Shown: positions 1-53,216 of the stretch, one piece after another
Position numbering within the stretch: the stretch's first letter is position 1
How the letters are laid out: each line of letters starts with the position of its first letter
Assembly: GCA_964612685.1 (NCBI GenBank)
Contig: CAZTCF010000004.1
Span: forward strand, 1-53,216
Direction: 5' to 3'
DNA: 53,216 nucleotides
From: Candidatus Woesearchaeota archaeon
GTDB lineage: Archaea; Nanobdellota; Nanobdellia; Pacearchaeales; GW2011-AR1
The notes under the pieces: generated by a model
Told to the model about the DNA's origin: nothing
Database searches by the model: none
What the model saw: the letters and a program-made list of their open reading frames with translations, nothing else
Program-made: the position numbers and the translations under genes

Positions 1-924
1 AAAAAGGCGAAACAAATAGGATTAGTTTGGGAGGATATGAATAAATCCAATAAAGAAAGGAATGTTGCGGGTTCTGGAGGGATAGCTTTTGTTGTGGGGG
101 CTTTAATTGGGATATTTATGTATGTTGCTATACAAACCTTTTATTTTAAATCGTCAGACGGAATCTTGATACAGATATTTGCTCTAACAAGTATGTTGCT
201 TTTAGTTTCAGGGATTGGATTGATAGATGATTTATTTGGGTGGAAAAGAGGGGGGCTCTCAAAAAGAACAAGAATAATCTTGGTTTTATTCTCTGCAGTT
301 CCTTTAATGGTTATTAATGCGGGAGAATCTACTGTAATGGGAATAAATTTAGGAATATTTTATCCACTATTAATAATTCCCCTGGGGGTAATAGGGGCAA
401 CAACCACCTTCAATTTTCTAGCTGGTTTTAATGGTTTGGAGGCAGGGCAGGGGATAATACTTCTATCTGCTATGAGCGTTGTGACTTATCTTACTGGAAA
501 TGCCTGGTTAACAGTTATATCTCTGTGTTTGGTTGCCTCGCTTTTAGCTTTCTATATATTTAATGTGAATCCTGCAAAAGTATTCCCTGGGGATGCTCTA
601 ACTTATGCAGTTGGAGCTTCGGTGGCAGGAATTGCAATACTAGGAAACGTTGAAAAGATCGCTTTATTTTTCTTTATACCCTACCTTATTGAGATGGTTT
701 TAAAATTAAGAGGGGGATTAAAAAAACAAAGTTTCGGTAAACCTAATGGAGATGGGACTCTTGAATTGCCTTATGATAAGATATATGGGCTTGAACACCT
801 AGCAATATTTATATTAAAAAAAATAAAACCAAGCAAAAAAGTCTATGAAAATGATGTGGTTTATCTTATAAATTTGTTCCAGATATTTGTGGTTATTCTT
901 GGGTTTGTTTTATTTATCCTGTGA
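1..924 (+). CDS. aglH: UDP-GlcNAc:dolichyl-phosphate GlcNAc-1-phosphotransferase (GPT/AglH, MraY-like family), 5'-truncated
   Basis: Frame is open from base 1 (KKAKQIGLVWEDMNK). Motifs GLIDD, NFLAGFNGLE and KVFPGD; multi-TM; directly upstream of aglB. Confidence 0.85.
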   Translation, partial: KKAKQIGLVWEDMNKSNKERNVAGSGGIAFVVGALIGIFMYVAIQTFYFKSSDGILIQIFALTSMLLLVSGIGLIDDLFGWKRGGLSKRTRIILVLFSAVPLMVINAGESTVMGINLGIFYPLLIIPLGVIGATTTFNFLAGFNGLEAGQGIILLSAMSVVTYLTGNAWLTVISLCLVASLLAFYIFNVNPAKVFPGDALTYAVGASVAGIAILGNVEKIALFFFIPYLIEMVLKLRGGLKKQSFGKPNGDGTLELPYDKIYGLEHLAIFILKKIKPSKKVYENDVVYLINLFQIFVVILGFVLFIL

Positions 925-960
925 TAAACTAAGGTTTTTAAATGGTATTTCTCTTTAATT

Positions 961-3651
961 TTGATGAATGTTAAAGTGATAAAAGAAGAATCAAAAAAAG
1001 TTTTAAATTTTCTAAAACAAAAGAAAATACAGACAATAATAACTGTAATTCTTTTAATAGCAATAATTTTCTTTACTGCTCAAATAAGAACAAATAATAT
1101 ATCCCTACTAAAAGATGCAACAACTGGAGAATACTTAACAGCAGATTTGGATGCATTTTACTGGTTAAGGCTTGCAGAAGTTCTTAATGAAAATGGAGCA
1201 TATCCAGAGTATGATGACATGAGATACCCTCTGCTTAAACTTCCATTCACACATGAAATCCTGCCTAATGTATTGGTATTTTTATATAAGATAATATCTC
1301 CTTTTTCGGAAAATATAACCCTTGCGTATGTTGATGTGATTTATCCAGTAATATTTTTTATTTTAAGTATGATTGTGTTTTTCTTTTTGGTATTGAGACT
1401 TACAAAATCAAAATTGGCTGCATTATTATCTAGTTTCTTCTTAGCAATAATACCCTCCTATTTATTTAGAACAATGGCAGGGGTTTCGGATCATGAACCA
1501 ATAGGGATGTTTGCTTTCTTCCTGGCACTTTTATCATTTACTATATCTGTGCAACAAATTGAAAAAAAGAATTCATGGAAATTGGCTACAATATTTGGAA
1601 TAATTACAGGATTTTTAACCGTGTTTAATATGGCTGCTTGGGGAGGGTCTGCTATATTTGTATTATTGATAGTTCCCCTAACAATATTCTTACTCTGGAT
1701 AACTAATGTAAATAAAACAGAAGAGGGGAAGAATAATCTAAAAGAGTATTTGACGTTCTATATCTCTTGGGTAATGTCTTTCATTCTATTAGGGGTGGTA
1801 TTTTCTTATCCAATCACAACTTCATTGAGTTTCATAATGAATATAAGGGGAATAATTATACCTCTTGTACTAATATTCCTAATAGTAGATTATTTGGTTA
1901 TGCATTTAAAAGATAAAAGGATAAAAGAAATTGGAAAATACAGAATAATCTTAAGTCTAGGTATATCAATAATTCTAGGGATATTAATAAGTTTAATATT
2001 TAATCAGGCTATAGGATTATCTATATCTAATATAATCTCTAATATACTTCGTCCATTCGGGGGGGGAAGAGTAGGGGAGACTGTAGCAGAAAACGCACTT
2101 CCATATACAACTGATTTGATGGGACAAATTGGAAAATCCATGTTCTGGATATTCTTTGGAGGAATCCTTATCATGGGTATTGATTTCGCTAGAGGAATTG
2201 GAAAAAAGAAAAACAAAGTATTATTTTCATTTTTGTGGGCATTAATGATATGTGGAGTATTACTGCATAGATATTCTACTGGATCTATGTTTAATGGAGT
2301 GTCTTTCATAAGTAAATTCTTTTACATAGGAAGCATTATTGTTTTCTTTGGAGCTTTTATATGGATATATTTTAAAGACAAAATAATTGTAAAGGGCGAT
2401 CAGGTGATTTTACTTCTTTTCACTTTTTTCATGGCAATGGCAGGAGTAAGTGCGATTAGATTATTGTTCATATTTACTCCAATAGTTTGTATTGTTTCGG
2501 GGTATGCAATTGTAAAAGTTTATCAGTATGCAAGAGAGAGTAAAGATGAGATATTTAAATTAATATTTTATGCTGCTTTAGTTGGAGTTATTGGGCTTCT
2601 AATATTTGCTTCAGTGAATTACATAAACGCTATTAAAATTCAATCCACCCAGATTGGTTCTTCTGCAAATGCCCAATGGCAATATTCTATGGAATGGGTA
2701 AGAGAAAACACTCAACCAGGAGAGGTGTTTGTTCACTGGTGGGATTATGGATATTGGGTTCAATATATGGGTGAAAGACCAACAGTAACAGATGGGGGGC
2801 ATGGAAATCTTTACTGGGATCATTTAATAGGGAGATATTTATTAACCACCCCTTATCCAGAAACTGCATTGAGTTTTATGAAAGCTCAAAATGTTTCATA
2901 TTTATTGATAGATCCTACGGATATAGGAAAGTATTCTGCTTATAGTAGCATAGGAGGGGATGAAGAAGGGAACGATAGATTTTCATTTATACCTGCAATG
3001 GTATCTAACCCTAGCCAAATACAAGAAACAAAAAATGGAACAATAAGAATATACAATGGAGGATATGGATTGGATGAAGATATAATATACAAACAAGAGA
3101 ATGGAGAAACGATCTTTATCCCAACACAAAATTCCGGAATCGGAGGGATAATTCTTGAAAAGGAAAAAGATGGATTTAAACAACCAATAGCAGCATATAT
3201 CTATAATGGAAATCAAATAAATCTTCCGGTAAGATACTTGTATTATAATGGAACTTGGTATGATTTCAAAAATGGAACAAATACAGCCGTGTACATAATT
3301 CCTCAAATAAGCCAGGTGAATACAGGACTTCAGCTAGATGAAGAGGGGGCTTTAATATATATGTCTTCAAGAGTTGTAGATAGTTTAGTTGCCCAGCTTT
3401 ATCTGATGAACGATCCACAAGGAAAGTACGAAGGAGTAGAACTAGTACATTCTGAGCCAGACCCAATAGAAACTTATCTTGAAAGATATGCAAATATGGA
3501 TATTAATGAATTCTTTTACTTTAATGGACTTAGAGGACCGCTTAAGATATGGGAAGTTAACCCCCCTGAGAATATAATTGCTAGAGAAGAATTCACTGCA
3601 ATTTCTGGAGATTATGCAAGTTTGGATGATTTGGAATTTATAAAATTATAA
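961..3651 (+). CDS. aglB: Oligosaccharyltransferase AglB (STT3 family)
   Basis: WWDYG motif, DLDAFY, TVAEN, DIGK (DK motif); many N-terminal TM helices and a soluble C-terminal domain. Start is TTG 961 or ATG 964. Confidence 0.97.
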   Translation: MMNVKVIKEESKKVLNFLKQKKIQTIITVILLIAIIFFTAQIRTNNISLLKDATTGEYLTADLDAFYWLRLAEVLNENGAYPEYDDMRYPLLKLPFTHEILPNVLVFLYKIISPFSENITLAYVDVIYPVIFFILSMIVFFFLVLRLTKSKLAALLSSFFLAIIPSYLFRTMAGVSDHEPIGMFAFFLALLSFTISVQQIEKKNSWKLATIFGIITGFLTVFNMAAWGGSAIFVLLIVPLTIFLLWITNVNKTEEGKNNLKEYLTFYISWVMSFILLGVVFSYPITTSLSFIMNIRGIIIPLVLIFLIVDYLVMHLKDKRIKEIGKYRIILSLGISIILGILISLIFNQAIGLSISNIISNILRPFGGGRVGETVAENALPYTTDLMGQIGKSMFWIFFGGILIMGIDFARGIGKKKNKVLFSFLWALMICGVLLHRYSTGSMFNGVSFISKFFYIGSIIVFFGAFIWIYFKDKIIVKGDQVILLLFTFFMAMAGVSAIRLLFIFTPIVCIVSGYAIVKVYQYARESKDEIFKLIFYAALVGVIGLLIFASVNYINAIKIQSTQIGSSANAQWQYSMEWVRENTQPGEVFVHWWDYGYWVQYMGERPTVTDGGHGNLYWDHLIGRYLLTTPYPETALSFMKAQNVSYLLIDPTDIGKYSAYSSIGGDEEGNDRFSFIPAMVSNPSQIQETKNGTIRIYNGGYGLDEDIIYKQENGETIFIPTQNSGIGGIILEKEKDGFKQPIAAYIYNGNQINLPVRYLYYNGTWYDFKNGTNTAVYIIPQISQVNTGLQLDEEGALIYMSSRVVDSLVAQLYLMNDPQGKYEGVELVHSEPDPIETYLERYANMDINEFFYFNGLRGPLKIWEVNPPENIIAREEFTAISGDYASLDDLEFIKL

Positions 3652-3652
3652 T

Positions 3653-4753
3653 ATGAAAAACAACATGGATAAGGTTGCGATAGTAAAATGTGGAAGTTAT
3701 AAACAAGAGGATATAGATTTGGCTGTAAACAGAGTCTTGAAGTTGCTAGATTTACCTGTGAATAAATATAAACATATCCTGATTAAGCCAAATATAATAG
3801 GATATTTCAAAGAGAATTTGGATGCAATCATAACTAACCCCTCAATTGTTAAATCCTTGAAAAAAAATTTTAAAAATGCAAGGGTTGGGGAAAGCTCTTT
3901 TAGTGATACAAGAGAAAATATCAGGAAATCTGGATATCAACAATTTAAACCAATAGTTTTTGAGGAAGAAGAGACTGTAGATATCGAAGATAAAAATGCA
4001 AAAGTATTGAAACATTTTAGGCTCACTAAATCAGTTAAGGAAGCAGATTTGGTAATTAATGTGTGTAAATTAAAAACCCATCTTTTAACAAAGCTTACGG
4101 GAGGGGTAAAAAATCTTTATGGATGTATTCCTGGAAGTGTAAAACAAGTGTACCATAGAGATGCAGAGGGAGAGAAAAAATTTTCTAAACTATTGATAGA
4201 TGTTTACCAAAACATTAAACCCCAATTGAATATTATGGATGCAGTTATTTCTATGGAAGGGGGAGGACCCACAGCTGGAAAACCAAAAAAAACAAATTTG
4301 ATTATTGCATCTAGAAACACAATTGCATTAGATGTTGTGGCTTCAAAGATAATGGGATACAACCCAAAAGATATACTCACAACAAGAGAAGCTGTAAAAA
4401 GGAATCTTGGGAGTTATGAGGTTGAACTTGTGGGGGATTTTAAAAAAGTTCCAAACCTGAAGTTTGACAAACCATCAAGACTAAGAAGACTAATGGCAGA
4501 TATATTGTTGTTGGGAGTTAAAAAGGAAAAAATTGTCGTGGATGAAAGCAAGTGTACAAAATGTGGAATTTGTGCGAGACATTGTCCTATGAAAGCTATA
4601 ACCCTCAAACCTTATCCGGTAGTCGATGAGAAAAAGTGTATAAGGTGTTTTTGTTGCATTGAAGTTTGTCCAAACCATGCCCTATCCTTAAGAGAGAATT
4701 TTATGAGAAGGATGGTTAATTTTGTTAAAAAGACTGTAAATAAGATTAGATAA
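3653..4753 (+). CDS. DUF362 protein with C-terminal 2x[4Fe-4S] ferredoxin domain
   Basis: IKPN, KLKTH, GGVKNLYG, DAVISMEGGGP; CTKCGICARHCP and CIRCFCCIEVCP. Confidence 0.9.
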   Translation: MKNNMDKVAIVKCGSYKQEDIDLAVNRVLKLLDLPVNKYKHILIKPNIIGYFKENLDAIITNPSIVKSLKKNFKNARVGESSFSDTRENIRKSGYQQFKPIVFEEEETVDIEDKNAKVLKHFRLTKSVKEADLVINVCKLKTHLLTKLTGGVKNLYGCIPGSVKQVYHRDAEGEKKFSKLLIDVYQNIKPQLNIMDAVISMEGGGPTAGKPKKTNLIIASRNTIALDVVASKIMGYNPKDILTTREAVKRNLGSYEVELVGDFKKVPNLKFDKPSRLRRLMADILLLGVKKEKIVVDESKCTKCGICARHCPMKAITLKPYPVVDEKKCIRCFCCIEVCPNHALSLRENFMRRMVNFVKKTVNKIR

Positions 4754-4768
4754 ATAAATAGAATTTTT

Positions 4769-5929
4769 ATGTTTTATAAAATGAAAAAGAAAATAGCTAT
4801 ATTTCACCCTTGGATAAAAAGCAAGGGAGGAGCAGAGAAAACTGTGCTTGAAATATTAAAAAACATAAAAAATGTTGAGCTATATACTTGGGTTTATGAA
4901 AAGGAAAATACATTTGAGGAATTTCAAGATTTCAAAATAAATGTAATTGGTAAAAAATTCTTTAGAAAATTTTCTAGGTCAAACATATTAAGAGGGGTTT
5001 TTTTAATAAATTGCTTATTTTCAAAAATACCCCTGGAGAAATATGATTTATTTTTAATCTCAACTTCGGGATTGGCTGAATTTATTACGTTTAGAAATTA
5101 CAAAAAAGGGAAGACCTATGCATATGTTCATACTCCTTTGAGAGATGCTGATAAAGATATTATGAATTGGAATTTAAAAAACAGACACAAAAATATCTTT
5201 TCTAAATTATTTTACAGATTGGCTGTGTCTTTTTACAAAATATTAGAAAGGAAGGCTTGGGAAAAAATAGACTTTGCAATATTTAATTCTGAATTGAGTC
5301 TAGAGAGGGCTAGAAAAAGAAAGTTAATATCTGAAAAAAAAGCAAAAGTAATTTATCCTCCCACAGATATAGAAGGAATAAAAAATATAAAAACAAAAAA
5401 CAAGGGATATTTTCTTTATCCTTCTAGGATTAATAACCCTAAAAGACAGGATTTACTTGTAAAATCCTGGAAGGTATTTTTAAAAAAACATCCTAATGAA
5501 AAGTTAATTATTGCTGGAAGTATGGAAAATAAAAAATATTACAATGAAATAAAAGAATTATCTAAAAATATCCCCCATATTGAGATAAAGACGAACATAA
5601 ATAATGAAGATTTTTTTAAATTATACAGTGAATGTAAGGCAGTTATATTTATCCCTTTTATAGAAGACTTTGGAATAGTTCCTTTCGAAGCACTTGCTTT
5701 TGGAAAACCACTTATTGCAGTCGATAAGGGTGGATATTTTAAACTAATAGAAAAAACCCCTCAGTATTGCAAAATAAAAGAAGTATGCTATGAAGAGGAG
5801 ATGATAAATGAAATAAATAAGTCATTAGAAATATTTCTTAATTCAAAAATAACTCCGAAGAGAATAACAAATCTATCTTACAACACGAATAATTTTATAA
5901 AGAATCTAAGCAAAACATTAGGGTTGTAA
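4769..5929 (+). CDS. GT4 glycosyltransferase
   Basis: KGGAEK, SRINNPKRQD, EDFGIVPFEALAFGKP. Confidence 0.92.
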   Translation: MFYKMKKKIAIFHPWIKSKGGAEKTVLEILKNIKNVELYTWVYEKENTFEEFQDFKINVIGKKFFRKFSRSNILRGVFLINCLFSKIPLEKYDLFLISTSGLAEFITFRNYKKGKTYAYVHTPLRDADKDIMNWNLKNRHKNIFSKLFYRLAVSFYKILERKAWEKIDFAIFNSELSLERARKRKLISEKKAKVIYPPTDIEGIKNIKTKNKGYFLYPSRINNPKRQDLLVKSWKVFLKKHPNEKLIIAGSMENKKYYNEIKELSKNIPHIEIKTNINNEDFFKLYSECKAVIFIPFIEDFGIVPFEALAFGKPLIAVDKGGYFKLIEKTPQYCKIKEVCYEEEMINEINKSLEIFLNSKITPKRITNLSYNTNNFIKNLSKTLGL

Positions 5930-5930
5930 A

Positions 5931-6782
5931 ATGAAAGAACTTGTATCAATAAACATTCCTACTTATAACAATATAAAAACATTGGGTAAGACTCTTGAGA
6001 GTATAAAAAATCAAACTTATACAAACCTAGAGATAATTATAATTGATAGCAATAGTACTGATGGTACTTTAGAGTTGATTAAAAAATTTAAGGGAATAAA
6101 GGTATATCAATATCAAGGCACGCTTCTTGGGGCAAGAGGGTTAGGAGTAGAAAAATCAAAGGGAAAGTATGTTTTTCTGATTGACTCGGACCATATTCTT
6201 AAATCGGATACAATTGAAAAAGGGGTTGAATCAATGAAAAAATACGACATGTCCTGGTTGTATGAAAGAAGTTACAAACCTCGAAAGCTCCTTGAAAGAT
6301 TATATGATGCTGACAGAGTTTTAGTTCAAAATGATGCTTCTGAGTATATAGAGCCTGTAGGAGGAACTATTCTTCCAAGGGTATACAAAAGAGAAATCCT
6401 TTTAGGAGCTTTCAACAAAATACCAAAGAAGATACTCCCTCTTTGTGTTGCTCACGATCATGCTATAATATATTACGAAGCAAAAAAAATATCAAATAAA
6501 ATAGGAAATATTGGAGATTACAATCACCCTGCAATCTGGCATCAAGAACCTTGGAGTTGGAAAAATTTGTTTAAGAAAACTTACAGATACGGGATTACTA
6601 CAAGAAAATTGGTTGAAAACAAAGTTTACCCAGAGCTATTAAAATCAAAAAATAAGGGAAGGAAAATAAAAATGAAGTATCTGGGATTAGCTGTAAAAAG
6701 CAACATACTTAGAGCAATAAGAGCAATTCCTTATCTATATGGGTATTGGAAAGGGAGAGATAGGAAAATACCCAGCTTATAA
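5931..6782 (+). CDS. GT2 glycosyltransferase
   Basis: SINIPTYN, IIDSNSTDGT, FLIDSD (DxD). Confidence 0.92.
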   Translation: MKELVSINIPTYNNIKTLGKTLESIKNQTYTNLEIIIIDSNSTDGTLELIKKFKGIKVYQYQGTLLGARGLGVEKSKGKYVFLIDSDHILKSDTIEKGVESMKKYDMSWLYERSYKPRKLLERLYDADRVLVQNDASEYIEPVGGTILPRVYKREILLGAFNKIPKKILPLCVAHDHAIIYYEAKKISNKIGNIGDYNHPAIWHQEPWSWKNLFKKTYRYGITTRKLVENKVYPELLKSKNKGRKIKMKYLGLAVKSNILRAIRAIPYLYGYWKGRDRKIPSL

Positions 6783-6819
6783 TAAATATATTTATTAAAT
6801 GAACTTTTAATCATAGATT

Positions 6820-7731
6820 ATGGATAAAAAAATAGCAATAATAATATGTAGTTATAATCAAAAAGAACTTCTTGAAGATTGTCTTAAGAGCATAAAGAAA
6901 AATACATTATATAAAAACTACAAAGTTTATTTTGTAGATGATTCTGGAAATGGAGAGATAGCTAAAGAAGTAAAAAAATATTTTCCATGGGTAGATGTTT
7001 CAATAAATAAAAAGAACTTGGGATTTTCAAAATCGAATAATGTTGGCATTAAGAAAGCAATAAAGGAATACAGCCCAGATTATTTTCTTTTATTGAATGA
7101 TGACACAGAGATAATTGATAAGAAATGGATTCAGAAGATGATTAAATCCGGAGAAGAAGATGAAAAAATAGGGATATTAGGGTGTAAAATAATATATCCG
7201 GATGGAAGCCTACAAAACCTGGGAGGATATCTAAGAAAATGGAAGATTGAATTAGAAAACGATGAGAACAAGAAGAGGGTTTTTGAAGTGGACCATATAA
7301 TGGGGGCTTTTTTAATGATAAAAAAAGAGGTAATCAAGGATATAGGCATTTTAGATGAGGAATTCTCTCCATATTTATTGGAAGATACAGACTATTGTTT
7401 AAGAGCAAAGAAAAAAGGGTGGAAGATAGTGAGTGTACCCGAGGTTAAAACAATTCATAAAAAAGGCAAGAGTATTGACTCTCAAGAAAATAAAAAAAGT
7501 CTTCTGGTTAGATTTAAAAACGACATTATCTTCTCAAAAAAGCACTTGAAAGGTTGGAATAAATTTTTTAGAATATTTATCTACCTGCCGTTAGTTGCAA
7601 TATTTAGGAAAAAGAAAGACCAAGATAAACTAAAGCTAAGTAAGTTTAGATTAAGGAGAAACTTCTTAAGAAATTTGGGTTTGTGGTTTATTGCATTTTT
7701 TCCAAAAATATATGAAAATAAATTAAAATGA
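6820..7731 (+). CDS. GT2 glycosyltransferase (WbbL/RfbF-like)
   Basis: IICSYN, VDDSG, NLGFSKSNN, LLLNDDT, GAFLMI, EDTDYC. Confidence 0.92.
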   Translation: MDKKIAIIICSYNQKELLEDCLKSIKKNTLYKNYKVYFVDDSGNGEIAKEVKKYFPWVDVSINKKNLGFSKSNNVGIKKAIKEYSPDYFLLLNDDTEIIDKKWIQKMIKSGEEDEKIGILGCKIIYPDGSLQNLGGYLRKWKIELENDENKKRVFEVDHIMGAFLMIKKEVIKDIGILDEEFSPYLLEDTDYCLRAKKKGWKIVSVPEVKTIHKKGKSIDSQENKKSLLVRFKNDIIFSKKHLKGWNKFFRIFIYLPLVAIFRKKKDQDKLKLSKFRLRRNFLRNLGLWFIAFFPKIYENKLK

Positions 7732-8741
7732 TAAAAAAGATATTGTATAAGATCAGAGCAAATCGTATAGGTTATCAAGTTGGAAGAAAATTCCTATCTA
7801 CCCCCTTTATTGTTAATAGCAAATTGTACAACAAGATATATGATAAAAAGATAAATAAAAATATAAAAAAACTTGACAAGGAATATCCTTATGGGCTGGA
7901 GATTGGAACAACAAACATATGCAATGCAGAGTGTATAATGTGTCCCCATACAAAATTAAAAAAAATGGGCACTATGGATATGAAGCTGTATAAGAAAATA
8001 ATAGATAATTGCAAGAAGCTTAAAATAACTGCAATAACCCTTTCATTTTTTGGAGAACCCTTCATAGATAAGACAATTATTGAAAAGATAAAGTATGCAA
8101 AAGAAAAAGGTATGAGTGTTTCTTTTTATTCTAATGCCTCTCTATTAACTAAAGAATTATCTGAGAAGATTATAAATGCAGGATTAGACCATATAACAAT
8201 AAGTTTTGATGGGGCAACTAAAGAGACATATGAGAAGATAAGAAAAAAGTTGAAATTTGATGTTGTTAAAAAGAACATACTTACTTTAATTGAAAGTAAA
8301 AAAAGAATGAGAAAAAATAATCCAAGTATAACCCTTGTTCTTGTTGAATTGGAAGAGAATAGAAAAGAGATAAAACAATTTTATCATGAATGGAAAGATA
8401 AAGTCCAAAATATAAATATAATTAATATGAGAAATTGGGCTAATCAGATAACTAAAGAGGGGACAAAGGAAAGCTTACATTTCAATAAAAATAAGAATAG
8501 AAAACCTTGCGCCCTTATATGGAAAGAGTTGGTAGTAGATTGGAATGGAGATGTTGTGTTATGTAACGATGATTGGAATCATTCAACTATCTTGGGAAAT
8601 TTAAAAAAACAAAGTATAGAAGAAGTATGGATGGGAGAAAAAATGAGGAAGATAAGAGATGCCCATGTAAAAAGAGAGTTTTCAAAAGTTCCTCTTTGTT
8701 CAAAGTGTAATAGAAAATCTGTTTGGTGGTTAATAGATTAA
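7728..8741 (+). CDS. Radical SAM protein with SPASM/twitch domain
   Basis: CNAECIMC (CxxxCxxC), FFGEP; C-terminal KPC...DWNGDVVLC...LGN...CSKC. Confidence 0.93.
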   Translation: MIKKILYKIRANRIGYQVGRKFLSTPFIVNSKLYNKIYDKKINKNIKKLDKEYPYGLEIGTTNICNAECIMCPHTKLKKMGTMDMKLYKKIIDNCKKLKITAITLSFFGEPFIDKTIIEKIKYAKEKGMSVSFYSNASLLTKELSEKIINAGLDHITISFDGATKETYEKIRKKLKFDVVKKNILTLIESKKRMRKNNPSITLVLVELEENRKEIKQFYHEWKDKVQNINIINMRNWANQITKEGTKESLHFNKNKNRKPCALIWKELVVDWNGDVVLCNDDWNHSTILGNLKKQSIEEVWMGEKMRKIRDAHVKREFSKVPLCSKCNRKSVWWLID

Positions 8742-8786
8742 AGGTTAAAGTAATCTATTTAAATTAAAGACTTCCTTTTAATATAC

Positions 8787-9926
8787 ATGATAAATAGAAG
8801 AATCTGTTTTGTTAATGGTACTTCTCCAATGTTTAATGGAGGGATTGGAAACTACCAAAAAAATTTAATAAATTATCTAAAAGAAGGAAATTTAGATATA
8901 ACCTGGTTGTATAAATCAGATAAATATGAGAATTACCTCAAAGAGGGAGTAAAATATTTTGGATTAAAGTGTAACAAACTTCCTTTTATTGAGGACATAT
9001 CTTTCAACATAAAAGCAAGAAGATACCTTAATAAAAATTATTTTGATGTGATTAATTCTCATGCTATATGGGGATATTGGATGAAAAATTATAAAATACA
9101 AAACTTCCAAAAATTAATACATACATACCATGGAGCTACATACCCTTATTATAAAGTGCATCTTAGAAGATTTGGAATAATAAAAAGAATATTGTTTTCT
9201 CCGTTATTATTGTTGGGGTATTTAATAGAAAAGCCTCCCATAAGAAATTCAGATAAGATAATTTGTGTTTCTGAGAAGGTAAAAAAACAAATTGAGAGTA
9301 CTTATAAAAAAAGGAAAGATATTTCTGTAATAAGGACGGGTGTTGATTTAAAAGATTTTAAACCAAGAGATAAAAATAAATCAAGAAAAAGTATAGGATT
9401 AGAAAAAAATAAGATTTATGGATTGTATATAGCAAAGGGAGGATATTGGATAAAGGGATTGGACAGGGTTGTTAAGATTTCGGAAGAAATATATAAAGAG
9501 AACAAAAATTATAGGCTTATTGTTGCGGGTTCGGATAAAAATAAAGTAAAAAATCTCATAAAAAGAAATTTTATAATCTATAAAGAACAAGTTTCAAGAA
9601 AGGAAGTGCCATTTTATTATAATTCCTCGGATTTCTTCTTCTGTCTATCAAGATACGAGGGAGGAGCACCTACTCTTGTTGTATCCGAGAGCATGGCCTC
9701 GGGGTGTCCAATAATATGCTCAAAAGATGCAGAACAGGAGATATTAATAGAAAATAAAAATTGCATAATGATAAATAACTTTGATAATAAAGATGCAAAA
9801 AAAATAATTGAGATAGTTAATAATAAAAGTAAAAAACAGAGTATAATTAATAATTCAATTAAAGCGATAAAAGATATCTCTCTTGAAAAATGGGGGAGAA
9901 AATATCTTGAAATATTGGTAAAATGA
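8787..9926 (+). CDS. GT4 glycosyltransferase
   Basis: GGIG, HTYHG, TGVD, KGLD, RYEGGAPTLVVSESMASGCP. Confidence 0.9.
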   Translation: MINRRICFVNGTSPMFNGGIGNYQKNLINYLKEGNLDITWLYKSDKYENYLKEGVKYFGLKCNKLPFIEDISFNIKARRYLNKNYFDVINSHAIWGYWMKNYKIQNFQKLIHTYHGATYPYYKVHLRRFGIIKRILFSPLLLLGYLIEKPPIRNSDKIICVSEKVKKQIESTYKKRKDISVIRTGVDLKDFKPRDKNKSRKSIGLEKNKIYGLYIAKGGYWIKGLDRVVKISEEIYKENKNYRLIVAGSDKNKVKNLIKRNFIIYKEQVSRKEVPFYYNSSDFFFCLSRYEGGAPTLVVSESMASGCPIICSKDAEQEILIENKNCIMINNFDNKDAKKIIEIVNNKSKKQSIINNSIKAIKDISLEKWGRKYLEILVK

Positions 9927-10870
9927 AATTAATCAAAAAATGCGAGGTATGTGGAAATAAAAATATACAATTTTTATTTAAACAGCCTGATAAAAATCTT
10001 GATATAAATGAAGAATTCTCCTTGTTTAAATGTAATAAATGTAATGCTTTATTTCCAAACCCTCAACTCACAAGCAAAGAGCTTGAAAAATATTATCCAA
10101 GAGATAAATACTACTCGCTGAAAAAAATATACTCAAAAGAAGAATCTAAAAAAACTAATCTTAACCTATTCTTATACAAATTGTACTTTGATTCAAAAAG
10201 TAAAAATGTAATTATGAAATTACTATTATCTCCTATAAAATTTATTGTTAGAGGAACAAATATTTGTAAAGATAAGAAAATATTGGATATAGGTTCTGGG
10301 AGCGGACAATTTCTATACGAGATGAAAGAATTAGGTATGGATGTTTATGGAGTTGAACCTGGAGAGTTTGATAAAGAAAGTAAAAATAAATATAAACTAA
10401 ATATAAAAAACTCTAATTTAATAAATGCAAAATATCCTAAAGAGTTTTTTGATATAATTACAATAAACCATGTTTTGGAACACTTAGATGATCCAAACAA
10501 GAATATAAAAGAGGTTTATAGAATATTGAAAAAAGGAGGGAAATTTATAATTGGTATACCTAATAGTAATTCTTTAGCATACAAATTATTTGGTAAAAAT
10601 TGGCATCAGTTAGATATCCCAAGACACCTATGGAATTATTCAAACAAAAATATAAAGATATTGCTGGAAAGAAATGGATTTAAAATCAAAAAAATAAGAT
10701 ACAACTCGAGACCAAATCAGTTTGTAGTATCCTTATATTTTTCGATAGGAATAAAAAATAGAGAGGGGAAGTTAAACAGAATATTGGAAGTTATTTTCCT
10801 TCCATTAACTTGGTTTGTAAACTGTTTAAGAATGGGAGATCAGATTGAAGTCTGGTGCGAGAAAAGATGA
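9923..10870 (+). CDS. Class I SAM methyltransferase with N-terminal Zn ribbon
   Basis: CEVC...CNKC, ILDIGSGSG, HVLEH, LDIPRH. Confidence 0.9.
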   Translation: MKLIKKCEVCGNKNIQFLFKQPDKNLDINEEFSLFKCNKCNALFPNPQLTSKELEKYYPRDKYYSLKKIYSKEESKKTNLNLFLYKLYFDSKSKNVIMKLLLSPIKFIVRGTNICKDKKILDIGSGSGQFLYEMKELGMDVYGVEPGEFDKESKNKYKLNIKNSNLINAKYPKEFFDIITINHVLEHLDDPNKNIKEVYRILKKGGKFIIGIPNSNSLAYKLFGKNWHQLDIPRHLWNYSNKNIKILLERNGFKIKKIRYNSRPNQFVVSLYFSIGIKNREGKLNRILEVIFLPLTWFVNCLRMGDQIEVWCEKR

Positions 10871-11784
10871 AAAAAAATATAAATAAAATACCAAAAGTAG
10901 CGATAATAGTCTGTAGCTACAATCAACAAAAACTTCTTGATGAGTGTCTCGTGAGTATAAAAAATAATACAAGTTATAAAAATTATAAAGTTTATTTTGT
11001 GGATGACTCTGGTATAGGAAAAATAGGAAATTATGTGAAAAAAAAATTTAAATGGGTAGATGTTACAATTAACAAAGAGAATAAGGGATTTTCAGGAGCA
11101 AACAATATTGGCATTAAAAAAGCATTATCGATATATTCTCCAGATTATGTTCTTCTATTAAATGATGATACCCAGATTATTGATAAAAATTGGATTAGAA
11201 AAATGGTCTCGGTTGGAGAGAATAATCACAAAACTGGAATCTTAGGTTGTAGATTGTTATATCCGGATAAAAGTCTACAATGGTTTGCAAAAAATGGAAA
11301 GATAACTTATCTTACTAAAAAAGGTTATTTTAACATAACCAAAGAGATATCTAAAAATCAAAAAGTGAATGATATAATTGGGGCCTGCTTTTTAATAAAA
11401 AAGAGTGTAATAGATAAAATTGGTTTTTTAGATGAAGAGTTTAATCCAATATACGGAGAAGAAACAGATTATTGTTTTAGAGCAACAAAAAAAGGATTTA
11501 ATCTTGTATACGTTGGAAATACAGAAATAATCCATCATGGAGGTTCATCATCTAAAGAAATTTTTAATGAAAAAGTATGGTTTATAAAAAAAAGAAATTC
11601 TATAAGGTTAGAATGGCTAAATTATGATGTAATAAAGATAATCAGATATACAACTATACACCTCGGTTCTGCTATTTTAAGCAAAAATCCCTTAAAAAAA
11701 TTAAATCTTCTTTTGAATGCATATAAGCACAATATAAAAAGATTTAAAGATATTAAACAAAAAAGGAAAGAGAGAAGAAATTAG
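10855..11784 (+). CDS. GT2 glycosyltransferase, paralogue of 6820..7731
   Basis: VCSYN, YKNYKVYFVDDSG, GFSGANN, LLLNDDT, EETDYC. Confidence 0.92.
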   Translation: MREKMKKNINKIPKVAIIVCSYNQQKLLDECLVSIKNNTSYKNYKVYFVDDSGIGKIGNYVKKKFKWVDVTINKENKGFSGANNIGIKKALSIYSPDYVLLLNDDTQIIDKNWIRKMVSVGENNHKTGILGCRLLYPDKSLQWFAKNGKITYLTKKGYFNITKEISKNQKVNDIIGACFLIKKSVIDKIGFLDEEFNPIYGEETDYCFRATKKGFNLVYVGNTEIIHHGGSSSKEIFNEKVWFIKKRNSIRLEWLNYDVIKIIRYTTIHLGSAILSKNPLKKLNLLLNAYKHNIKRFKDIKQKRKERRN

Positions 11785-11792
11785 GTAAAAAT

Positions 11793-12512
11793 ATGAAAAA
11801 AATTTTAGATATTGGATGCGGTTCTGGAGAGCTTATAAATTCTCTTAATAATAAGGAGAGAAGTGAAATATGGGGGATTGATATTTCTTCTGAAAATATA
11901 AATAAATGTATAAAGAACAATAAATATAAAAATACTTTTTTCAAAATAGGGGTAGGAGAAAAATTAGAATTTAAAGAGGATTATTTTGATGAAATTTATT
12001 GTATGGAAGTTTTAGAACATGTGAACAATTTAGAAAAGACTATTCATGAGATAAAAAGAGTTCTAAAAGGGAATGGAAAACTTACTATTTCTGTTCCCTT
12101 AAAAGATAGCGAGGTCATCTTGGGAAAACTAAATCCAGATTATTTTAAACAAATTGGGCACAAAAGATTTTTTTTAAAACAAGATATAATAAATCTCTTA
12201 GAAGATAATAAATTTAGAATAAAGAAATATACCGCATATAATAGCATTGAACATATTTATTGGGCATATGCATTCAAGAAAGGTAGAAAAATAATAAGCC
12301 AGCTGGGAACAATTGATAGAAAACTTCCAAGAATTATGCGTATATTGGTTATGCTCTTATCAAGAGAAATAATTCAATTAAGAAAAAATGCAAAAAATCC
12401 TGTCCACTATATGATAATCTTAATGATGCATATAGGATACCCCTTTGGATTATTGCTGGATTCTATCTGCACTAATAAAAAGCAGAAAGTCGTTTGTGTA
12501 AATGAAAAATAG
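11793..12512 (+). CDS. Class I SAM methyltransferase
   Basis: ILDIGCGSG, GIDIS, EVLEH, LKGNG. Confidence 0.9.
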   Translation: MKKILDIGCGSGELINSLNNKERSEIWGIDISSENINKCIKNNKYKNTFFKIGVGEKLEFKEDYFDEIYCMEVLEHVNNLEKTIHEIKRVLKGNGKLTISVPLKDSEVILGKLNPDYFKQIGHKRFFLKQDIINLLEDNKFRIKKYTAYNSIEHIYWAYAFKKGRKIISQLGTIDRKLPRIMRILVMLLSREIIQLRKNAKNPVHYMIILMMHIGYPFGLLLDSICTNKKQKVVCVNEK

Positions 12513-13376
12513 CTAATGTCTATAACTTTTTGTGGATTCTTCAAATTCTTCAAGAGTATATTGTGTCATAGGATGGGACAAAGAATTATCTCCATGATAT
12601 CTCTGACATTTTATAGAACGATTAGTCTTTTTAACAGAAGAAATATCTTCTAAACATTTAACAATGTTTGTTGGAATTGTTATTATTTGGGGTTCAGCTT
12701 TTGCTAACCTATAAATATCCTCTGCTTTTCTTATGCTCCCAACTATTAGCTCTGAGTCTTTACCTTCTAATCTCGAGGCAACATAGGAGATTTCATCCAA
12801 TGTTTTATCCCATGCTTTTTCAAGATACTTCTCTTTATTTAAGTTAATTATATCTTTCCAATCTTTATTATTTATAATCTCTTCCAAGGAATGTCCAGAA
12901 AGTTGAAGTATGTGTGCATCAAGCATCCTATTTGCAAACAAACTTACATACGTTGCTCCAGAATTAGCTGCACTTATCGCTTGATATGGATTCATACAAG
13001 CTGTAACATTTGTTTTTATGTCTTTTTTGGCTAGTTCTTCTACGGCTAACAACCCTCCTTTGCAAATTGGTATTTTTATTACTGTATTTTCTCCCCAACT
13101 TGAAATCTCATATGCTTGATCTAAAAGAACCTTTTTCACAACCAATGGATTTATTTTCTCCAAATTTTTTACATCTAAACCTCTTAAATCTGTTTCTAGA
13201 CTTACGGGAACATTACAAAAATTATTTAAAATTAACTTTGAAGCTCCTTCGAACCCTTTTGAAATATCTCCTGTAAGCTCCATTATTCTAGGGTTTGTTG
13301 TAATTCCGTCATTAACTCCCTTTGAGAAACAATAATTTATCTCATCTATGTTGGCTGTATCTGCAAAAAGTTTCAT
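12513..13376 (-). CDS. tal: Transaldolase (small TalC/FSA family, transaldolase-type residues)
   Basis: MKLFADTA, GITTNP, VSLE, IKIP (Schiff-base Lys), TNVT, YVSLFANR. Start moved to ATG 13376, which has a GGAGG upstream and an ATGA overlap with gmhA. Confidence 0.88.
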   Translation of the reverse strand: MKLFADTANIDEINYCFSKGVNDGITTNPRIMELTGDISKGFEGASKLILNNFCNVPVSLETDLRGLDVKNLEKINPLVVKKVLLDQAYEISSWGENTVIKIPICKGGLLAVEELAKKDIKTNVTACMNPYQAISAANSGATYVSLFANRMLDAHILQLSGHSLEEIINNKDWKDIINLNKEKYLEKAWDKTLDEISYVASRLEGKDSELIVGSIRKAEDIYRLAKAEPQIITIPTNIVKCLEDISSVKKTNRSIKCQRYHGDNSLSHPMTQYTLEEFEESTKSYRH

Positions 13377-13996
13377 ATCTTGTCCTCCGAATATTCTTTT
13401 ATTAATCCACATAATCTATCCACTATTAAATGTTGAACAACAAGATGAAATCCCTCTGTATGGGGTGTCGAATCTTTAGGAACAACTATGCAAGAATCAG
13501 CAAGTTCTTTTAGCTTCCCCCCATTAAAACCTGCTAAGCCCAAAACTTTTGCTCCTTTTGATTTTCCAATTTCTATAGCTTTAACGAGATTCCCAGACCA
13601 ACCGGATCCCCCATGAACCGAAATTAACAATATTATATCCTCCTTATCTAAAAATGTATTTAAAATACCAGAATAAGAATTTTCCCATCCAGAATCGTTT
13701 ATCCATGCAGTTAATAAAGCCGGATTATCATTAATGCATATTGCTTTGAACCCTTTTGTATTACTTATTTCCCTCATAGAACTATTGTTTGCAACAGTCT
13801 TCGCTAAATCTGAAGCAAAATGTGATGCTGTTGAAGCAGATCCTCCATTTCCCAATGTAAATATATTTTTATTGTTCTTCCATGCCTCAAAGAGAATATT
13901 TATGAAGATATTAATCTCTTTTCTATCAATATCCCTGATAATTTCTTCCGTCTCTTTCAAATAATTATCTATGTAGGATGTATTATCTTCCATCAT
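13373..13996 (-). CDS. gmhA: Phosphoheptose (sedoheptulose-7-P) isomerase, SIS domain
   Basis: GNGGSASTASHF, TAWIND, ISVHGGS, EGFH. Confidence 0.9.
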   Translation of the reverse strand: MMEDNTSYIDNYLKETEEIIRDIDRKEINIFINILFEAWKNNKNIFTLGNGGSASTASHFASDLAKTVANNSSMREISNTKGFKAICINDNPALLTAWINDSGWENSYSGILNTFLDKEDIILLISVHGGSGWSGNLVKAIEIGKSKGAKVLGLAGFNGGKLKELADSCIVVPKDSTPHTEGFHLVVQHLIVDRLCGLIKEYSEDKI

Positions 13997-14969
13997 ATAT
14001 TACCTTACACCCTTCTGTGTCAAATTTAAATGTTAACTCTTTTAATCCTATATTTTTCATAGCCTCTCTTAATTTTGATTTATCTTTTTCACAATAAAAT
14101 AACAAAAATCCTCCACCTCCGGCCCCAACTATTTTCCCCCCTTTAGCCCCATTTTTAAGCCCAAGCTCATAATAATTATCAATATCCTTTGTACTCATCT
14201 CTTTTGCAAATCTCTTCTTGGTTTCCCAATGGGCATTAAACCATTTTCCTACCTGAGAAGGATCCCCATTTTCTAAAGATTTTCCTATTTCTAATCCTAT
14301 TTCTTTTATTATGTTCATCTGATTCATTTTTTCTTCATCACTTTCCAAATTCTTTTTTTGTTCTTTTATCACTTCCGATGCTGATCGACTAATCCCTGTG
14401 CTAAATAACATTAAATTATTTTCGAGCTCTTCTTGGGTTGAAAAAGAGATATTCAATGGGCTAACAAGCACCCCTCCATCTTTTCTAATCTTTAGATTAA
14501 TAATGCCCCCAAAAGAAGAAATGTATTGATCTTGTTTTCCAATTGGTTCTTTTAAAACTTCCATTTGGATATAAGATGCTTCCTCTGCTAATTTTTTATC
14601 TGAGATATCTTCTTTTTTGTATATATGCAAGCCTTTTAAAAGAGAAACCAAAAATGCACTTGAAGAACCTAAACCAGTTCCTGCAGGAACGTCTGAGATT
14701 GAAACTATCTCTAATGGTTCGCTTATATTTAATAACTTTAATGCTTCCCTAATTAAAGAATGCTCTATTTTTGATGGGTCTTTTAATGACTCTATTTTTG
14801 AGTATTTTAAGAGAAAGTTATCGTAAAAATCTCTTTTTTCTATAATGATATAATTATATTTATTTATAGCTACAGAAATCAAATCTCCTCCAAATCTTGA
14901 GGAATAAAAGGGTAAATCAGTTCCACCTCCTCCTAAAGCTATTCTTAATGGCGCCCGAGTAATTATCAT
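13983..14969 (-). CDS. hddA: D-glycero-alpha-D-manno-heptose-7-phosphate kinase (GHMP family)
   Basis: RAPLRIALGGGGTD, PAGTGLGSSS, GKQDQY, GGKIVGAGGGGF. Confidence 0.93.
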   Translation of the reverse strand: MIITRAPLRIALGGGGTDLPFYSSRFGGDLISVAINKYNYIIIEKRDFYDNFLLKYSKIESLKDPSKIEHSLIREALKLLNISEPLEIVSISDVPAGTGLGSSSAFLVSLLKGLHIYKKEDISDKKLAEEASYIQMEVLKEPIGKQDQYISSFGGIINLKIRKDGGVLVSPLNISFSTQEELENNLMLFSTGISRSASEVIKEQKKNLESDEEKMNQMNIIKEIGLEIGKSLENGDPSQVGKWFNAHWETKKRFAKEMSTKDIDNYYELGLKNGAKGGKIVGAGGGGFLLFYCEKDKSKLREAMKNIGLKELTFKFDTEGCKVIYDGR

Positions 14970-15051
14970 CTTTTTATCTACCTATAAAAGATATTATATC
15001 TTTAGTATATAAATCTTTCTCCAAAAAATTTATAAATAGATAGTAGTAAAA

Positions 15052-15648
15052 TTATATCTCCTTAATTTTTTGTTGAATCTGAGATAAATTATCAAAAATA
15101 TAATCTGCAATGGGCCCATTTATTTTCATTCCTTCTTCATCATTAGAGTTCCCGATTTGAAACTCATTTTGTTTTCTCCTTAAATATATTGTTGTTCCCA
15201 CTCCTGCGGATTTTGCAGCCTGGATATCTGTGAAAGAATCTCCAACCATTATAGAATTTTCTAAACTAATTCCAAACAACCCCTTTGCCATTAAAAAAAG
15301 TCCGGGTTTTGGTTTTCTGCATTCGCATGGGAGTGAAATCCCTTCTTTGTGAAAACATTCAAAAATATTTGATCTACTTATACTAAGATGTTGGCATATT
15401 TTAGTAGTTATCTTTTCATAATCTTCCATAGAAAATTCTCCTTTTAATATGGAGGGTTGATTTGTAATTAGGATTATCTCGTATCCTTTCTTTCTTGCAG
15501 CAGCGATTAGTCCATTTATATCTTCATTAAAGAATAATTCTGAAGTTTTGAATGGAGAATCGTCTATTACTTTCTCATGGGACTTACTATATTTTTTTAC
15601 AACTCGGTTTACAACCCCATCTCTATCTAAAAAAAGTGCTTTTTTCAT
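15052..15648 (-). CDS. gmhB: Heptose-1,7-bisphosphate phosphatase (HAD)
   Basis: FLDRDGV, TNQ, CFH..CECRKPKPG, MVGDSFTD. Start placed at MKKALF. Confidence 0.92.
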   Translation of the reverse strand: MKKALFLDRDGVVNRVVKKYSKSHEKVIDDSPFKTSELFFNEDINGLIAAARKKGYEIILITNQPSILKGEFSMEDYEKITTKICQHLSISRSNIFECFHKEGISLPCECRKPKPGLFLMAKGLFGISLENSIMVGDSFTDIQAAKSAGVGTTIYLRRKQNEFQIGNSNDEEGMKINGPIADYIFDNLSQIQQKIKEI

Positions 15649-15649
15649 A

Positions 15650-16399
15650 TTATAATTTAACCGCTCCCGATTCAACTTCTTCCTTTGCCTTTAGGTATCT
15701 ACTCATTTGACCGACCTCCCTTATATAGCACTCTTCTGTGAATCCGTAAATTCTTAAACCTTTTTTAATAATTAATGGAAAAATGTTTTTTTCAAAAAAT
15801 GATTCTCCTTGGGGGATATAATTTAAAATTTTTGGATCAATAAGATAAATCCCCGAATTCGTGAATTTTTTATCATTAGGTATCTTCTCTAAATGAACTT
15901 GCTGTTCTTTGGTAGGATTCTGAATGAATTCTTTTACAAAGTTATTTTTATCCAAGACAACGCATCCTGGAGTTGTATTCTCATCCGATATTTTCTCATG
16001 ATATAGATAAATTGTAACTAAAGCTTTTTTTTGCTTATGTAATTTTATCATCCTAGATAAGTTTAAATTTGTTAAATTATCTCCATAAATAAGAAAAAAG
16101 GGTTCTCCTTGAAGGAATTCTCTAAAATGATTTATCGCTCCTGAAGTCCCCAAGGGCATTTCTTTAAATGGATATTTAATTTTAACACCTAGTTTACTTC
16201 CATCTCCAAAATATTTTTTTATAACATCAGAAAGATAGAAGGTGTCAAGAAAAATATCCTCTATCTCATTTTTTTTACACAATAAAATTAAATGTTCCAA
16301 TACTGGCTTACCTCCTATACCCACCATAGGTTTAGGGATGTTTTCCGTTAAATTCCCTAGTCTCCTACCCTCCCCTGCACAAAGGATTATAGCTTTCAT
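15650..16399 (-). CDS. hddC: Sugar-1-phosphate nucleotidyltransferase (HddC/GmhD-like, GDP-heptose forming)
   Basis: ILCAGEGRRL, PKPM, LGTSGA, YGD, NSGIY. Start placed at MKAIIL (16399). Substrate assigned from gene context. Confidence 0.8.
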   Translation of the reverse strand: MKAIILCAGEGRRLGNLTENIPKPMVGIGGKPVLEHLILLCKKNEIEDIFLDTFYLSDVIKKYFGDGSKLGVKIKYPFKEMPLGTSGAINHFREFLQGEPFFLIYGDNLTNLNLSRMIKLHKQKKALVTIYLYHEKISDENTTPGCVVLDKNNFVKEFIQNPTKEQQVHLEKIPNDKKFTNSGIYLIDPKILNYIPQGESFFEKNIFPLIIKKGLRIYGFTEECYIREVGQMSRYLKAKEEVESGAVKL

Positions 16400-16482
16400 A
16401 CCCCTAACTATTCGAATACAGTATATAAATTTTATAGTTAAAATGTAAAAAGATTTATATACTAAAAACAAAATTTTTAATA

Positions 16483-17619
16483 ATGGAAAGAATAAAAGTC
16501 TTTTTAAGATTGGGCAAAAGACCACACCCTTCTACATATGAGATTATAGACAATCCTCCTAAAAATGTGGATTATAAGTATTCTCCAATATTGCGTTCTT
16601 CCAAAGAAAAAGTGAGTATATTCCATAAAATAAAGGTAAAAATATGGCTTAGATATATTCAAAATAAACCTCCAATAATACCCATTTTTCCAGGAGATTG
16701 TGATGTAATTCATATGACCAATAACATTCTAAACTCAAGTAAACACCCTTGGGTTACTGATGTTGAACATGTATGGAGTTTAATGGGCTTTAAATTATCA
16801 AATTTTAAAAATAAAAAATATTTTCTAAAAGTTAAAAAGATGCTCTCTTCTAAATATTGTAAAAAATTAATACCATATACTAATGCATCGAGAATGTCTC
16901 TTTTAAATAATGGTTTTAAAGAATTGGAAAATAAAATAGAAGTTGTTTATCTTGCAAAAAAATCAGTTAAAGACTTCAAAAAGACAGAGAACAAAACTCC
17001 TATAATACTTTGGATGGGGAGAAGATTTTGGGAGAAAGGAGGATATACTGTTTTAAAAGTATTTGACAAATTAGATGGAAAGGTTGATTTTAAGTTAATT
17101 GTTAGGGGGCCTGTACCTGAAAATTTAAAGAAAAAATACTCAAATAAAAAGAATATAGAAATTTATGATAGTTCTGATTTCTCATTTGATAAAAACTGGA
17201 GTGATATGTATCAAAAAGCAGATATATTTCTTTATCCAACGAATTTAGATTCTTTTGGCAATGCCTTCCTCGATGCAATGAATTACAAAGTGCCAATAGT
17301 TACAGATGACATGTTCTCTGCACCAGAAATTGTGGAAGATGGTGTTAACGGATTTGTAGTAAATCATCCTATGAAATGGCATGATAAAAACTTCCAACTA
17401 ATTTATTCTTCATTTGAAGATTATATAGATAAATTAAAGACATTTAACGATGACTTGTATTTCTCCGAATTAGCTAAGAAAGTGATGAAGCTTATTAAGG
17501 ATAAAAATCTTAGAGAGAAGATGGGCATCGCAGGAAGAGAGATGATTGAAAAAGGAAAATTTTCTATTGAAGAAAGAAATAAGAAACTGGAGAGAATTTA
17601 TAGAGAGGCAATAAATTAA
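16483..17619 (+). CDS. GT4 glycosyltransferase
   Basis: EKGG, YPTNLDSFGNAFLDAM, PEIVEDGVNGF. Confidence 0.88.
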   Translation: MERIKVFLRLGKRPHPSTYEIIDNPPKNVDYKYSPILRSSKEKVSIFHKIKVKIWLRYIQNKPPIIPIFPGDCDVIHMTNNILNSSKHPWVTDVEHVWSLMGFKLSNFKNKKYFLKVKKMLSSKYCKKLIPYTNASRMSLLNNGFKELENKIEVVYLAKKSVKDFKKTENKTPIILWMGRRFWEKGGYTVLKVFDKLDGKVDFKLIVRGPVPENLKKKYSNKKNIEIYDSSDFSFDKNWSDMYQKADIFLYPTNLDSFGNAFLDAMNYKVPIVTDDMFSAPEIVEDGVNGFVVNHPMKWHDKNFQLIYSSFEDYIDKLKTFNDDLYFSELAKKVMKLIKDKNLREKMGIAGREMIEKGKFSIEERNKKLERIYREAIN

Positions 17620-19130
17620 CTTTTTTTAATTAATCCCTTCAATAAAATCCAATCTTCCTTATCCGCTCCTTTAAACAAAATTAAAAAACCTAAATAAATT
17701 ACAACTCCAAGAATTATCTCTGCTATCCCTAAAAATATATTTATATCAAGCAGGTAATTAAACGTCCATAGGAATGCTCCCATAATTATTGTTGCACACA
17801 ATGGGGCTCTTAATCCAATTCCTTTAACCTTAAAACCAAATTCTTTCTTTACATAAAATACAAGCAATCCTAGTAAGAATAATCTGCTCAATGAAGTAGC
17901 TAAACTAACTCCCCCTATCATAAACAATGGATTTTCGGAGAATAATCTTATTACTATAAAATTAAGGATTATATTCAAGATTAAAGAAAGGAAAACAGAA
18001 TTACCTACCCGGTTTGATTTCTCTTTTGATTCTAGGATTATCGAATAAAGTCCAATTAGAGGCGTAGTTACAATTAAAATAGAAAGTAAATAAAGTGAAG
18101 AGGTTCCTAAAAGGTATTCATTTCCATAAACTGCTTTAATTAAATATTTAGATAAGAATACAACTCCCACCATTGCAGGGATGGATAATATTAGTAAATA
18201 TCTTAATGTCTTCTTAAATCCTCTTTCAAATCTCTTCTTATTTATCTGAGTGAAAATAGGTAAAAATATACTTGATAAAGAAAGCAAAGAAGAAATTGCG
18301 ATTGCTAGACTTAATGCCGAACGGTAATAAGCAAGGTATTCTGAAGATATTGCAGTTCCAAGCATTAAAGTATCTACTAATGCGAAAAAAGAAAGAGAAA
18401 CTGTTGCCAGAGCCATATACTTCCAATAGGAATTCATCTTGGAAGTCTCTACTTTCTCTCTTTTACCAAAAAGAGAACTCTTATCTTTTTTGAGCATTAT
18501 GAAAAATTCAAGTAAAAGGGTAAAAAAACTGGATACAAAAAATGCAATAAATATTCCGGATACAATTAATTTGTCAGATAAAATTAAGATGGCAAATACT
18601 GAGAAAAGTATCTTCAATATCTGAGAAGAAGAATCAAAAAATAAAATAGATTTTACATCTTTCCTGGATGTGAAAAAAACTCCTAAAAGTGTTCTAAATG
18701 ATTCAGCGATTATAAATAAACAAGAGAATATCAAAGGATAGAATAAGAGAGGTTGTTTGTAAATATTATAAGAAAGGTACTTTGAGGATACAATTAAAAT
18801 GATTACTACGGCAATGACTAAGACGAACCTTAGTTTAAAGAAATAACTTGCAAGACTTCTTGATTTTCTTTTGTCTTTCTTTCCTGTTGAATCAGAAAGG
18901 TATCTTAAAAAAGTATTTTCCATACCAAAGTCTGTGAAAGATAAAGCCAGAGTAACAATAGAAATAGCCAATGCATAAACCCCGAACAATTCTGGTAAAA
19001 GCATTCTTGCAAGAATTACAGTTAAAATTAATCCTCCAAACTTAAGAACTAGCAAAGACATTACATTGTATGCTGATCCCTTTAAAGCTATCTTTGATAA
19101 GTTTTGTGAGGATATATCACTTTTTCGCAT
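17616..19130 (-). CDS. Oligosaccharide flippase (Wzx/AglR, MOP superfamily)
   Basis: ARMLLPELFG, DFG, D-x-LMLG, about 12-14 TM segments. Confidence 0.92.
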   Translation of the reverse strand: MRKSDISSQNLSKIALKGSAYNVMSLLVLKFGGLILTVILARMLLPELFGVYALAISIVTLALSFTDFGMENTFLRYLSDSTGKKDKRKSRSLASYFFKLRFVLVIAVVIILIVSSKYLSYNIYKQPLLFYPLIFSCLFIIAESFRTLLGVFFTSRKDVKSILFFDSSSQILKILFSVFAILILSDKLIVSGIFIAFFVSSFFTLLLEFFIMLKKDKSSLFGKREKVETSKMNSYWKYMALATVSLSFFALVDTLMLGTAISSEYLAYYRSALSLAIAISSLLSLSSIFLPIFTQINKKRFERGFKKTLRYLLILSIPAMVGVVFLSKYLIKAVYGNEYLLGTSSLYLLSILIVTTPLIGLYSIILESKEKSNRVGNSVFLSLILNIILNFIVIRLFSENPLFMIGGVSLATSLSRLFLLGLLVFYVKKEFGFKVKGIGLRAPLCATIIMGAFLWTFNYLLDINIFLGIAEIILGVVIYLGFLILFKGADKEDWILLKGLIKKS

Positions 19131-19164
19131 AAATATTTAAAAGGAATTGGGGTTTTTAAACGAA

Positions 19165-20325
19165 ATGGAAAAGAAGGGCAATATAAAAGTACAATTAGAT
19201 TTTAATGTCACAAAAAAACCTCACTCATTATATAATTCGCTCTTTAATAATCCTCCAGAAGGAGTGGAATATAAAAAATCCGAGTTTAGAGGAATTAATG
19301 AAAGAAATTATTCTGTTCTTGGAAAAATATACTGGAAAATTGCAAAAGCCTTTCCATTTGTGGAGAAATTTCACCAAAGAACATTAGATGTTTTAAGGAA
19401 AGAGAATGGATTTGATTTAATACACCTTACATTTCATTTAGGAAATACAAAAAAGCCTTGTGTAATTGATTATGAAAACGCATATAATTTTATAGATATT
19501 AGAAATAGAGAGAATAAAAAAGATAAAAAAAACGCTATAAAAATTCTAGATAAAAAAAACATTAAATGTCTAATGCCCATTAATAATGAAGCATTAAAAT
19601 CATTTAAATTATTTTTTGGAGAGAATGTGAGAAAACCCCAAGAAGTTATTTATCCAACAACATTTATTGAAGAGAATTTAAGAAAGAAAGTAAAAAAAGA
19701 AAATATAATGATATTTATTGGTTCCTCAAACATAGCTACAAGCAAAGCATTTTATATAAAGGGAGGTTCTGAAACAGTATTAGCATTTGAAAGATTGTCC
19801 TTAAAATATCCAAATTATAAATTTATGATAATAAGCAAGATACCCGAAGAACTAAAGATTAAGACTAGAAAAAATTTGATTATTCAAAATGTACTTCCTC
19901 AAAAGGAACTTTGGGAAATAATGAATAAGTCTCTAATATTTGTCCAACCAAATTATCATGCTCCTGCAATGGCATACATTGAAGCAATGTTTTTTAGAAT
20001 GCCAATAATCACTTATAATTGTTGGGCAAATAACGAATATGTAAATGAAAAAAATGGGATATTAATAAAACAAAAGGAAATTGGACACATAAATAGACAC
20101 AATATCCCTATTTATGATGAAAATATAATAAACAAAATTAAAGAGAATGCAATAGAAAATTCTAAAGAAATTGAAATTGAAATTGAAAAATTAATAAAAA
20201 ATCCTAAATTAATTTCTAAAATGGGTGAAGAAGGGTTTAAAGAAGTAACAAAAGGGAAATTTTCACTTAAAAAGAGAAATGAGAAACTTTTAAAAATTTA
20301 CAAAGAGGCATTAAACAATGGATAA
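19165..20325 (+). CDS. GT4 glycosyltransferase (divergent), related to 16483..17619
   Basis: KGG, IEAMFF..PII, NG, MGEEG. ATG start at 19165. Confidence 0.8.
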   Translation: MEKKGNIKVQLDFNVTKKPHSLYNSLFNNPPEGVEYKKSEFRGINERNYSVLGKIYWKIAKAFPFVEKFHQRTLDVLRKENGFDLIHLTFHLGNTKKPCVIDYENAYNFIDIRNRENKKDKKNAIKILDKKNIKCLMPINNEALKSFKLFFGENVRKPQEVIYPTTFIEENLRKKVKKENIMIFIGSSNIATSKAFYIKGGSETVLAFERLSLKYPNYKFMIISKIPEELKIKTRKNLIIQNVLPQKELWEIMNKSLIFVQPNYHAPAMAYIEAMFFRMPIITYNCWANNEYVNEKNGILIKQKEIGHINRHNIPIYDENIINKIKENAIENSKEIEIEIEKLIKNPKLISKMGEEGFKEVTKGKFSLKKRNEKLLKIYKEALNNG

Positions 20326-21307
20326 TGAAACAAAAAGACAAATAATTGAGGGAAAAACTTTCTTAATCACCGGAGGTACAGGAAGTCTAGGACATCAGAT
20401 AGTTAAAGAAATGATAAAATACTCTCCAAAAAAAATAATAATCCTATCAAGAGATGAAGACAAGCAATATACCATGGCTAATGAACTTCCAAATCCTCTT
20501 ATTCAATTTGAACTTGGAGATATAAGGGACGAAAAAAGAATGAGAGAAGTTACAAAAAATGTAGATATAATTATTCATGCAGCAGCATTAAAACATGTCC
20601 CTCCATCAGAAAGAGAGCCTATGGAATTCATTAAAACTAATGTTCTCGGGGCAAATAACATAATAAATGCTGCAATATATAATGAAGTTCCAATTGTTAT
20701 CGGAGTTGGAACAGATAAAGCAGTTAAACCAATAAATGTATATGGTATGACTAAATCTCTTCAAGAAAAAATGATGATTGCTGCAAACAAAAAAAATAAG
20801 ACCAAATTTATTTGTGTAAGATACGGTAATGTAATAGGAAGCAGAGGCAGTGTAATTCCCTTTTTCAAAAAGAAAATATTAAATAATGAACCTTTAACTA
20901 TAACAAATCCAAACATGACAAGATTTTTATTGAGGCTAGAAGAAGCAATTAATTTAATATTCCATGCTATTGACAAGGGTGAAGGGGGAGAGATTTTTGT
21001 TAAAAAAATGCCTGCATGTAGAATGGATGACCTGGCTGAAGCTATGATTAAGGGGTTATCAAAAGAAAGTAATTATCCAACAAAAATTATTGGATTTAGA
21101 CCTGGTGAAAAAATACACGAAATATTAGTATCTGAAGATGAAATGAGAATAGCAAAAGAACTCGGAGATATGTTTATAATCCAAGATTATAGCCATGAAG
21201 AAAATTATTCCACTGCTGAAAAAATTGAAGAATATGGATCATATAACACTAAGAGATTAAATCAAGAAGAAATAATTGAATTGTTAAAGAAAGATGGATG
21301 GATTTAA
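20318..21307 (+). CDS. UDP-GlcNAc 4,6-dehydratase (PseB/FnlA/CapD family)
   Basis: TGGTGSLG, SRDEDKQ, HAAALKHVP, TDKA, YGMTK, RYGNVIGSRGSV. Confidence 0.93.
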   Translation: MDNETKRQIIEGKTFLITGGTGSLGHQIVKEMIKYSPKKIIILSRDEDKQYTMANELPNPLIQFELGDIRDEKRMREVTKNVDIIIHAAALKHVPPSEREPMEFIKTNVLGANNIINAAIYNEVPIVIGVGTDKAVKPINVYGMTKSLQEKMMIAANKKNKTKFICVRYGNVIGSRGSVIPFFKKKILNNEPLTITNPNMTRFLLRLEEAINLIFHAIDKGEGGEIFVKKMPACRMDDLAEAMIKGLSKESNYPTKIIGFRPGEKIHEILVSEDEMRIAKELGDMFIIQDYSHEENYSTAEKIEEYGSYNTKRLNQEEIIELLKKDGWI

Positions 21308-22094
21308 AACTATTGGTATAACTGGAGCAGGAGGGTTTATTGGGAAAGAGTTTTCAAAATATCTCTACGGTAAAAATCATAAACTAATTCTATTTTCTGA
21401 AGAGGAAATAATAGAAGACAGAAAAATAAAATATATAAAAAAAGACTTGAATAAATGCACTTACAAAGACTTTATTGGCATTGATGTCTTATTTCACTTT
21501 GCTGGTACTTCAATAAATGAGGGGGCTTTGGAAAAAAACTTTAAGTTAACTGAAATTACATTGAATAATTCTATTCAAGCGGGGGTTAAAAAATTCTTTC
21601 TAGCTTCTAGTTATGCTGTATATGGTCCTAGAAAAAATCCTGCTAAACCCCGGGATGAATTAATGCCTTTGGATGAATATTCGTTGAGCAAAATACTTTC
21701 AGAATATCTCTTGAAAAAAGAAATATTAGATAATTCTATAAAAGGTTCAATAATAAGAATATGTAGTATATATGGGGAAGAGGGAAAGGGGTTGATTAAT
21801 ATCTTAAGAGAAAAAATAAGAAATAGAGACAAAATAAATTTGGAGGGAGAATTTGAAAGACAATATCTTTATGTAAAGGATTTATGTAAAATATTTGATT
21901 TAATCTTATCAAAAGATAAGTGCAATCTAATCTATAATGTATCTGGTGAAAGAGTAAATACCAAAGAGATATATTCATTTTTGAAAAATAAAAAACTTGA
22001 TGTACAATTTATAAAAAAACAAAAAGCAAGTTATTTATGTGAAGGAATTGATATAGATAAACAAACGAATGTAAAAAAATTCTTAAGTAATTAA
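21294..22094 (+). CDS. NAD(P)-dependent sugar epimerase/reductase (extended SDR)
   Basis: GAGGFIG, SSYAVYG, YSLSK. Confidence 0.85.
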   Translation: MDGFKTIGITGAGGFIGKEFSKYLYGKNHKLILFSEEEIIEDRKIKYIKKDLNKCTYKDFIGIDVLFHFAGTSINEGALEKNFKLTEITLNNSIQAGVKKFFLASSYAVYGPRKNPAKPRDELMPLDEYSLSKILSEYLLKKEILDNSIKGSIIRICSIYGEEGKGLINILREKIRNRDKINLEGEFERQYLYVKDLCKIFDLILSKDKCNLIYNVSGERVNTKEIYSFLKNKKLDVQFIKKQKASYLCEGIDIDKQTNVKKFLSN

Positions 22095-22096
22095 AA

Positions 22097-22645
22097 ATGC
22101 CATTCGAATTTGAAAAAACTTCAATTGAAGGAGTATATCTCATAAAACCAAAAATATTTGGAGATGAAAGAGGATTCTTTTTAGAGACTTATAAAAAAGA
22201 TGAATTTGAGAAAGAAGGGATAACCGGGAATTTCGTCCAAGATAATCATTCAAAATCAAAAAAGGGGGTAATAAGAGCAATTCATTTACAAAAAGGGGAA
22301 CATGCTCAAGCAAAGATAGTTAGGTGTATAAAAGGAGCAATATGGGACATTGCAGTTGATTTAAGGAAAGATTCTCCCACTTTTGGGGAATATGTTGCAT
22401 TTGAGCTTAATGAAGAAAATAAATATATACTTTACATACCCCGAGGATGTGGACATGGATTTGCTGCATTAACTGAAGGAGTTGAGATGGAATATAAAAA
22501 TGATAATCTTTACAGCCCTGAAAATGAAACCGGAGTTGTATGGAACGATCCTGATTTAAAAATCCCCTGGCCAGTTGAAAATCCAATTGTTGCTGAAAAA
22601 GATAAAAGACTCCTATCCCTTAAAGAATTTAAAGAAAGATTATAA
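22097..22645 (+). CDS. rmlC: NDP-4-keto-6-deoxysugar 3,5-epimerase (RmlC family)
   Basis: DERGFF, QDNHSKS, RAIH, QAKIVRC, HGF, WNDP. Confidence 0.93.
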   Translation: MPFEFEKTSIEGVYLIKPKIFGDERGFFLETYKKDEFEKEGITGNFVQDNHSKSKKGVIRAIHLQKGEHAQAKIVRCIKGAIWDIAVDLRKDSPTFGEYVAFELNEENKYILYIPRGCGHGFAALTEGVEMEYKNDNLYSPENETGVVWNDPDLKIPWPVENPIVAEKDKRLLSLKEFKERL

Positions 22646-22661
22646 AAATAAACTTGAAAAA

Positions 22662-24194
22662 TTAATCGCCCATTCTTTTAAGTATATCACTGAACGCAGG
22701 TCTTGTTATGAATACTCCAACGCTTATTCCAATAAGTGTTGTTATTGCGAATCCTTTCAATAGTCCTGCTCCTGCCCATAAAAGAGGAAGTAACGAGACT
22801 AAAACTGTAAAGTAAGCCCCCATAATTATTGCAAATGCTCTCTTTAATCTCTGTTTAAGTGTGAGTGAAACTTTTGATCTAGATTCATCCAACAAAACAA
22901 CCTGATCGTCAAATCCAGTACCAATTGTAGCCAAAATACCTGCAATACTTGCCAAATCAAGATTCCATTTTATTAATGCAGCAATACCCAGAATTATTAT
23001 TACTTCTGAGAAACTTATGAATATAACTGTCAAAGATTGTTTGATATTTCTATATCTAACAAATATAACAATTGAAGATGCCAGGAGTGCAGCGATCCCT
23101 GCAAAGATTATATATTTCATAAAATCTTCTCCTAAAAGAGGGGAAATTGTATCTAGCTTAACAATTTCTAATTTGTAAGGAAGACTTCCTGTTATAAGAA
23201 TGGTTTGAAGGTTATGCATACTTTCTTCTGCTGCATTATATGCCTCTTCCTGAGTCTCTCCTGAGCCAGAACCAGAGATTGCTATCTGAGTTGTAACTTG
23301 CCCTTTAAGGTCCTTACTTATCAAAAGAGTTTCAACAAGATTATCATCTAAATATAAATCTAAAGGCTCTGAAAGATATTCTGGATTAGTTGCATTTATA
23401 GAAATTTTATTTGTTATGTCTGCGTGTCTTCTTGCCGCCTCTTCGCTTAAATAAATTGTAAATATAAATCTACAATAATACCCTCCTGAAGAATCTTGAT
23501 CACAAGATTGTATATACGAGCAAGTTGCATCATTTCTACAAACAGAAGCAACATCTCTATCCCCCCCGACAAACACTGTATTGTTCCCAATCTTCGCTTC
23601 GAATTTACCCTGGTCCTCAACCATTGCCTTTAAATCTTTAGGGGTTGCTCCAGCAATTTCTATAAGCATATATCTTTTTCCAGATAAATCTGAAACAGGA
23701 CTAACTTTTATATCTGAAAGTCCATAAACATTAAATCTATTTGAAGTGATTGTAACTAAATTATTTATCTCATCTGAGGAAAGTTCTCTATCTTGTGCCT
23801 GAACGAGTGCCCTTGCCCCTCCTGACAAATCTAAACCGGTCTTTATTCCGGTTTTAGGTATATCTGAAATAGTTATATTTGGAGCATATTTAGTAAATAA
23901 AACAATATCTGATTCCGTAGTTGTTATCACTACCTTAATCTCCTCTTCAGAAGGAAATTTAGCTAAAATATAACTCGAGAAATCTTCGATACTCTCAATT
24001 GGTTTTCCATCAATAGAGGTAATTATTTGTCCCTGTCTTAAACCATACTCAAATGAACTTGAGTTCTGTTCTACACTTGTTATTAAAACCCCTTTTTGGA
24101 ATAATGTAAATCCATTTGAAGAGATAAAAATAGACATAAGAGATAGAACTAAAACAATTATGAATATCCATATCCTGGCACTTAACTTCTTCAT
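22662..24194 (-). CDS. secD: Preprotein translocase SecD with PDZ-like insert
   Basis: GLDLSGG, GSLP, GTGFDDQ, LKGFA. Confidence 0.93.
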   Translation of the reverse strand: MKKLSARIWIFIIVLVLSLMSIFISSNGFTLFQKGVLITSVEQNSSSFEYGLRQGQIITSIDGKPIESIEDFSSYILAKFPSEEEIKVVITTTESDIVLFTKYAPNITISDIPKTGIKTGLDLSGGARALVQAQDRELSSDEINNLVTITSNRFNVYGLSDIKVSPVSDLSGKRYMLIEIAGATPKDLKAMVEDQGKFEAKIGNNTVFVGGDRDVASVCRNDATCSYIQSCDQDSSGGYYCRFIFTIYLSEEAARRHADITNKISINATNPEYLSEPLDLYLDDNLVETLLISKDLKGQVTTQIAISGSGSGETQEEAYNAAEESMHNLQTILITGSLPYKLEIVKLDTISPLLGEDFMKYIIFAGIAALLASSIVIFVRYRNIKQSLTVIFISFSEVIIILGIAALIKWNLDLASIAGILATIGTGFDDQVVLLDESRSKVSLTLKQRLKRAFAIIMGAYFTVLVSLLPLLWAGAGLLKGFAITTLIGISVGVFITRPAFSDILKRMGD

Positions 24195-25087
24195 CTTCTA
24201 TTCTCCTTTGATTTAATGTACCATTTAAGTATTGAAGCGTTTGTTATCCAGGTGTTGAATATATCAAAAAATAATCCTATTAAAAGAACTGTGAATATTT
24301 GTGTTAAAGTGACTGAAAAAGACTTTACAACGAGGAATGCTACTCCCACTGCAACTATAGATGTTAATGTCATTGTTAGACCCGTTTTTAATGCTCCACT
24401 TAACCTTTCATTGATGGAACCTTCATGCCGTTTAAGAACCCTATTTGTAAGAAGAATATCTGTGTCAACAGAATAACCTATAAGCATCAACAATGAAATA
24501 ATCCCTGCGCTTGACATTTTAACTCCTAATAAATTTAATGTTACTAATGTCATCAATATATCTGCAAATGCTGCAAGAACAACTGCTGCAGAAGGAACAA
24601 AATTTCTAAAGATTATAAAAACTACTATTGCCATAAAAATAAAAGAAACTAGAATTGCGATTAAAAGTTGTCTGTAAAAAGATTCACTAAGAGAAGAACC
24701 TGTAAATTCAAAACTGCTGTTTTCATCTCCTAATTCATAACCCAAATAATCCTCCAAGAAAATCTTGGTTTCTTCAACTTCAGCGGTTGTTTCAATGGTA
24801 ACTGCAATTTGCTCCCCTGTAATTAAATCGGAAACCTCCCTAACATTAACTTCTCCAAATTCTTGTACTAATGCTTCTTTTAAGGCTGAAATATCCACAC
24901 TGGCGTAAACTGTTGCTGAAGTTCCTCCCTTAAGAGAGATATCTTTCAAGAAAAAATCATCGTGTTGTGAATAAAAAATTCCCATGTAAATAAAGGAGAA
25001 CACAATTAATACTAAAGGGATTAACAATAATTTCTTGTAATACCTATCATGCCAGTGTTGTTTATGTTTTTCTTGTTGTCCTTCCAT
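24191..25087 (-). CDS. secF: Preprotein translocase SecF
   Basis: ISLKGG, GYSVDTDILL, TGLTMT. Confidence 0.93.
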   Translation of the reverse strand: MEGQQEKHKQHWHDRYYKKLLLIPLVLIVFSFIYMGIFYSQHDDFFLKDISLKGGTSATVYASVDISALKEALVQEFGEVNVREVSDLITGEQIAVTIETTAEVEETKIFLEDYLGYELGDENSSFEFTGSSLSESFYRQLLIAILVSFIFMAIVVFIIFRNFVPSAAVVLAAFADILMTLVTLNLLGVKMSSAGIISLLMLIGYSVDTDILLTNRVLKRHEGSINERLSGALKTGLTMTLTSIVAVGVAFLVVKSFSVTLTQIFTVLLIGLFFDIFNTWITNASILKWYIKSKENRR

Positions 25088-25104
25088 ATATTCTCCGTAT
25101 TCAA

Positions 25105-25175
25105 TGCGCGAGCCGGGATTCGAACCCGGGTCATCTGGTTGGAGGCCAGAGATTCTGCCGCTGAACTACCCACGC
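25105..25175 (-). tRNA. tRNA-Gly(UCC), with atypical C33
   Basis: Cloverleaf read on minus strand: GCGTGGG/CTCGCGC acceptor, TCTGG-CCTCCAA-CCAGA anticodon arm, TTCGAAT T-loop. No encoded CCA. Confidence 0.9.
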
Positions 25176-25268
25176 ATAAAATAAATACTAAATTGGTGGT
25201 TTTAAAGGTTTTTGATACTTGAAAAAACGTAGAAACAGATTTATTAACTAAAAAATATAATTCAACAA

Positions 25269-25754
25269 ATGAAAAAATTGAAAAAATTCCTTATAATTGA
25301 AATAACAATACTCCTTGTTATGATCCTAATAACGATTATTGAAAAAACTAATTTTAAAATATTCAAGGAGATCTTCACAATTATACAATCTCCTTTATCG
25401 TGGTTTGTTGGAATCAGTACTTCATATACATTCTCTAATGCGCTCCAGGTTGGATTCTTCACCTTGTTTTCAAAGAAAACAAAACAAGAAGGGAAAGAAA
25501 AGGGGGATTTTTTTGCTGGATTTTTAGTTACTTTGATAATAACGGCTTTTACAGCTCCCCATCTATACAAATGGGCGGGATATTTTTTCACTGAATTCTT
25601 TGTATATTTCCATGTTATAGCACTACAATCGATTGTCCTTATATACTTTCTTTTTAAGATGAGGGGGCATTATAGAATATCTTGGAGTTATCTGCTGACA
25701 ACAGAAGCAATAGTAATCTTATTCTGGTGGATTATCAAATATCTTTTGCATTAA
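25269..25754 (+). CDS. Hypothetical multi-pass membrane protein
   Basis: 161 aa, 4-5 hydrophobic segments, TATA-like element upstream. Confidence 0.7.
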   Translation: MKKLKKFLIIEITILLVMILITIIEKTNFKIFKEIFTIIQSPLSWFVGISTSYTFSNALQVGFFTLFSKKTKQEGKEKGDFFAGFLVTLIITAFTAPHLYKWAGYFFTEFFVYFHVIALQSIVLIYFLFKMRGHYRISWSYLLTTEAIVILFWWIIKYLLH

Positions 25755-25763
25755 TAAAAATTA

Positions 25764-25838
25764 TGCGCTCGGAAGGATTTGAACCTTCGACTCCCTCCTT
25801 AGGACGGAGGTACTCTATCCAGGCTGAGTTACGAACGC
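25764..25838 (-). tRNA. tRNA-Arg(CCU), with atypical G32
   Basis: GCGTTCG/CGAGCGC acceptor, CCTCC-GTCCTAA-GGAGG anticodon arm, A20 in D-loop. Confidence 0.9.
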
Positions 25839-25840
25839 AA

Positions 25841-25924
25841 TGCGGATGAAAGGGTTCGAACCTTTGCAAGCACTGAGCTACGAGAGCCTTAATCTCGCCC
25901 GTTTGACCACTCCGGCACATCCGC
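25841..25924 (-). tRNA. tRNA-Leu(AAG)
   Basis: GCGGATG/CATCCGC acceptor, CGAGA-TTAAGGC-TCTCG anticodon arm, long variable arm. Aligns gap-free with tRNA-Leu(CAA) at 41596. Confidence 0.88.
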
Positions 25925-25960
25925 GAAATCTTTCTAAAAAATCAAGAAATCGAGCATATA

Positions 25961-25975
25961 AAAAGGTTTATAAAT
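25961..25975 (+). promoter_or_regulatory. BRE/TATA promoter of 5S rRNA, overlapping a divergent TATA for the tRNA pair
   Basis: AAAAGGTTTATAAAT about 22 nt before the 5S start; TTTTTATAT on the minus strand toward tRNA-Leu. Confidence 0.6.
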
Positions 25976-25996
25976 CCAAAAGATGAGATAATTTTG

Positions 25997-26106
25997 AGAC
26001 GGCCATAATAGGTTGGTAACACCTGTTCCCTTTCCGAACACAGAAGTTAAGCAATCTATGTTGTTATCGGTACTGTCCGGAAAGATGGGAAAATAGCAAG
26101 CTGTCT
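25997..26106 (+). rRNA. rrf: 5S rRNA (stand-alone)
   Basis: Terminal helix AGACGGC/GCTGTCT, conserved CCCTTTCCGAACACAGAAGTTAAG, downstream T-tract. Confidence 0.9.
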
Positions 26107-26142
26107 TAACTTTTTTTTAAAATTTAATAATTACTTAAAAAA

Positions 26143-27183
26143 TTATTCTATCACTTTATACCCTTTCATCTCTAACACCTTTCTAACAGAATCGTCTATT
26201 GATTTTTGAGAAAGATTTCCTTTTAAGACTGCTTTTTTTAATTCGTCTCTTCTTTTTAATAAACTTTTATAACCTGAACTTATATGAGTATCTAAAATCA
26301 TATCATTTCCAGCAAGAATTAAATCTGGATAAGCTTTCTTAAAATTAAATAAATAAGAAATCCTTAATCCCATCATCGTTACAGCATCTGTAATAATTAT
26401 GCCATCAAATTTTTCCTTTAATGGCTTAATAACCTCAGGAGAGATTGATGATTGTTTACCTTTTGAATCAATTGCACCGTAAACAATAGGGTGTCCCACC
26501 ATAACAAAATCTGCTTTTTCTGAAATTGCGAAGTTGAAATAATCTAATTCTTCTTGAGAGATATTTGTTTTATACTTAAACAAGTGGGGATTTCTAACCA
26601 TGCTTCCTCCTGGATAATGTTTAGCGGTTGCTAAAATACTTTGGTTATGAAGTCCTTTAATATAATTTGAAATTTTTTCTTTAATTTCATCTGGAGTTCC
26701 AGTAAATGTTCTCCAGGGCCAAACAGTGTTTTTGGTTTCTACAATTGGGGAAAAATCAAGGTTAAATCCTAATTCTTTCAATATTTTACCATGCTCTTTT
26801 CCTAAATTATAGGCTTCTTCCCCAGATGTAATATCTCCAAATGAAGGGGAGTTGTAAAAATTAGAAAAGGGGTTCCAGTATCCCTCCATATCTGTTGAAA
26901 CAAAAAGTTTTATATTTGAATTATCTTGATAAAAAGAAATAGTATTTTGATACTCTTCCTTTGATTTTAAATCGTTAAGAAAAATTCCTCCGATATGTAG
27001 CTCGTTTAGATATCTCTCATCCAACCCGATAGGTTTAACAAACATTAACTGCCCTATCTTCTCTTCTAAGCTTAAGTTTGAAATATTTATTGTTTTATCC
27101 ATTTCAAATTCATAAGCAGAGGTAAACAAAGTTAATAAAATTGTGGGTAAAAATAAGCAAATTATTAATTTAACGCCTCTCAT
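26143..27183 (-). CDS. Secreted glycoside hydrolase family 3 (NagZ-like beta-N-acetylhexosaminidase domain)
   Basis: N-terminal signal peptide; STDMEG, NLDFSPIV, KHYPG, MVGH, IITDA (nucleophile Asp). Confidence 0.85.
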   Translation of the reverse strand: MRGVKLIICLFLPTILLTLFTSAYEFEMDKTINISNLSLEEKIGQLMFVKPIGLDERYLNELHIGGIFLNDLKSKEEYQNTISFYQDNSNIKLFVSTDMEGYWNPFSNFYNSPSFGDITSGEEAYNLGKEHGKILKELGFNLDFSPIVETKNTVWPWRTFTGTPDEIKEKISNYIKGLHNQSILATAKHYPGGSMVRNPHLFKYKTNISQEELDYFNFAISEKADFVMVGHPIVYGAIDSKGKQSSISPEVIKPLKEKFDGIIITDAVTMMGLRISYLFNFKKAYPDLILAGNDMILDTHISSGYKSLLKRRDELKKAVLKGNLSQKSIDDSVRKVLEMKGYKVIE

Positions 27184-27381
27184 TTAAGATTTCTTGAACT
27201 TTGCAACCAGCTCTAACTGGTCTTCTTGTCCTAAGAAAATTGCTCTGCAACAGAACCTTTCAAGTCCAAGTTCATCTAAAACTTTCTTTGAACTTTCTCC
27301 CTGAGCTACTCGTTTTTTGTATTCTTCCCATAAGTGACCAATAGGTTTACCACAGGAAAAACATCTAACTGGAATTATCAT
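27184..27381 (-). CDS. rpoN: RNA polymerase subunit Rpo10 (N)
   Basis: MIIPVRCFSCGK...RFCCR. Confidence 0.97.
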   Translation of the reverse strand: MIIPVRCFSCGKPIGHLWEEYKKRVAQGESSKKVLDELGLERFCCRAIFLGQEDQLELVAKFKKS

Positions 27382-27532
27382 ATAATTAATGCTGAAAGAT
27401 TATTTTTAAAGCTTACTATCTGAGATTTTAACTAAAAATATGAATAAACATAAAAAAAGAGTATAAATAATTACACAAAAATTTAAAAACTAATTTCTAT
27501 TAAAAAAATGATTAGGATAAAAGAGAGGAAAA

Positions 27533-27751
27533 ATGACAAAAAAATGTATCTATTGCAAGGGAGATATTACTGACGATAGGGCGCTTGATGTTTGTAATAG
27601 ATGCGGAGTTGGTGTCTGGGGTGAAAAAATGTTTAATGCGATTCTGAAAAATATGGGAGAGGCAAATGACAAAGGAGATTTGTGTAACTCTAACATTGCT
27701 ATGAGTGAACCTCCAACAAAAATAGGCAATTCTAGAATAAGTTTTATGTAA
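27533..27751 (+). CDS. Small CxxC...CxxC zinc-binding protein
   Basis: CIYC...CNRC, GAGGA upstream. Confidence 0.7.
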   Translation: MTKKCIYCKGDITDDRALDVCNRCGVGVWGEKMFNAILKNMGEANDKGDLCNSNIAMSEPPTKIGNSRISFM

Positions 27752-27788
27752 TGGATAGTTTTTTAAATGGAATTTTTCTGGGTATGAT

Positions 27789-28049
27789 ATGGCAGTTAGA
27801 AAATCTATAAGGACAAGGGGAAAACTTCAATTTAGTAGATACTTTCAGGATTTAAAAAAGGGGGATTCGGTTACAGTTGTTGCTGAAAAGTCATTAAATC
27901 CGACTTTTCCAAAAAGACTTCAGGGAAGAACAGGAAAGATTGAAAAGAAGATTGGAAGAAGCTACTGTGTAAAAATAAAAGACCAGACAAAGGAAAAAGA
28001 ATTTATAATCTCTCCAATACACTTAAAAAAGATAAAATATAAGGAATAA
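27789..28049 (+). CDS. rpl21e: 50S ribosomal protein L21e
   Basis: RTRGK, QGRTGK, PIHLKK. Confidence 0.95.
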   Translation: MAVRKSIRTRGKLQFSRYFQDLKKGDSVTVVAEKSLNPTFPKRLQGRTGKIEKKIGRSYCVKIKDQTKEKEFIISPIHLKKIKYKE

Positions 28050-28050
28050 A

Positions 28051-28356
28051 ATGATAAGAAATACAACTCCCTTAAGTATGGCAGAATCGTTGGAATATAT
28101 AGAAAAGGATAAAAGAACCGAAAAACCTGCTGCAGATTTCATAAAAAAGTTTGTAAAGATAACTCCAAAGGAAGCTAAAGAGCTCAGAAAAAAGTTAGAA
28201 GGTTTGAATAATATCAAAATGAATGACATCACAATTACCAAGTTAATTGACGTTCTCCCCGAAAGAGCTGAGGAGGTTAATAAGATATTTATTGATGTCA
28301 GCTTAGATGAGAATGAAACAAAAAGCATACTTGATACAATTAAAGAATTTAAATAA
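28051..28356 (+). CDS. rpoF: RNA polymerase subunit Rpo4 (F)
   Basis: KLIDVLP; conserved position between L21e and DUF655. Confidence 0.88.
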   Translation: MIRNTTPLSMAESLEYIEKDKRTEKPAADFIKKFVKITPKEAKELRKKLEGLNNIKMNDITITKLIDVLPERAEEVNKIFIDVSLDENETKSILDTIKEFK

Positions 28357-28361
28357 AGAAA

Positions 28362-28904
28362 ATGGAAAAAGAAGAAAATGCAATAATCTTAGAATATCTT
28401 CCGAATGGATATCCTTTAGAGAAGAAAATGATGCCTATAGCACAAGCTATAGGAGAGAAGACTTTAGTACTTCTTGAGCTTGTACCAAGAAGAGGGGTCG
28501 ATTTAAAGATTGGCGAGAGGGTTTACATTGGGGAAGGAAAACGAGATAAGGTTTACTATATTCTTGGAAGATTACATAGAGAAAAATTAACTGAAACCGC
28601 AAAACACCAATTAGGAGAATTTATAAAGCAAATTGTTAAAGAAAGAGAGAAAGAATTTGTGGAATTTTTCAACAAATCTGATGCAATAAACAAAAGAATA
28701 CATCAGATAGAGATGCTTCCAGGTTTGGGAAAGAAACACATGCAAGAGATACTAAAACAAAGAAAAGAAATGGAATTCGAATCTTTTCAAGATATGAAAA
28801 AAAGAATACAAAACCTTCCAGATCCTGAGAAAGCCGTTGAAAAAAGAATATTCCAAGAATTAACAAACATAGAAAGATATAATCTTTTCACAAACAAGTC
28901 ATAA
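28362..28904 (+). CDS. DUF655 putative RNA-binding protein
   Basis: AQAIGE..LLEL, HQIEMLPGLGKK, FESFQD. Confidence 0.93.
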   Translation: MEKEENAIILEYLPNGYPLEKKMMPIAQAIGEKTLVLLELVPRRGVDLKIGERVYIGEGKRDKVYYILGRLHREKLTETAKHQLGEFIKQIVKEREKEFVEFFNKSDAINKRIHQIEMLPGLGKKHMQEILKQRKEMEFESFQDMKKRIQNLPDPEKAVEKRIFQELTNIERYNLFTNKS

Positions 28905-28905
28905 G

Positions 28906-29445
28906 ATGGCAGAGAATATTAAAGTTCAAAACAAAAAACCAGAGTATGTAAAACCTCAAGAAAAACGAGAAGAAAGATTAGTTAGAATTCTCTCAAAAGA
29001 TATCGAAGGAAAGATGAAGGTTTATCCAGGATTGACTAAAATAAAGGGAGTGTCTTGGACATTTTCAAATGCTGTTTGTAAAACATTGAAAATTGATAAG
29101 AATAAAACAATAGGTTCTCTTACCGAAGAAGAAATACAAGCTATATCTAATTTTATAAAAAATCCAAAATTGCCAATACATATAATGAACAGAAGAAGAG
29201 ATATTGAAACTGGAGATGAAAAGCATCTTACAGGTACAGACTTAGACTTAAGAAAAGACTTCGATATAAAGAAATTGAAGAAGATAAAGAGTTATAGAGG
29301 ACTAAGACATACATCTGGACTTCCTTCAAGAGGACAGAGAACTAAAGCGCACTTTAGATCAAATAGAAAGAAAGGTTCAGGAATTAAAAAGAAAAATACA
29401 GAAGGGGCTGCTAAAGCAAAAAATTTTGCAGGGATGAAGAAATGA
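28906..29445 (+). CDS. rps13: 30S ribosomal protein S13
   Basis: TKIKGV, NRRRDIETG, SYRGLRH..GLPSRGQRT. Confidence 0.97.
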   Translation: MAENIKVQNKKPEYVKPQEKREERLVRILSKDIEGKMKVYPGLTKIKGVSWTFSNAVCKTLKIDKNKTIGSLTEEEIQAISNFIKNPKLPIHIMNRRRDIETGDEKHLTGTDLDLRKDFDIKKLKKIKSYRGLRHTSGLPSRGQRTKAHFRSNRKKGSGIKKKNTEGAAKAKNFAGMKK

Positions 29446-29485
29446 AAATAAAAATTTTAAGTTCAATTGAAAGGAGAAATTTCAA

Positions 29486-29974
29486 ATGAAAAGAAAACAT
29501 AAAATATACTCTAGACCAAAAAGACCTTTTGACAAAGCAAGAATAGAGGAAGAAAAAGGGATTGTTGAAGAATTTGGGTTAAAGAATAAAAAAGAAATCT
29601 GGAAAGCAGAAGCTAAAATAAAAACAATAAGAGAAAAAGCAAAAAAACTAATTTCAGCAAAACCTGAAGAACAGCAAATCTTATTCAGTAAATTAAATAA
29701 AATGGGATTAAAAGTAGATTCAATTTCTTCTGCTTTATCTCTTGACAAAAAAGATTATTTGAAAAGAAGATTACAGACGGTAGTTGTAACGAAAAAGCTT
29801 GCAACAACCCCAAAACAGGCTAGACAATTAATAACTCATAAAAAAATATTGGTAAATGGGGGAGCAATTGATAGCCCTTCATACATTGTCCCTGTAGAAA
29901 TGGAAAACAAAATAACTTTAAAAGAAAAGAAAATTTCAAAAAAGAAAGAAGAAGTAAAGGAGAATAATGAATAA
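29486..29974 (+). CDS. rps4: 30S ribosomal protein S4
   Basis: GLKNKKEIW, RRLQT, ARQLITH. Confidence 0.96.
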   Translation: MKRKHKIYSRPKRPFDKARIEEEKGIVEEFGLKNKKEIWKAEAKIKTIREKAKKLISAKPEEQQILFSKLNKMGLKVDSISSALSLDKKDYLKRRLQTVVVTKKLATTPKQARQLITHKKILVNGGAIDSPSYIVPVEMENKITLKEKKISKKKEEVKENNE

Positions 29975-30443
29975 AATGGCAGAAGAAGAATTAGAAAAAG
30001 AAGATATCGAAGAAGAAAATATTGAAAAAGTGGGTACAGAAAAGAAAGCAGAGATAAAGAAAAAAGAAAAAGAAATTGAAGGAGTATTGAATATTTATAC
30101 TTCGTTTAATAATACTATTGCTCATGTGACTGATGCTTCTGGTAGAACAATAACAAAAGTTTCTGGAGGAATGGTTACAAAACATAGTAGACTTAAAGCA
30201 AATCCTACTATTGCAATGTTTATTGCAAAAAGAATATCTGAAAATATGAAAGATAAGGGAATAAGATCATTATATGTTAGAATAAGAGCAAAAACAGGGA
30301 GTACTGGACCTGGGCCTGGAGTTAACGCAATAATAAAAAGTTTATCAAGAGAAGGGTTTAAAATAATAAATATTCTTGATACTACAAGAGTGCCGCGTGG
30401 AGGACCTAAGAAAAAGGGCGGAAGGAGAGGTAGAAGAGTATAA
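29967..30443 (+). CDS. rps11: 30S ribosomal protein S11 with acidic N-terminal extension
   Basis: SFNNTIAHVTD, GPGPG, GGRRGRRV. Confidence 0.96.
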   Translation: MNKMAEEELEKEDIEEENIEKVGTEKKAEIKKKEKEIEGVLNIYTSFNNTIAHVTDASGRTITKVSGGMVTKHSRLKANPTIAMFIAKRISENMKDKGIRSLYVRIRAKTGSTGPGPGVNAIIKSLSREGFKIINILDTTRVPRGGPKKKGGRRGRRV

Positions 30444-30461
30444 AAGTAGAAAAAACAAAAA

Positions 30462-31169
30462 ATGGAAAACATAACTAAGACAGACGAAAAGTATATCTTC
30501 AGGGAGAGTATTGAAGATAGTTTAGCAAATGCTATAAGAAGATATGTTGGACAAATTCAAATTGCTGCAATAGATGATGTAGAAATATCAAAAAATGATT
30601 CTCCTCTTTACGATGAGACTCTAGCTCATAGATTGGGTTTAATTCCTTTAAAACAAAATTCAAAAAAAGAGGGGAAAGTAAAATTAGCCTCTCGAGAGAA
30701 AGGGATAGTTTACTCTGGGTCATTAAAGGGAGACTTTGAAGTGGTTTATGATAAAATACCATTAACATTATTAGGTGAAGGACAAGAAATAGAATTGTCT
30801 GCGAATATAAAGGTTGGAGTTGGAAAAGATCACGCTAAATTTTCTCCAGGCATCATGAATTACAGAGAGGCTTCAGAAATATATGCAGATAAGGAAATCG
30901 TTGAGAAAATAAGAGTAATGTTTCCAAACATAGAAACCAAACAAAAAGGGGACAAATATATGATATTGGACAATGGGTATACTGAAATTACAGATATATG
31001 TGAGGGGCTTGCTGAAAAATATAATAAAAAAATTGAGATAAAAAACACTGGAGAGATGATAATTACTTTAGAATCATTTGGACAAATGGAAGCAAAGAGT
31101 ATATTTAGTAAATCTATTGAAGCTTTAAAGAAAGACTTATCTGAACTTGGAAAGAAGTTTAGTAAATAA
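30462..31169 (+). CDS. rpoD: RNA polymerase subunit Rpo3 (D)
   Basis: ANAIRR, NDSPLYDETLAHRLGLIP, HAKF, ESFGQ. No Cys cluster of the Fe-S domain. Confidence 0.96.
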   Translation: MENITKTDEKYIFRESIEDSLANAIRRYVGQIQIAAIDDVEISKNDSPLYDETLAHRLGLIPLKQNSKKEGKVKLASREKGIVYSGSLKGDFEVVYDKIPLTLLGEGQEIELSANIKVGVGKDHAKFSPGIMNYREASEIYADKEIVEKIRVMFPNIETKQKGDKYMILDNGYTEITDICEGLAEKYNKKIEIKNTGEMIITLESFGQMEAKSIFSKSIEALKKDLSELGKKFSK

Positions 31170-31284
31170 ATAAAATTATAATTAAATAGAAGGCTTATTT
31201 TTTAAAGAAATATATATGAATATATTTTCATATGTTTTTAGAAAAAAAATGATAAATCATAAAGAGATGTCCTTTAAGTTCTCA

Positions 31285-31452
31285 TTAATAACTAAGCACA
31301 TCATTTATCAACTCGAATTTGAGCAAAGCATAATGATAAGTAACCAGTATTTGAAGAATCAAAACAATTCCCAAAAGCATAACTAAGATTACAGGCATAT
31401 ATTCCCAAACAAAGTTAAAGAAGAATCCAATCTTCATCCAAATTGTTTTCAT
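31285..31452 (-). CDS. 55-aa single-TM protein (not in ORF track)
   Basis: Hand translation MKTIWMKIGFFFNFVWEYMPVILVMLLGIVLILQILVTYHYALLKFELINDVLSY; AGGAGG Shine-Dalgarno upstream. Confidence 0.7.
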   Translation of the reverse strand: MKTIWMKIGFFFNFVWEYMPVILVMLLGIVLILQILVTYHYALLKFELINDVLSY

Positions 31453-31500
31453 AGTTGATTCCTCCTATAAATTTTAAATCTAGAAAATTAATATTAATTG

Positions 31501-31541
31501 ATTATATCTTGTTCTGCTTAGATGCAGATTATTGTATTCAA
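31501..31541 (-). repeat. Island motif copy A (promoter-like, internal hairpin)
   Basis: TTGAAT ACAATAA TCTGC ATCTAA GCAGA ACAAGA TATAAT. Confidence 0.8.
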
Positions 31542-31548
31542 AGAAAAA

Positions 31549-31598
31549 GAAGGCTCCTGCGAAAAGAGAGTTATGGCAAAAGAAATGCAAGAGCCTTC
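31549..31598 (-). terminator. Stem-loop plus T-tract preceding motif A
   Basis: GAAGGCTCTTGC...GCAGGAGCCTTC followed by TTTTTCTT. Confidence 0.65.
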
Positions 31599-31650
31599 AA
31601 AATCACACAATTAAGTGTAGGAAGAATTTTTGGTAAATCTAATTTGAGAA

Positions 31651-31902
31651 CTAATCACTTCTCTCACCTCTTTTTTTACAAGAATAAATAAGGTCGGCGA
31701 TAAATGAACCTATCATACCAAGAAAAGCAAGTAAAGTTATTATGCTCCATGCTGTAAACAAGGAATGTCCAAAAGAGTATCCTCCTTTGTAAGGTTCTCC
31801 AAAGATCTTGAAAAGGATAAAATCAATTATTAGCAATGCAAGAAAGATTATAGCTAATTTCTTGCTTAAACCCCCTCCTTTTATTGAATTTGGTAATTTC
31901 AC
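31651..31902 (-). CDS. Hypothetical 2-TM protein
   Basis: GTG start with AGGAGGTGA SD; two hydrophobic segments. Confidence 0.65.
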   Translation of the reverse strand: MKLPNSIKGGGLSKKLAIIFLALLIIDFILFKIFGEPYKGGYSFGHSLFTAWSIITLLAFLGMIGSFIADLIYSCKKRGERSD

Positions 31903-31921
31903 TACTCACCTCCTTTCTGAG

Positions 31922-32413
31922 TTAATTAAAATCTCCATTAAATGAAACTGGCTTATCCTGAGAAACTTCAATCTTAAAGTAGTCTGGCATATCAGAGAGT
32001 TTTACATTCTTTTCAGGTAGTCTTTTAATGTTCTTAAAGAGAATTTTAACTCTCGTAACTTTACTTTCTTCTATGGTAAGAGGAAAGGTAGTATCCAGCG
32101 TTGAAACACGGACAGAAAAGTTATACTCTCCAGGACGTTTAGCGATAAATAATGAGGTTTTCTCTAATGTGAGATTGCCTCCAGGAAGATGTCCTTCGTA
32201 GAATTTCTCTCCTTTGAGAGTTAGGAAGTTAATACGTTCAATAAATGTACTATAGATTGAATAATTGAATTCACTATCTCCTTCTCCTGGCAGATAATAA
32301 AATTCTACATACCCTTTTGGAGATCCACTAGGAACATTGTCAATAACTTTAACCGGAGAACATCCAGTAAAAAGAATGACAAAAATTGAGGTTAATAAAA
32401 AAAATGATTTCAT
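31922..32413 (-). CDS. Putative lipoprotein
   Basis: MKS-hydrophobic-FTGC lipobox, AGGAGG SD, beta-rich mature part. Confidence 0.75.
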   Translation of the reverse strand: MKSFFLLTSIFVILFTGCSPVKVIDNVPSGSPKGYVEFYYLPGEGDSEFNYSIYSTFIERINFLTLKGEKFYEGHLPGGNLTLEKTSLFIAKRPGEYNFSVRVSTLDTTFPLTIEESKVTRVKILFKNIKRLPEKNVKLSDMPDYFKIEVSQDKPVSFNGDFN

Positions 32414-32464
32414 GCGTTTCCTCCTATTTTTAAAATTAAAAAATAAATAAAGTACTAAAACAAA

Positions 32465-32614
32465 TTAAGCACGTATACGCTTATTCTTTTCTCTATCCAT
32501 AACTTGGTGTTTCCGATTGTACCTCTTTGTCTTTTCAACCTTCTCTGGGTTAAGCAGAGCAATCTGAGGAATCTCTTTTTTTCTGGACTTCGTATTTTTA
32601 ACCGATTTATTCAC
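32465..32614 (-). CDS. 49-aa basic peptide, ArfA-like motif (not in ORF track)
   Basis: GTG start after GGAGG; MNKSVKNTKSRKKEIPQIALLNPEKVEKTKRYNRKHQVMDREKNKRIRA. Confidence 0.6.
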   Translation of the reverse strand: MNKSVKNTKSRKKEIPQIALLNPEKVEKTKRYNRKHQVMDREKNKRIRA

Positions 32615-32659
32615 AGCTAGATCCTCCAAAATTAAAATTAAACAACAGTAAAAGTAAAT

Positions 32660-32694
32660 AAAACCCCCGAAAGGGTAATCTTCTCGGGGGTTTT
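32660..32694 (-). terminator. Intrinsic (bacterial-type) terminator hairpin
   Basis: AAAACCCCCGA...TCGGGGGTTTT inverted repeat with T-tracts on both sides. Confidence 0.8.
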
Positions 32695-32720
32695 TCTAAG
32701 ACAAGGGGAAACATAGGGTG

Positions 32721-33233
32721 TTACCTTTTACGTATCTCATCGCCATTCTGATCAAGGACCCAGAATTTATTCCCGCTTGCTTCAACCAAAAGAGTTGGAA
32801 TATTGTCAAACGGAGGGGTCCCGGCAGGAGATTCTTTCAATATCCAAACCTTCTCATCGGGTTGCCTGTGAAGAAAATACTCATACAAATTCAACACCTC
32901 AAGCTGAAAGGTAGGAAACTTCGTCACAACAGATGGAAACAGATACTTAACGAGATAACGCTCTTCCGCAAAATCAGTAAACTCAAGGGGAAACAAGGAA
33001 ACACGAAATTCTGTTTCGTTCGATATGAACTTCTCCTTGTCAACCTGGACTGTTATAACTTCCCCTGGTTCGAGTTGAGAAACAAGAGATATAAATCCCT
33101 TGATAAGTACCTGCTCGCTTTGCTTTGGCAGCTGGGGTGGGGGAGGAGGAGTTTCGACAACAGCCTCTTTTTTCTTACAACCTGCTCCTAGAGCAAGTAA
33201 AAAGATTACTACTAAAAAAACAAACTTTTTCAT
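32721..33233 (-). CDS. Putative lipoprotein with Pro-rich linker
   Basis: MKK-hydrophobic-LGAGC, then ETPPPPPQ. Confidence 0.78.
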   Translation of the reverse strand: MKKFVFLVVIFLLALGAGCKKKEAVVETPPPPPQLPKQSEQVLIKGFISLVSQLEPGEVITVQVDKEKFISNETEFRVSLFPLEFTDFAEERYLVKYLFPSVVTKFPTFQLEVLNLYEYFLHRQPDEKVWILKESPAGTPPFDNIPTLLVEASGNKFWVLDQNGDEIRKR

Positions 33234-33351
33234 ACGCGTAAGAATTAAAAGTTAAAAACTAAAAACTAAAAACAATTTGTCACGTTGGGTGTTCAGCCCT
33301 TTTTGAACAATTTCTTTAAACATTTTTTAATATTAAGAATAAAATAAGCAG

Positions 33352-33390
33352 AGTATATGTTGTTCTGTTTAAACAGAAGATTATTTTCAA
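33352..33390 (-). repeat. Island motif copy B
   Basis: TTGAAA ATAATCT TCTGT TTAA ACAGA ACAACA TATACT. Confidence 0.8.
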
Positions 33391-33393
33391 AAG

Positions 33394-33425
33394 AAAAGGA
33401 TATCCCACAAAGGAGGTATCCTTTT
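33394..33425 (-). terminator. Stem-loop plus T-tract preceding motif B
   Basis: AAAAGGATAC...ATATCCTTTT followed by CTTTT. Confidence 0.65.
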
Positions 33426-33433
33426 AATTATAC

Positions 33434-33628
33434 TTACATACCAGGAATTTCTGGTAAATCAACAAATTGCCATATTGACAATATTATTGAAAGTGTGATA
33501 AATGCGAATATAATCAAGAAGATGATTATATTTTTGCTTACCCTCTGATAAGAATCTTTCTTATTTACTTTTATTATTAGTAATATTGAGAAGATAAGCA
33601 TAACCAAAATAATAATAACTGCCGCCAT
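33434..33628 (-). CDS. Small 2-TM protein (64 aa)
   Basis: Start moved to MAAVII (33628), 8 nt after the upstream stop. Confidence 0.65.
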   Translation of the reverse strand: MAAVIIILVMLIFSILLIIKVNKKDSYQRVSKNIIIFLIIFAFITLSIILSIWQFVDLPEIPGM

Positions 33629-33636
33629 AACTTTAA

Positions 33637-34281
33637 TTATTTTGTTTGCATTGCCATAAGATATAAACAGGAGCCTGAAGCGGCCATCCAACAAGCCATT
33701 CCGTCAAAATCGCAAAGGAATTTAAGTACATCTATTGAATCGTAATGGTTTCTTATTGCCCTGTAACAAGCAAAGAAGTTTATTCCCTTAACTTGCTGTT
33801 CGAGGTATTTATCCGGCATCGGATAAAAGTCATTGGTTTGAATGATGTTATCAATAACAAGATATTCGTCGTGCAAGAAGTTTTCAAAGTTAACTCCATA
33901 CATACTAACATTGCCTGTTTTTGATTGTAAATCAAACCGGGTAAAATCAATCAGATTGATAAAGTATATGTCTCCGTCTGGAAGTAATCCGGGTTCCATC
34001 TTTACAATCTGTAATTCTGCCACTTTTACAGTATCACTTTCGGTATAAATATAATATGGTAAAAACATTTGCACAGTCTCGTCATTTTCATTCTTTTGAA
34101 TAGTGCCTGTGCTGTACATCCCATACCGACTAACTGAACATTCATATTTTGTCCAGTCCGGGGAATTAAGAAACTCTCGAATCTCCCTTGGTTGAGGATC
34201 AGGAGGATTCAATTCGTTTTTCTCACAACTATTTATAGCTATAAGAAAAAACATCGTTAAAAAAATAGATAATTTTTTCAT
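33637..34281 (-). CDS. Bacteroidota-style lipoprotein
   Basis: Start moved to MKKLSIF; lipobox INSC followed by EKNE; Cys-rich C-terminus. Confidence 0.75.
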   Translation of the reverse strand: MKKLSIFLTMFFLIAINSCEKNELNPPDPQPREIREFLNSPDWTKYECSVSRYGMYSTGTIQKNENDETVQMFLPYYIYTESDTVKVAELQIVKMEPGLLPDGDIYFINLIDFTRFDLQSKTGNVSMYGVNFENFLHDEYLVIDNIIQTNDFYPMPDKYLEQQVKGINFFACYRAIRNHYDSIDVLKFLCDFDGMACWMAASGSCLYLMAMQTK

Positions 34282-34326
34282 TTGACTTTCACATTTAGTT
34301 AAACAATAAAATTCATAATTAATCGG

Positions 34327-34366
34327 AGGATATGTTGTTCTGCCCAAAGCAGAGTATTGCATTCAA
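34327..34366 (-). repeat. Island motif copy C
   Basis: TTGAAT GCAATAC TCTGC TTTGG GCAGA ACAACA TATCCT. Confidence 0.8.
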
Positions 34367-34375
34367 AAGAAAAAA

Positions 34376-34428
34376 GGATTCCCCCGAGGAAATTGGACAG
34401 TTTTACGGGTTATACAACGAGGGAATCC
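34376..34428 (-). terminator. Stem-loop plus T-tract preceding motif C
   Basis: GGATTCCCTCG...CGGGGGAATCC followed by TTTTTCTT. Confidence 0.65.
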
Positions 34429-34492
34429 CAAATCATAAAAATCAAAAAGCGCATCAAAAGCCTTTTTCTAACCAACTTCACAAATGGTTACC

Positions 34493-34870
34493 TTAATAAT
34501 GCAGGCTAATGATTACAATTAAAATTAGCACAGCTGAAATAACGGTCCCAACTATACCTCCAAGATAATAAAAAAGAATAGAAGTAGAATCTATACCTAT
34601 TTCTTTAAAAAAAGGAGTTTCATCCTTTAGTGAAGCATATCTCTTGGGTTGCCTAATATATTTCCATACTGAAAATAATATAATACAAATCAAGGGATAA
34701 AATGGAAGAAACAAGAGAGAGATTACCCAGAGGTTTTGGTATTTGTAAAAGAAATTATCAAAGAATAGCAATGAAAGGACAAAGTATGCGCCTAAAACTA
34801 TTCCGGATACAGAAAAGAACAAACGATGTTTGCCTTTAATCTGTCCAATTAAATTACAAACTATTTTCAT
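34493..34870 (-). CDS. Hypothetical 3-TM protein
   Basis: Three hydrophobic segments. Confidence 0.7.
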   Translation of the reverse strand: MKIVCNLIGQIKGKHRLFFSVSGIVLGAYFVLSLLFFDNFFYKYQNLWVISLLFLPFYPLICIILFSVWKYIRQPKRYASLKDETPFFKEIGIDSTSILFYYLGGIVGTVISAVLILIVIISLHY

Positions 34871-34890
34871 GGCATTAAATATTAATGAAG

Positions 34891-36486
34891 TTAATAATAA
34901 GAAATAACAAGTTTAAGTCTTCTACTGGAATATGGATGATCTCCGCTATAAATTTCACCCCACACATAGTTTGCCCCCGCTGAAATAAGGAAACCATAAT
35001 TAGCTTTTCTCCCAAGAACCCAATCCTGGACAAGATAAGTAACATCCCAAGAATGCCAAGAATAAACTCCCTCAGGTATGAAATCTATCTTTTCTATAAA
35101 CTCGCTTTCTGGCTGATTCGTCCAAGAAACTTCTGATTCGCTCCAGGGACCTTTTAGTTCGCTAAGGGCTATTGAGGGATTCACGCCTTGAACGTTACTT
35201 AAAGCATAACCATATACTTCTAACCTAGCAGAAAAAATCACTGCGTTTAGGGGTATCTCTCCAAGAGGGAATTGAAAGAGCATTCTATTCATTTGTTTAG
35301 AACCGCTTAAATCCCCATCAGATACCACACTAATTAAAGAATCGTTAGGAAAGTTATTGTAAAAAGAAGCGCCATTAGAGTAAGTAGATATTTGTATCCC
35401 GGCATCTTTCCCCAAGGGTCCTGGTTGAATTGTTAAATTTCTTAGGGGAAAATTATTATTCATCCTTTGCTGTAATCTAAGTAAATCTTCCGTTCTATAC
35501 TCTAAATCCTCCACATAACTTGCATATTTATCTAAGCCCATACTTGCTAAGGAGATTAGACAAGAAGTTGGATCGGGGCTTGAAATACAAGAATATGCTG
35601 TTGAGTTTAGTTTGTAATTATCAACAAAATCTGTAAACCCGTTTTGAACATTTGCGTCATCAAAGAAATTATCTGCCATTTTAAGAAAATAATTGCCGCA
35701 TGTCCAAAGTGCAAGAGGAATCGCAAAACCTCCTGATATAAGAGCTGCTGCTCCAGAAGTAACGCATGGGATTGCTCCAACTATTCTTCCTGTCCACCGA
35801 ATAAATTCTGCCTTTGAGAGGGTTGAGTTGTCTGATTTTAAATTAGATGGCCAAACAAAATCAGTTTGAATCTCTCTAACAACTTCAATATCTCCAGAGG
35901 GAAAAAGAATACCTAAATCTACTTTGTTCCCATTAAAATTACTGAACATAAATATAAAGTCATCGGCAAATACTTTGTCTGGCAAACCTTTATCATTAAA
36001 CATAATCCCATAGTCCTTTTTATTTTTGAAAGAATGATAAAGTACAAACTTTGGGAGAGAATTCTCTTCATCAATAAAAAAATATTCTTCTTTACCAACA
36101 ACCCAATAATCCCAATTAGATTCGTTGTGTACATAAACCGCGCTGAAATCTGGAAGGGGTTTTTTAATGGAGGTGAAAGGGATTTCTATGTAAGTTAAAT
36201 CATCCGAAATAATAGGTACTGAAGAAGAAAAGAATGGGACCAAATCTTCATCTAAAATCTCAAACTTTTGCAACCCTTCTGGAACTCTTGAAAGATAAAA
36301 ATATCCCTTTAAATCTGTAAAAGTGAGTATGTTCCCAGAAACCCTTATTCCTAAATTAGGAAGAGGGTGGGTTTTGTTTCCAAGAAAAACATATCCTTCA
36401 AGTTCTCCGAAGCCGCTTGGAGGAGGATCCTCATCACAGGATATTGCAATAAATATCCAAAGTGAAAAAAAGATAATCTTTTTCAT
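34891..36486 (-). CDS. Lipoprotein with carboxypeptidase-regulatory-like N-domain and C-terminal DNRLRE/CBM96-like domain
   Basis: AISC+DED lipobox; TDLKGYFYLSRVPEG; KDA...RMLFQF...SARL...W.E.EVSWTNQP...WDVT.LVQDW...NYGFLI. Confidence 0.75.
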   Translation of the reverse strand: MKKIIFFSLWIFIAISCDEDPPPSGFGELEGYVFLGNKTHPLPNLGIRVSGNILTFTDLKGYFYLSRVPEGLQKFEILDEDLVPFFSSSVPIISDDLTYIEIPFTSIKKPLPDFSAVYVHNESNWDYWVVGKEEYFFIDEENSLPKFVLYHSFKNKKDYGIMFNDKGLPDKVFADDFIFMFSNFNGNKVDLGILFPSGDIEVVREIQTDFVWPSNLKSDNSTLSKAEFIRWTGRIVGAIPCVTSGAAALISGGFAIPLALWTCGNYFLKMADNFFDDANVQNGFTDFVDNYKLNSTAYSCISSPDPTSCLISLASMGLDKYASYVEDLEYRTEDLLRLQQRMNNNFPLRNLTIQPGPLGKDAGIQISTYSNGASFYNNFPNDSLISVVSDGDLSGSKQMNRMLFQFPLGEIPLNAVIFSARLEVYGYALSNVQGVNPSIALSELKGPWSESEVSWTNQPESEFIEKIDFIPEGVYSWHSWDVTYLVQDWVLGRKANYGFLISAGANYVWGEIYSGDHPYSSRRLKLVISYY

Positions 36487-36510
36487 TTGAATTTAAATTT
36501 TAAAAGTTAT

Positions 36511-37182
36511 TTAAAAATTGTAAACAAATCCTAGAGACCAGAGCAACCTATTTTTTGTATCTGGCTCGGTTTGTATATACTCTGTAAATGATCCATTAAT
36601 CAAGATATTCTCGTTTAATTTAACTGTTTTTTTCATCCCAAACATATGGGAAGGAGAATTTTTTTCATAATGGAAAAGAACATAGTAGAAATCTACTCCA
36701 TTCAAATAAGAAGGAGAGTAGGTAAATTGCTGGAAGGAAAATATGAAAATTATATCCTTCAAGGAAGCTTCTCCAACTTCGGGTATACCTGCAGACCATC
36801 CAAACCAGTGATTTGTGATTAACTGATTTTTAAATAGTTTAAAGCTAACCATCGGACCTGCCCAAGGTAAATTATGATAAATCCCTCCACTTGGCTGGAG
36901 AATAATATTCTTGTTTATTGGAATATCATAAACAATCTGGCCCAAAACTCCATTGTAGCATGCCCATATTGAATTCTTTCCGTTTGAGAGGAATATATCT
37001 GCATTCAGTCCGGAACTTAAGGGAGTTTCTCCAGTAGTGAGTGCAACAGAAGTAACTTTCCATCTTGAATCTATAGAAGATTCCTGCCCAAAAATTAAGC
37101 AATCTGAAAATGCAAGAAGAAGAGCCGACATAATGATAATAATCATAATTGTCCTATAACTGATATTTTGTAAATTTTTCAT
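36511..37182 (-). CDS. Secreted beta-strand-rich protein, possible outer-membrane beta-barrel
   Basis: Signal peptide, alternating strands, C-terminus WSLGFVYNF. Confidence 0.55.
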   Translation of the reverse strand: MKNLQNISYRTIMIIIIMSALLLAFSDCLIFGQESSIDSRWKVTSVALTTGETPLSSGLNADIFLSNGKNSIWACYNGVLGQIVYDIPINKNIILQPSGGIYHNLPWAGPMVSFKLFKNQLITNHWFGWSAGIPEVGEASLKDIIFIFSFQQFTYSPSYLNGVDFYYVLFHYEKNSPSHMFGMKKTVKLNENILINGSFTEYIQTEPDTKNRLLWSLGFVYNF

Positions 37183-37232
37183 CTTTTTATTTATTAATTG
37201 GATAATAATTTCAAATCATTCTAGGAGAAGCT

Positions 37233-38048
37233 CTATTTTCTTTTTTTAGAATTATTTGTAGAACTTTTTTCTTCATGAATTGCATCGTATATATCTTTAG
37301 AATATTTATCAAGTATCTTTTCATAAATTAAGTTCACAAAAAGATTAATTCCTAACAGAGAAAAATAGACTATAGAGCAGATTAACGCCCATTTAAAGTT
37401 CTCTTGAAGAAGAGCAACAACTATTGAGAAGATAGAAAATATTGCTAGTAAGGTTCCCCCAATATAGGAAGAAGACAATATTGCTAATCTTTTTATTTCT
37501 GAAATCTTCTCAATAAACCAACAGAGAGTAAAGATAAGTATTATACCAAGATTAATTATTAACCCAAGAGTTCCTTTGCTTAAGAAAGAAATTTCATACT
37601 CTTCTCTTAGATAGATTATATTTCCAATTTTCTTTCCATAAACTTTGGTGTTAATCTCGTCTATTTGTGGCCACTTTTCTTTATTCCTTTTGTGACTAAT
37701 TGTAGAAAAAGCAAGTATCTCCTCTCCGTTGCCACAGAAATAAACTTTAGATACTGTATTCTCCCCTTGCTCCGAATAAAGATTAAGTGCATCTCCGGGG
37801 TAGTCTACATAAACACTATCAAGAACTATATCTTCCTCTGAAAGATAAGGGAAATTAATTTGGGGATTATAAAATAAATGAAAAATCCATCTATCTCTAG
37901 TATCTGAAGGGTAATTCATCTTCCAGGAATAACCTAGAGGATCTCTACAATCCTGGGCAGCAAGCTTACTTATGCCCGCAAGAATAAAGAATAATACCAT
38001 AAATATAATCATAGCAAAGAAACGGGCAAGTTGATTTGTTGTTTTCAT
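37233..38048 (-). CDS. Hypothetical protein with signal peptide, soluble domain and 3 C-terminal TMs
   Basis: Hydropathy pattern only. Confidence 0.65.
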   Translation of the reverse strand: MKTTNQLARFFAMIIFMVLFFILAGISKLAAQDCRDPLGYSWKMNYPSDTRDRWIFHLFYNPQINFPYLSEEDIVLDSVYVDYPGDALNLYSEQGENTVSKVYFCGNGEEILAFSTISHKRNKEKWPQIDEINTKVYGKKIGNIIYLREEYEISFLSKGTLGLIINLGIILIFTLCWFIEKISEIKRLAILSSSYIGGTLLAIFSIFSIVVALLQENFKWALICSIVYFSLLGINLFVNLIYEKILDKYSKDIYDAIHEEKSSTNNSKKRK

Positions 38049-38066
38049 GACCTTAAATTTTAAAAG

Positions 38067-38471
38067 TTATTTAATTTTGGACAATTTTGAATACCGATCA
38101 ATAAGTTTCATCCCTCCTTCTTTAAGAAACATTTCATATACGAGGTAAAGTACAAAAAGGTTGGCTAATATTGAACCAATAAGAATTACGAGAATAGAAG
38201 ACAAAGTATTTGAAACTCCAGATAGAGCTATAAAGTAGAGGCAAGAATAGCCTAGAATGCCTTTGAAGAGATATGCATAATAATATCCCCACTTATAGAT
38301 TTTACCTGAACTGCTACCTGAGTAAAGGAAGGGTTCAATAAGACATATGTAAGTATATATGTGTGCAGGAAAAAGAGGCAATAGCATACCAAGTATCCAA
38401 GTTAGTTTTCTAGATTTCAAAGAAAAAGCATATGAAATCCATTGATTGAGGTTTAAAAGAAAATTTTTCAT
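38067..38471 (-). CDS. Hypothetical membrane protein
   Basis: About 3 hydrophobic segments. Confidence 0.65.
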   Translation of the reverse strand: MKNFLLNLNQWISYAFSLKSRKLTWILGMLLPLFPAHIYTYICLIEPFLYSGSSSGKIYKWGYYYAYLFKGILGYSCLYFIALSGVSNTLSSILVILIGSILANLFVLYLVYEMFLKEGGMKLIDRYSKLSKIK

Positions 38472-38953
38472 GACTTTAAATTTTTAAGATTAATATTAAT
38501 AAATTAATTATTTGCAATTATTTTGTATTCGCTTTTTAGGTTAGTTGTTTTCGGTGTTTTCAGGTATTTCGCGTGCGCGAATTCGCGTGTAAATAGGAGG
38601 TATATTTTGGGGTAGATATTTAGAGTTATTCTAAGGGTGTTTCGGGGTATTTCAGGTGAAATGTCGTATTGATTTCTAGGTAATTTGGTAGATTTATAGA
38701 GGTATTTCTCGTGTTCTTTTGTCTTATGCAATGTCTTGTTCGACAGAGCAATTGTTTCACATTGTTTAAACAACAAAGTGATTTGCACATCAAATTTAAT
38801 TCAAGACAATATATTATTCAGCATTTGTAATCTCAATAAATTGAAATTGTTTTTACTGGTCTTGTATATTATTTTGTATTTTATTTGTAATGGTTTTGTG
38901 CTTTGTGTGTTTGATTTGTTTTATTTGGGGAATATGATTAATAATGAGGTTAT

Positions 38954-41020
38954 TTATTTGTGTATTTTATTTGTATTTAATTTAATTATTTTTTTCCAGC
39001 CTTTATCGCTTCTTTCTTCTTGTACTTTTATTAATCCTTTAGAAAGTAACTTGTTTTTGAGGATATTCCCTTTTCTTGTAGATAATCCAATTTTATTGTA
39101 TAATTCAACTGTGCTATTCTTATGATAAGGGTTCTTTTCTAGAAAATCTATGAATCTTTGTTCTTCTGAGGAGCTTCTGTAAAATGAATCGTCCTCAGAG
39201 CTAACTTCAATAACTTGGTTATGAATTATTTCTTCATTGGTTGTATTATTAGGTTCTTCTCTAAGATGATCTAATTGATTAGTCTTAATTGAGTTAAGAT
39301 AATTGGACTTAGTTAGTATTCTCCCAAGAGCATAATTTCCTGCTAAAAAGACATCTGACTCCTTGTAGAGTTTTTCAGAAAGTCCTTCTGAAAGTATTTT
39401 TTCAGCTTCCTTTATTGTTTTTCCTTTTTCAACTTGTTTTTTTATAAAATCATAAAGAACATCTTGAGTACTAGTTAATCCTGTTATTTCCTTTTCATAC
39501 CCTCTATCTTCTATTCTTTCTATTATTTCGAGATTGCTCTCTTCATTTTCAGTTATTTCGGGTATTTCTAAGCTTATTTCTATTTCATTTTGAGAGGGAA
39601 TTAATGCTTCTCTAAATTCAGGGTCGCTTTTCTCAACTTCTACCCCTTGGATAACACAATCCATTTTACTTGCGATATTCTCATCTGAAATTGTAGAATT
39701 TCTTAAATCAGTATAAGGGACTTTTATTAGGAAAGGAGAGGTGTATCTTTCTGAAAGTTTCACAACTGCGAATCCCACAGGTAATTGAGTAAATATCTCT
39801 CTTTTCTCTGGCAATTGCATTATAGAACTAACATCGTAAACATCCTGTGGTAATTGCTGTTGGAATGCGATATGGCAAGCGCTGTTTCCTTTCACAGTAT
39901 CACTCAGTTTTGAAATATGTTGATCTAAGCAGATTAAACAAGTTCCATATTCCCTCATTTCTCTATAAATCATATCTGTAACAGATTCCGAAACAAAGTA
40001 TGTTTTACTCTTGAGAAAGATATTATGTGCTTCATCAACGAGTATAGCATGATTAAATGTTTCTTGATTCTTCTGAGAATTAGCTTTTTTTAATTTGAAA
40101 ATATAAGTTAAAATATATTCTGCAAAAAATTTCTTTTCTACATTTCCTAGAGAATTTAATTCAAAAATAACCTTTTTATCAAATAACTCATCAACAGATA
40201 AGCTTTTCTTTCCATCATAATTTATTACTTTACCAAAGTCTCCGAATGTAAGGACTGTTGCAATTCTAAGAGCACTTTCATACCAAGTTGCTTCTCTTCC
40301 TCTTGCCTCTCTTGATTTTATCTCAAGCATTTTCTTAATGTGCATCCAGTTTGGATAGTGCTGTGAACCCTTGTAAACTTCCCATCCTTCAAAGACTTCA
40401 TCTAGTGTTTCTAAAAGTATTTTGTGCACTCCAAAAGAAACACAGAAGCTTTCTGTAAGCAAATCACATAAAGTGTTTATCCATTCCTTGGGGGAAACCC
40501 CTTTTGGAGGAATATTTATATTTGTTTTAAAGAGGTTGCTTATAGAATTATTTCCAACTGTAAAACACATTATTGAGGGATCTGTATGGATTAAAGATCT
40601 GAAACTCTTTTTCCAATCGAAAACTAAAAAGGGTTTATCTTTCTCTATAAACTTTTGAAGAATATTTAATGCCAAAGTTGTTTTTCCACTCCCACTCATG
40701 CCGCTTATACAAACGTGCCTTGGCCAGTCTTGTTCCCTTAGTGCAAATGGGAAAAGTTCTTTATTTGCATAGATTACTTTTGAAAGTTCATACTCTCCTG
40801 AAACTGCGCTTTGTTCAGGAGGTTCAAGCAAAACTTTTTTATCTAAGAACTTTCCTAAGTGTTTTTGATATAAAGCACTTAAGATTTGAACTATCTGGCT
40901 TCTCTCTTCAGGAGATTCAGACATTGAATATCTAAAATAAAGTTCATCTATTTTATTTCCAAGTATTGGTTTTAATTTAGTGCTAATTTCTTCTATAGAA
41001 AGAGACCTTTGAAGAGTCAT
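38954..41020 (-). CDS. HerA/FtsK-like (DUF87) P-loop ATPase with C-terminal winged-helix-like domain
   Basis: HVCISGMSGSGKT, VFDWK, ILVDEAH, REMREYG; acidic linker; STVELY..GLS.RKG..K..L..KGLI. Confidence 0.85.
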   Translation of the reverse strand: MTLQRSLSIEEISTKLKPILGNKIDELYFRYSMSESPEERSQIVQILSALYQKHLGKFLDKKVLLEPPEQSAVSGEYELSKVIYANKELFPFALREQDWPRHVCISGMSGSGKTTLALNILQKFIEKDKPFLVFDWKKSFRSLIHTDPSIMCFTVGNNSISNLFKTNINIPPKGVSPKEWINTLCDLLTESFCVSFGVHKILLETLDEVFEGWEVYKGSQHYPNWMHIKKMLEIKSREARGREATWYESALRIATVLTFGDFGKVINYDGKKSLSVDELFDKKVIFELNSLGNVEKKFFAEYILTYIFKLKKANSQKNQETFNHAILVDEAHNIFLKSKTYFVSESVTDMIYREMREYGTCLICLDQHISKLSDTVKGNSACHIAFQQQLPQDVYDVSSIMQLPEKREIFTQLPVGFAVVKLSERYTSPFLIKVPYTDLRNSTISDENIASKMDCVIQGVEVEKSDPEFREALIPSQNEIEISLEIPEITENEESNLEIIERIEDRGYEKEITGLTSTQDVLYDFIKKQVEKGKTIKEAEKILSEGLSEKLYKESDVFLAGNYALGRILTKSNYLNSIKTNQLDHLREEPNNTTNEEIIHNQVIEVSSEDDSFYRSSSEEQRFIDFLEKNPYHKNSTVELYNKIGLSTRKGNILKNKLLSKGLIKVQEERSDKGWKKIIKLNTNKIHK

Positions 41021-41479
41021 TTAATCCTCACTCAAAATATCATTTAGTTCCTTCATCCTTCCTTCTTTCTCGCTAAGTTCCTTTTCATATGCTCTAAGCT
41101 CTTTTTTCAGGAGAGCGATATCTTTCCAGCAGTCAATTTTCTCGTTAAGTTGAAGTTCAGAAATCTCAACTTTCTTGTTTCTAAGAGCATTCTTTTCAAT
41201 CATTGCCTCATTTTGTCCAAGAGCCCTTAGAGTACTTTCATTTCCAATTATAAGATTATTAATTTCTGATTTTATATCTTCACCCTCTTTTATAAATTCT
41301 AAACTAAGTTTCTTTCTTTCTTCAATTAGATATCTTATCTCTTGAATTGCTTTTTTTAAGGAATCTATTCTTTCTTGCCCAACTGTTTCTAGGAAGGTTC
41401 TATCTGAAAAACCTGTTATTTCGGGTTTTTCAAGCCCTATGAAAGGGGTTTTATCTTTAGATAAGCTTCTTAATTCCAT
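41021..41479 (-). CDS. Coiled-coil protein abutting the ATPase gene
   Basis: Heptad-rich K/E sequence with EKIDCWKDIALLKKELR; stop directly adjoins the ATPase ATG; archaeal TATA upstream. Confidence 0.8.
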   Translation of the reverse strand: MELRSLSKDKTPFIGLEKPEITGFSDRTFLETVGQERIDSLKKAIQEIRYLIEERKKLSLEFIKEGEDIKSEINNLIIGNESTLRALGQNEAMIEKNALRNKKVEISELQLNEKIDCWKDIALLKKELRAYEKELSEKEGRMKELNDILSED

Positions 41480-41595
41480 GATTAATTAGTAGTAACATTA
41501 TTTATAAACCTTGCTATTTTATACCTACTATTTAGTTACATCAATTTAAAAATAAAGGTTTTTATATAGCCCTATTTTTGTAACAATATTAGTTT

Positions 41596-41679
41596 GTGGG
41601 TGTGCCGGAGCGGTCAAACGGGACAGACTCAAAATCTGTTAGCTTAGTGCTTACCTAGGTTCGAATCCTAGCACCCACA
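41596..41679 (+). tRNA. tRNA-Leu(CAA)
   Basis: GTGGGTG/CACCCAC acceptor, ACAGA-CTCAAAA-TCTGT arm, long variable arm. Confidence 0.95.
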
Positions 41680-41814
41680 TAGGGCAAGATTTATAAACCG
41701 ATTCTAATTAACAAATTTATCTGTGAGCCAAAAGGAGCTCCCAGGTTCTGCGAGCGCAAGCGAGAGTAGAATTAGTTTAATTCTATATCGTTTAAAGTCT
41801 TGTTTATACGAAAA

Positions 41815-42186
41815 ATGAAGTCAAAAACAAAAATATCCAAACAAATGGAAAGGAAAAGTAATTCCGAACTAATGGAAACAATTATAGCTGGCAAAAAACA
41901 GGAAGCCTGGCTTGGAGTTAGTGGGATTCTTTCAAGTCCAAGGAGAAACAGAATATGTATAAATCTTGAGCAAATAAACAAAGATTCCAAGGCAGGGGAG
42001 ATAATTGTTATCCCTGGCAAAGTACTTTCTCAGGGAGATATTGATAAAAAGATAAAGGTTGTTGCTTTTAACTTTTCAGACAAGGCAAAAGAAAAATTAT
42101 TAAGTGCTAAATGTGAAGTTTCAAGTATATTAGATGAAATTAAATCAAATCCTTCTGGGAAGGGAATGAAAATATTGAAAAAATGA
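41815..42186 (+). CDS. rpl18e: 50S ribosomal protein L18e
   Basis: PRRNR..INL..I, VIPGKVL..G, AFNFS; ATG start at 41815. Confidence 0.93.
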   Translation: MKSKTKISKQMERKSNSELMETIIAGKKQEAWLGVSGILSSPRRNRICINLEQINKDSKAGEIIVIPGKVLSQGDIDKKIKVVAFNFSDKAKEKLLSAKCEVSSILDEIKSNPSGKGMKILKK

Positions 42187-42575
42187 AAATAATTGATGGA
42201 AAAAATGCAATACTTGGAAGATTAGCTACTTATGCTGCTAAGGAAGCCTTAAAAGGAGAAGAGATAAAGATAGTTAATTGTGAGCAGATAATAATAACTG
42301 GGAATAAAGAGTTTATAGAAAAAGATTTTAGGGAAAAAAGAAGTAGGGTGGGTACAAGACAAATTGGTCCAAAGGTTTCAAGAACAAGCGAAAAAATTGT
42401 TAAAAGGGCTATAAGAGGTATGCTTCCAGATCATAGAGTAGGAAGAGGAAGAGAAGCGTTTAAAAGAATAATTTGTTATGTTGGAGTACCTCCAGAGTTT
42501 AAAGATATTAAAAAGATCTCATTTAATGATGAGAACAAATTAAAATACATCCAAGTTAAAGATATTTCAAAATGA
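42183..42575 (+). CDS. rpl13: 50S ribosomal protein L13
   Basis: IDG..ILGRLA, KRAIRGMLP, YVGVP. Confidence 0.95.
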   Translation: MKIIDGKNAILGRLATYAAKEALKGEEIKIVNCEQIIITGNKEFIEKDFREKRSRVGTRQIGPKVSRTSEKIVKRAIRGMLPDHRVGRGREAFKRIICYVGVPPEFKDIKKISFNDENKLKYIQVKDISK

Positions 42576-42973
42576 AAAAAATAATAACCTCCGGTAAAAG
42601 AAAGACTGCAATAGCAAAAGCCGAGATAAAAGAAGGGAATGGAAAGATAACAATAAATAAAGTAGATTATAAATATCTTCATAAATTTGATGTGTTAAGA
42701 ATAAGAGAACCCCTGCTTATTGCTGAAAAAGTTCTAGGAAAGACAAACTTCGATGTGATTATTTCTGTTAAGGGAGGAGGAGAGAAAGGACAGGTGGAAG
42801 CTGCAAGACTTGCACTTGCAAGAGCAATCATAAAATTCTCTGAATCTACGGAACTAGAGAAACAATTCTTGGAATATGATCGTAATCTTTTAGTTGCAGA
42901 CGTAAGAAGGAAGGAAGCTAATAAGCCTGGAGATTCAAAAGCTAGGGCTAAGAGACAAAGTTCTTTCAGATAA
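42572..42973 (+). CDS. rps9: 30S ribosomal protein S9
   Basis: GKRKTAIA, KGGG..GQ..AAR, YDRNLLVAD.RR, RQSSFR. Confidence 0.97.
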   Translation: MKKIITSGKRKTAIAKAEIKEGNGKITINKVDYKYLHKFDVLRIREPLLIAEKVLGKTNFDVIISVKGGGEKGQVEAARLALARAIIKFSESTELEKQFLEYDRNLLVADVRRKEANKPGDSKARAKRQSSFR

Positions 42974-43003
42974 TTTTATAAAAGAATATTTCGTATACTA
43001 CCT

Positions 43004-43255
43004 ATGGTTAAAAGGGGTAAAAAGGTTAAGTCTGATAAGAGAGTTAGCAAGGATAAAAAAGTCAATTGGGTTTTAACACTTATAATGTCTATAGTCTTTG
43101 GATGTTTAGGAGTGGATAGATTCCTTATGGGACATGTTGGGCTTGGAATACTTAAGCTAATAACTCTTGGAGGATGTGGGGTTTGGTGGTTGGTAGATTT
43201 AATATTAATCGCAACAAAACACAAATTTAATGGAATTGAATGGGTTCAAGATTAA
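43004..43255 (+). CDS. TM2 domain protein
   Basis: FGCLGVDRFLMG..GLGILKLITLGGCGVWWLVD. Confidence 0.9.
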   Translation: MVKRGKKVKSDKRVSKDKKVNWVLTLIMSIVFGCLGVDRFLMGHVGLGILKLITLGGCGVWWLVDLILIATKHKFNGIEWVQD

Positions 43256-43569
43256 ATGAATTTTTAAGCAAATTAATTACTTTAAGCTATTCTAGATATA
43301 GATTTTTTACTTTTTTAGGAGTATTAATTTTATTAAGAATACTTCCCTTTTCTCTTATTGAAAAAACCCATAGCTTTTCAATTTGTTCGATACTACTTGG
43401 AAAATATTGCTATTCTGTTGGTATAACTCGAGGGGTGGCAAGTTTGTTAAGAGGAGAATTTCAAAGAGCAATAGAATTTAATCCATTGTCTTTTTTAGTA
43501 ACCCTCGTATTGGTTTTATTTATATCCCATGACTTCTTCAAAGGATTTATAAAATATAAAAAACAATAA
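43240..43569 (+). CDS. DUF2752-like membrane protein
   Basis: C..GKYCYSVGITR...G.F..A..FNPL (degenerate CPGCGxTR). Confidence 0.7.
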   Translation: MGSRLNEFLSKLITLSYSRYRFFTFLGVLILLRILPFSLIEKTHSFSICSILLGKYCYSVGITRGVASLLRGEFQRAIEFNPLSFLVTLVLVLFISHDFFKGFIKYKKQ

Positions 43570-43574
43570 ATAAT

Positions 43575-43865
43575 ATGAAAAAAGAAGAAGAAAAACTAAG
43601 AAAAGAAAGAGGAGAAGCACTGATGAGGATTCCTGTAGGAATAATATCTGGGATAATAATTTATGTCTGGGCTTATCTCATAGGAGTTTTCTTTATTATA
43701 AATTTAATATACAAAATATTTTCGGGTAAAAGAATAGATGAACTTGCAGCAATGTCTGAAACATGGAACACTCAAAATTATTATTTTATGAGGTATATGA
43801 CTTTCTGTTCTAATGAAAGACCTTTTCCTTTTGAAGAATTGAAAAAGGATATGAATAAAATTTAG
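43575..43865 (+). CDS. DUF4389-like membrane protein
   Basis: LMRIP...YMTF.SNERPFPF. Confidence 0.75.
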   Translation: MKKEEEKLRKERGEALMRIPVGIISGIIIYVWAYLIGVFFIINLIYKIFSGKRIDELAAMSETWNTQNYYFMRYMTFCSNERPFPFEELKKDMNKI

Positions 43866-43867
43866 AA

Positions 43868-44287
43868 TTAATTTTTCTTTATACTTAATTTTTCCAGTTT
43901 GTCTTGAACATGATTAAATAAAGTAGTTGAAACCAGAGGTTTGTGTTTTCCCTCGTGAATTTGTCCCCCAAATCTGACTTTTCCCACATATGCGAAGTTC
44001 CTCAATACCTTTTTTAATCCGTTAACTGAAAGTCTATGTTTTGAGGCAAGTATGGATAGATTAATATCTGGCTGAAGAAACTCTTCAAAAATCTCTTCTA
44101 CTTCCCTTGAATTTTGTGCAGGGATTAATATTTTGTCGCGTAAATCCCATTCGTACCCAAAGGGGGCTCTCGACATATGCTTCCCTTCTGAAAACTTTTT
44201 TATCATACCTTTTTTCTGGGATTCTCCTCTATTTTCTTTGGAATCATGTTCTATTTCAAACTCATGTCCGCATTTTGGGCATTTCAT
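43868..44287 (-). CDS. Zn-ribbon plus serine-recombinase DNA-binding ('Recombinase') domain, no catalytic domain
   Basis: CPKC; APFGY; LRNFAYVG; GKHKPLVS..LF..VQ. Confidence 0.8.
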   Translation of the reverse strand: MKCPKCGHEFEIEHDSKENRGESQKKGMIKKFSEGKHMSRAPFGYEWDLRDKILIPAQNSREVEEIFEEFLQPDINLSILASKHRLSVNGLKKVLRNFAYVGKVRFGGQIHEGKHKPLVSTTLFNHVQDKLEKLSIKKN

Positions 44288-45117
44288 TTCATAACCTCAT
44301 CTATAGGTGATTTAATTTTTTTAAGTTCTTCTCTTGAAATATGGGTATATATCTGGGTTGTCGAAAGATCACTATGTCCCAACAACTCTTGTATTTTTCT
44401 TATATCTGTTCCATTCTCTAAAAGATGAGTTGCAAAACTATGCCTTAATGTGTGACAATGAACATCTTTATTTATCCCTGCCCTTTTCCCTGCTTTAGAA
44501 ATAATCTTTTGAAGATTTCTTTCAGATAATCTTCCTTTTGGTCCCGTAAACAAATATTCTTTTTTTTCTTCTTTTTGTTTTTCAACTTGAGTCTTTAAAT
44601 CTTCTAAAAGAAATTCTGGAAGGTTAAACACCCTATCCTTTTTACCTTTTCCCTGACGAACACTTCCAATTTTCTCCTCGAAATTTAAATCTTTAACTTT
44701 TAAATTAACTAACTCTGAAACTCTAAAACCACAAGCATACATAAAAGATACCATGGTCTTAGATTTTTTTGTATCTATGGAATTGATAAGTGTCTTAACT
44801 TCTTCTTTTGTTAGAACAGAAGGTATCCTTTTTTCTTTTTTGGGACGTTTTATACTAAGGGTTATATCTTTATGAAGAATATTTGTGAAAGAGTACCTTA
44901 TTGCAGAAAGAAAAACTATGATTGAAGAAGAGGAAGCTTCTCCAAGCTTCTCAACAAGATAGGACTTTAAGTCGTCTTCATTTATTTCTTGAGGTTCTTT
45001 TTTGATATAATCAAGAAATTTTCTGTTACAATCAAGATAATTTCTAAGAGTATATTCAGAGTTCTTAGATATCTTTAATTCTATTTCAAGTTTCTTTAAA
45101 AAATCTTCTGAATTCAT
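44284..45117 (-). CDS. xerA: Tyrosine recombinase XerA
   Basis: N-terminal SAM-like domain; GFRVSE, GKGKKDR, HTLRHSFATH, LGH, TQIYTH; the whole catalytic set is intact. Confidence 0.93.
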   Translation of the reverse strand: MNSEDFLKKLEIELKISKNSEYTLRNYLDCNRKFLDYIKKEPQEINEDDLKSYLVEKLGEASSSSIIVFLSAIRYSFTNILHKDITLSIKRPKKEKRIPSVLTKEEVKTLINSIDTKKSKTMVSFMYACGFRVSELVNLKVKDLNFEEKIGSVRQGKGKKDRVFNLPEFLLEDLKTQVEKQKEEKKEYLFTGPKGRLSERNLQKIISKAGKRAGINKDVHCHTLRHSFATHLLENGTDIRKIQELLGHSDLSTTQIYTHISREELKKIKSPIDEVMK

Positions 45118-45186
45118 TTGCCTTCCTCTTTTAAGTTAGATTATAAATAAAATTATACGAACTCGTTTAAATATCTTTAGATAAAC

Positions 45187-45348
45187 CTATTTGGGTTTAT
45201 TGTTTTTTGAAGAATGTTTCATCAACTCTTTTTGATTTATCAACATAATTGCTACTGCACCCGCTATAAACCAGGGGTTCCAGACAAATGCTAAAATCAA
45301 GAATAAAAGTGCTAAAATGGAAAGTGAAAATAATCTTAAGTTAAACAT
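45187..45348 (-). CDS. 53-aa membrane protein (not in ORF track)
   Basis: MFNLRLFSLSILALLFLILAFVWNPWFIAGAVAIMLINQKELMKHSSKNNKPK; 11 nt downstream of the 320-aa gene. Confidence 0.65.
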   Translation of the reverse strand: MFNLRLFSLSILALLFLILAFVWNPWFIAGAVAIMLINQKELMKHSSKNNKPK

Positions 45349-45359
45349 TTTAGAAAGAA

Positions 45360-46322
45360 TTAACTTCCTGGAGCAACCGTTGCCCCAAAGATTATATTAC
45401 CTTGACAGGTTCCAGCAACCCCTAAAGGAACGTAAATTCTCCAGTAAGAAGCGTTAATTGCTTCATTAAATGTATCATTCTGTCTATAATTCAAATCATA
45501 TTTTTTAACCACGGGGTAAGAAGTTAAATTGGTATAGTTTGCAACAAATTGGGCAAGATCTAAAACTCCGGGATTACTATTGGTTAAATTGTATTTCTCA
45601 TTCTCTATACTGATATTTTTTATAAAACCAAGCGTACAATTCATTGCATTACCATCTTCCAATGCAAACCCGTAACCGCTCAAAGAAAGATTAATTTTAA
45701 CATTTCCATAATTGGTTACATTTGAAACGTTCTCTAGAGAAACTTCTGTTGCATTTACTTCTCCATAATAAATAAAATCGGGTAATCCTAAAGCCAACAA
45801 ACTGGAGATGTTAATAATATCACTTCCATATCCCACCTTATTTTTTGAATCTGATACTTTAAGAGTACAATTCCAATCTCCTGCATTTGTATAATACCAG
45901 ATATCCATGCTGCAGTTAATCCATGCTGTATATGTATCGTCTTCAATTATATCACAGGAATAGTTTGTATAATGATAGTTGTTATCATTTCCATCAATAT
46001 AAGAAGATGAGACAGAGTCAAAAAATGTAGCAGTTGCATTGTCTATATCTTGCCACCCGTTGAAGTCCGTAGCTAATCCTGAGCAGTAGATTGTTTTTGT
46101 GGAGTTTGGGATAAGTGAAAGAGTGGAATCATTGTTTTGAATCGTAACATTCGTTAGCTCTGGGAAAACATTCCCCACGGTTAAATTTGTAATTACAGTA
46201 ACATTGTGTTCTCCCACCCCTGCAAAAACCTCTCCAGGGAGAAAAGAGAATAATATGATGAGTAGAGCTATCTCTAATAAAATCAAAGATACTACTGTTT
46301 TTGTTTTATTTTTTAATATCAT
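45360..46322 (-). CDS. Secreted two-domain beta-sandwich glycoprotein
   Basis: Signal peptide; Ig-like domain (CS.ATD.NG.DI, W.CTL.V.D); second domain YG...NVTNYGNV.I.L.L.G...YW..VP.G...G.I.F; about 20 NxS/T sequons. Confidence 0.8.
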   Translation of the reverse strand: MILKNKTKTVVSLILLEIALLIILFSFLPGEVFAGVGEHNVTVITNLTVGNVFPELTNVTIQNNDSTLSLIPNSTKTIYCSGLATDFNGWQDIDNATATFFDSVSSSYIDGNDNNYHYTNYSCDIIEDDTYTAWINCSMDIWYYTNAGDWNCTLKVSDSKNKVGYGSDIINISSLLALGLPDFIYYGEVNATEVSLENVSNVTNYGNVKINLSLSGYGFALEDGNAMNCTLGFIKNISIENEKYNLTNSNPGVLDLAQFVANYTNLTSYPVVKKYDLNYRQNDTFNEAINASYWRIYVPLGVAGTCQGNIIFGATVAPGS

Positions 46323-46323
46323 T

Positions 46324-47073
46324 TTAACCTAACTCAACATAAAGATAATATGCGGTTGATCCCGAGAATCCTTGTGATCCGTTTTCTGGAACAAGCATCT
46401 GGAAATCATATGTATTTCCATCATAACCTACTAAACCGGGTTCTAGGATTGTTGCATAAATAATGCTAGTTCCATCATACAATGCCATTTCTTCAAAATC
46501 ATCATCTTGTGTACCATCACTTACAAAAGTGTTTAAAGTGGGGCATTCATTTGCACTAAATGGAGTTCCCGCGACATAAAATAAATCATGAGTTCCAGTT
46601 TGGAAAGTGGTATTTATAGTATCCTGCCTTAAAGAAATATTATGAAACAGCGCCACATCTTCTGTTGCAAGAGTAGTGGCAACATCTGCACAATCAATTA
46701 GATTCCATTCTATTGTCGAGGAATCTCTTGTTGCATAAACTCTTCCGGAAGTTACAGCAAAACTCCAATCATAAATAGTTGAACCTGCAGAATCATCCAG
46801 TGTGAATGCAGCAGTAATCCATCCTACGAAAGCTTTCCAATGAGTATTTTGAACTGTTGCAGACAAGTTTAATGCTGCAATGTATCCCCCAGAAATATTG
46901 AAAAAACCTGCTGCAGTGGTATTCATAGTCTCATTCCAAACAGAGATAACCTCGCTTGGACCTACAGGGTCTGCCGCGGATATAAAAATATTTGATGAAA
47001 CACAAATTGAAAATATTACACTTGCAAATAAGACAAATGCAAATAATGCTCTGTTTTCTCTTTTTTTAAACAT
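46324..47073 (-). CDS. Secreted surface protein, paralogue 2 (candidate fibre subunit)
   Basis: Signal peptide; W...G...L.DSAG..IYDWS...G.VYA...I.W..I.C...HDLFY...EC...LYD...DFQMLVPENG...YYLYVELG. Confidence 0.85.
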   Translation of the reverse strand: MFKKRENRALFAFVLFASVIFSICVSSNIFISAADPVGPSEVISVWNETMNTTAAGFFNISGGYIAALNLSATVQNTHWKAFVGWITAAFTLDDSAGSTIYDWSFAVTSGRVYATRDSSTIEWNLIDCADVATTLATEDVALFHNISLRQDTINTTFQTGTHDLFYVAGTPFSANECPTLNTFVSDGTQDDDFEEMALYDGTSIIYATILEPGLVGYDGNTYDFQMLVPENGSQGFSGSTAYYLYVELG

Positions 47074-47144
47074 ATTTTCGGTTCTTTATTCTCCTTCTCT
47101 CTTGAACTTCTTTTTCATCAATTTAAAATAAAAAAATAAATTAT

Positions 47145-47903
47145 TTACTCTAACTCTACCCAGAAGTAATAAGTAGTAGTCGAGGTATCTATTAAATGAC
47201 CATTTTCTAATACAAGCATTTCAAAGTCATGTGCTCTCCCATCAAAACCTAGTGGACTTTCTTCATCCAAGATAGATGTAAAAACTACGCTAAGAGTTGT
47301 AGGGTCATATAATAAAACTTCCTGGAACATGCTATCTGTTGCATTTTGATTAGATGCAAAGATGTGTGTACTTGCACACTCTCCTGGAGTGAAATCAATA
47401 TTGTTTGTATAAAACAAGTCATGAGTGAGACCAAATCCATTCTCATGAGTTCCACCTACAGAGAAAGTTTCATTAACTCCATCCACATCGTCTGAAGCTA
47501 TTCCAAACATTGCTTCTAAATCTTCAAAATAAGTTCCAAGTTCAGTTTCTAAACACTTGATTGTACCCCATGTAATTGAATCATTGGTAGAGGCATAGAT
47601 TTCACCCTCTGGAGAAGCCAAAGACCAGTTGTACATAACATTGTCAGCGCTGTCTGCCAATTGGATTGTACCTGAAACATTTCCAAAATAACCTTGCCAG
47701 GACTGAGTTATAGAAATACCTGTTACCTCAAGTTCAGTGATATTTCCCGCAATAGCAAAATCACTATCTGCAGCGGTCGCATTCATCCTTGAACTGGTTA
47801 AATTTGTTACGTCTGCACCAAATGGTTCTACAGCCAAAACTGTAAGAGACAAAAATACAATTAACAAAATAGAAAATAGAAACAACTTGCCAAATTTACC
47901 CAT
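47145..47903 (-). CDS. Secreted surface protein, paralogue 1 (candidate major fibre subunit)
   Basis: Signal peptide; AGNITEL, SWQGYFGNV, LADSA, YNWS, GEIYAST, HDLFY, EC, LLYD, DFEMLVLENG, YYFWVELE; AGGAGG SD. Confidence 0.85.
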   Translation of the reverse strand: MGKFGKLFLFSILLIVFLSLTVLAVEPFGADVTNLTSSRMNATAADSDFAIAGNITELEVTGISITQSWQGYFGNVSGTIQLADSADNVMYNWSLASPEGEIYASTNDSITWGTIKCLETELGTYFEDLEAMFGIASDDVDGVNETFSVGGTHENGFGLTHDLFYTNNIDFTPGECASTHIFASNQNATDSMFQEVLLYDPTTLSVVFTSILDEESPLGFDGRAHDFEMLVLENGHLIDTSTTTYYFWVELE

Positions 47904-47970
47904 CTCTTTTTTTTATCCTCCTTTCAATTTTAAAAACTTTTAGTTTTTATAAAGTAAATTAGCAAGAGTG

Positions 47971-47986
47971 ATTTATAAATCTTTCG
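47971..47986 (-). promoter_or_regulatory. BRE/TATA promoter upstream of the 252-aa gene
   Basis: CGAAAGATTTATAAAT matches the window-wide archaeal consensus. Confidence 0.6.
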
Positions 47987-48047
47987 AGATTAGATGTAAA
48001 CTTCAAGGACAACAACAGGTAAGTTAAAATATAATTGATAGGTATAA

Positions 48048-51000
48048 TTAGAATATCTCTACATAAAATATTGCGGCTCTCGTGTCCGTAGTTCTATATT
48101 CTCTTAATTTGGCAGGTACTCTTATCTCATAGTCATACGTTCCATATGTTCCTTCTTCATTTTTATTTATTGGCGAAATAAAAATTAAATCTTCCTTATC
48201 TGCTAAATCAAATTCTCCATTTGTATCATCAGAATAATCCCATAATATTCCCGTAAAAAAATTAGAATTATTTGTAGAATTAATTACCGGAACATCGTGT
48301 ATGGAAGTGTCAAAAGAATAAATATTTGAAACATATTTTGGAGCCCCAAAATCAGTATATGTGAGATAAATTGAATCCGCATATCCTGTAGAATTTAAAA
48401 GAGTGTCGACCTCTTCAAAATCAGATGTGCTATCTGAGTTTAATTTTGTTTTTCCAAGAGATTGTAGATTTCCCCAAGAGATGTAAGAATCATAGTCTGT
48501 GATGTAAACATTTCCATGATTAAAATCTTCTGTGCTCCAATTGGTTAATCTAAGCTCTAAAGAATCGGCCAGCACCAAATTACTAGAAGATAAAACATCT
48601 CCGTAAAAAAAGTGCCAAGAACCAATATCAATGCTCTTGCTTGCTTTATTGTTAGATTCATTCAACTCAATAAAACTTCCATTAGTAGCTAAGGGAGGAT
48701 CGACAACGATAAATATTTCTGATGGTCCCATCTGTGAAGACCAATCTTTGGTGATATTTATCTGACTAAACATAGAAAGATTTGTATATATATCTGAACC
48801 AATTTTAACCCCTCCCAAATCTGGATCTCCCTCGTAAAAGCTGATAGTTACATTTCCAATATCTACTCCTGCAAGATTATGTATTGTTGCAGTTATCTTT
48901 ATAACTTGATTTTCTTTTGGATTTGAATTATTAAAAAATATTTCTGATGAATTAACAAAAAAGTCTGGATAAGTAAGGTTAAATTTTCTCAATTCGCTTA
49001 TATTTGTATTTTTCATTTGGTCCCAACAAGTAACATTCCAGGAGTGTTCTCCCTGTCCCAATACGGAAGTAAGAACATATTCTCTTTTTGAAATATTGCT
49101 TGTCACCCAAACATTAGGCCTTCTTACTATTCCATCTATGGTTAGATTACATTGAAGAATATTATCCAAAACATCTATTGCTGTCCAATTAAAATAAACT
49201 CTGTCTTCATTGAAATCTATGCCAGAATTATTTTCTGGAGAGTTCAAAATTATTAAAGGAGGAGAGAAATCCATGGAGAAATATTTGTGAGTTGCATTTG
49301 CATATGAAGGGATAGGATTATTTGTATCAAAACATCCCACCGTCCAATTATGTAATCCTTCTGTTATACCCGAAATAGTAAAATTAGGATTTATAATTAA
49401 TTGAGCAGAAGATTTTGATTCATTTGGAACATCGTCTATGTATAAAGTACAATTGTTGATTATCTGTGCATCTTCTGCTAAGTAGTGGAAAGTGACTGAA
49501 CTACCAAAACCATAAAAATCATCATCGGGGGTATAAAGAGTGATCTGAGGAGGAGCATATACTGTAAAATTTCTTGTTTCACTTGTGTTGGAATTCTCAG
49601 CATTGTCTATACATTCGATTGTCCAATTGTAACTTCCATCATCCAACAAATACGGGTATATTTCTGGAGTTGAATTTTCTGCAATAACTTGATCATAAAA
49701 AATATCATTGATGAAAATACTACAAGAGATGTTTTCATTTAAATTGTCTTCCACTGTAAAATTAAATAAAACTTCATTCCAATCTAAGGTTTCGTTTGGT
49801 TCAGGAAAGTTAAGAACAATATTTGGTGCTTCTGTGTCTATGTATAACGTCCTATTTTCATCGCTACCCATTACTCCTAAAGAATCTACACAATAAACAT
49901 TCCAGGTATAATTCCCTTGAGGAAGAACCTCATTGAAATAATTAGAATTATCGTTAATTATAGGTGTGGAATTAACAGCTACAAAAGAATCATCTATGTA
50001 TAATGAACAATTAACAATGTCCTCTTCATATTTGTAAGCATAGTACTCAAATTCTATTTCTGTATAATTAATCCATAAATCAGGTTCGGGAGATATCAGA
50101 ATAACTTCGGGTGGAGCAAAAGTAGTAAATGATCTTGTTTCGCTTGTATTTAAATTTCCAGATAAATCCGAACAAGAAACATTCCAAAGATGTTCTCCTG
50201 AGATTAAATCCCTTGTAATCAAATTTATGCTATTATTTTCTAAAATTAAAGGAGTTATATTATTATCTACAGTAAAATTACATGTTAAATTTTGTGCAAG
50301 GTTATCTCTAGCTGTAAAGTTAAAAGTTATTTGTGAAGAATAAATTACCTCTTCATCTTCGGGGTAAGTTAATTCTATTTGTGGAGAGGAATTGTCTCTA
50401 TAAAAGAATCGTGTTTCTGAATTGTTTTGTAACCCATATGTATCAAAACATCTTACATCCCAGCTATAAAAACCATCAGATAAATCGGTTATTGAAAAAT
50501 TTGTTAATTGATTGTTTAATGGAGAGTGAGCTACATCTTTGAAAGAATTATTTATGTAAAGAGAACAATTCGAGAGATTAGTGTTATCTGAAGGAGTGTA
50601 TTGTAATAAAATATTTTCTTTAAACCAAGTTAAATTTTCTGTAATTAAAGAAATCTTTGGAGATTCTCTAATGGTTATCTCTCTATTTTCACTGATATTA
50701 TAATGTCCTGCAGAATCTACGCAACTTACATTCCAAACTTTTAAACCATCTGTTAATCCAATTATAGGTCTGCTTGTATTTGCATTTCTTGTTACAACTA
50801 TATTATTATCATATTTCTCACCTACGCTTAAATTACAAATTAGCTCTGAATCAAGATTATCTGTAGCATTAAAATAAAAACTTAAATAAGAGGATTGTGA
50901 AATTGTTGAAGTCTCTGGATTTAAGAGATAAACAATAGGGTTTTGTGTATCTACATAAAAAGATCTTGTAGAAGCAAGTGTACTATATCCTCCATTATCG

Positions 51001-53216
51001 GTTATGTTAACTGTCCAATTATAAAATCCATCTTGAAGCGAGAGTGTAAAATTGTTGTATGCTTTATTAATAATTAGGGATTGGTTCGATTGGTTGTATG
51101 TTCCATTTAAATATAAATCTGCAACATTTAAGTCATTGTTGTCAGAGGCATTATAAATAAGAGTAACTAATGAAGTATTAAACCACCAATAATTAGAGGT
51201 TATCAAAAATATTTCTGGAGGAACATCATCTATATTAAAATGGAATGTTTCACTTGTATGGCTCCTTAAAGAATTATCAAAACATGTAACATTCCAATAA
51301 TGTGTTCCAACGTTTAAGTAACCAGAATTATAACTTGCATTTGTTCCATTTTCAACATAAACTCCGGAGTGAATTGTTTTTCCATCTAATATAACATTAC
51401 AACTAAGATTTAAATCCATATTATCTGTTACATTAAAAACTAAATTTAAATTATTTACAAGGTTGTTTGCTCCATCTTCAGGATAAATTAATTTAACAAA
51501 TGGATTTTCTAGATCAACATAAAATATCCTTGTTTCATTTGAAGCTGCTTCTAAATTAGTCCTATCTGTGGCATTAACACTCCAATTATAAATTCCTTGC
51601 CCAAGAAAGATTGTAAAATTATTAACTGCATTATTTGTTATTGCAGATTGGTTTGTTTGATTTTTTTGCCCATTCAGGATTAATGTTGAATTTGCAAGAT
51701 TGTCATTTAAATCAGAAACATTGTAATAAAGAACTACTTGAGATGAATTAAACCAAGTTAAATTGGTTGGAGAAGTTAAATTTACGCTTGGAGGAGTTGC
51801 CCCCGCAGAAGTTACCGTTACAGGGTTTGTTGTTGTCCCATTATAATTATCATATGTTCCAACTGAAATACATCGGATATTGTTGTCTGAAGAATAAGCA
51901 TTCCCTCTTATAACAAATGTAGTGTTTTGAGAAACATTTGTTACATTCCCTAAATAATGGGGATTAGTTTCTCCTGAGTTTAAAATAAGATTTCCTGAAG
52001 AACCTATATTGACCCATCCTGAAGTTGAAGTGTTTCTTTGAATGTACACATTAACATTTCTGCAAGTTCCAAAAGAACAATTAACTTCGCATGTTGCCTC
52101 GAAAGTGTCTTCTTGGGGAACATATGGATCAACTAAGGGGGAAACTAAGTCTGTATGTAAAAATCCTTCTGTAGTTAAATTAACAACAACATAGGAGTTT
52201 GTTCCTGAATCCCAAGTATGAGTTAATACTTTATCTTTATTATGAGTATTATATGCATTAATAACTAATTTTAGTCTATCACTTTGTCCCAAATAGATAT
52301 CTCTATCTATACAAGTAGTGTTTGTTCCTGATGCTGCATTTTCAAAAATACCGCTATTTGCATCATTCCCTAGTTGACATATTAAAGTATCTGTTCCCCC
52401 CCTAGAAACATAAAGTTTCCAAGTTATTGCAATCTTTCCCGCAGGGGTTGAAGAGCTAAATGTTCCAGAAAAACTAATAGGGGTTCCAGAAGGGATAACA
52501 GCCCCATTATATCCCATATATTGGGAAGTTGCACTAACTATATTTGCTAATCCTCCTGCACCAATATCAAATATAACAGAATTCGTTGTTGCATCCTGGG
52601 TGCTTTTTAATTTTATTTCTGCTAAAGTATTTCTGGAAGGATTAAATGTTGAACTTTCATATAATGTTCCTGTAAATAATTCGGGGGTTATAGAGACATT
52701 TATTGTCCTATTTTGGCTGAACCCTGTTCTACCTCCTTCATCAACACATGAAACATACCAAGTGTATATTCCATTATCTAAGAATTCATTGAAGGTCATA
52801 TTTGAATTTTTTGTTATTGAATACTCTGTTTTCTTTAATTGATTGTTTATATATAAAGAACAATTCTCAACTGAAGATAAATCAGAAACATTATACACAA
52901 AATATAAATTATCATCGCTTGTTATTGTAGAAGAGTTTGGAGGGTAAATTAAATTAATTATTGGAGCAGCTAAATCAAATGAGAATGTATAATTATTTGC
53001 TCCAAAAAAACATCCATTAGAAGAGTCACAGCATTGTATATTCCATATATAATCTCCAGAAGAGGAATAAGTTTTGTTTATATAATTAAAAGTGTTATTA
53101 AAAATTGTGGATTGATTTGTTAAATTTCTATGCCAACTTCCAGTTGAATTGTCCCACAAACTGCAATTCAAAAAAGTAGCAGAAGAAATTGGAGTAAAAT
53201 TAAAGACAACATTTTG
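48048..53216 (-). CDS. Giant (>1720 aa, 5'-truncated) surface glycoprotein: about 12 Ig-like repeats, a unique domain, CARDB and a C-terminal subunit-like domain
   Basis: Frame is open to the window edge (QNVVFNFTP...). Repeats P.I.L..P...D..C.L..G..W.V.C.D; CARDB (PD...I.ATI.N.G...VDP..E.NE.NN); no C-terminal TM. Confidence 0.9.
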   Translation of the reverse strand, partial: QNVVFNFTPISSATFLNCSLWDNSTGSWHRNLTNQSTIFNNTFNYINKTYSSSGDYIWNIQCCDSSNGCFFGANNYTFSFDLAAPIINLIYPPNSSTITSDDNLYFVYNVSDLSSVENCSLYINNQLKKTEYSITKNSNMTFNEFLDNGIYTWYVSCVDEGGRTGFSQNRTINVSITPELFTGTLYESSTFNPSRNTLAEIKLKSTQDATTNSVIFDIGAGGLANIVSATSQYMGYNGAVIPSGTPISFSGTFSSSTPAGKIAITWKLYVSRGGTDTLICQLGNDANSGIFENAASGTNTTCIDRDIYLGQSDRLKLVINAYNTHNKDKVLTHTWDSGTNSYVVVNLTTEGFLHTDLVSPLVDPYVPQEDTFEATCEVNCSFGTCRNVNVYIQRNTSTSGWVNIGSSGNLILNSGETNPHYLGNVTNVSQNTTFVIRGNAYSSDNNIRCISVGTYDNYNGTTTNPVTVTSAGATPPSVNLTSPTNLTWFNSSQVVLYYNVSDLNDNLANSTLILNGQKNQTNQSAITNNAVNNFTIFLGQGIYNWSVNATDRTNLEAASNETRIFYVDLENPFVKLIYPEDGANNLVNNLNLVFNVTDNMDLNLSCNVILDGKTIHSGVYVENGTNASYNSGYLNVGTHYWNVTCFDNSLRSHTSETFHFNIDDVPPEIFLITSNYWWFNTSLVTLIYNASDNNDLNVADLYLNGTYNQSNQSLIINKAYNNFTLSLQDGFYNWTVNITDNGGYSTLASTRSFYVDTQNPIVYLLNPETSTISQSSYLSFYFNATDNLDSELICNLSVGEKYDNNIVVTRNANTSRPIIGLTDGLKVWNVSCVDSAGHYNISENREITIRESPKISLITENLTWFKENILLQYTPSDNTNLSNCSLYINNSFKDVAHSPLNNQLTNFSITDLSDGFYSWDVRCFDTYGLQNNSETRFFYRDNSSPQIELTYPEDEEVIYSSQITFNFTARDNLAQNLTCNFTVDNNITPLILENNSINLITRDLISGEHLWNVSCSDLSGNLNTSETRSFTTFAPPEVILISPEPDLWINYTEIEFEYYAYKYEEDIVNCSLYIDDSFVAVNSTPIINDNSNYFNEVLPQGNYTWNVYCVDSLGVMGSDENRTLYIDTEAPNIVLNFPEPNETLDWNEVLFNFTVEDNLNENISCSIFINDIFYDQVIAENSTPEIYPYLLDDGSYNWTIECIDNAENSNTSETRNFTVYAPPQITLYTPDDDFYGFGSSVTFHYLAEDAQIINNCTLYIDDVPNESKSSAQLIINPNFTISGITEGLHNWTVGCFDTNNPIPSYANATHKYFSMDFSPPLIILNSPENNSGIDFNEDRVYFNWTAIDVLDNILQCNLTIDGIVRRPNVWVTSNISKREYVLTSVLGQGEHSWNVTCWDQMKNTNISELRKFNLTYPDFFVNSSEIFFNNSNPKENQVIKITATIHNLAGVDIGNVTISFYEGDPDLGGVKIGSDIYTNLSMFSQINITKDWSSQMGPSEIFIVVDPPLATNGSFIELNESNNKASKSIDIGSWHFFYGDVLSSSNLVLADSLELRLTNWSTEDFNHGNVYITDYDSYISWGNLQSLGKTKLNSDSTSDFEEVDTLLNSTGYADSIYLTYTDFGAPKYVSNIYSFDTSIHDVPVINSTNNSNFFTGILWDYSDDTNGEFDLADKEDLIFISPINKNEEGTYGTYDYEIRVPAKLREYRTTDTRAAIFYVEIF

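Follow-up and report, generated by a model that had tools for sequence, protein, structure and literature searches.

The window, that is, the whole 53,216-nt stretch of DNA analysed here, carries on its minus strand an 84-nt gene for a class II tRNA, which is intronless and does not encode the CCA end. ARAGORN assigned the gene as tRNA-Leu with the anticodon AAG, and Rfam matched it over its full length, with a score of 53.4 bits end to end for RF00005 against 25841-25924 (E = 9.6e-9, model positions 1-71; gathering score 29). The letters of the gene are GCGGAUGUGCCGGAGUGGUCAAACGGGCGAGAUUAAGGCUCUCGUAGCUCAGUGCUUGCAAAGGUUCGAACCCUUUCAUCCGCA. The anticodon stem is composed of CGAGA and UCUCG, with all five base pairs formed, and encloses a seven-base loop (U32-U33-A34-A35-G36-G37-C38), in which G37 follows the anticodon on its 3' side. 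A long variable arm and the discriminator A73 provide the identity features of a leucine tRNA. Both programs bear out the sequence-only reading, which had called a tRNA-Leu with an encoded A34 in an archaeon, and the further details it gave (a gap-free alignment with tRNA-Leu(CAA), the loop TT-AAG-GC, a perfect 5-bp stem and G37) were all re-read as claimed. The features referred to below are as follows.

25841-25924, minus strand: tRNA-Leu(AAG) gene (ARAGORN; Rfam full-length match)
25888-25890, minus strand: anticodon A34-A35-G36, with A34 at 25890 (T on the plus strand)
25764-25838, minus strand: tRNA-Arg(CCU) gene (ARAGORN, Rfam), 2 nt downstream of tRNA-Leu(AAG)
25756-25760, minus strand: T5 run TAATTTTTATTAAT (minus-strand letters), just downstream of tRNA-Arg
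25955-25964, minus strand: TATA-like box TTTTTATATG (minus-strand letters), putative promoter element, preceding the 5' end of mature tRNA-Leu by about 35 nt
25967-25974, plus strand: TATA-like box TTTATAAA, putative promoter element, preceding the divergent 5S rRNA gene by about 25 nt
25995-26109, plus strand: 5S rRNA gene (RF00001, 72.5 bits), divergent from the tRNA pair
25104-25176: tRNA-Gly(UCC) gene (ARAGORN/Rfam)
41596-41679, plus strand: tRNA-Leu(CAA) gene (ARAGORN, Rfam), the second Leu isoacceptor in the window

Alignment of tRNA-Leu(AAG) against the tRNA-Leu(CAA) of the window requires no internal gaps, and the two genes have the design of the D-arm and the variable arm in common. 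This common design marks the AAG gene as native. A bacterial or viral origin was ruled out, since the same D-arm and variable-arm design is found in tRNA-Leu(CAA) of the window and in the archaeal GAG, CAG and UAG genes of related metagenome-assembled genomes (MAGs).

The gene lies in a compact and conserved neighbourhood. The 70-nt spacer between tRNA-Leu and the 5S rRNA gene (25925-25994) contains the two TATA-like boxes back to back, an arrangement kept in relatives whose SecF proteins are 97% and 79% identical to that of the window. Because the two tRNA genes lie on the same strand, behind a TATA-like box and ahead of a T5 run, tRNA-Leu(AAG) and tRNA-Arg(CCU) are probably co-transcribed, and the T5 run is likely the archaeal terminator of the Leu-Arg transcript. 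Its transcription would start at a TATA-box promoter that adjoins the oppositely directed promoter of the 5S rRNA gene. The same Leu(AAG)-Arg(CCU) pair is kept in the loci L006-L012 and is found again in at least 19 metagenome loci. The tRNA-Arg(CCU) gene is the only one seen in the window that matches AGG, a codon used 96 times there. The 16S and 23S rRNA genes are not linked to this 5S rRNA gene.

The host has a GC content of about 31%. The window encodes archaeal-type SecD/SecF, a homologue of AglB/STT3, the ribosomal proteins L21e, S4, S11 and S13, and RpoN, RpoD and an Rpb4-like protein; the nearest named homologues of SecF are from Nanoarchaeota/Nanobdellota. Judged by its genes, the host is a DPANN archaeon of the Woese-, Pace- or Nanoarchaeota type. 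Its leucine codons are dominated by TTA (642) and CTT (386), followed by TTG (235), CTA (146), CTC (75) and CTG (47), and CUU makes up 59% of the CUN codons in the window.

To our reading, the identity of the wobble base is secured by other assemblies of the same population. Contigs of this population were found by an identical SecF or GH3 protein, which yielded five separate assemblies with at least 99.98% identical DNA. Four of them have A34, namely JGI 3300010355 (contig Ga0116242_10000148, 154.6 kb), JGI 3300025855, JGI 3300025871 and ENA ERZ795056. Only ENA ERZ761564, at 4x coverage, has T34 and thus the anticodon UAG (L003 position 4197, corresponding to 25890 of the window), which is its sole difference from the window across 6137 nt. 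The base support and the chance of an assembly error, both raised by the sequence-only reading, are answered at the level of assemblies by this comparison: A is found in four independent assemblies, T in one of low coverage and G in none. A34 is reproducible and is not an assembly error. The T34 of ERZ761564 could have arisen by gene conversion from a UAG twin, or from a mixing of paralogues when reads were corrected or assembled at low k. Either origin requires a UAG twin of identical body in the host genome, and such twins are present in relatives.

The AAG anticodon extends well beyond this population. The syntenic gene is AAG in relatives with SecF identities of 97% (Logan SRR8925812; NCBI GCA_964412025.1), 79% and 77%, where the acceptor, anticodon, T and variable stems are altered in a compensatory manner and the AAG is unchanged. 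We scanned the GTDB species genomes for the exact Leu D-arm followed by NAG-G37, and the matches listed comprise 120 stretches, in which the 122 CUN-reading tRNA-Leu genes divide into 70 UAG, 27 AAG, 16 GAG and 9 CAG. A scan of JGI metagenome contigs with the exact anticodon arm of the clade, leaving position 34 free, gave 119 contigs among the matches listed, with A in 100, T in 19 and neither G nor C in any. At least 86 distinct AAG sequences were collected overall. The lineage-wide occurrence that the sequence-only reading had proposed to check is therefore borne out by the orthologues at 97%, 79% and 77% SecF identity and by 27 of 122 GTDB and 100 of 119 metagenome matches listed. Its assumption that such tRNAs are isolated exceptions does not hold, given the AAG in syntenic orthologues and in many genomes of the Woese- and Pacearchaeota type.

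RNAalifold analysis of 27 AAG sequences revealed changes on both sides in 15 of 24 base pairs, with A34, A35, G36 and G37 invariant. The compensatory changes in the helices, together with the invariant A34-A35-G36-G37, are the signature of a tRNA family that functions and is held by purifying selection. The AAG-bearing MAGs of GTDB are labelled Woesearchaeota, Pacearchaeota, Nanoarchaeota, Nanoarchaeia or archaeon, and in one case (L017, DAIQOR010000005.1) 'bacterium', a title borne by a contig that has a DPANN-type tRNA-Leu(AAG). Similarly, about 20 contigs titled 'uncultured Methanosarcinales archaeon' share their Leu D-arm with the DPANN MAGs, and both kinds of title look at odds with the content.

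Comparison of the AAG genes with other CUN-reading genes points to the UAG isoacceptor as their closest relative. Among 23 GTDB AAG genes compared, the nearest gene is TAG in 18, GAG in three (L045, L051 and L065) and tied in two, a comparison biased by the roughly fourfold smaller number of GAG loci in the sample; three of the 23 have a TAG gene at just 0-1 mismatch. In the MAG CAZPVF01, the AAG gene (L129 5043-5128) and the UAG gene (L079 4658-4746) are identical except at nucleotide 34 and have unrelated flanks. Further AAG/UAG twin pairs at unlinked loci are L064 and L036, L124 and L044, and several in the metagenome loci L133-L251, with unrelated flanks. Moreover, a UAG gene and an AAG gene lie together on one 10-kb contig (L077), one MAG has two UAG genes (L123 and L130), and in L215 the gene linked to Arg(CCU), which is AAG in its relatives, is UAG. 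These twins suggest either duplication with a switch of the anticodon or concerted evolution, and the pattern fits an interconversion of the A and U versions by one base change in duplicated or gene-converted copies. The human tRNA-Leu-AAG and tRNA-Leu-UAG, which we take to be similar twins as well, offer a parallel; the human AAG anticodon arm, presumably CUGGAUUAAGGCUCCAG, is also the arm of several of these archaeal genes.

The sequence-only reading had derived the gene from tRNA-Leu(GAG) by a change of G34 to A34. This origin is not supported, since the nearest genes are UAG and differ only at position 34, and since position 34 within the anticodon arm of the clade is A or T, with no G among the 119 contigs listed. 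A direct G-to-A change in the deep past is conceivable but finds no support in the sequences compared. The AAG gene may still hold the functional slot of GAG, as no sampled assembly among the matches listed has both. The source assemblies of the 27 AAG and the 16 GAG loci of GTDB among the matches listed do not overlap, which is a weak indication of mutual exclusion in a sample restricted to one exact D-arm or anticodon-arm sequence.

The distribution of the two anticodons follows base composition. The median GC content is 32.3% for AAG-bearing and 40.3% for GAG-bearing GTDB loci (Mann-Whitney P = 4e-5, ignoring shared ancestry), and GAG and CAG genes with the same Leu D-arm are found in higher-GC relatives. 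Among CUN codons, CUU accounts for 58% in AAG loci against 42% in GAG loci and CUC for 13% against 27%, again ignoring shared ancestry. The link to AT-rich, CUU-rich coding drawn in the sequence-only reading is upheld by these GC contents and by the 386 CTT against 75 CTC codons of the window. The encoded A34 fits a combination of AT mutation pressure and selection for a Watson-Crick reader of CUU.

Surveys of archaeal tRNAs rest on genome sets of the GtRNAdb type, in which DPANN archaea are hardly sampled. In surveys of 167-220 archaeal genomes, ANN tRNAs were essentially absent (PMC6000648; bioRxiv 10.64898/2026.05.15.725136; PMC8007984; PMC11066159). A 2026 survey counted three ANN cases among 10,517 archaeal tRNAs (bioRxiv 10.64898/2026.05.15.725136), one genome out of 167 had Leu-AAG in a study of 2018 (PMC6000648), and a review states that all ANN options are missing in archaea, where no A34 deaminase is known (PMC8007984). 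The description of archaea as devoid of ANN tRNAs and of TadA/ADAT, given in the sequence-only reading, agrees with this literature (PMC8007984; PMC6000648; bioRxiv 10.64898/2026.05.15.725136). The conserved and diverse tRNA-Leu(AAG) family in uncultured DPANN archaea, members of a domain with no known A34 deaminase, contradicts the archaeal ANN absence drawn from these surveys. We found no published report of a DPANN tRNA-Leu(AAG) family in the literature on DPANN tRNAs, anticodons and wobble, on TadA and inosine, or on the archaeal AAG anticodon.

The only archaeal Leu-AAG on record is tRNA-Leu(AAG) of Ferroplasma acidarmanus fer1, which is reported to be species-specific and to derive from GAG by a G-to-A change, in a genome without a GAG isoacceptor (PMC6000648). 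It resembles the present gene as an archaeal tRNA-Leu with an encoded A34, and the host genome studied here is likewise predicted to lack GAG. However, the DPANN AAG genes are spread across many species, and the sequences nearest to them are UAG. Compared to the canonical archaeal CUN set of GAG and UAG, with or without CAG, the D-arm, the variable arm, A73 and G37 are alike, whereas position 34 is G there and A here, and C34 genes are absent from AAG-bearing loci among the matches listed.

Altogether, we somewhat favour the view that this is a functional, native tRNA-Leu with an encoded A34, belonging to a conserved DPANN family in which A34 and U34 tRNAs together decode CUN and A34 is mostly unmodified. 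In AT-rich DPANN archaea of the Woese-, Pace- and Nanoarchaeota type, the AAG family would take the pyrimidine-reading CUN slot that is held by tRNA-Leu(GAG) in other archaea, and would work beside a U34 partner, tRNA-Leu(UAG), which is often a near-identical paralogue. LeuRS would charge tRNA-Leu(AAG) normally, because the anticodon is no part of leucine identity, which resides in A73 and the long variable arm. In decoding, A34 would form a Watson-Crick pair with CUU, the rare CUC would be read by relaxed pairing of A34 or by the U34 partner, and CUA and CUG would be left to the U34 partner. A34 and U34 tRNAs in one genome are observed in the relatives L077 and CAZPVF01, and the window covers 53 kb of the host genome. 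For the host itself, we infer that the gene is expressed, that GAG is absent, that a UAG partner is present and that A34 is mostly unmodified, the last by analogy with tRNA-Thr(AGU) of Mycoplasma capricolum.

Such a scheme has precedents in bacteria. The unmodified A34 of M. capricolum tRNA-Thr(AGU) reads all four ACN codons, ACA poorly, with a U34 partner present, and Lactococcus lactis uses the same A34 plus U34 scheme for CUN (PMC3711424). Moreover, ANN tRNAs engineered for four-fold boxes in E. coli are unmodified, translationally active, and neutral or beneficial (bioRxiv 10.64898/2026.05.15.725136). The Thr(AGU)/Thr(UGU) pair of M. capricolum and the CUN pair of L. lactis resemble the DPANN case in an AT-rich reduced genome, a box shared by A34 and U34, close paralogues and a dominant NNU codon; the U34 partner of the DPANN AAG gene is seen in the relatives L077 and CAZPVF01. 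They differ in that both are bacterial, whereas the AAG family is archaeal and clade-wide, and in that A34 of M. capricolum was found unmodified by RNA sequencing, whereas the DPANN A34 is known here from genes and its unmodified state is deduced. In this sense, tRNA-Leu(AAG) in an A34 plus U34 scheme would be of a known kind, and its systematic use in an archaeal clade appears new. If A34 is unmodified, the family would be nature's largest case of a wobble adenosine that works unmodified in translation, and would bear directly on the puzzle of why ANN tRNAs are so rare in four-fold boxes despite being tolerated.

The strongest alternative, which we regard as possible but on the unlikely side, is that A34 is converted to inosine by an unrecognised archaeal enzyme, either a laterally acquired TadA/ADAT2-like protein of the CDA fold or an unrelated deaminase of the type that makes m1I57. 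Archaeal m1I57 is made by an unidentified deaminase. A mature IAG anticodon would read CUU, CUC and, weakly, CUA, with tRNA-Leu(UAG) reading CUA and CUG; I34 would thereby read CUC, with its 75 occurrences in the window, cleanly. In most organisms an encoded A34 becomes I34, and Leuconostocaceae and Streptococcus have extended TadA to tRNA-Leu(AAG) (PMC11066159; bioRxiv 10.64898/2026.05.15.725136; PMC8266599). A laterally acquired TadA is not far-fetched, because DPANN archaea have imported bacterial genes for queuosine, a modification of position 34 (PMC8204110). The tRNAs of the bacterial TadA and the eukaryotic ADAT2/3 systems, including tRNA-Leu(IAG), are also similar to the present one in their encoded A34, their four-fold box, G37 and a UAG isoacceptor of similar body. 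The strict conservation of A34 over at least 86 sequences agrees with deamination and fits an unmodified A equally.

Nevertheless, the TadA and ADAT systems have a deaminase, whereas archaea have none on record and the 1.6 Mb sampled here yielded none. No archaeal A34 deaminase has been identified (PMC8007984), and in E. coli the ANN tRNAs of four-fold boxes were not modified by TadA (bioRxiv 10.64898/2026.05.15.725136). We searched the window and 255 related loci, 1.6 Mb in total, by phmmer with E. coli TadA (an approximate query sequence) and by two motif regexes, and found no TadA-like ORF and no CDA-fold motif (H/C-A-E ... PCxxC). This result argues weakly against deamination, as 1.6 Mb corresponds to about 1.6 genome-equivalents around tRNA-Leu genes, for which zero hits would be about 20% likely even with one such gene per genome. 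Similarly, tRNA-Arg(ACG), the ancestral substrate of TadA, is absent from the approximately 320 tRNAs in the loci around tRNA-Leu, a set in which the CGN decoders are unsampled. Mentions of 'TadA' in the DPANN literature proved to be the first name of an author and a pilus ATPase, not the deaminase. The wider proposition, that a large DPANN clade deaminates A34 of tRNA-Leu(AAG), and perhaps of the tRNA-Thr(AGU) of L113, by an unrecognised enzyme, is rather doubtful in our judgement. If A34 is deaminated, however, a hidden archaeal wobble-inosine system would exist and all three domains would have wobble inosine, made in this clade by a Leu-specific TadA gained through lateral transfer or by an enzyme of a new fold.

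It is improbable that A34 carries another modification, such as 2'-O-methylation or a base methylation, which would tune its pairing without deamination. Archaea modify position 34 in several ways, in favour of this idea, but we know of no precedent for such a modification of A34 in decoding.

Compared to these alternatives, which concern the state of A34, two others question the gene itself, and both are rejected. The gene is very unlikely to be a silent or decaying copy, with CUN read wholly by other tRNAs: its helices are kept paired through compensatory changes over wide divergence, its anticodon loop is invariant, and it follows a conserved TATA box, with tRNA-Arg(CCU) 2 nt downstream. 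Least credible of all is a sequencing or assembly artefact, or a mutation that a single strain acquired very recently in a UAG or GAG gene and that may be harmful, as the T that is the only change in 6.1 kb of the 4x assembly ERZ761564, and that may itself stem from a UAG twin by conversion or assembly cross-talk, is set against A in four independent assemblies, AAG in orthologues at 97-77% SecF identity and at least 86 distinct AAG sequences whose stems have changed in a compensatory way.

Several further features were observed in relatives. In related MAGs, an insertion just after position 37/38 of the anticodon loop occurs in many of the Leu(UAG) genes and in some of those for Leu(AAG) (GTDB loci L015, L025, L041, L049, L075, L088, L099, L101, L106, L114 and L115), and is presumably an archaeal tRNA intron; such genes escaped ARAGORN when its intron option was off. 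In L010, from a relative whose SecF is 77% identical, a LAGLIDADG-type ORF (PF14528, 2413-3240) immediately precedes tRNA-Leu(AAG) (3189-3272), the start of which it overlaps, and this ORF is absent from the otherwise similar L011. In addition, a second kind of A34 tRNA is found in one DPANN MAG, a tRNA-Thr(AGU) in Candidatus Nanoarchaeia archaeon SO_2017_LW3_149 (L113, GTDB JBAZFK010000013.1, 5049-5120, minus strand; Rfam 71 bits), which has the loop C-U-A-G-U-A-A and adjoins tRNA-Leu(CAG) and tRNA-Leu(UAG).

Follow-up and report, generated by a model that had tools for sequence, protein, structure and literature searches.

In T4-type phages, PeSL cassettes, short modules repeated around the small, variable ORFs of a hyperplastic region, combine a bacterial sigma-70 early promoter with a stem-loop and are thought both to express these ORFs and to provide the homology by which they are shuffled. 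The promoter-proximal terminator of RNA polymerase I, T0, consists of a T-rich release element followed at a fixed distance by a Reb1/TTF-I site, which lies upstream of the next promoter, serves the downstream unit, and shields it against read-through. Promoters of the N4 virion RNA polymerase carry a hairpin with a 5- to 7-bp stem and a 3-nt loop and depend on a phage polymerase of their own that works on extruded single strands, and REP/BIME palindromes are short, conserved, multicopy intergenic hairpins that adjoin gene ends genome-wide and in both orientations. Integron attC sites, structured repeats of free loop length between short, co-oriented units whose content varies by genome, have been reported in Archaea too (PMC9668308), and archaeal dif sites have 11-bp, near-identical arms around a 6-bp center (PMC2958812).

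Here, we describe a real, strongly conserved, and previously undescribed DNA element, termed Y, which was detected as a repeat in a 53,216-nt stretch of DNA (hereafter, the window). The window is archaeal, of the Woese-/Pacearchaeota type of DPANN.

The array and its Y copies

Y resides in a hypervariable array of small genes, with a conserved HerA/FtsK-like ATPase gene on one side and the convergent S13-S4-S11-rpoD operon on the other, as follows.

30462 to 31169, plus strand: rpoD, the end of the convergent S13-S4-S11-rpoD operon and the fixed distal boundary of the array
31285 to 38471, minus strand: array of 14 small membrane- or secreted-protein genes (from ORFs), all on the minus strand
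31285 to 31452, minus strand: gene 3′ of copy A, 55-amino-acid (aa) membrane protein with Shine-Dalgarno GGAGG, 51 nt after box 2
32721 to 33233, minus strand: p170, the gene 3′ of copy B, 121 nt past box 2, for a lipobox-like secreted protein
33637 to 34281, minus strand: p214, the gene 3′ of copy C, 48 nt past box 2, for a lipobox-like secreted protein
38472 to 38953, minus strand: conserved, G-poor, noncoding “gap element” that includes 38728 to 38760
38954 to 41479, minus strand: locus head, encoding a 152-aa coiled-coil protein and a 688-aa DUF87/HerA-FtsK-type ATPase (Pfam DUF87)

The order xerA ... S9-L13-L18e, tRNA-Leu, p152, ATPase, array, rpoD-S11-S4-S13 holds in all 10 related contigs (three of which stop short of rpoD), and archaeal DNA flanks the array on either side, both in the window and in all relatives. 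Given this fixed position, the array is a native locus of variable content and not a recent foreign insert, which contradicts the original prediction of a foreign gene array. Gene content differs in every related locus, and the array proteins, whose bacterial-looking signal peptides end in Cys, have almost no matches in Pfam, NCBIfam, or PHROG, the exception being CBM96/DNRLRE in a 531-aa protein. Among the fixed neighbors of the array are a XerA recombinase, a small “Recombinase”-domain protein, and the ATPase; the last has a weak match to CedD and 751 homologues, the best 120 of which are 56 to 100% identical over their full length and occur in Pace-, Woese-, and Nanoarchaeota MAGs. The locus also contains a dif-like palindrome.

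Y consists of four parts: a T-tract; box 1, TTTGAAAAT-AATAA; a 5-bp stem, TCTGY/RCAGA, with an A/T loop of 3 to 8 nt; and box 2, ACAASATAT. Its copies in the window and the modules upstream of them are the following.

31490 to 31553, minus strand: Y copy A (covariance model, 69.3 bits, E value of 6.7e-09)
31529 to 31553, minus strand: T-tract and box 1 of copy A, TTTGAATACAATAA, read in the sequence
31524 to 31528 and 31513 to 31517, minus strand: stem of copy A, TCTGC/GCAGA, loop ATCTAA
31504 to 31512, minus strand: box 2 of copy A, ACAAGATAT
31549 to 31598, minus strand: stem-loop P1 of copy A, 12-bp stem GAAGGCUCUUGC/GCAGGAGCCUUC with a 26-nt loop, continuing into the T-tract
33341 to 33402, minus strand: Y copy B (covariance model, 71.4 bits)
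33373 to 33377 and 33364 to 33368, minus strand: stem of copy B, TCTGT/ACAGA, loop TTAA
33355 to 33363, minus strand: box 2 of copy B, ACAACATAT
33394 to 33425, minus strand: stem-loop P1 of copy B (AAAAGGAUA...UAUCCUUUU), 9+4 bp, −12.2 kcal/mol, z of −2.90
34316 to 34378, minus strand: Y copy C (covariance model, 64.5 bits)
34349 to 34353 and 34339 to 34343, minus strand: stem of copy C, TCTGC/GCAGA, loop TTTGG
34330 to 34338, minus strand: box 2 of copy C, ACAACATAT
34376 to 34429, minus strand: long stem-loop “P1long” of copy C, 12-bp stem with a conserved 31-nt loop (CGTTGTATAACCCGTAAAACTGTCCAATTTCCTC)
34441 to 34484, minus strand: module X, a second element repeated after genes, TTTGTGAAGTTGG...GGCTTTTGATGCGC-TTTTT

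The three minus-strand copies originally predicted are real: they score 64.5 to 71.4 bits, compared with 24.6 bits for the next-best match in the window, and constitute the top direct-repeat family of the region, with cores of CAGAACAASATAT at 31504 to 31516, 33355 to 33367, and 34330 to 34342 (minus strand). Their loops measure 6, 4, and 5 nt and copy B carries a compensatory change (TCTGT/ACAGA in place of TCTGC/GCAGA), both as claimed; the ortholog of copy B in loci L164 and L174 is their single Y, located upstream of p170. A degenerate fourth copy had been proposed at 38728 to 38760, but this segment has no complementary 3′ arm and no model match at an E value of ≤10, and it forms part of the gap element, a different conserved element in which CTGTCG-N4-AGACA is kept in most of 11 aligned loci.

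In all, 38 distinct copies were found on approximately 25 metagenomic contigs; the covariance model was trained on 23 related copies. Near-invariant across these are the core TCTG...CAGAACAA.ATAT, AAT, and the TTGAA-N8 spacing, in genomes whose ATPases and RpoD proteins are 68 to 88% and 70 to 77% identical, respectively, to those of the window and in which the intergenic DNA adjoining Y cannot be aligned. The closing base pair of the stem covaries (C-G in 20 copies, T-A in 13, T-G in 2 [2 to 3], and C-A in 1), and the lengths of 36 loops range from 3 nt (1 loop) through 4 (7), 5 (19), 6 (5), and 7 (2) to 8 nt (2). Both the spacing to the T-tract and the stem pairing are maintained, and a metagenome scan that required neither TTGAA nor the T-tract nonetheless returned both in 17 of 21 loci. 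One copy (L007, 962 to 1012) retains both boxes and has lost the hairpin; others are within-genome duplicates with long common flanks (L048 a and b; L159 9168 and 9634). A covariance-model scan of positions 30500 to 42000 against Rfam 15 at a permissive E value produced tRNA and chance-level matches, none on Y, and IMG/VR and collections of phages and plasmids contained no true matches.

Placement of Y and exchange of units

All 44 covariance-model matches in 352 kb fall within arrays and are co-directional with the array genes, and approximately 150 kb of flanking core genome has none. Arrays contain 1 to 4 copies, four of them within 3.6 kb in L162; no Y is present in the DNA examined from four related arrays (L177, L179, L180, and L183). 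Y lies 35 to 121 nt before the next start codon, with 35 to 69 nt between box 2 and the next ATG in 24 of 30 cases, and was found before but never after genes: the interval between the last array gene and rpoD has no Y in any of the 10 arrays that reach rpoD, and L176 (3277 to 3328) has a copy at the array head, without a terminator or T-tract upstream. This nonrandom placement upholds the suggestion that the repeat partitions a co-oriented gene array.

Each copy in the window directly follows a strong stem-loop and T-tract, as had been noted, but these stem-loops are not all unrelated, as had been supposed. P1 of copy A (−20.6 kcal/mol, z of −4.49) has homologous modules in L048 and L175, and P1long of copy C (−18.7 kcal/mol, z of −1.95) recurs with a conserved loop sequence and covarying stems in at least five other genomes (L048, L163, L164, L165, and L170). 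Module X follows stop codons in at least nine loci, with or without Y. Around 30 of the 38 Y copies are preceded by an outer stem of 8 to 15 bp that ends in or next to the T-tract. P1 thus has the form of an intrinsic-type terminator, a G+C-rich stem followed by a sense-strand T-run, the role of such hairpins in archaeal termination being putative.

Comparisons among genomes place the mosaic breakpoints at Y. Two Y copies bound the unit at 33400 to 34329 (p214, p64, and their terminator), which the window shares with L040 and L175; L164 and L174 lack it and have a single Y joining both flanks. The flanks of Y on its 5′ and 3′ sides reassort independently of one another: p214 follows an X-P1long-Y module in the window versus a P1_A-type module in L175, and the p170 gene retains its own Y next to upstream genes that differ between genomes. 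In the p170 family (F1, 8 loci), the gene family most frequently linked to Y, the element is kept in at least four different upstream contexts, with homology beginning at the T-tract. The original prediction was to be abandoned if the repeat had no further occurrences, no transcription start near its TATAAT-like box, and no cassette polymorphism; because the element recurs in other genomes and the units between copies differ, those grounds for rejection do not apply.

Y compared with described systems

In their defining features, PeSL cassettes, N4 promoters, attC sites, and dif sites all differ from Y. The first two had been put forward as analogues, and PeSL is a fair one with respect to function, since Y, too, is repeated as a module beside the small, variable ORFs of a plastic region, but Y belongs to neither class. 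PeSL promoters lie in phage genomes and have sigma-70 hexamers 17 ± 1 nt apart; Y lies in an archaeal chromosome and lacks sigma-70 geometry, and, unlike PeSL, it has a hairpin of invariant sequence that covaries and is tied to the preceding T-tract. The likeness is one of role, not homology. The spacing of 27 to 29 nt originally measured between TTGAAW and TATAMT is correct, but it was judged by a bacterial criterion, and because the window is archaeal, a −35/−10 reading is not applicable; moreover, the conserved part of the “−10” is ATAT, not TATAAT. With N4 promoters, Y shares a conserved hairpin with a 5-bp stem just upstream of a proposed start, but its host is archaeal, its loops vary from 3 to 8 nt (3 nt in 1 of 36), and no N4-type single-subunit virion RNA polymerase was found among the window ORFs scanned.

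Arrays of attC sites resemble those of Y in all of the traits listed above, but Y sits on the 5′ side of its units, is absent after the last one, and precedes the first gene in L176. In place of an imperfect palindrome of 57 to 141 nt, there are two independent local hairpins (P1 and P2, the latter of 5 bp), and the unit as a whole does not pair. A pattern search of both strands, from 150 nt upstream to 40 nt downstream of Y, recovered a complementary R″/R′ pair (RYYYAAC/GTTRRRY) in 0 of 38 Y regions and in 1 of 760 shuffled controls. The only tyrosine recombinase (44284 to 45117) matches the XerA equivalog (247 bits, above the cutoff of 220) and falls below both integron-integrase cutoffs (213 versus 265 and 137 versus 435); it is a conserved core neighbor that also occurs where Y is absent. 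Lacking an R″/R′ pair, a long palindrome, a terminal 3′ site, and IntI, Y is rejected as an attC site.

Xer/dif systems (including pdif modules and IMEX elements) share with Y symmetry of the inner 5 bp on each side, outer arms that differ, and a fixed xerA neighbor. In Y, the two arms match each other at 7 of 11 positions, 5 of them contiguous, its center of 3 to 8 nt varies between copies in one genome, and it occurs in 1 to 4 copies per array and not singly; since its arms are symmetric over 5 bp only, around such a center, Y is not an Xer-type core. Y shares with REPs a short, conserved, multicopy hairpin in intergenic DNA next to gene ends but, unlike them, occurs in a single locus on a single strand and has two conserved, nonpalindromic boxes. 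Like Pol I T0, it combines a T-rich element with a site at a fixed distance that we propose belongs functionally with the downstream unit, but T0 is a eukaryotic rDNA system in which the covariation of the Y hairpin has no counterpart, and the factor binding Y is only proposed.

Candidate functions of Y

Across 117 array genes, we observed a position-specific pattern that is T-rich at −24 to −22, has AA at −21/−20, and has TTAAAA-type runs closer to the ATG, the same geometry as in leaderless genes and tRNA promoters of the host (an 8-bp TATA approximately 21 nt before the start); promoter assignments here are predictions from geometry in very AT-rich DNA. Most Y-linked genes share a proximal AATATTAAC-type signal with genes lacking Y, and Y is located 6 to 90 nt upstream of this TATA-like signal.

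We favor, at a probability of roughly 40%, the reading that Y is a lineage-specific control module upstream of promoters and, at the same time, a joint for recombination. The upstream unit would be transcribed as far as the strong stem-loop and T-tract, directly after which, at fixed spacing, box 1 (TTTGAAAAT-AATAA), the TCTGY/RCAGA hairpin, and box 2 would be bound by a dedicated factor. This factor may control initiation at the AT-rich, leaderless-type promoter of the downstream gene (a AATATTAAC-type TATA approximately 22 to 29 nt before the ATG), shield that promoter from read-through, or both. Because the same module of approximately 45 nt fronts unrelated genes, it could also serve as shared sequence for the exchange, insertion, and loss of units, recombination at Y then being a by-product and not its primary function. 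In favor of this control-module reading are the near-invariance of the core, the confinement to one locus and strand, the association with 5′ ends of genes, the separate proximal promoter-like signal, and the link to a stem-loop and T-tract. Against it, a distance of 6 to 90 nt from Y to the proximal TATA is atypical for an archaeal activator site, and the covarying closing pair and the loop of 3 to 8 nt argue for a folded single strand over a rigid dimer on duplex DNA; if the T-tract terminates transcription and the start lies downstream, the hairpin would be untranscribed. Also counting against it are the four related arrays without Y in the DNA examined and the Shine-Dalgarno genes, whose leader the proximal TATA would not supply.

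It is possible, though doubtful, that Y is itself a core archaeal promoter, with box 1 (GAAAATAATAA) as BRE/TATA, the start in box 2 (CA/TA steps of ACAASATAT) some 22 to 24 nt downstream, the palindrome as an operator or melting element, and a leader of 35 to 120 nt on the mRNA. With the commonest (5-nt) loop, the geometry would match that of the host, whose 8-bp TATA lies approximately 21 to 23 nt before the start: TTTGAAAA or AAAATAAT predicts a start just past the stem, in box 2. About one-third of Y-linked genes have GGAGG, 28 to 65 nt after box 2, and because Shine-Dalgarno genes need a leader, for which the proximal TATA-like element is too close, Y is favored as the promoter of these genes. 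Furthermore, in L183, L181, and the window, a box 1-like TTTGAAATAAT without a hairpin lies before the first gene of the array. However, box 1 lacks the G/C dinucleotide and TTT start of the clear promoters in this genome, the proximal AATATTAAC-type signal is present at most Y-linked genes as well, and nothing elsewhere compensates for a loop that ranges from 3 to 8 nt, so that the distance between the boxes is not fixed.

We consider it unlikely that Y acts as RNA, as a processing, stability, or 3′-end-formation signal in T-tract read-through or polycistronic transcripts whose hairpin is recognized by a sequence-specific RNA-binding protein or nuclease. The closing pair covaries (CG 20, UA 13, and sense-strand wobble U-G in 2 to 3 copies versus one C-A), loop length is free, as a hairpin would predict, the stem sequence is invariant, as in protein-recognized RNA hairpins, and the entire array is co-directional. 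But the hairpin folds only weakly (−4.5 to −6.7 kcal/mol, z of −0.6 to −2.1), has no Rfam match, and has been lost from the L007 copy (962 to 1012), where both boxes are kept; the strong hairpin and T-tract upstream should stop most transcripts; and Y is missing after last genes and travels with the downstream gene in the p170 family.

Likewise unlikely is a dedicated site of recombination or mobilization: Y would fold from a single strand into a miniature hairpin resembling attC, oriT, or REP, next to a conserved flank, and would serve a putative recombinase or HUH nuclease in inserting, excising, or transferring units. The presence or absence of the p214-p64 unit, with a single Y at the empty junction (L164 and L174), the independent reassortment of 5′ and 3′ flanks, the cassette-like series of four copies in L162, the architecture of a hairpin with a free loop and a conserved 3′ flank, and the XerA, “Recombinase”-domain, and HerA/FtsK-type proteins encoded in fixed positions beside the locus are all consistent with such a site. 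Opposing it, attC-type cassettes require a site after the last gene, and there is none; the RYYYAAC/GTTRRRY pair is absent from all 38 regions; the recombinase is a housekeeping-type XerA that also occurs in loci without Y; no HUH protein was seen; and ordinary homologous recombination between 45-nt repeats would give the same mosaics.

That Y is a functionless intergenic remnant, spread by duplicated leaders, gene conversion, or a selfish repeat and conserved by recency, is very improbable: the within-genome duplicates in L048 and L159 do share long flanks, but the core is near-invariant although neighboring core proteins have diverged by 12 to 32% and adjacent intergenic DNA is unalignable, T-tract spacing and stem pairing are maintained, and Y is strictly confined to one orientation and one locus. 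A sigma-70 or N4-type hairpin promoter on captured bacterial or phage DNA, as suggested by the TTGAAW and TATAMT-like hexamers of copy A and the bacterial-looking, Cys-ending signal peptides of the array, is effectively refuted by the archaeal genome flanking the array here and in all relatives, with the wide hexamer spacing, the conservation of ATAT alone, the rarity of 3-nt loops, and the lack of true matches in viral, phage, and plasmid collections also counting against it.

The gene units whose 5′ edge Y marks belong to a fast-changing surface-protein array of tiny, symbiotic DPANN archaea. At this front edge, Y probably controls the transcription of the units and serves as the joint at which they are swapped. 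Were Y instead, as seems quite unlikely, recognized by a DPANN-specific cassette-mobilizing system as a miniature single-strand hairpin with a conserved 3′ flank, it would be the site of insertion, excision, or transfer of surface-protein gene units, in a parallel to attC and oriT that is one of function and not of sequence.

The gene array and its repeated element

The window DNA is archaeal. Its plus strand encodes RpoN, L21e, an Rpb4-like protein, S13, S4, S11, and RpoD at 27.1-31.2 kb, tRNA-Leu and then L18e, L13, and S9 follow from 41.6 kb, the G+C content is ~30%, and the closest relatives among the matches listed are MAGs labelled Woesearchaeota, Pacearchaeota, or Nanobdellota. The region of interest comprises the following.

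38954-41479, minus strand: 152-aa coiled-coil protein and 688-aa DUF87/HerA-FtsK-type ATPase, between rpoD and tRNA-Leu
38472-38953, minus strand: 482-nt non-coding gap between the ATPase gene and the array
31285-38471, minus strand: array of 14 small genes whose products are membrane proteins or carry a signal peptide that ends in Cys

Family matches to the array proteins are nearly nil, the exception being CBM96/DNRLRE, a carbohydrate-binding domain, in a 531-aa protein. Several array proteins open with bacterial-style signal peptides ending in Cys (minus strand, 31922-32413, 32721-33233, 33637-34281, and 34891-36486; examples end ...LALGAGC-KKK, ...FTGC-SP, and ...AISC-DEDPPP), and a 223-aa protein has the C-terminal end ...GFVYNF. 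These features, together with CBM96/DNRLRE, are odd for an archaeon and may hint at a cross-domain gene origin. A few kilobases from the array, the 1707-aa product of the ORF at 48048-53171 (minus strand) contains bacterial Ig-like domains (Big_13 and Big_7) and is likely a giant surface adhesin; the related contig L175 encodes a 3922-aa relative.

Read directly from the sequence, the array holds three minus-strand copies of a ~45-nt element (Y; copies Y_A, Y_B, and Y_C), just as the original prediction described them. Their 13-nt cores are exact instances of CAGAACAASATAT (31504-31516, 33355-33367, and 34330-34342), they form the region's top direct-repeat family, and folding confirms a strong stem-loop and then a T-tract ahead of each. 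A covariance model, R1, scores the three at 64.5-71.4 bits, versus 24.6 bits for the next match anywhere in the window. The degenerate fourth copy proposed at 38728-38760 is ruled out: it lacks a 3' arm and an R1 match, and its sequence belongs to a conserved gap element 3' of the ATPase gene, whose own small hairpin (CTGTCG-N4-AGACA) is kept in most of 11 aligned loci.

Our first search pattern, TCTGY-N3-8-RCAGAACAASATAT, applied to a genome collection and IMG/VR, was too loose, returning at least 119 genome blocks and 33 IMG/VR loci; the true elements among the matches listed were four copies in three Woesearchaeota MAG contigs, which share flanks beyond the pattern, and all viral matches were chance or coding matches. 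A metagenome scan that demanded neither the T-tract nor TTGAA gave 21 loci, 17 of which have both. With R1 and ten contigs fetched through homologues of the ATPase (L174-L183), recurrence in other genomes was established by 44 matches in 352 kb, representing 38 distinct copies, all on metagenomic contigs and some orthologous, so that not all are independent. IMG/VR, a phage collection, and a plasmid collection contained no true copy, phage and plasmid BLAST searches with the modules found no match, and nothing in Rfam resembles Y. The examined DNA of L177, L179, L180, and L183 has no Y, three of these four arrays being incomplete; L179 and L180 have the most distant ATPases (63% and 58% identity), whereas L177 (73%) and L183 (82%) are no more distant than some Y-bearing loci.

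The Y consensus consists of a T-tract, TTTGAAAAT-AATAA (box 1), TCTGY, a loop, RCAGA, and ACAASATAT (box 2), and of the "TATAAT" first read at its end, only ATAT is kept across copies. TTGAA stands 8 nt 5' of the stem in 29 of 31 scorable copies. Loops are A/T-rich and range in length from 3 to 8 nt (3 nt, n=1; 4, n=7; 5, n=19; 6, n=5; 7, n=2; 8, n=2). Four pairs of the stem are invariant, and the closing pair is CG in 20 copies, TA in 13, TG in 2-3, and CA in 1. In an initial set of 23 copies, the identity of the closing pair tracked that of the variable box 2 base, but across all 38 this correlation breaks down (for instance, G, A, or T accompanies TA, and C, T, or A accompanies CG); because the two positions combine freely, two subfamilies do not account for the covariation.

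A native locus with reassorting units

The array had been taken for foreign DNA; it is instead a native, hypervariable locus. The contigs obtained via ATPase homologues (58-88% identity) share one gene order in all ten cases, namely, xerA with a small "Recombinase"-domain gene, S9-L13-L18e, the coiled-coil protein, the ATPase, a 380-590-nt gap, and an array of small ORFans, and 7 of the 10 reach the convergent rpoD-S11-S4-S13 operon. The ATPase is evidently a core gene, since it has 751 homologues, the best 120 of which are 56-100% identical over the full length. With the ATPase and its partner being core genes in conserved synteny, an integrated virus or plasmid is ruled out; a PHROG search found nothing beyond a P-loop match, and no tRNA-fragment direct repeat is prominent at the borders.

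The gene directly downstream of xerA (43868-44287, minus strand) encodes a 139-aa protein consisting only of the "Recombinase" domain of serine recombinases. It is present in nearly every related locus (L174-L183), in some with a methyltransferase or other gene inserted or fused. L179 (8075-8836) and L180 (8137-8892) have a gene for a LAGLIDADG homing endonuclease between L18e and the coiled-coil/ATPase pair, approximately where tRNA-Leu sits in the window.

Each genome has its own array content, made up mostly of singleton genes, and the few families that recur do so in varying orders. Variation of the cassettes between copies, as originally envisaged, is seen in the comparison with L174 (ATPase 88% identical), where the window has an extra 930-nt unit (33400-34329, containing p214, p64, and their terminator) between Y_C and Y_B, both of which align to a lone Y in L174. 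Homology blocks repeatedly start a few nucleotides from the 5' edge of Y and extend into the downstream gene (L040-L159, L154-L163, L164-window, and L159-L162), and others cover the upstream stem-loop modules and Y as far as the end of box 2. Upstream of p214, the window has X-P1long-Y (X being a second repeated module and P1long the stem-loop before Y_C) and L175 has a module of the P1_A type (the stem-loop before Y_A); the window's own P1_A-Y_A module stands before a different gene. Because the DNA on the two sides of Y reassorts independently, crossovers occur at or in Y.

Other noncoding modules in and beside the array

Module X, (CCTCC)TTTCTGTGAAGTTGATTAGRGCAAGGCTGAT..GCGCTTGC-TTTT, is intergenic and stands directly after stop codons, with or without Y.

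34441-34484, minus strand: X in the window
Related loci: X at L048 1672 and 1958, L154 241, and L160 711 and 3455; also in L163, L164, L165, L169, and L170

P1long (34376-34429, minus strand) is a long hairpin whose 31-nt loop (CGTTGTATAACCCGTAAAACTGTCCAATTTCCTC) is kept in at least five other genomes; its 10-12-bp stem has compensatory substitutions between genomes, a degree of conservation that apparently exceeds the needs of a plain terminator. The p170 gene is followed by a clean stem-loop and T-tract terminator (AAAACCCCCGA...TCGGGGGTTTT; 32663-32690, minus strand; compare L048 at about 1510-1550) with no Y after it, so array terminators are not always paired with Y.

The gap element (38472-38953, minus sense) is conserved, G-poor (8-11% G), and non-coding, and extends for 380-590 nt from the ATPase gene to the first array gene in 11 of 11 loci. 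Its invariant blocks are a CA-rich run, a ATTTCAAT..ATTGAAAT palindrome, three to five direct GAAATACC repeats, and a perfect CGCGAATTCGCG palindrome. Since none of 22 predicted pairs has a compensatory change and Rfam has no match to it, the element seems to be a protein-binding DNA region, regulatory or origin-like, and not a structured RNA. At 38757-38781 (minus strand) lies TCACTTTGTT-G(A)TTTA-AACAATGTGA, which has the architecture of an Xer/dif core site: its inverted arms, 10-11 bp long and near-perfect, do not vary in 8 of 9 aligned loci, and its 5-6-bp center differs from locus to locus. An XerA equivalog (44284-45117 in the window) lies 3.5 kb away in every locus, and the gene just upstream of the palindrome encodes the HerA/FtsK-superfamily ATPase (38954-41020), whose C-terminal tail looks, by eye, winged-helix, as in FtsK. 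A xerA/FtsK-like/dif set may thus adjoin the variable array.

Position and possible roles of Y

The distance from box 2 to the next ATG is 35-69 nt in 24 of 30 cases and 100-216 nt in the remainder, and an 8-15-bp stem ending in a T-tract precedes about 30 of the 38 copies. The copy at L159 10353 has no preceding hairpin, its T-tract being formed by the end of the upstream ORF, and the one at L176 3277, ahead of the first array gene, lacks both the hairpin and the T-tract. None of the 10 arrays whose rpoD end is covered has a Y after the last gene, next to rpoD. Given these positions, Y belongs to the 5' side of gene units and not to the 3' side.

We weighed several roles for such an element, and tentatively favor one (probability of about 0.4) in which Y is a lineage-specific control module that fronts each separately transcribed unit and doubles as a joint for homologous exchange. 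Upstream transcription would end at the T-tract, usually with help from the hairpin before it; a dedicated factor would bind box 1, the Y hairpin, and box 2 and govern or protect the downstream promoter; and the shared module would serve as the joint at which units are exchanged.

That Y is itself the core promoter is rather unlikely. Among 117 array genes of L174-L183, those with and without Y have a common position-specific leader (AATATTAAC ending near -18, then TTAAAA-type runs), whose geometry is that of the genome's leaderless genes and tRNA promoters (an 8-bp TATA ~21 nt before the start). This likeness suggests a separate proximal promoter for every array gene, located 6-90 nt downstream of any Y present, the promoter assignments being geometric guesses in 70% A+T DNA. 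About 20% of array genes have GGAGG instead, often followed by ACAAAAAA; for these, transcription could possibly start within Y, because the proximal element is too close to keep the Shine-Dalgarno sequence in the mRNA. Two array genes share a near-identical 27-nt leader (TTAAATAACTTTTAAAATTTAA...; 36488-36514 and 38048-38074).

What fits the control module least well is the covariation of the hairpin combined with its free loop length, which keeps single-strand models alive. Y could act as an RNA processing or stability hairpin, which we hold to be improbable, or, with no better odds, as a dedicated single-strand recombination or mobilization site. The hairpin is weak (-4.5 to -6.7 kcal/mol), and the copy at L007 962-1012 has lost it and kept both boxes. 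It is highly improbable that Y is a functionless repeat; in the contigs examined, its copies, 0-4 per array, are always on the gene strand and always within the array, and R1 finds none in the flanking core DNA (roughly 150 kb). A bacterial or phage hairpin promoter is scarcely credible: N4 promoters, one of the analogues first put forward, fail to match because the loops of Y are not 3 nt and none of the scanned window ORFs encodes the cognate polymerase, and sigma-70 or PeSL membership is rejected by the domain of life and the spacing. As a functional analogy, PeSL, the other original comparison, remains the best available, even though membership fails; promoter-proximal roadblock terminators of Pol I systems are another.

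Further readings were rejected. For attC, 0 of 38 regions have a complementary R''/R' pair, there is no long imperfect palindrome and no IntI, and Y is on the wrong side of the cassette. A dif site is rejected as well: of 11 arm positions in Y, only 7 match, and the center is 3-8 nt versus 6. X and Y as C/D-box or H/ACA sRNAs have degenerate boxes, wrong spacing, and no Rfam match, and a MITE is rejected because the stretch from the start of X to the end of Y has no terminal inverted repeats. Two coding readings, one with an ORF antisense to X-P1long-Y and the other with a small ORF on the sense strand from TTGAAA, are excluded because loop lengths do not keep to multiples of three and the stems show helical covariation.

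DPANN archaea, ultra-small and uncultivated, live as symbionts, and to our knowledge, essentially nothing is known of their gene regulation or of the variation of the surface proteins that presumably contact their hosts. Y offers a searchable handle, a near-invariant 45-nt flag of transcription or recombination units in one hypervariable surface-protein locus across a whole clade. If regulatory, it would define the first candidate regulon and cis-code in these organisms and provide bait for its binding factor; if a recombination site, it would represent a new way for Archaea to exchange cassettes. In both cases, Y allows strain-level cassette turnover to be tracked in metagenomes.

Follow-up and report, generated by a model that had tools for sequence, protein, structure and literature searches.

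Homology between the C-terminal domain of a giant secreted protein and two small secreted proteins encoded beside it in a Woesearchaeota archaeon

The giant secreted protein of a Candidatus Woesearchaeota archaeon, a tiny symbiont of the DPANN group, ends in a domain, here called gC, that is a true homologue of two small secreted proteins, A and B, whose genes lie in the same locus. Together with a secreted protein of 320 aa, the giant, A and B form a conserved module in Woese- and Pacearchaeota. This subunit-like domain lacks the N-terminal arm of the small proteins and probably serves to insert the giant into a structure of which they are the building blocks. The window, that is, the whole stretch of DNA analyzed, comprises 53,216 nt of contig CAZTCF010000004.1 (GCA_964612685.1), and all features described below lie on its minus strand.

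The giant protein and its C-terminal domain

The giant (48048..53216) is represented in the window by its C-terminal 1722 residues, its reading frame running past the window end. On a near-identical contig it is found at full length, with 2437 aa and a Sec signal peptide. It possesses tandem Ig-like repeats (Big_13, Big_7), and N-glycosylation sequons occur at about 4.3 per 100 aa in the 2437-aa version. The last 190 residues constitute gC (48051..48620); SW opens the domain at 48620, and the reading frame closes with a sense codon ending at 48051 and the stop codon at 48050..48048.

Directly upstream of gC lies a CARDB domain (48639..48968). It matches Pfam PF07705 with 28.5 bits (cut-off 22.7) and E=1.8e-6 over profile positions 2-100 of 101, and its model matches 3idu in Foldseek (E=9.5e-8, TM 0.85). 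The PF07705 match ends six residues before SW, which leaves a linker of at most six residues. CARDB is bona fide in the giant, but it accounts only for the domain preceding gC and not for gC itself. A nearly invariant acidic, sequon-rich loop, VPxxNSTNNSNFxTGILWDxSDDTNGEFD, is specific to gC and missing from A and B.

Homology of gC with the small proteins

gC aligns with residues 68-252 of A (252 aa) and 80-249 of B (249 aa). BLASTP of gC found only weak matches, with E=5e-6 over 62 aa for A and E=0.009 over 185 aa for B. When a profile of 10 gC sequences was compared with one of 40 sequences of the small family, the match had 90% probability and E=1.4e-6 over 172 columns. Addition of CARDB to the query gave 95% and E=2.9e-8, with the alignment beginning at G-SW / Q-SW as before and reaching both C-termini. 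The first-pass annotation had placed the start of the domain at SW with CARDB in front, and both this retained start and the PF07705 score above cut-off bear it out.

With 40 diverse gC sequences, hhalign gave 96.9% and E=1.3e-10 against the A family, and 96.7% and E=4.1e-10 against six B-family sequences. Of 21 controls, the reversed template reached E=0.1 and the best of 20 column shuffles E=0.027. These values uphold the proposal that the last ~190 aa of the giant are a copy of the small-subunit domain; a lack of profile similarity among the three domains, the outcome that would speak against it, is not observed. A gC HMM run over the 420 six-frame ORFs of the window ranked the 249-aa and 252-aa proteins next after the giant, and the reverse search also picked the giant, so that gC and A/B are reciprocal best matches in the window. 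The match between gC and the small proteins was reproduced in six other loci. Since pairwise BLAST matches are weak, HMM-to-sequence scores are only 15-27 bits, and the proteins are N/S/T-rich, beta-rich and secreted from an AT-rich genome, the similarity might be ascribed to chance or composition, but that reading has next to no probability and is ruled out by the composition-preserving controls; moreover, the alignment is collinear from end to end and reaches both C-termini independently in two paralogue families, the matches are reciprocal best within the window, the result recurs in the six other loci, and the secondary structures of gC and A agree.

The pairing of ILWD with LLYD given in the first-pass annotation was absent from the profile alignments against A and B and is dropped; its other motif pairs were recovered. 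The shared ending (F/Y)xVE(L/I)x stands insofar as all three proteins end alike; the 249-aa protein ends in LYVELG, and the true form is aromatic-V-E-(L/I)-x.

The small proteins A and B

A (47145..47903) consists of a signal peptide (residues 1-24), an N-terminal segment (residues 25-67, nt 47703..47831) and a core (residues 68-252). Its paralogue B (46324..47073; BLASTP against A, E=3e-35) has a signal peptide, an N-terminal segment of ~44 residues and a core from W80. In both, the signal peptide is followed by ~43-44 mature residues that lead up to the (S/H)W motif and are missing from the giant. More than 1000 homologues of A were retrieved, with identities of 52-94% among the best 120 of them.

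The alignment of 40 A homologues displays a variable N-terminal hydrophobic stretch followed by the near-invariant (V/L)xA|VEPFGA. In the tip of A itself, LA|VEPFGA, P27 and G29 are invariant. Midway along the N-terminal segment the sequence is variable, rich in sequons and unstructured. R39-A40 is conserved and might be a second cleavage site. Cleavage of the signal peptides of A and B is predicted from their sequences.

The intergenic region before A (47904..47980) contains a putative promoter with two TATA-like boxes, read from the sequence as TTTATAAA at 47972..47979 and 47944..47953, and a strong SD, GGAGG, at 47917..47921. A T-rich run (47124..47140) directly after the A stop codon resembles an archaeal terminator and may act as one. 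Taken together, these elements are consistent with an expression of A above that of the giant.

The conserved module

A fourth gene conserved in the module (45360..46322) encodes the 320-aa secreted protein, which is heavily glycosylated with 22 sequons. It has 434 homologues and is present in most type-1 loci as well as in all six related loci that are long enough to include it. It matched nothing among PDB sequences, and as a fourth homologue of gC, A and B it was rejected (hhalign E=0.03 and 0.1). The module is followed by a gene for a 53-aa hydrophobic membrane protein (45187..45348) with a TM-like segment, whose membership is uncertain; a 52-aa gene in the related locus L001 is its counterpart, and it is a possible membrane partner of the module.

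The giants in all six related loci end in gC; A and B come next, and then the 320-aa gene in those loci that reach it. Among 80 GTDB loci, gC lies directly upstream of A in 29, and hundreds of loci contain gC, A and B together. Each gC is accompanied by exactly two distinct small paralogues, and pairs of A-like and A' proteins are also found in modules that do not themselves include a gene for gC. Of 132 representative homologues ranging from 284 to 7158 aa, 131 carry a single gC that ends 0-1 residue from the C-terminus. In about 40 loci, A paralogues are linked to a coiled-coil protein, and many of these loci also encode a 10-TM protein and a HerA/FtsK-like membrane ATPase. Such a linkage suggests a structure built by a machine.

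All four module proteins have an N-terminal hydrophobic segment with a small-x-small site and none has a C-terminal anchor. If cleaved at the N-terminus, they could be held only by protein-protein contacts.

The gC/A/B family is undescribed. No Pfam or NCBIfam family was found for A, B or the 320-aa protein, no solved structure is related to the family, and the literature on archaeal donor-strand pili, on surface filaments of Woese- and Pacearchaeota and on DPANN giant proteins yielded no description of the module.

Predicted structures

The AlphaFold model of gC is confident in the absence of a partner (pLDDT 90). In independent AlphaFold models, the secondary structures of gC and A are collinear with 72% agreement, which drops to 33-51% if the two are shifted. 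At the level of secondary structure, nothing points to different predicted folds, which would have argued against a common domain; gC and A share the order of their predicted elements. The stretch SW...NWS is the most alike in gC and A, and both models have their lowest confidence there, which is what one expects of an interface that becomes ordered on assembly.

The earlier annotation had the giant lacking a segment of ~45 residues. The segment is absent and CARDB abuts gC directly; however, the last CARDB strand (112-119 of the giant model) corresponds in position to the strand of A at residues 53-64, just before SW, so that only ~28 residues (25-52) clearly have no counterpart. Since this CARDB strand may replace the pre-SW strand of A, an open edge may be lacking in gC.

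The AlphaFold monomer of A leaves residues 27-51 without structure (pLDDT<50), and they fill no groove. A monomer model with the N-terminal segment outside a groove is uninformative rather than negative.

Foldseek found nothing below E=0.09 in the PDB for the A model (FaeG appeared at E ~1 with TM 0.12) and nothing significant in BFVD. For the CARDB+gC model, all 50 listed PDB matches align over ~120-220 columns, and the CARDB/Ig part accounts for them. Searching PDB sequences with the profiles returned no match for A and only noise for gC. Neither model matched the solved folds of pilins, threads, TasA or cannulae in Foldseek, and no lectin or CBM fold or family was found for gC, A or B by Foldseek and family scans.

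Comparison with known systems

The tip adhesins FimH, PapG and CfaE combine an N-terminal adhesive part with a C-terminal domain that is homologous to pilus subunits and lacks their N-terminal extension. The giant resembles them in its adhesin-like body, its arm-less subunit-like end domain and the subunit genes adjoining in the operon. It differs in that its host is an archaeon without periplasmic chaperone, usher or outer membrane, and that its adhesive part covers 2200-7000 residues instead of one lectin domain. The Ig-like pilin fold was not detected by Foldseek, and donor-strand exchange is for the present proteins a proposal. No Pfam or NCBIfam match to a PapD-like chaperone or an outer-membrane usher was obtained in the module or its neighbours. 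Membership in the chaperone-usher family is excluded because the host is archaeal and both chaperone and usher are missing.

Archaeal threads offer a second comparison. The Saci_0406 thread filament is Sec/SPI-secreted, N-glycosylated and beta-rich, its homologous neighbour Saci_0405 is a putative cap, and thread subunits are reported to have conserved first residues after the cleavage site (PMC9715654), as A does. A and B likewise have a Sec/SPI signal peptide, presumably cleaved, ahead of a conserved mature N-terminus, and in both systems a homologous neighbouring gene is the proposed terminal subunit and no chaperone or usher is known. The polarity is opposite, however: Saci_0405 keeps its tail and lacks an acceptor site, whereas gC lacks the arm. 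No likeness of A or gC to threads was found in sequence or fold, and threads possess no giant adhesin.

TasA/TapA, archaeal bundling pili (AbpA), cannulae (CanA) and Tat-fimbriae are further donor-strand filaments that need no chaperone. They belong to archaeal or Gram-positive envelopes and also rely on beta-rich secreted subunits of small size that bear an N-terminal arm, together with accessory homologous subunits, but they are unmatched by the A and gC profiles and models, and none has a giant bearing a subunit-like end domain. In Gram-positive sortase pili, the C-terminal pilin-like domain of a large adhesin is common to the co-encoded shaft subunits. Unlike these pili and archaeosortase/PGF-CTERM proteins, the proteins studied here have no C-terminal sorting signal or TM helix. 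All three terminate just one residue beyond their last strand (Y-x-E-L/I-x-stop) with no C-terminal TM, by which they were rejected as sortase or archaeosortase substrates; no match to a sortase or archaeosortase family was found at the locus. Type IV pilins and archaellins were rejected as well, for the hydrophobic segment is poorly conserved, the conserved motif comes after it, and the core is beta-rich in the model.

Possible roles of gC

We tentatively propose, with somewhat less than even confidence, that gC is a subunit mimic that co-assembles with A and B as a terminal tip or cap in the sense of FimH. The giant would be a fibrillar adhesin, secreted by the Sec route and N-glycosylated, of a DPANN archaeon of the Woesearchaeota type, and one giant would be joined through gC to an extracellular assembly of many small subunits. 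gC would meet A and B through the interfaces that these use on each other. The putative arm of A and B, the conserved VEPFGA tip plus ~28 residues, is absent from gC, which would accept the arm of a neighbour and offer none. Being able to receive but not to donate, it could take only a terminal position. We infer co-assembly, polymer formation by A and donation of a strand or arm; the conserved mature tip, the promoter- and terminator-like elements of A and the linkage to the ATPase and the 10-TM protein give indirect support to co-assembly. The FimH/CfaE-like cap put forward in the first-pass annotation is therefore retained in part: gC is homologous to the subunits, arm-less, and always single and C-terminal, but Foldseek and the PDB sequence searches found no likeness to chaperone-usher pilins or archaeal donor-strand filaments in fold or sequence.

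Several observations count against the cap. The gC model needs no partner to be confident and apparently complete, its edge may be occupied by the last CARDB strand, known donor-strand subunits gave no fold match and solved structures no sequence match, and a giant of 2400-7000 residues could itself be the fibre.

The last of these observations belongs to a reading which we call equally live, though we hold it somewhat less likely than the cap: the giant is the fibre, and gC, A and B form a closed, pseudo-symmetric hetero-oligomer close to the cell. Such a complex would fasten the giant's C-terminus to the envelope, with the N-terminal segments of A and B serving as tethers or membrane contacts and not as donor strands. 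Other possible participants are the 320-aa protein, the membrane protein of 53 aa or the membrane machinery. The tandem Ig-like repeats extend over thousands of residues in a giant that has no other anchor, its length fits a basal anchor formed by A and B equally well, and its C-terminus leaves the Sec channel last and is thus nearest to the membrane. The presence of exactly two distinct small paralogues per gC also conforms to a closed complex, as do the linker-like middle of the N-terminal segments and the association of A paralogues with the membrane ATPase and the 10-TM protein. However, the canonical cleavage sites of A and B make it probable that these proteins are not membrane-anchored themselves. 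The very strong conservation of A and its own promoter- and terminator-like elements suggest that it is produced in excess over the giant, and the A-like/A' pairs in modules without a gC-bearing gene also argue against a basal complex.

It is improbable that gC, A and B bind the same ligand, such as an envelope glycan, the S-layer or a host surface, rather than each other, and equally so that their gene neighbourhood reflects duplication only. The acidic, sequon-rich loop found in gC alone could be a metal or glycan site, and the confident gC model needs no partner. A common binding function, however, would lead one to expect neither a single-copy terminal gC nor an invariant four-gene order over wide divergence, leaves unexplained why the mature N-terminus is conserved in A and B, and finds no lectin or CBM match.

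Significance and distribution

DPANN archaea live attached to other cells, and we know of no contact-making molecules from Woese- and Pacearchaeota. If gC is the joint between adhesin and assembly, it provides a concrete model, open to test, of adhesin display and exchange in these cells, and adds a new subunit fold to the few chaperone-free archaeal filaments. gC, A, B, the 320-aa protein and the linked ATPase would then be sequence handles for cryo-ET and metaproteomic data. A bolder and more doubtful extension is an undescribed DPANN-wide organelle in which the A/B subunits, put together with the aid of the membrane HerA/FtsK/VirB4-like ATPase and the 10-TM protein, form a fibre or tube with exchangeable gC-plugged giants; it might serve host attachment, and perhaps transfer, in Woese- and Pacearchaeota.

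One terminal module is common to thousands of giant surface proteins of up to 7158 aa. An exhaustive library search gave 6427 matches, a total that overcounts gC because the query profile also contained CARDB columns. About 16 of the best 150 library matches are CARDB-repeat proteins, which were retrieved because of those columns.

Homology of the C-terminal domain with the small secreted proteins

The first-pass annotation had claimed that the giant secreted protein ends in a copy of the domain of two small secreted proteins encoded downstream, and this observation as a whole was confirmed. The C-terminal domain of 190 residues (gC) runs exactly as proposed, from the SW motif at 48620 to the stop codon at 48050..48048. 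The paralogy of the two small proteins, of 252 aa (A) and 249 aa (B), is clear (pairwise identity 34%, E=3e-35). Compared pairwise with them, gC shows only weak similarity (A: E=5e-6 across 62 aa; B: E=0.009 across 185 aa); profile comparisons settled the relationship. A profile of 10 gC sequences matched a profile of 40 small-protein sequences with a probability of 90% and E=1.4e-6 over 172 columns. A query with the upstream CARDB domain (PF07705) added gave 95% and E=2.9e-8 without extending the match, whose start stayed at G-SW / Q-SW and whose end coincided with both C-termini. Using 40 diverse gC sequences drawn from an exhaustive profile search, the match reached 96.9% and E=1.3e-10 to the A family, and 96.7% and E=4.1e-10 to six B-family sequences from other loci. 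In the controls, a reversed template gave E=0.1 and the best of 20 column-shuffled templates E=0.027. Among 420 six-frame ORFs of the window, the top non-self matches of the gC HMM were B and A, and that of the small-protein HMM was the giant at residues 1533-1591; this mutual pattern was seen again in six other loci. The profile alignments reproduced all of the claimed motif pairs except ILWD with LLYD. CARDB does precede gC, scoring 28.5 bits in Pfam, above the cut-off, and ending six residues ahead of SW; it was matched to 3idu by Foldseek with E=9.5e-8.

Predicted structures

The alignment behind the model of A contained no gC sequence, and the one behind the CARDB+gC model no small protein. 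The A model (mean pLDDT 73) shows the signal peptide as a helix at residues 3-20, a stretch at 27-51 with pLDDT <50 and no secondary structure, and beta-strands from residue 53 on; the CARDB+gC model has a mean pLDDT of 90 and a pTM of 0.81. The DSSP strings of A and gC agree at 72% of 168 hhalign-aligned positions, against 33-51% in shifted registers, so that by this secondary-structure comparison the predicted folds do not appear to differ. The least confident core part in both models is the N-terminal hairpin region (residues 131-150 of the gC model and 51-100 of A), which is also the stretch of greatest similarity between gC and A. The LVLADS...NWS hairpin of gC (48531..48590, minus strand) is the sole low-confidence stretch of its model (pLDDT ~55) and the part most like both A and B.

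The N-terminal segment of the small proteins had been described as missing from the giant. Because the strand before SW in A (53-64) matches by position the last CARDB strand of the giant (model residues 112-119), the clearly absent part is residues 25-52 of A.

The A and gC models matched no solved pilin, thread, TasA/ABP, cannula or lectin fold. The best E-value of the A model against the PDB was only 0.09, the structure matches listed for the gC model were accounted for by its CARDB/Ig part, the BFVD structure search returned nothing, and profile searches of PDB sequences were empty.

Distribution and gene organization

A has over 1000 homologues, none of them named or assigned to a Pfam family; identity to A is 52-94% in the top 120. 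The 320-aa protein encoded after B has 434 homologues, likewise unnamed. The exhaustive CARDB+gC profile search retrieved 6427 proteins at E<1e-3, a count that takes in CARDB-only repeat proteins. Among the 150 best, gC is present in 132 of the 148 newly retrieved representatives; it is a single copy in all 132, which range from 284 to 7158 aa, and its end lies 0-1 residue from the C-terminus in 131. These proteins end in V-x-(F/L/I)-Y-x-(E/D)-(L/I/V)-x-stop, as do A and B. The 80 best GTDB species-representative loci are labelled Woesearchaeota, Pacearchaeota, Nano-/other DPANN archaea, or only 'archaeon'.

In the window (G+C ~30%, with the archaeal ribosomal-protein cluster L18e-L13-S9), the giant reading frame (48048..53216) lies on the minus strand and is open at the window end; in a near-identical contig the giant has 2437 aa and a Sec-type signal peptide at its start. 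It is followed on the same strand by A (47145..47903), B (46324..47073), the 320-aa gene (45360..46322), a 53-aa hydrophobic protein (45187..45348) and, last in the gene run, a Xer-type recombinase. Two TATA-like boxes and GGAGG are found upstream of gene A, and a T-rich run immediately 3' of it. The giant, A, B and the 320-aa protein each possess one N-terminal and no C-terminal hydrophobic segment, with 2.8 to 6.9 N-x-S/T sequons per 100 aa.

Six related loci encode a giant followed by A and B, and a 320-aa-family protein (320-332 aa) wherever the locus reaches that far. Their complete giants have 2322-4414 aa, and gC ends every giant. In 29 of the 80 GTDB loci gC lies 150-900 nt upstream of A, with B and the 320-aa family nearly always next. 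The recent Pfam family PF27237 (AF_1625_C) matches the N-terminal part of the giant in one related locus (L002), and in another (L005) it matches a 685-aa protein encoded on its own ahead of a shorter giant, so the giant can be split; our literature search found no paper mentioning AF_1625.

Many other loci among the 80 carry a second type of module. It encodes, in order, a 1129-aa protein with two TM segments, an external part of ~640 residues (CarboxypepD_reg) and a cytoplasmic HerA/FtsK/VirB4-like ATPase; a 107-aa protein; a 287-aa coiled-coil protein; an A-like protein of 262 aa; an ArsR-type HTH regulator; a second A-like protein of 233 aa; a 10-TM protein of 366 aa; and a Cys-rich secreted protein of 484 aa. 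The coiled-coil gene occurs in ~40 loci. At locus L016 the module (1283..10906) is on the same contig, immediately upstream of the giant, and L018, L020, L023, L026, L033, L034 and others also have it upstream. Besides this genome, at least seven more share the arrangement with the module next to the giant, so that one combined locus holds four A/B-type paralogues and one gC.

Role of the C-terminal domain and comparison with known systems

gC is homologous to the core of the small proteins and lacks their mature N-terminal segment. In the giant secreted proteins it always occurs once, as the terminal domain, and the genes are kept together across wide divergence. From these facts we infer that it is through gC that the giant joins an assembly composed of A and B. 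This is also suggested by the lack of an anchor on any of these proteins once the signal peptide is removed, by A looking like an abundant, highly constrained structural subunit, and by the almost invariant residues just after its predicted cleavage site (LA/VEPFGA, the slash marking that site), as described for archaeal thread subunits, where residues after the cleavage site are conserved likewise and the tails are donor strands (PMC9715654). Overall, co-assembly of gC with A and B is probable.

In the mechanism first proposed, gC would accept a strand but could not donate one, and so would cap the fibre. This fits the homology, missing arm, terminal position and linkage as well as the logic of FimH and CfaE; the searches revealed no donor-strand system with a related fold. 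Taken as a working analogy, the proposal has partial support, and this terminal-subunit form of co-assembly is plausible though tentative. Equally economical is an arrangement where the giant is itself the fibre and gC, A and B assemble into a closed complex at its base, which would hold it to the envelope or the linked membrane machinery; we consider this possible, if somewhat less likely than the cap. A shared module serving purely for ligand binding is improbable, and chance similarity is hardly credible.

The design works like the two-domain tip adhesins of chaperone-usher pili, and is like the pair of major subunit and cap in archaeal threads but with inverted polarity. It belongs to neither family, since there is no chaperone or usher, no Ig-like pilin fold detected by Foldseek, no similarity to thread, TasA/ABP, cannula or tafi subunits, no class III signal peptide and no sorting signal. 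Pfam and NCBIfam contain no entry for the A/B/gC domain, the 320-aa proteins or the linked membrane module, no related structure has been solved, and our literature searches turned up no description of them; the A/B/gC domain family is new.

Other features of the proteins and the window

A family-specific, nearly invariant, acidic and sequon-rich loop of gC, VPxxNSTNNSNFxTGILWDxSDDTNGEFD (48198..48290, minus strand), has no counterpart in A or B and could be a metal- or glycan-binding site. Two invariant cysteines common to A and B (C117 and C176 in A) are absent from gC. Within the N-terminal segment of A (47703..47831, minus strand), Arg39-Ala40 is strongly conserved, with mostly Lys at the matching place of B, and may be a second site of processing. 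The 320-aa protein has a mature N-terminus, GVGEHNVTVITNLTVGNV, similar to GANVVNLTS of A and GPSEVISVWNET of B. In all three, a tip with a Gly precedes an alternating hydrophobic stretch that includes a sequon, and the three may thus carry the same kind of arm.

The Candidatus Woesearchaeota MAG contig CAYPLY010000002.1, a GTDB representative, is identical to the window along gene A and for the greater part of the ribosomal-protein cluster. The identity near the module covers 53216 to 48727 and ~48000 to 45000, and between these two stretches lies a sharp patch (48016..48714) of ~140 differences, including a 9-nt TNG-codon indel, with ~80% nucleotide and 87% amino-acid identity, that spans the CARDB end, the whole gC and 32 nt past the stop. 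A second diverged region begins near 44400 (about 41100..44500). The patch and this region could represent a recombined allele, a strain mosaic or a co-assembly chimera.

The interval separating the ribosomal-protein genes from the recombinase encodes three small membrane proteins, TM2, DUF2752 and DUF4389 (43004..43865, plus strand). The related locus L001 retains all three, and L002 and L004 retain DUF4389. A 152-aa coiled-coil protein precedes a soluble DUF87/HerA-like ATPase of 688 aa (38954..41479, minus strand); the two also occur together near the module in L001 and L004, and they echo the ATPase and coiled-coil pair of the upstream module. A 531-aa protein with a CBM96 carbohydrate-binding module and a disaggregatase-related repeat (34891..36486, minus strand) is likely a further surface protein.
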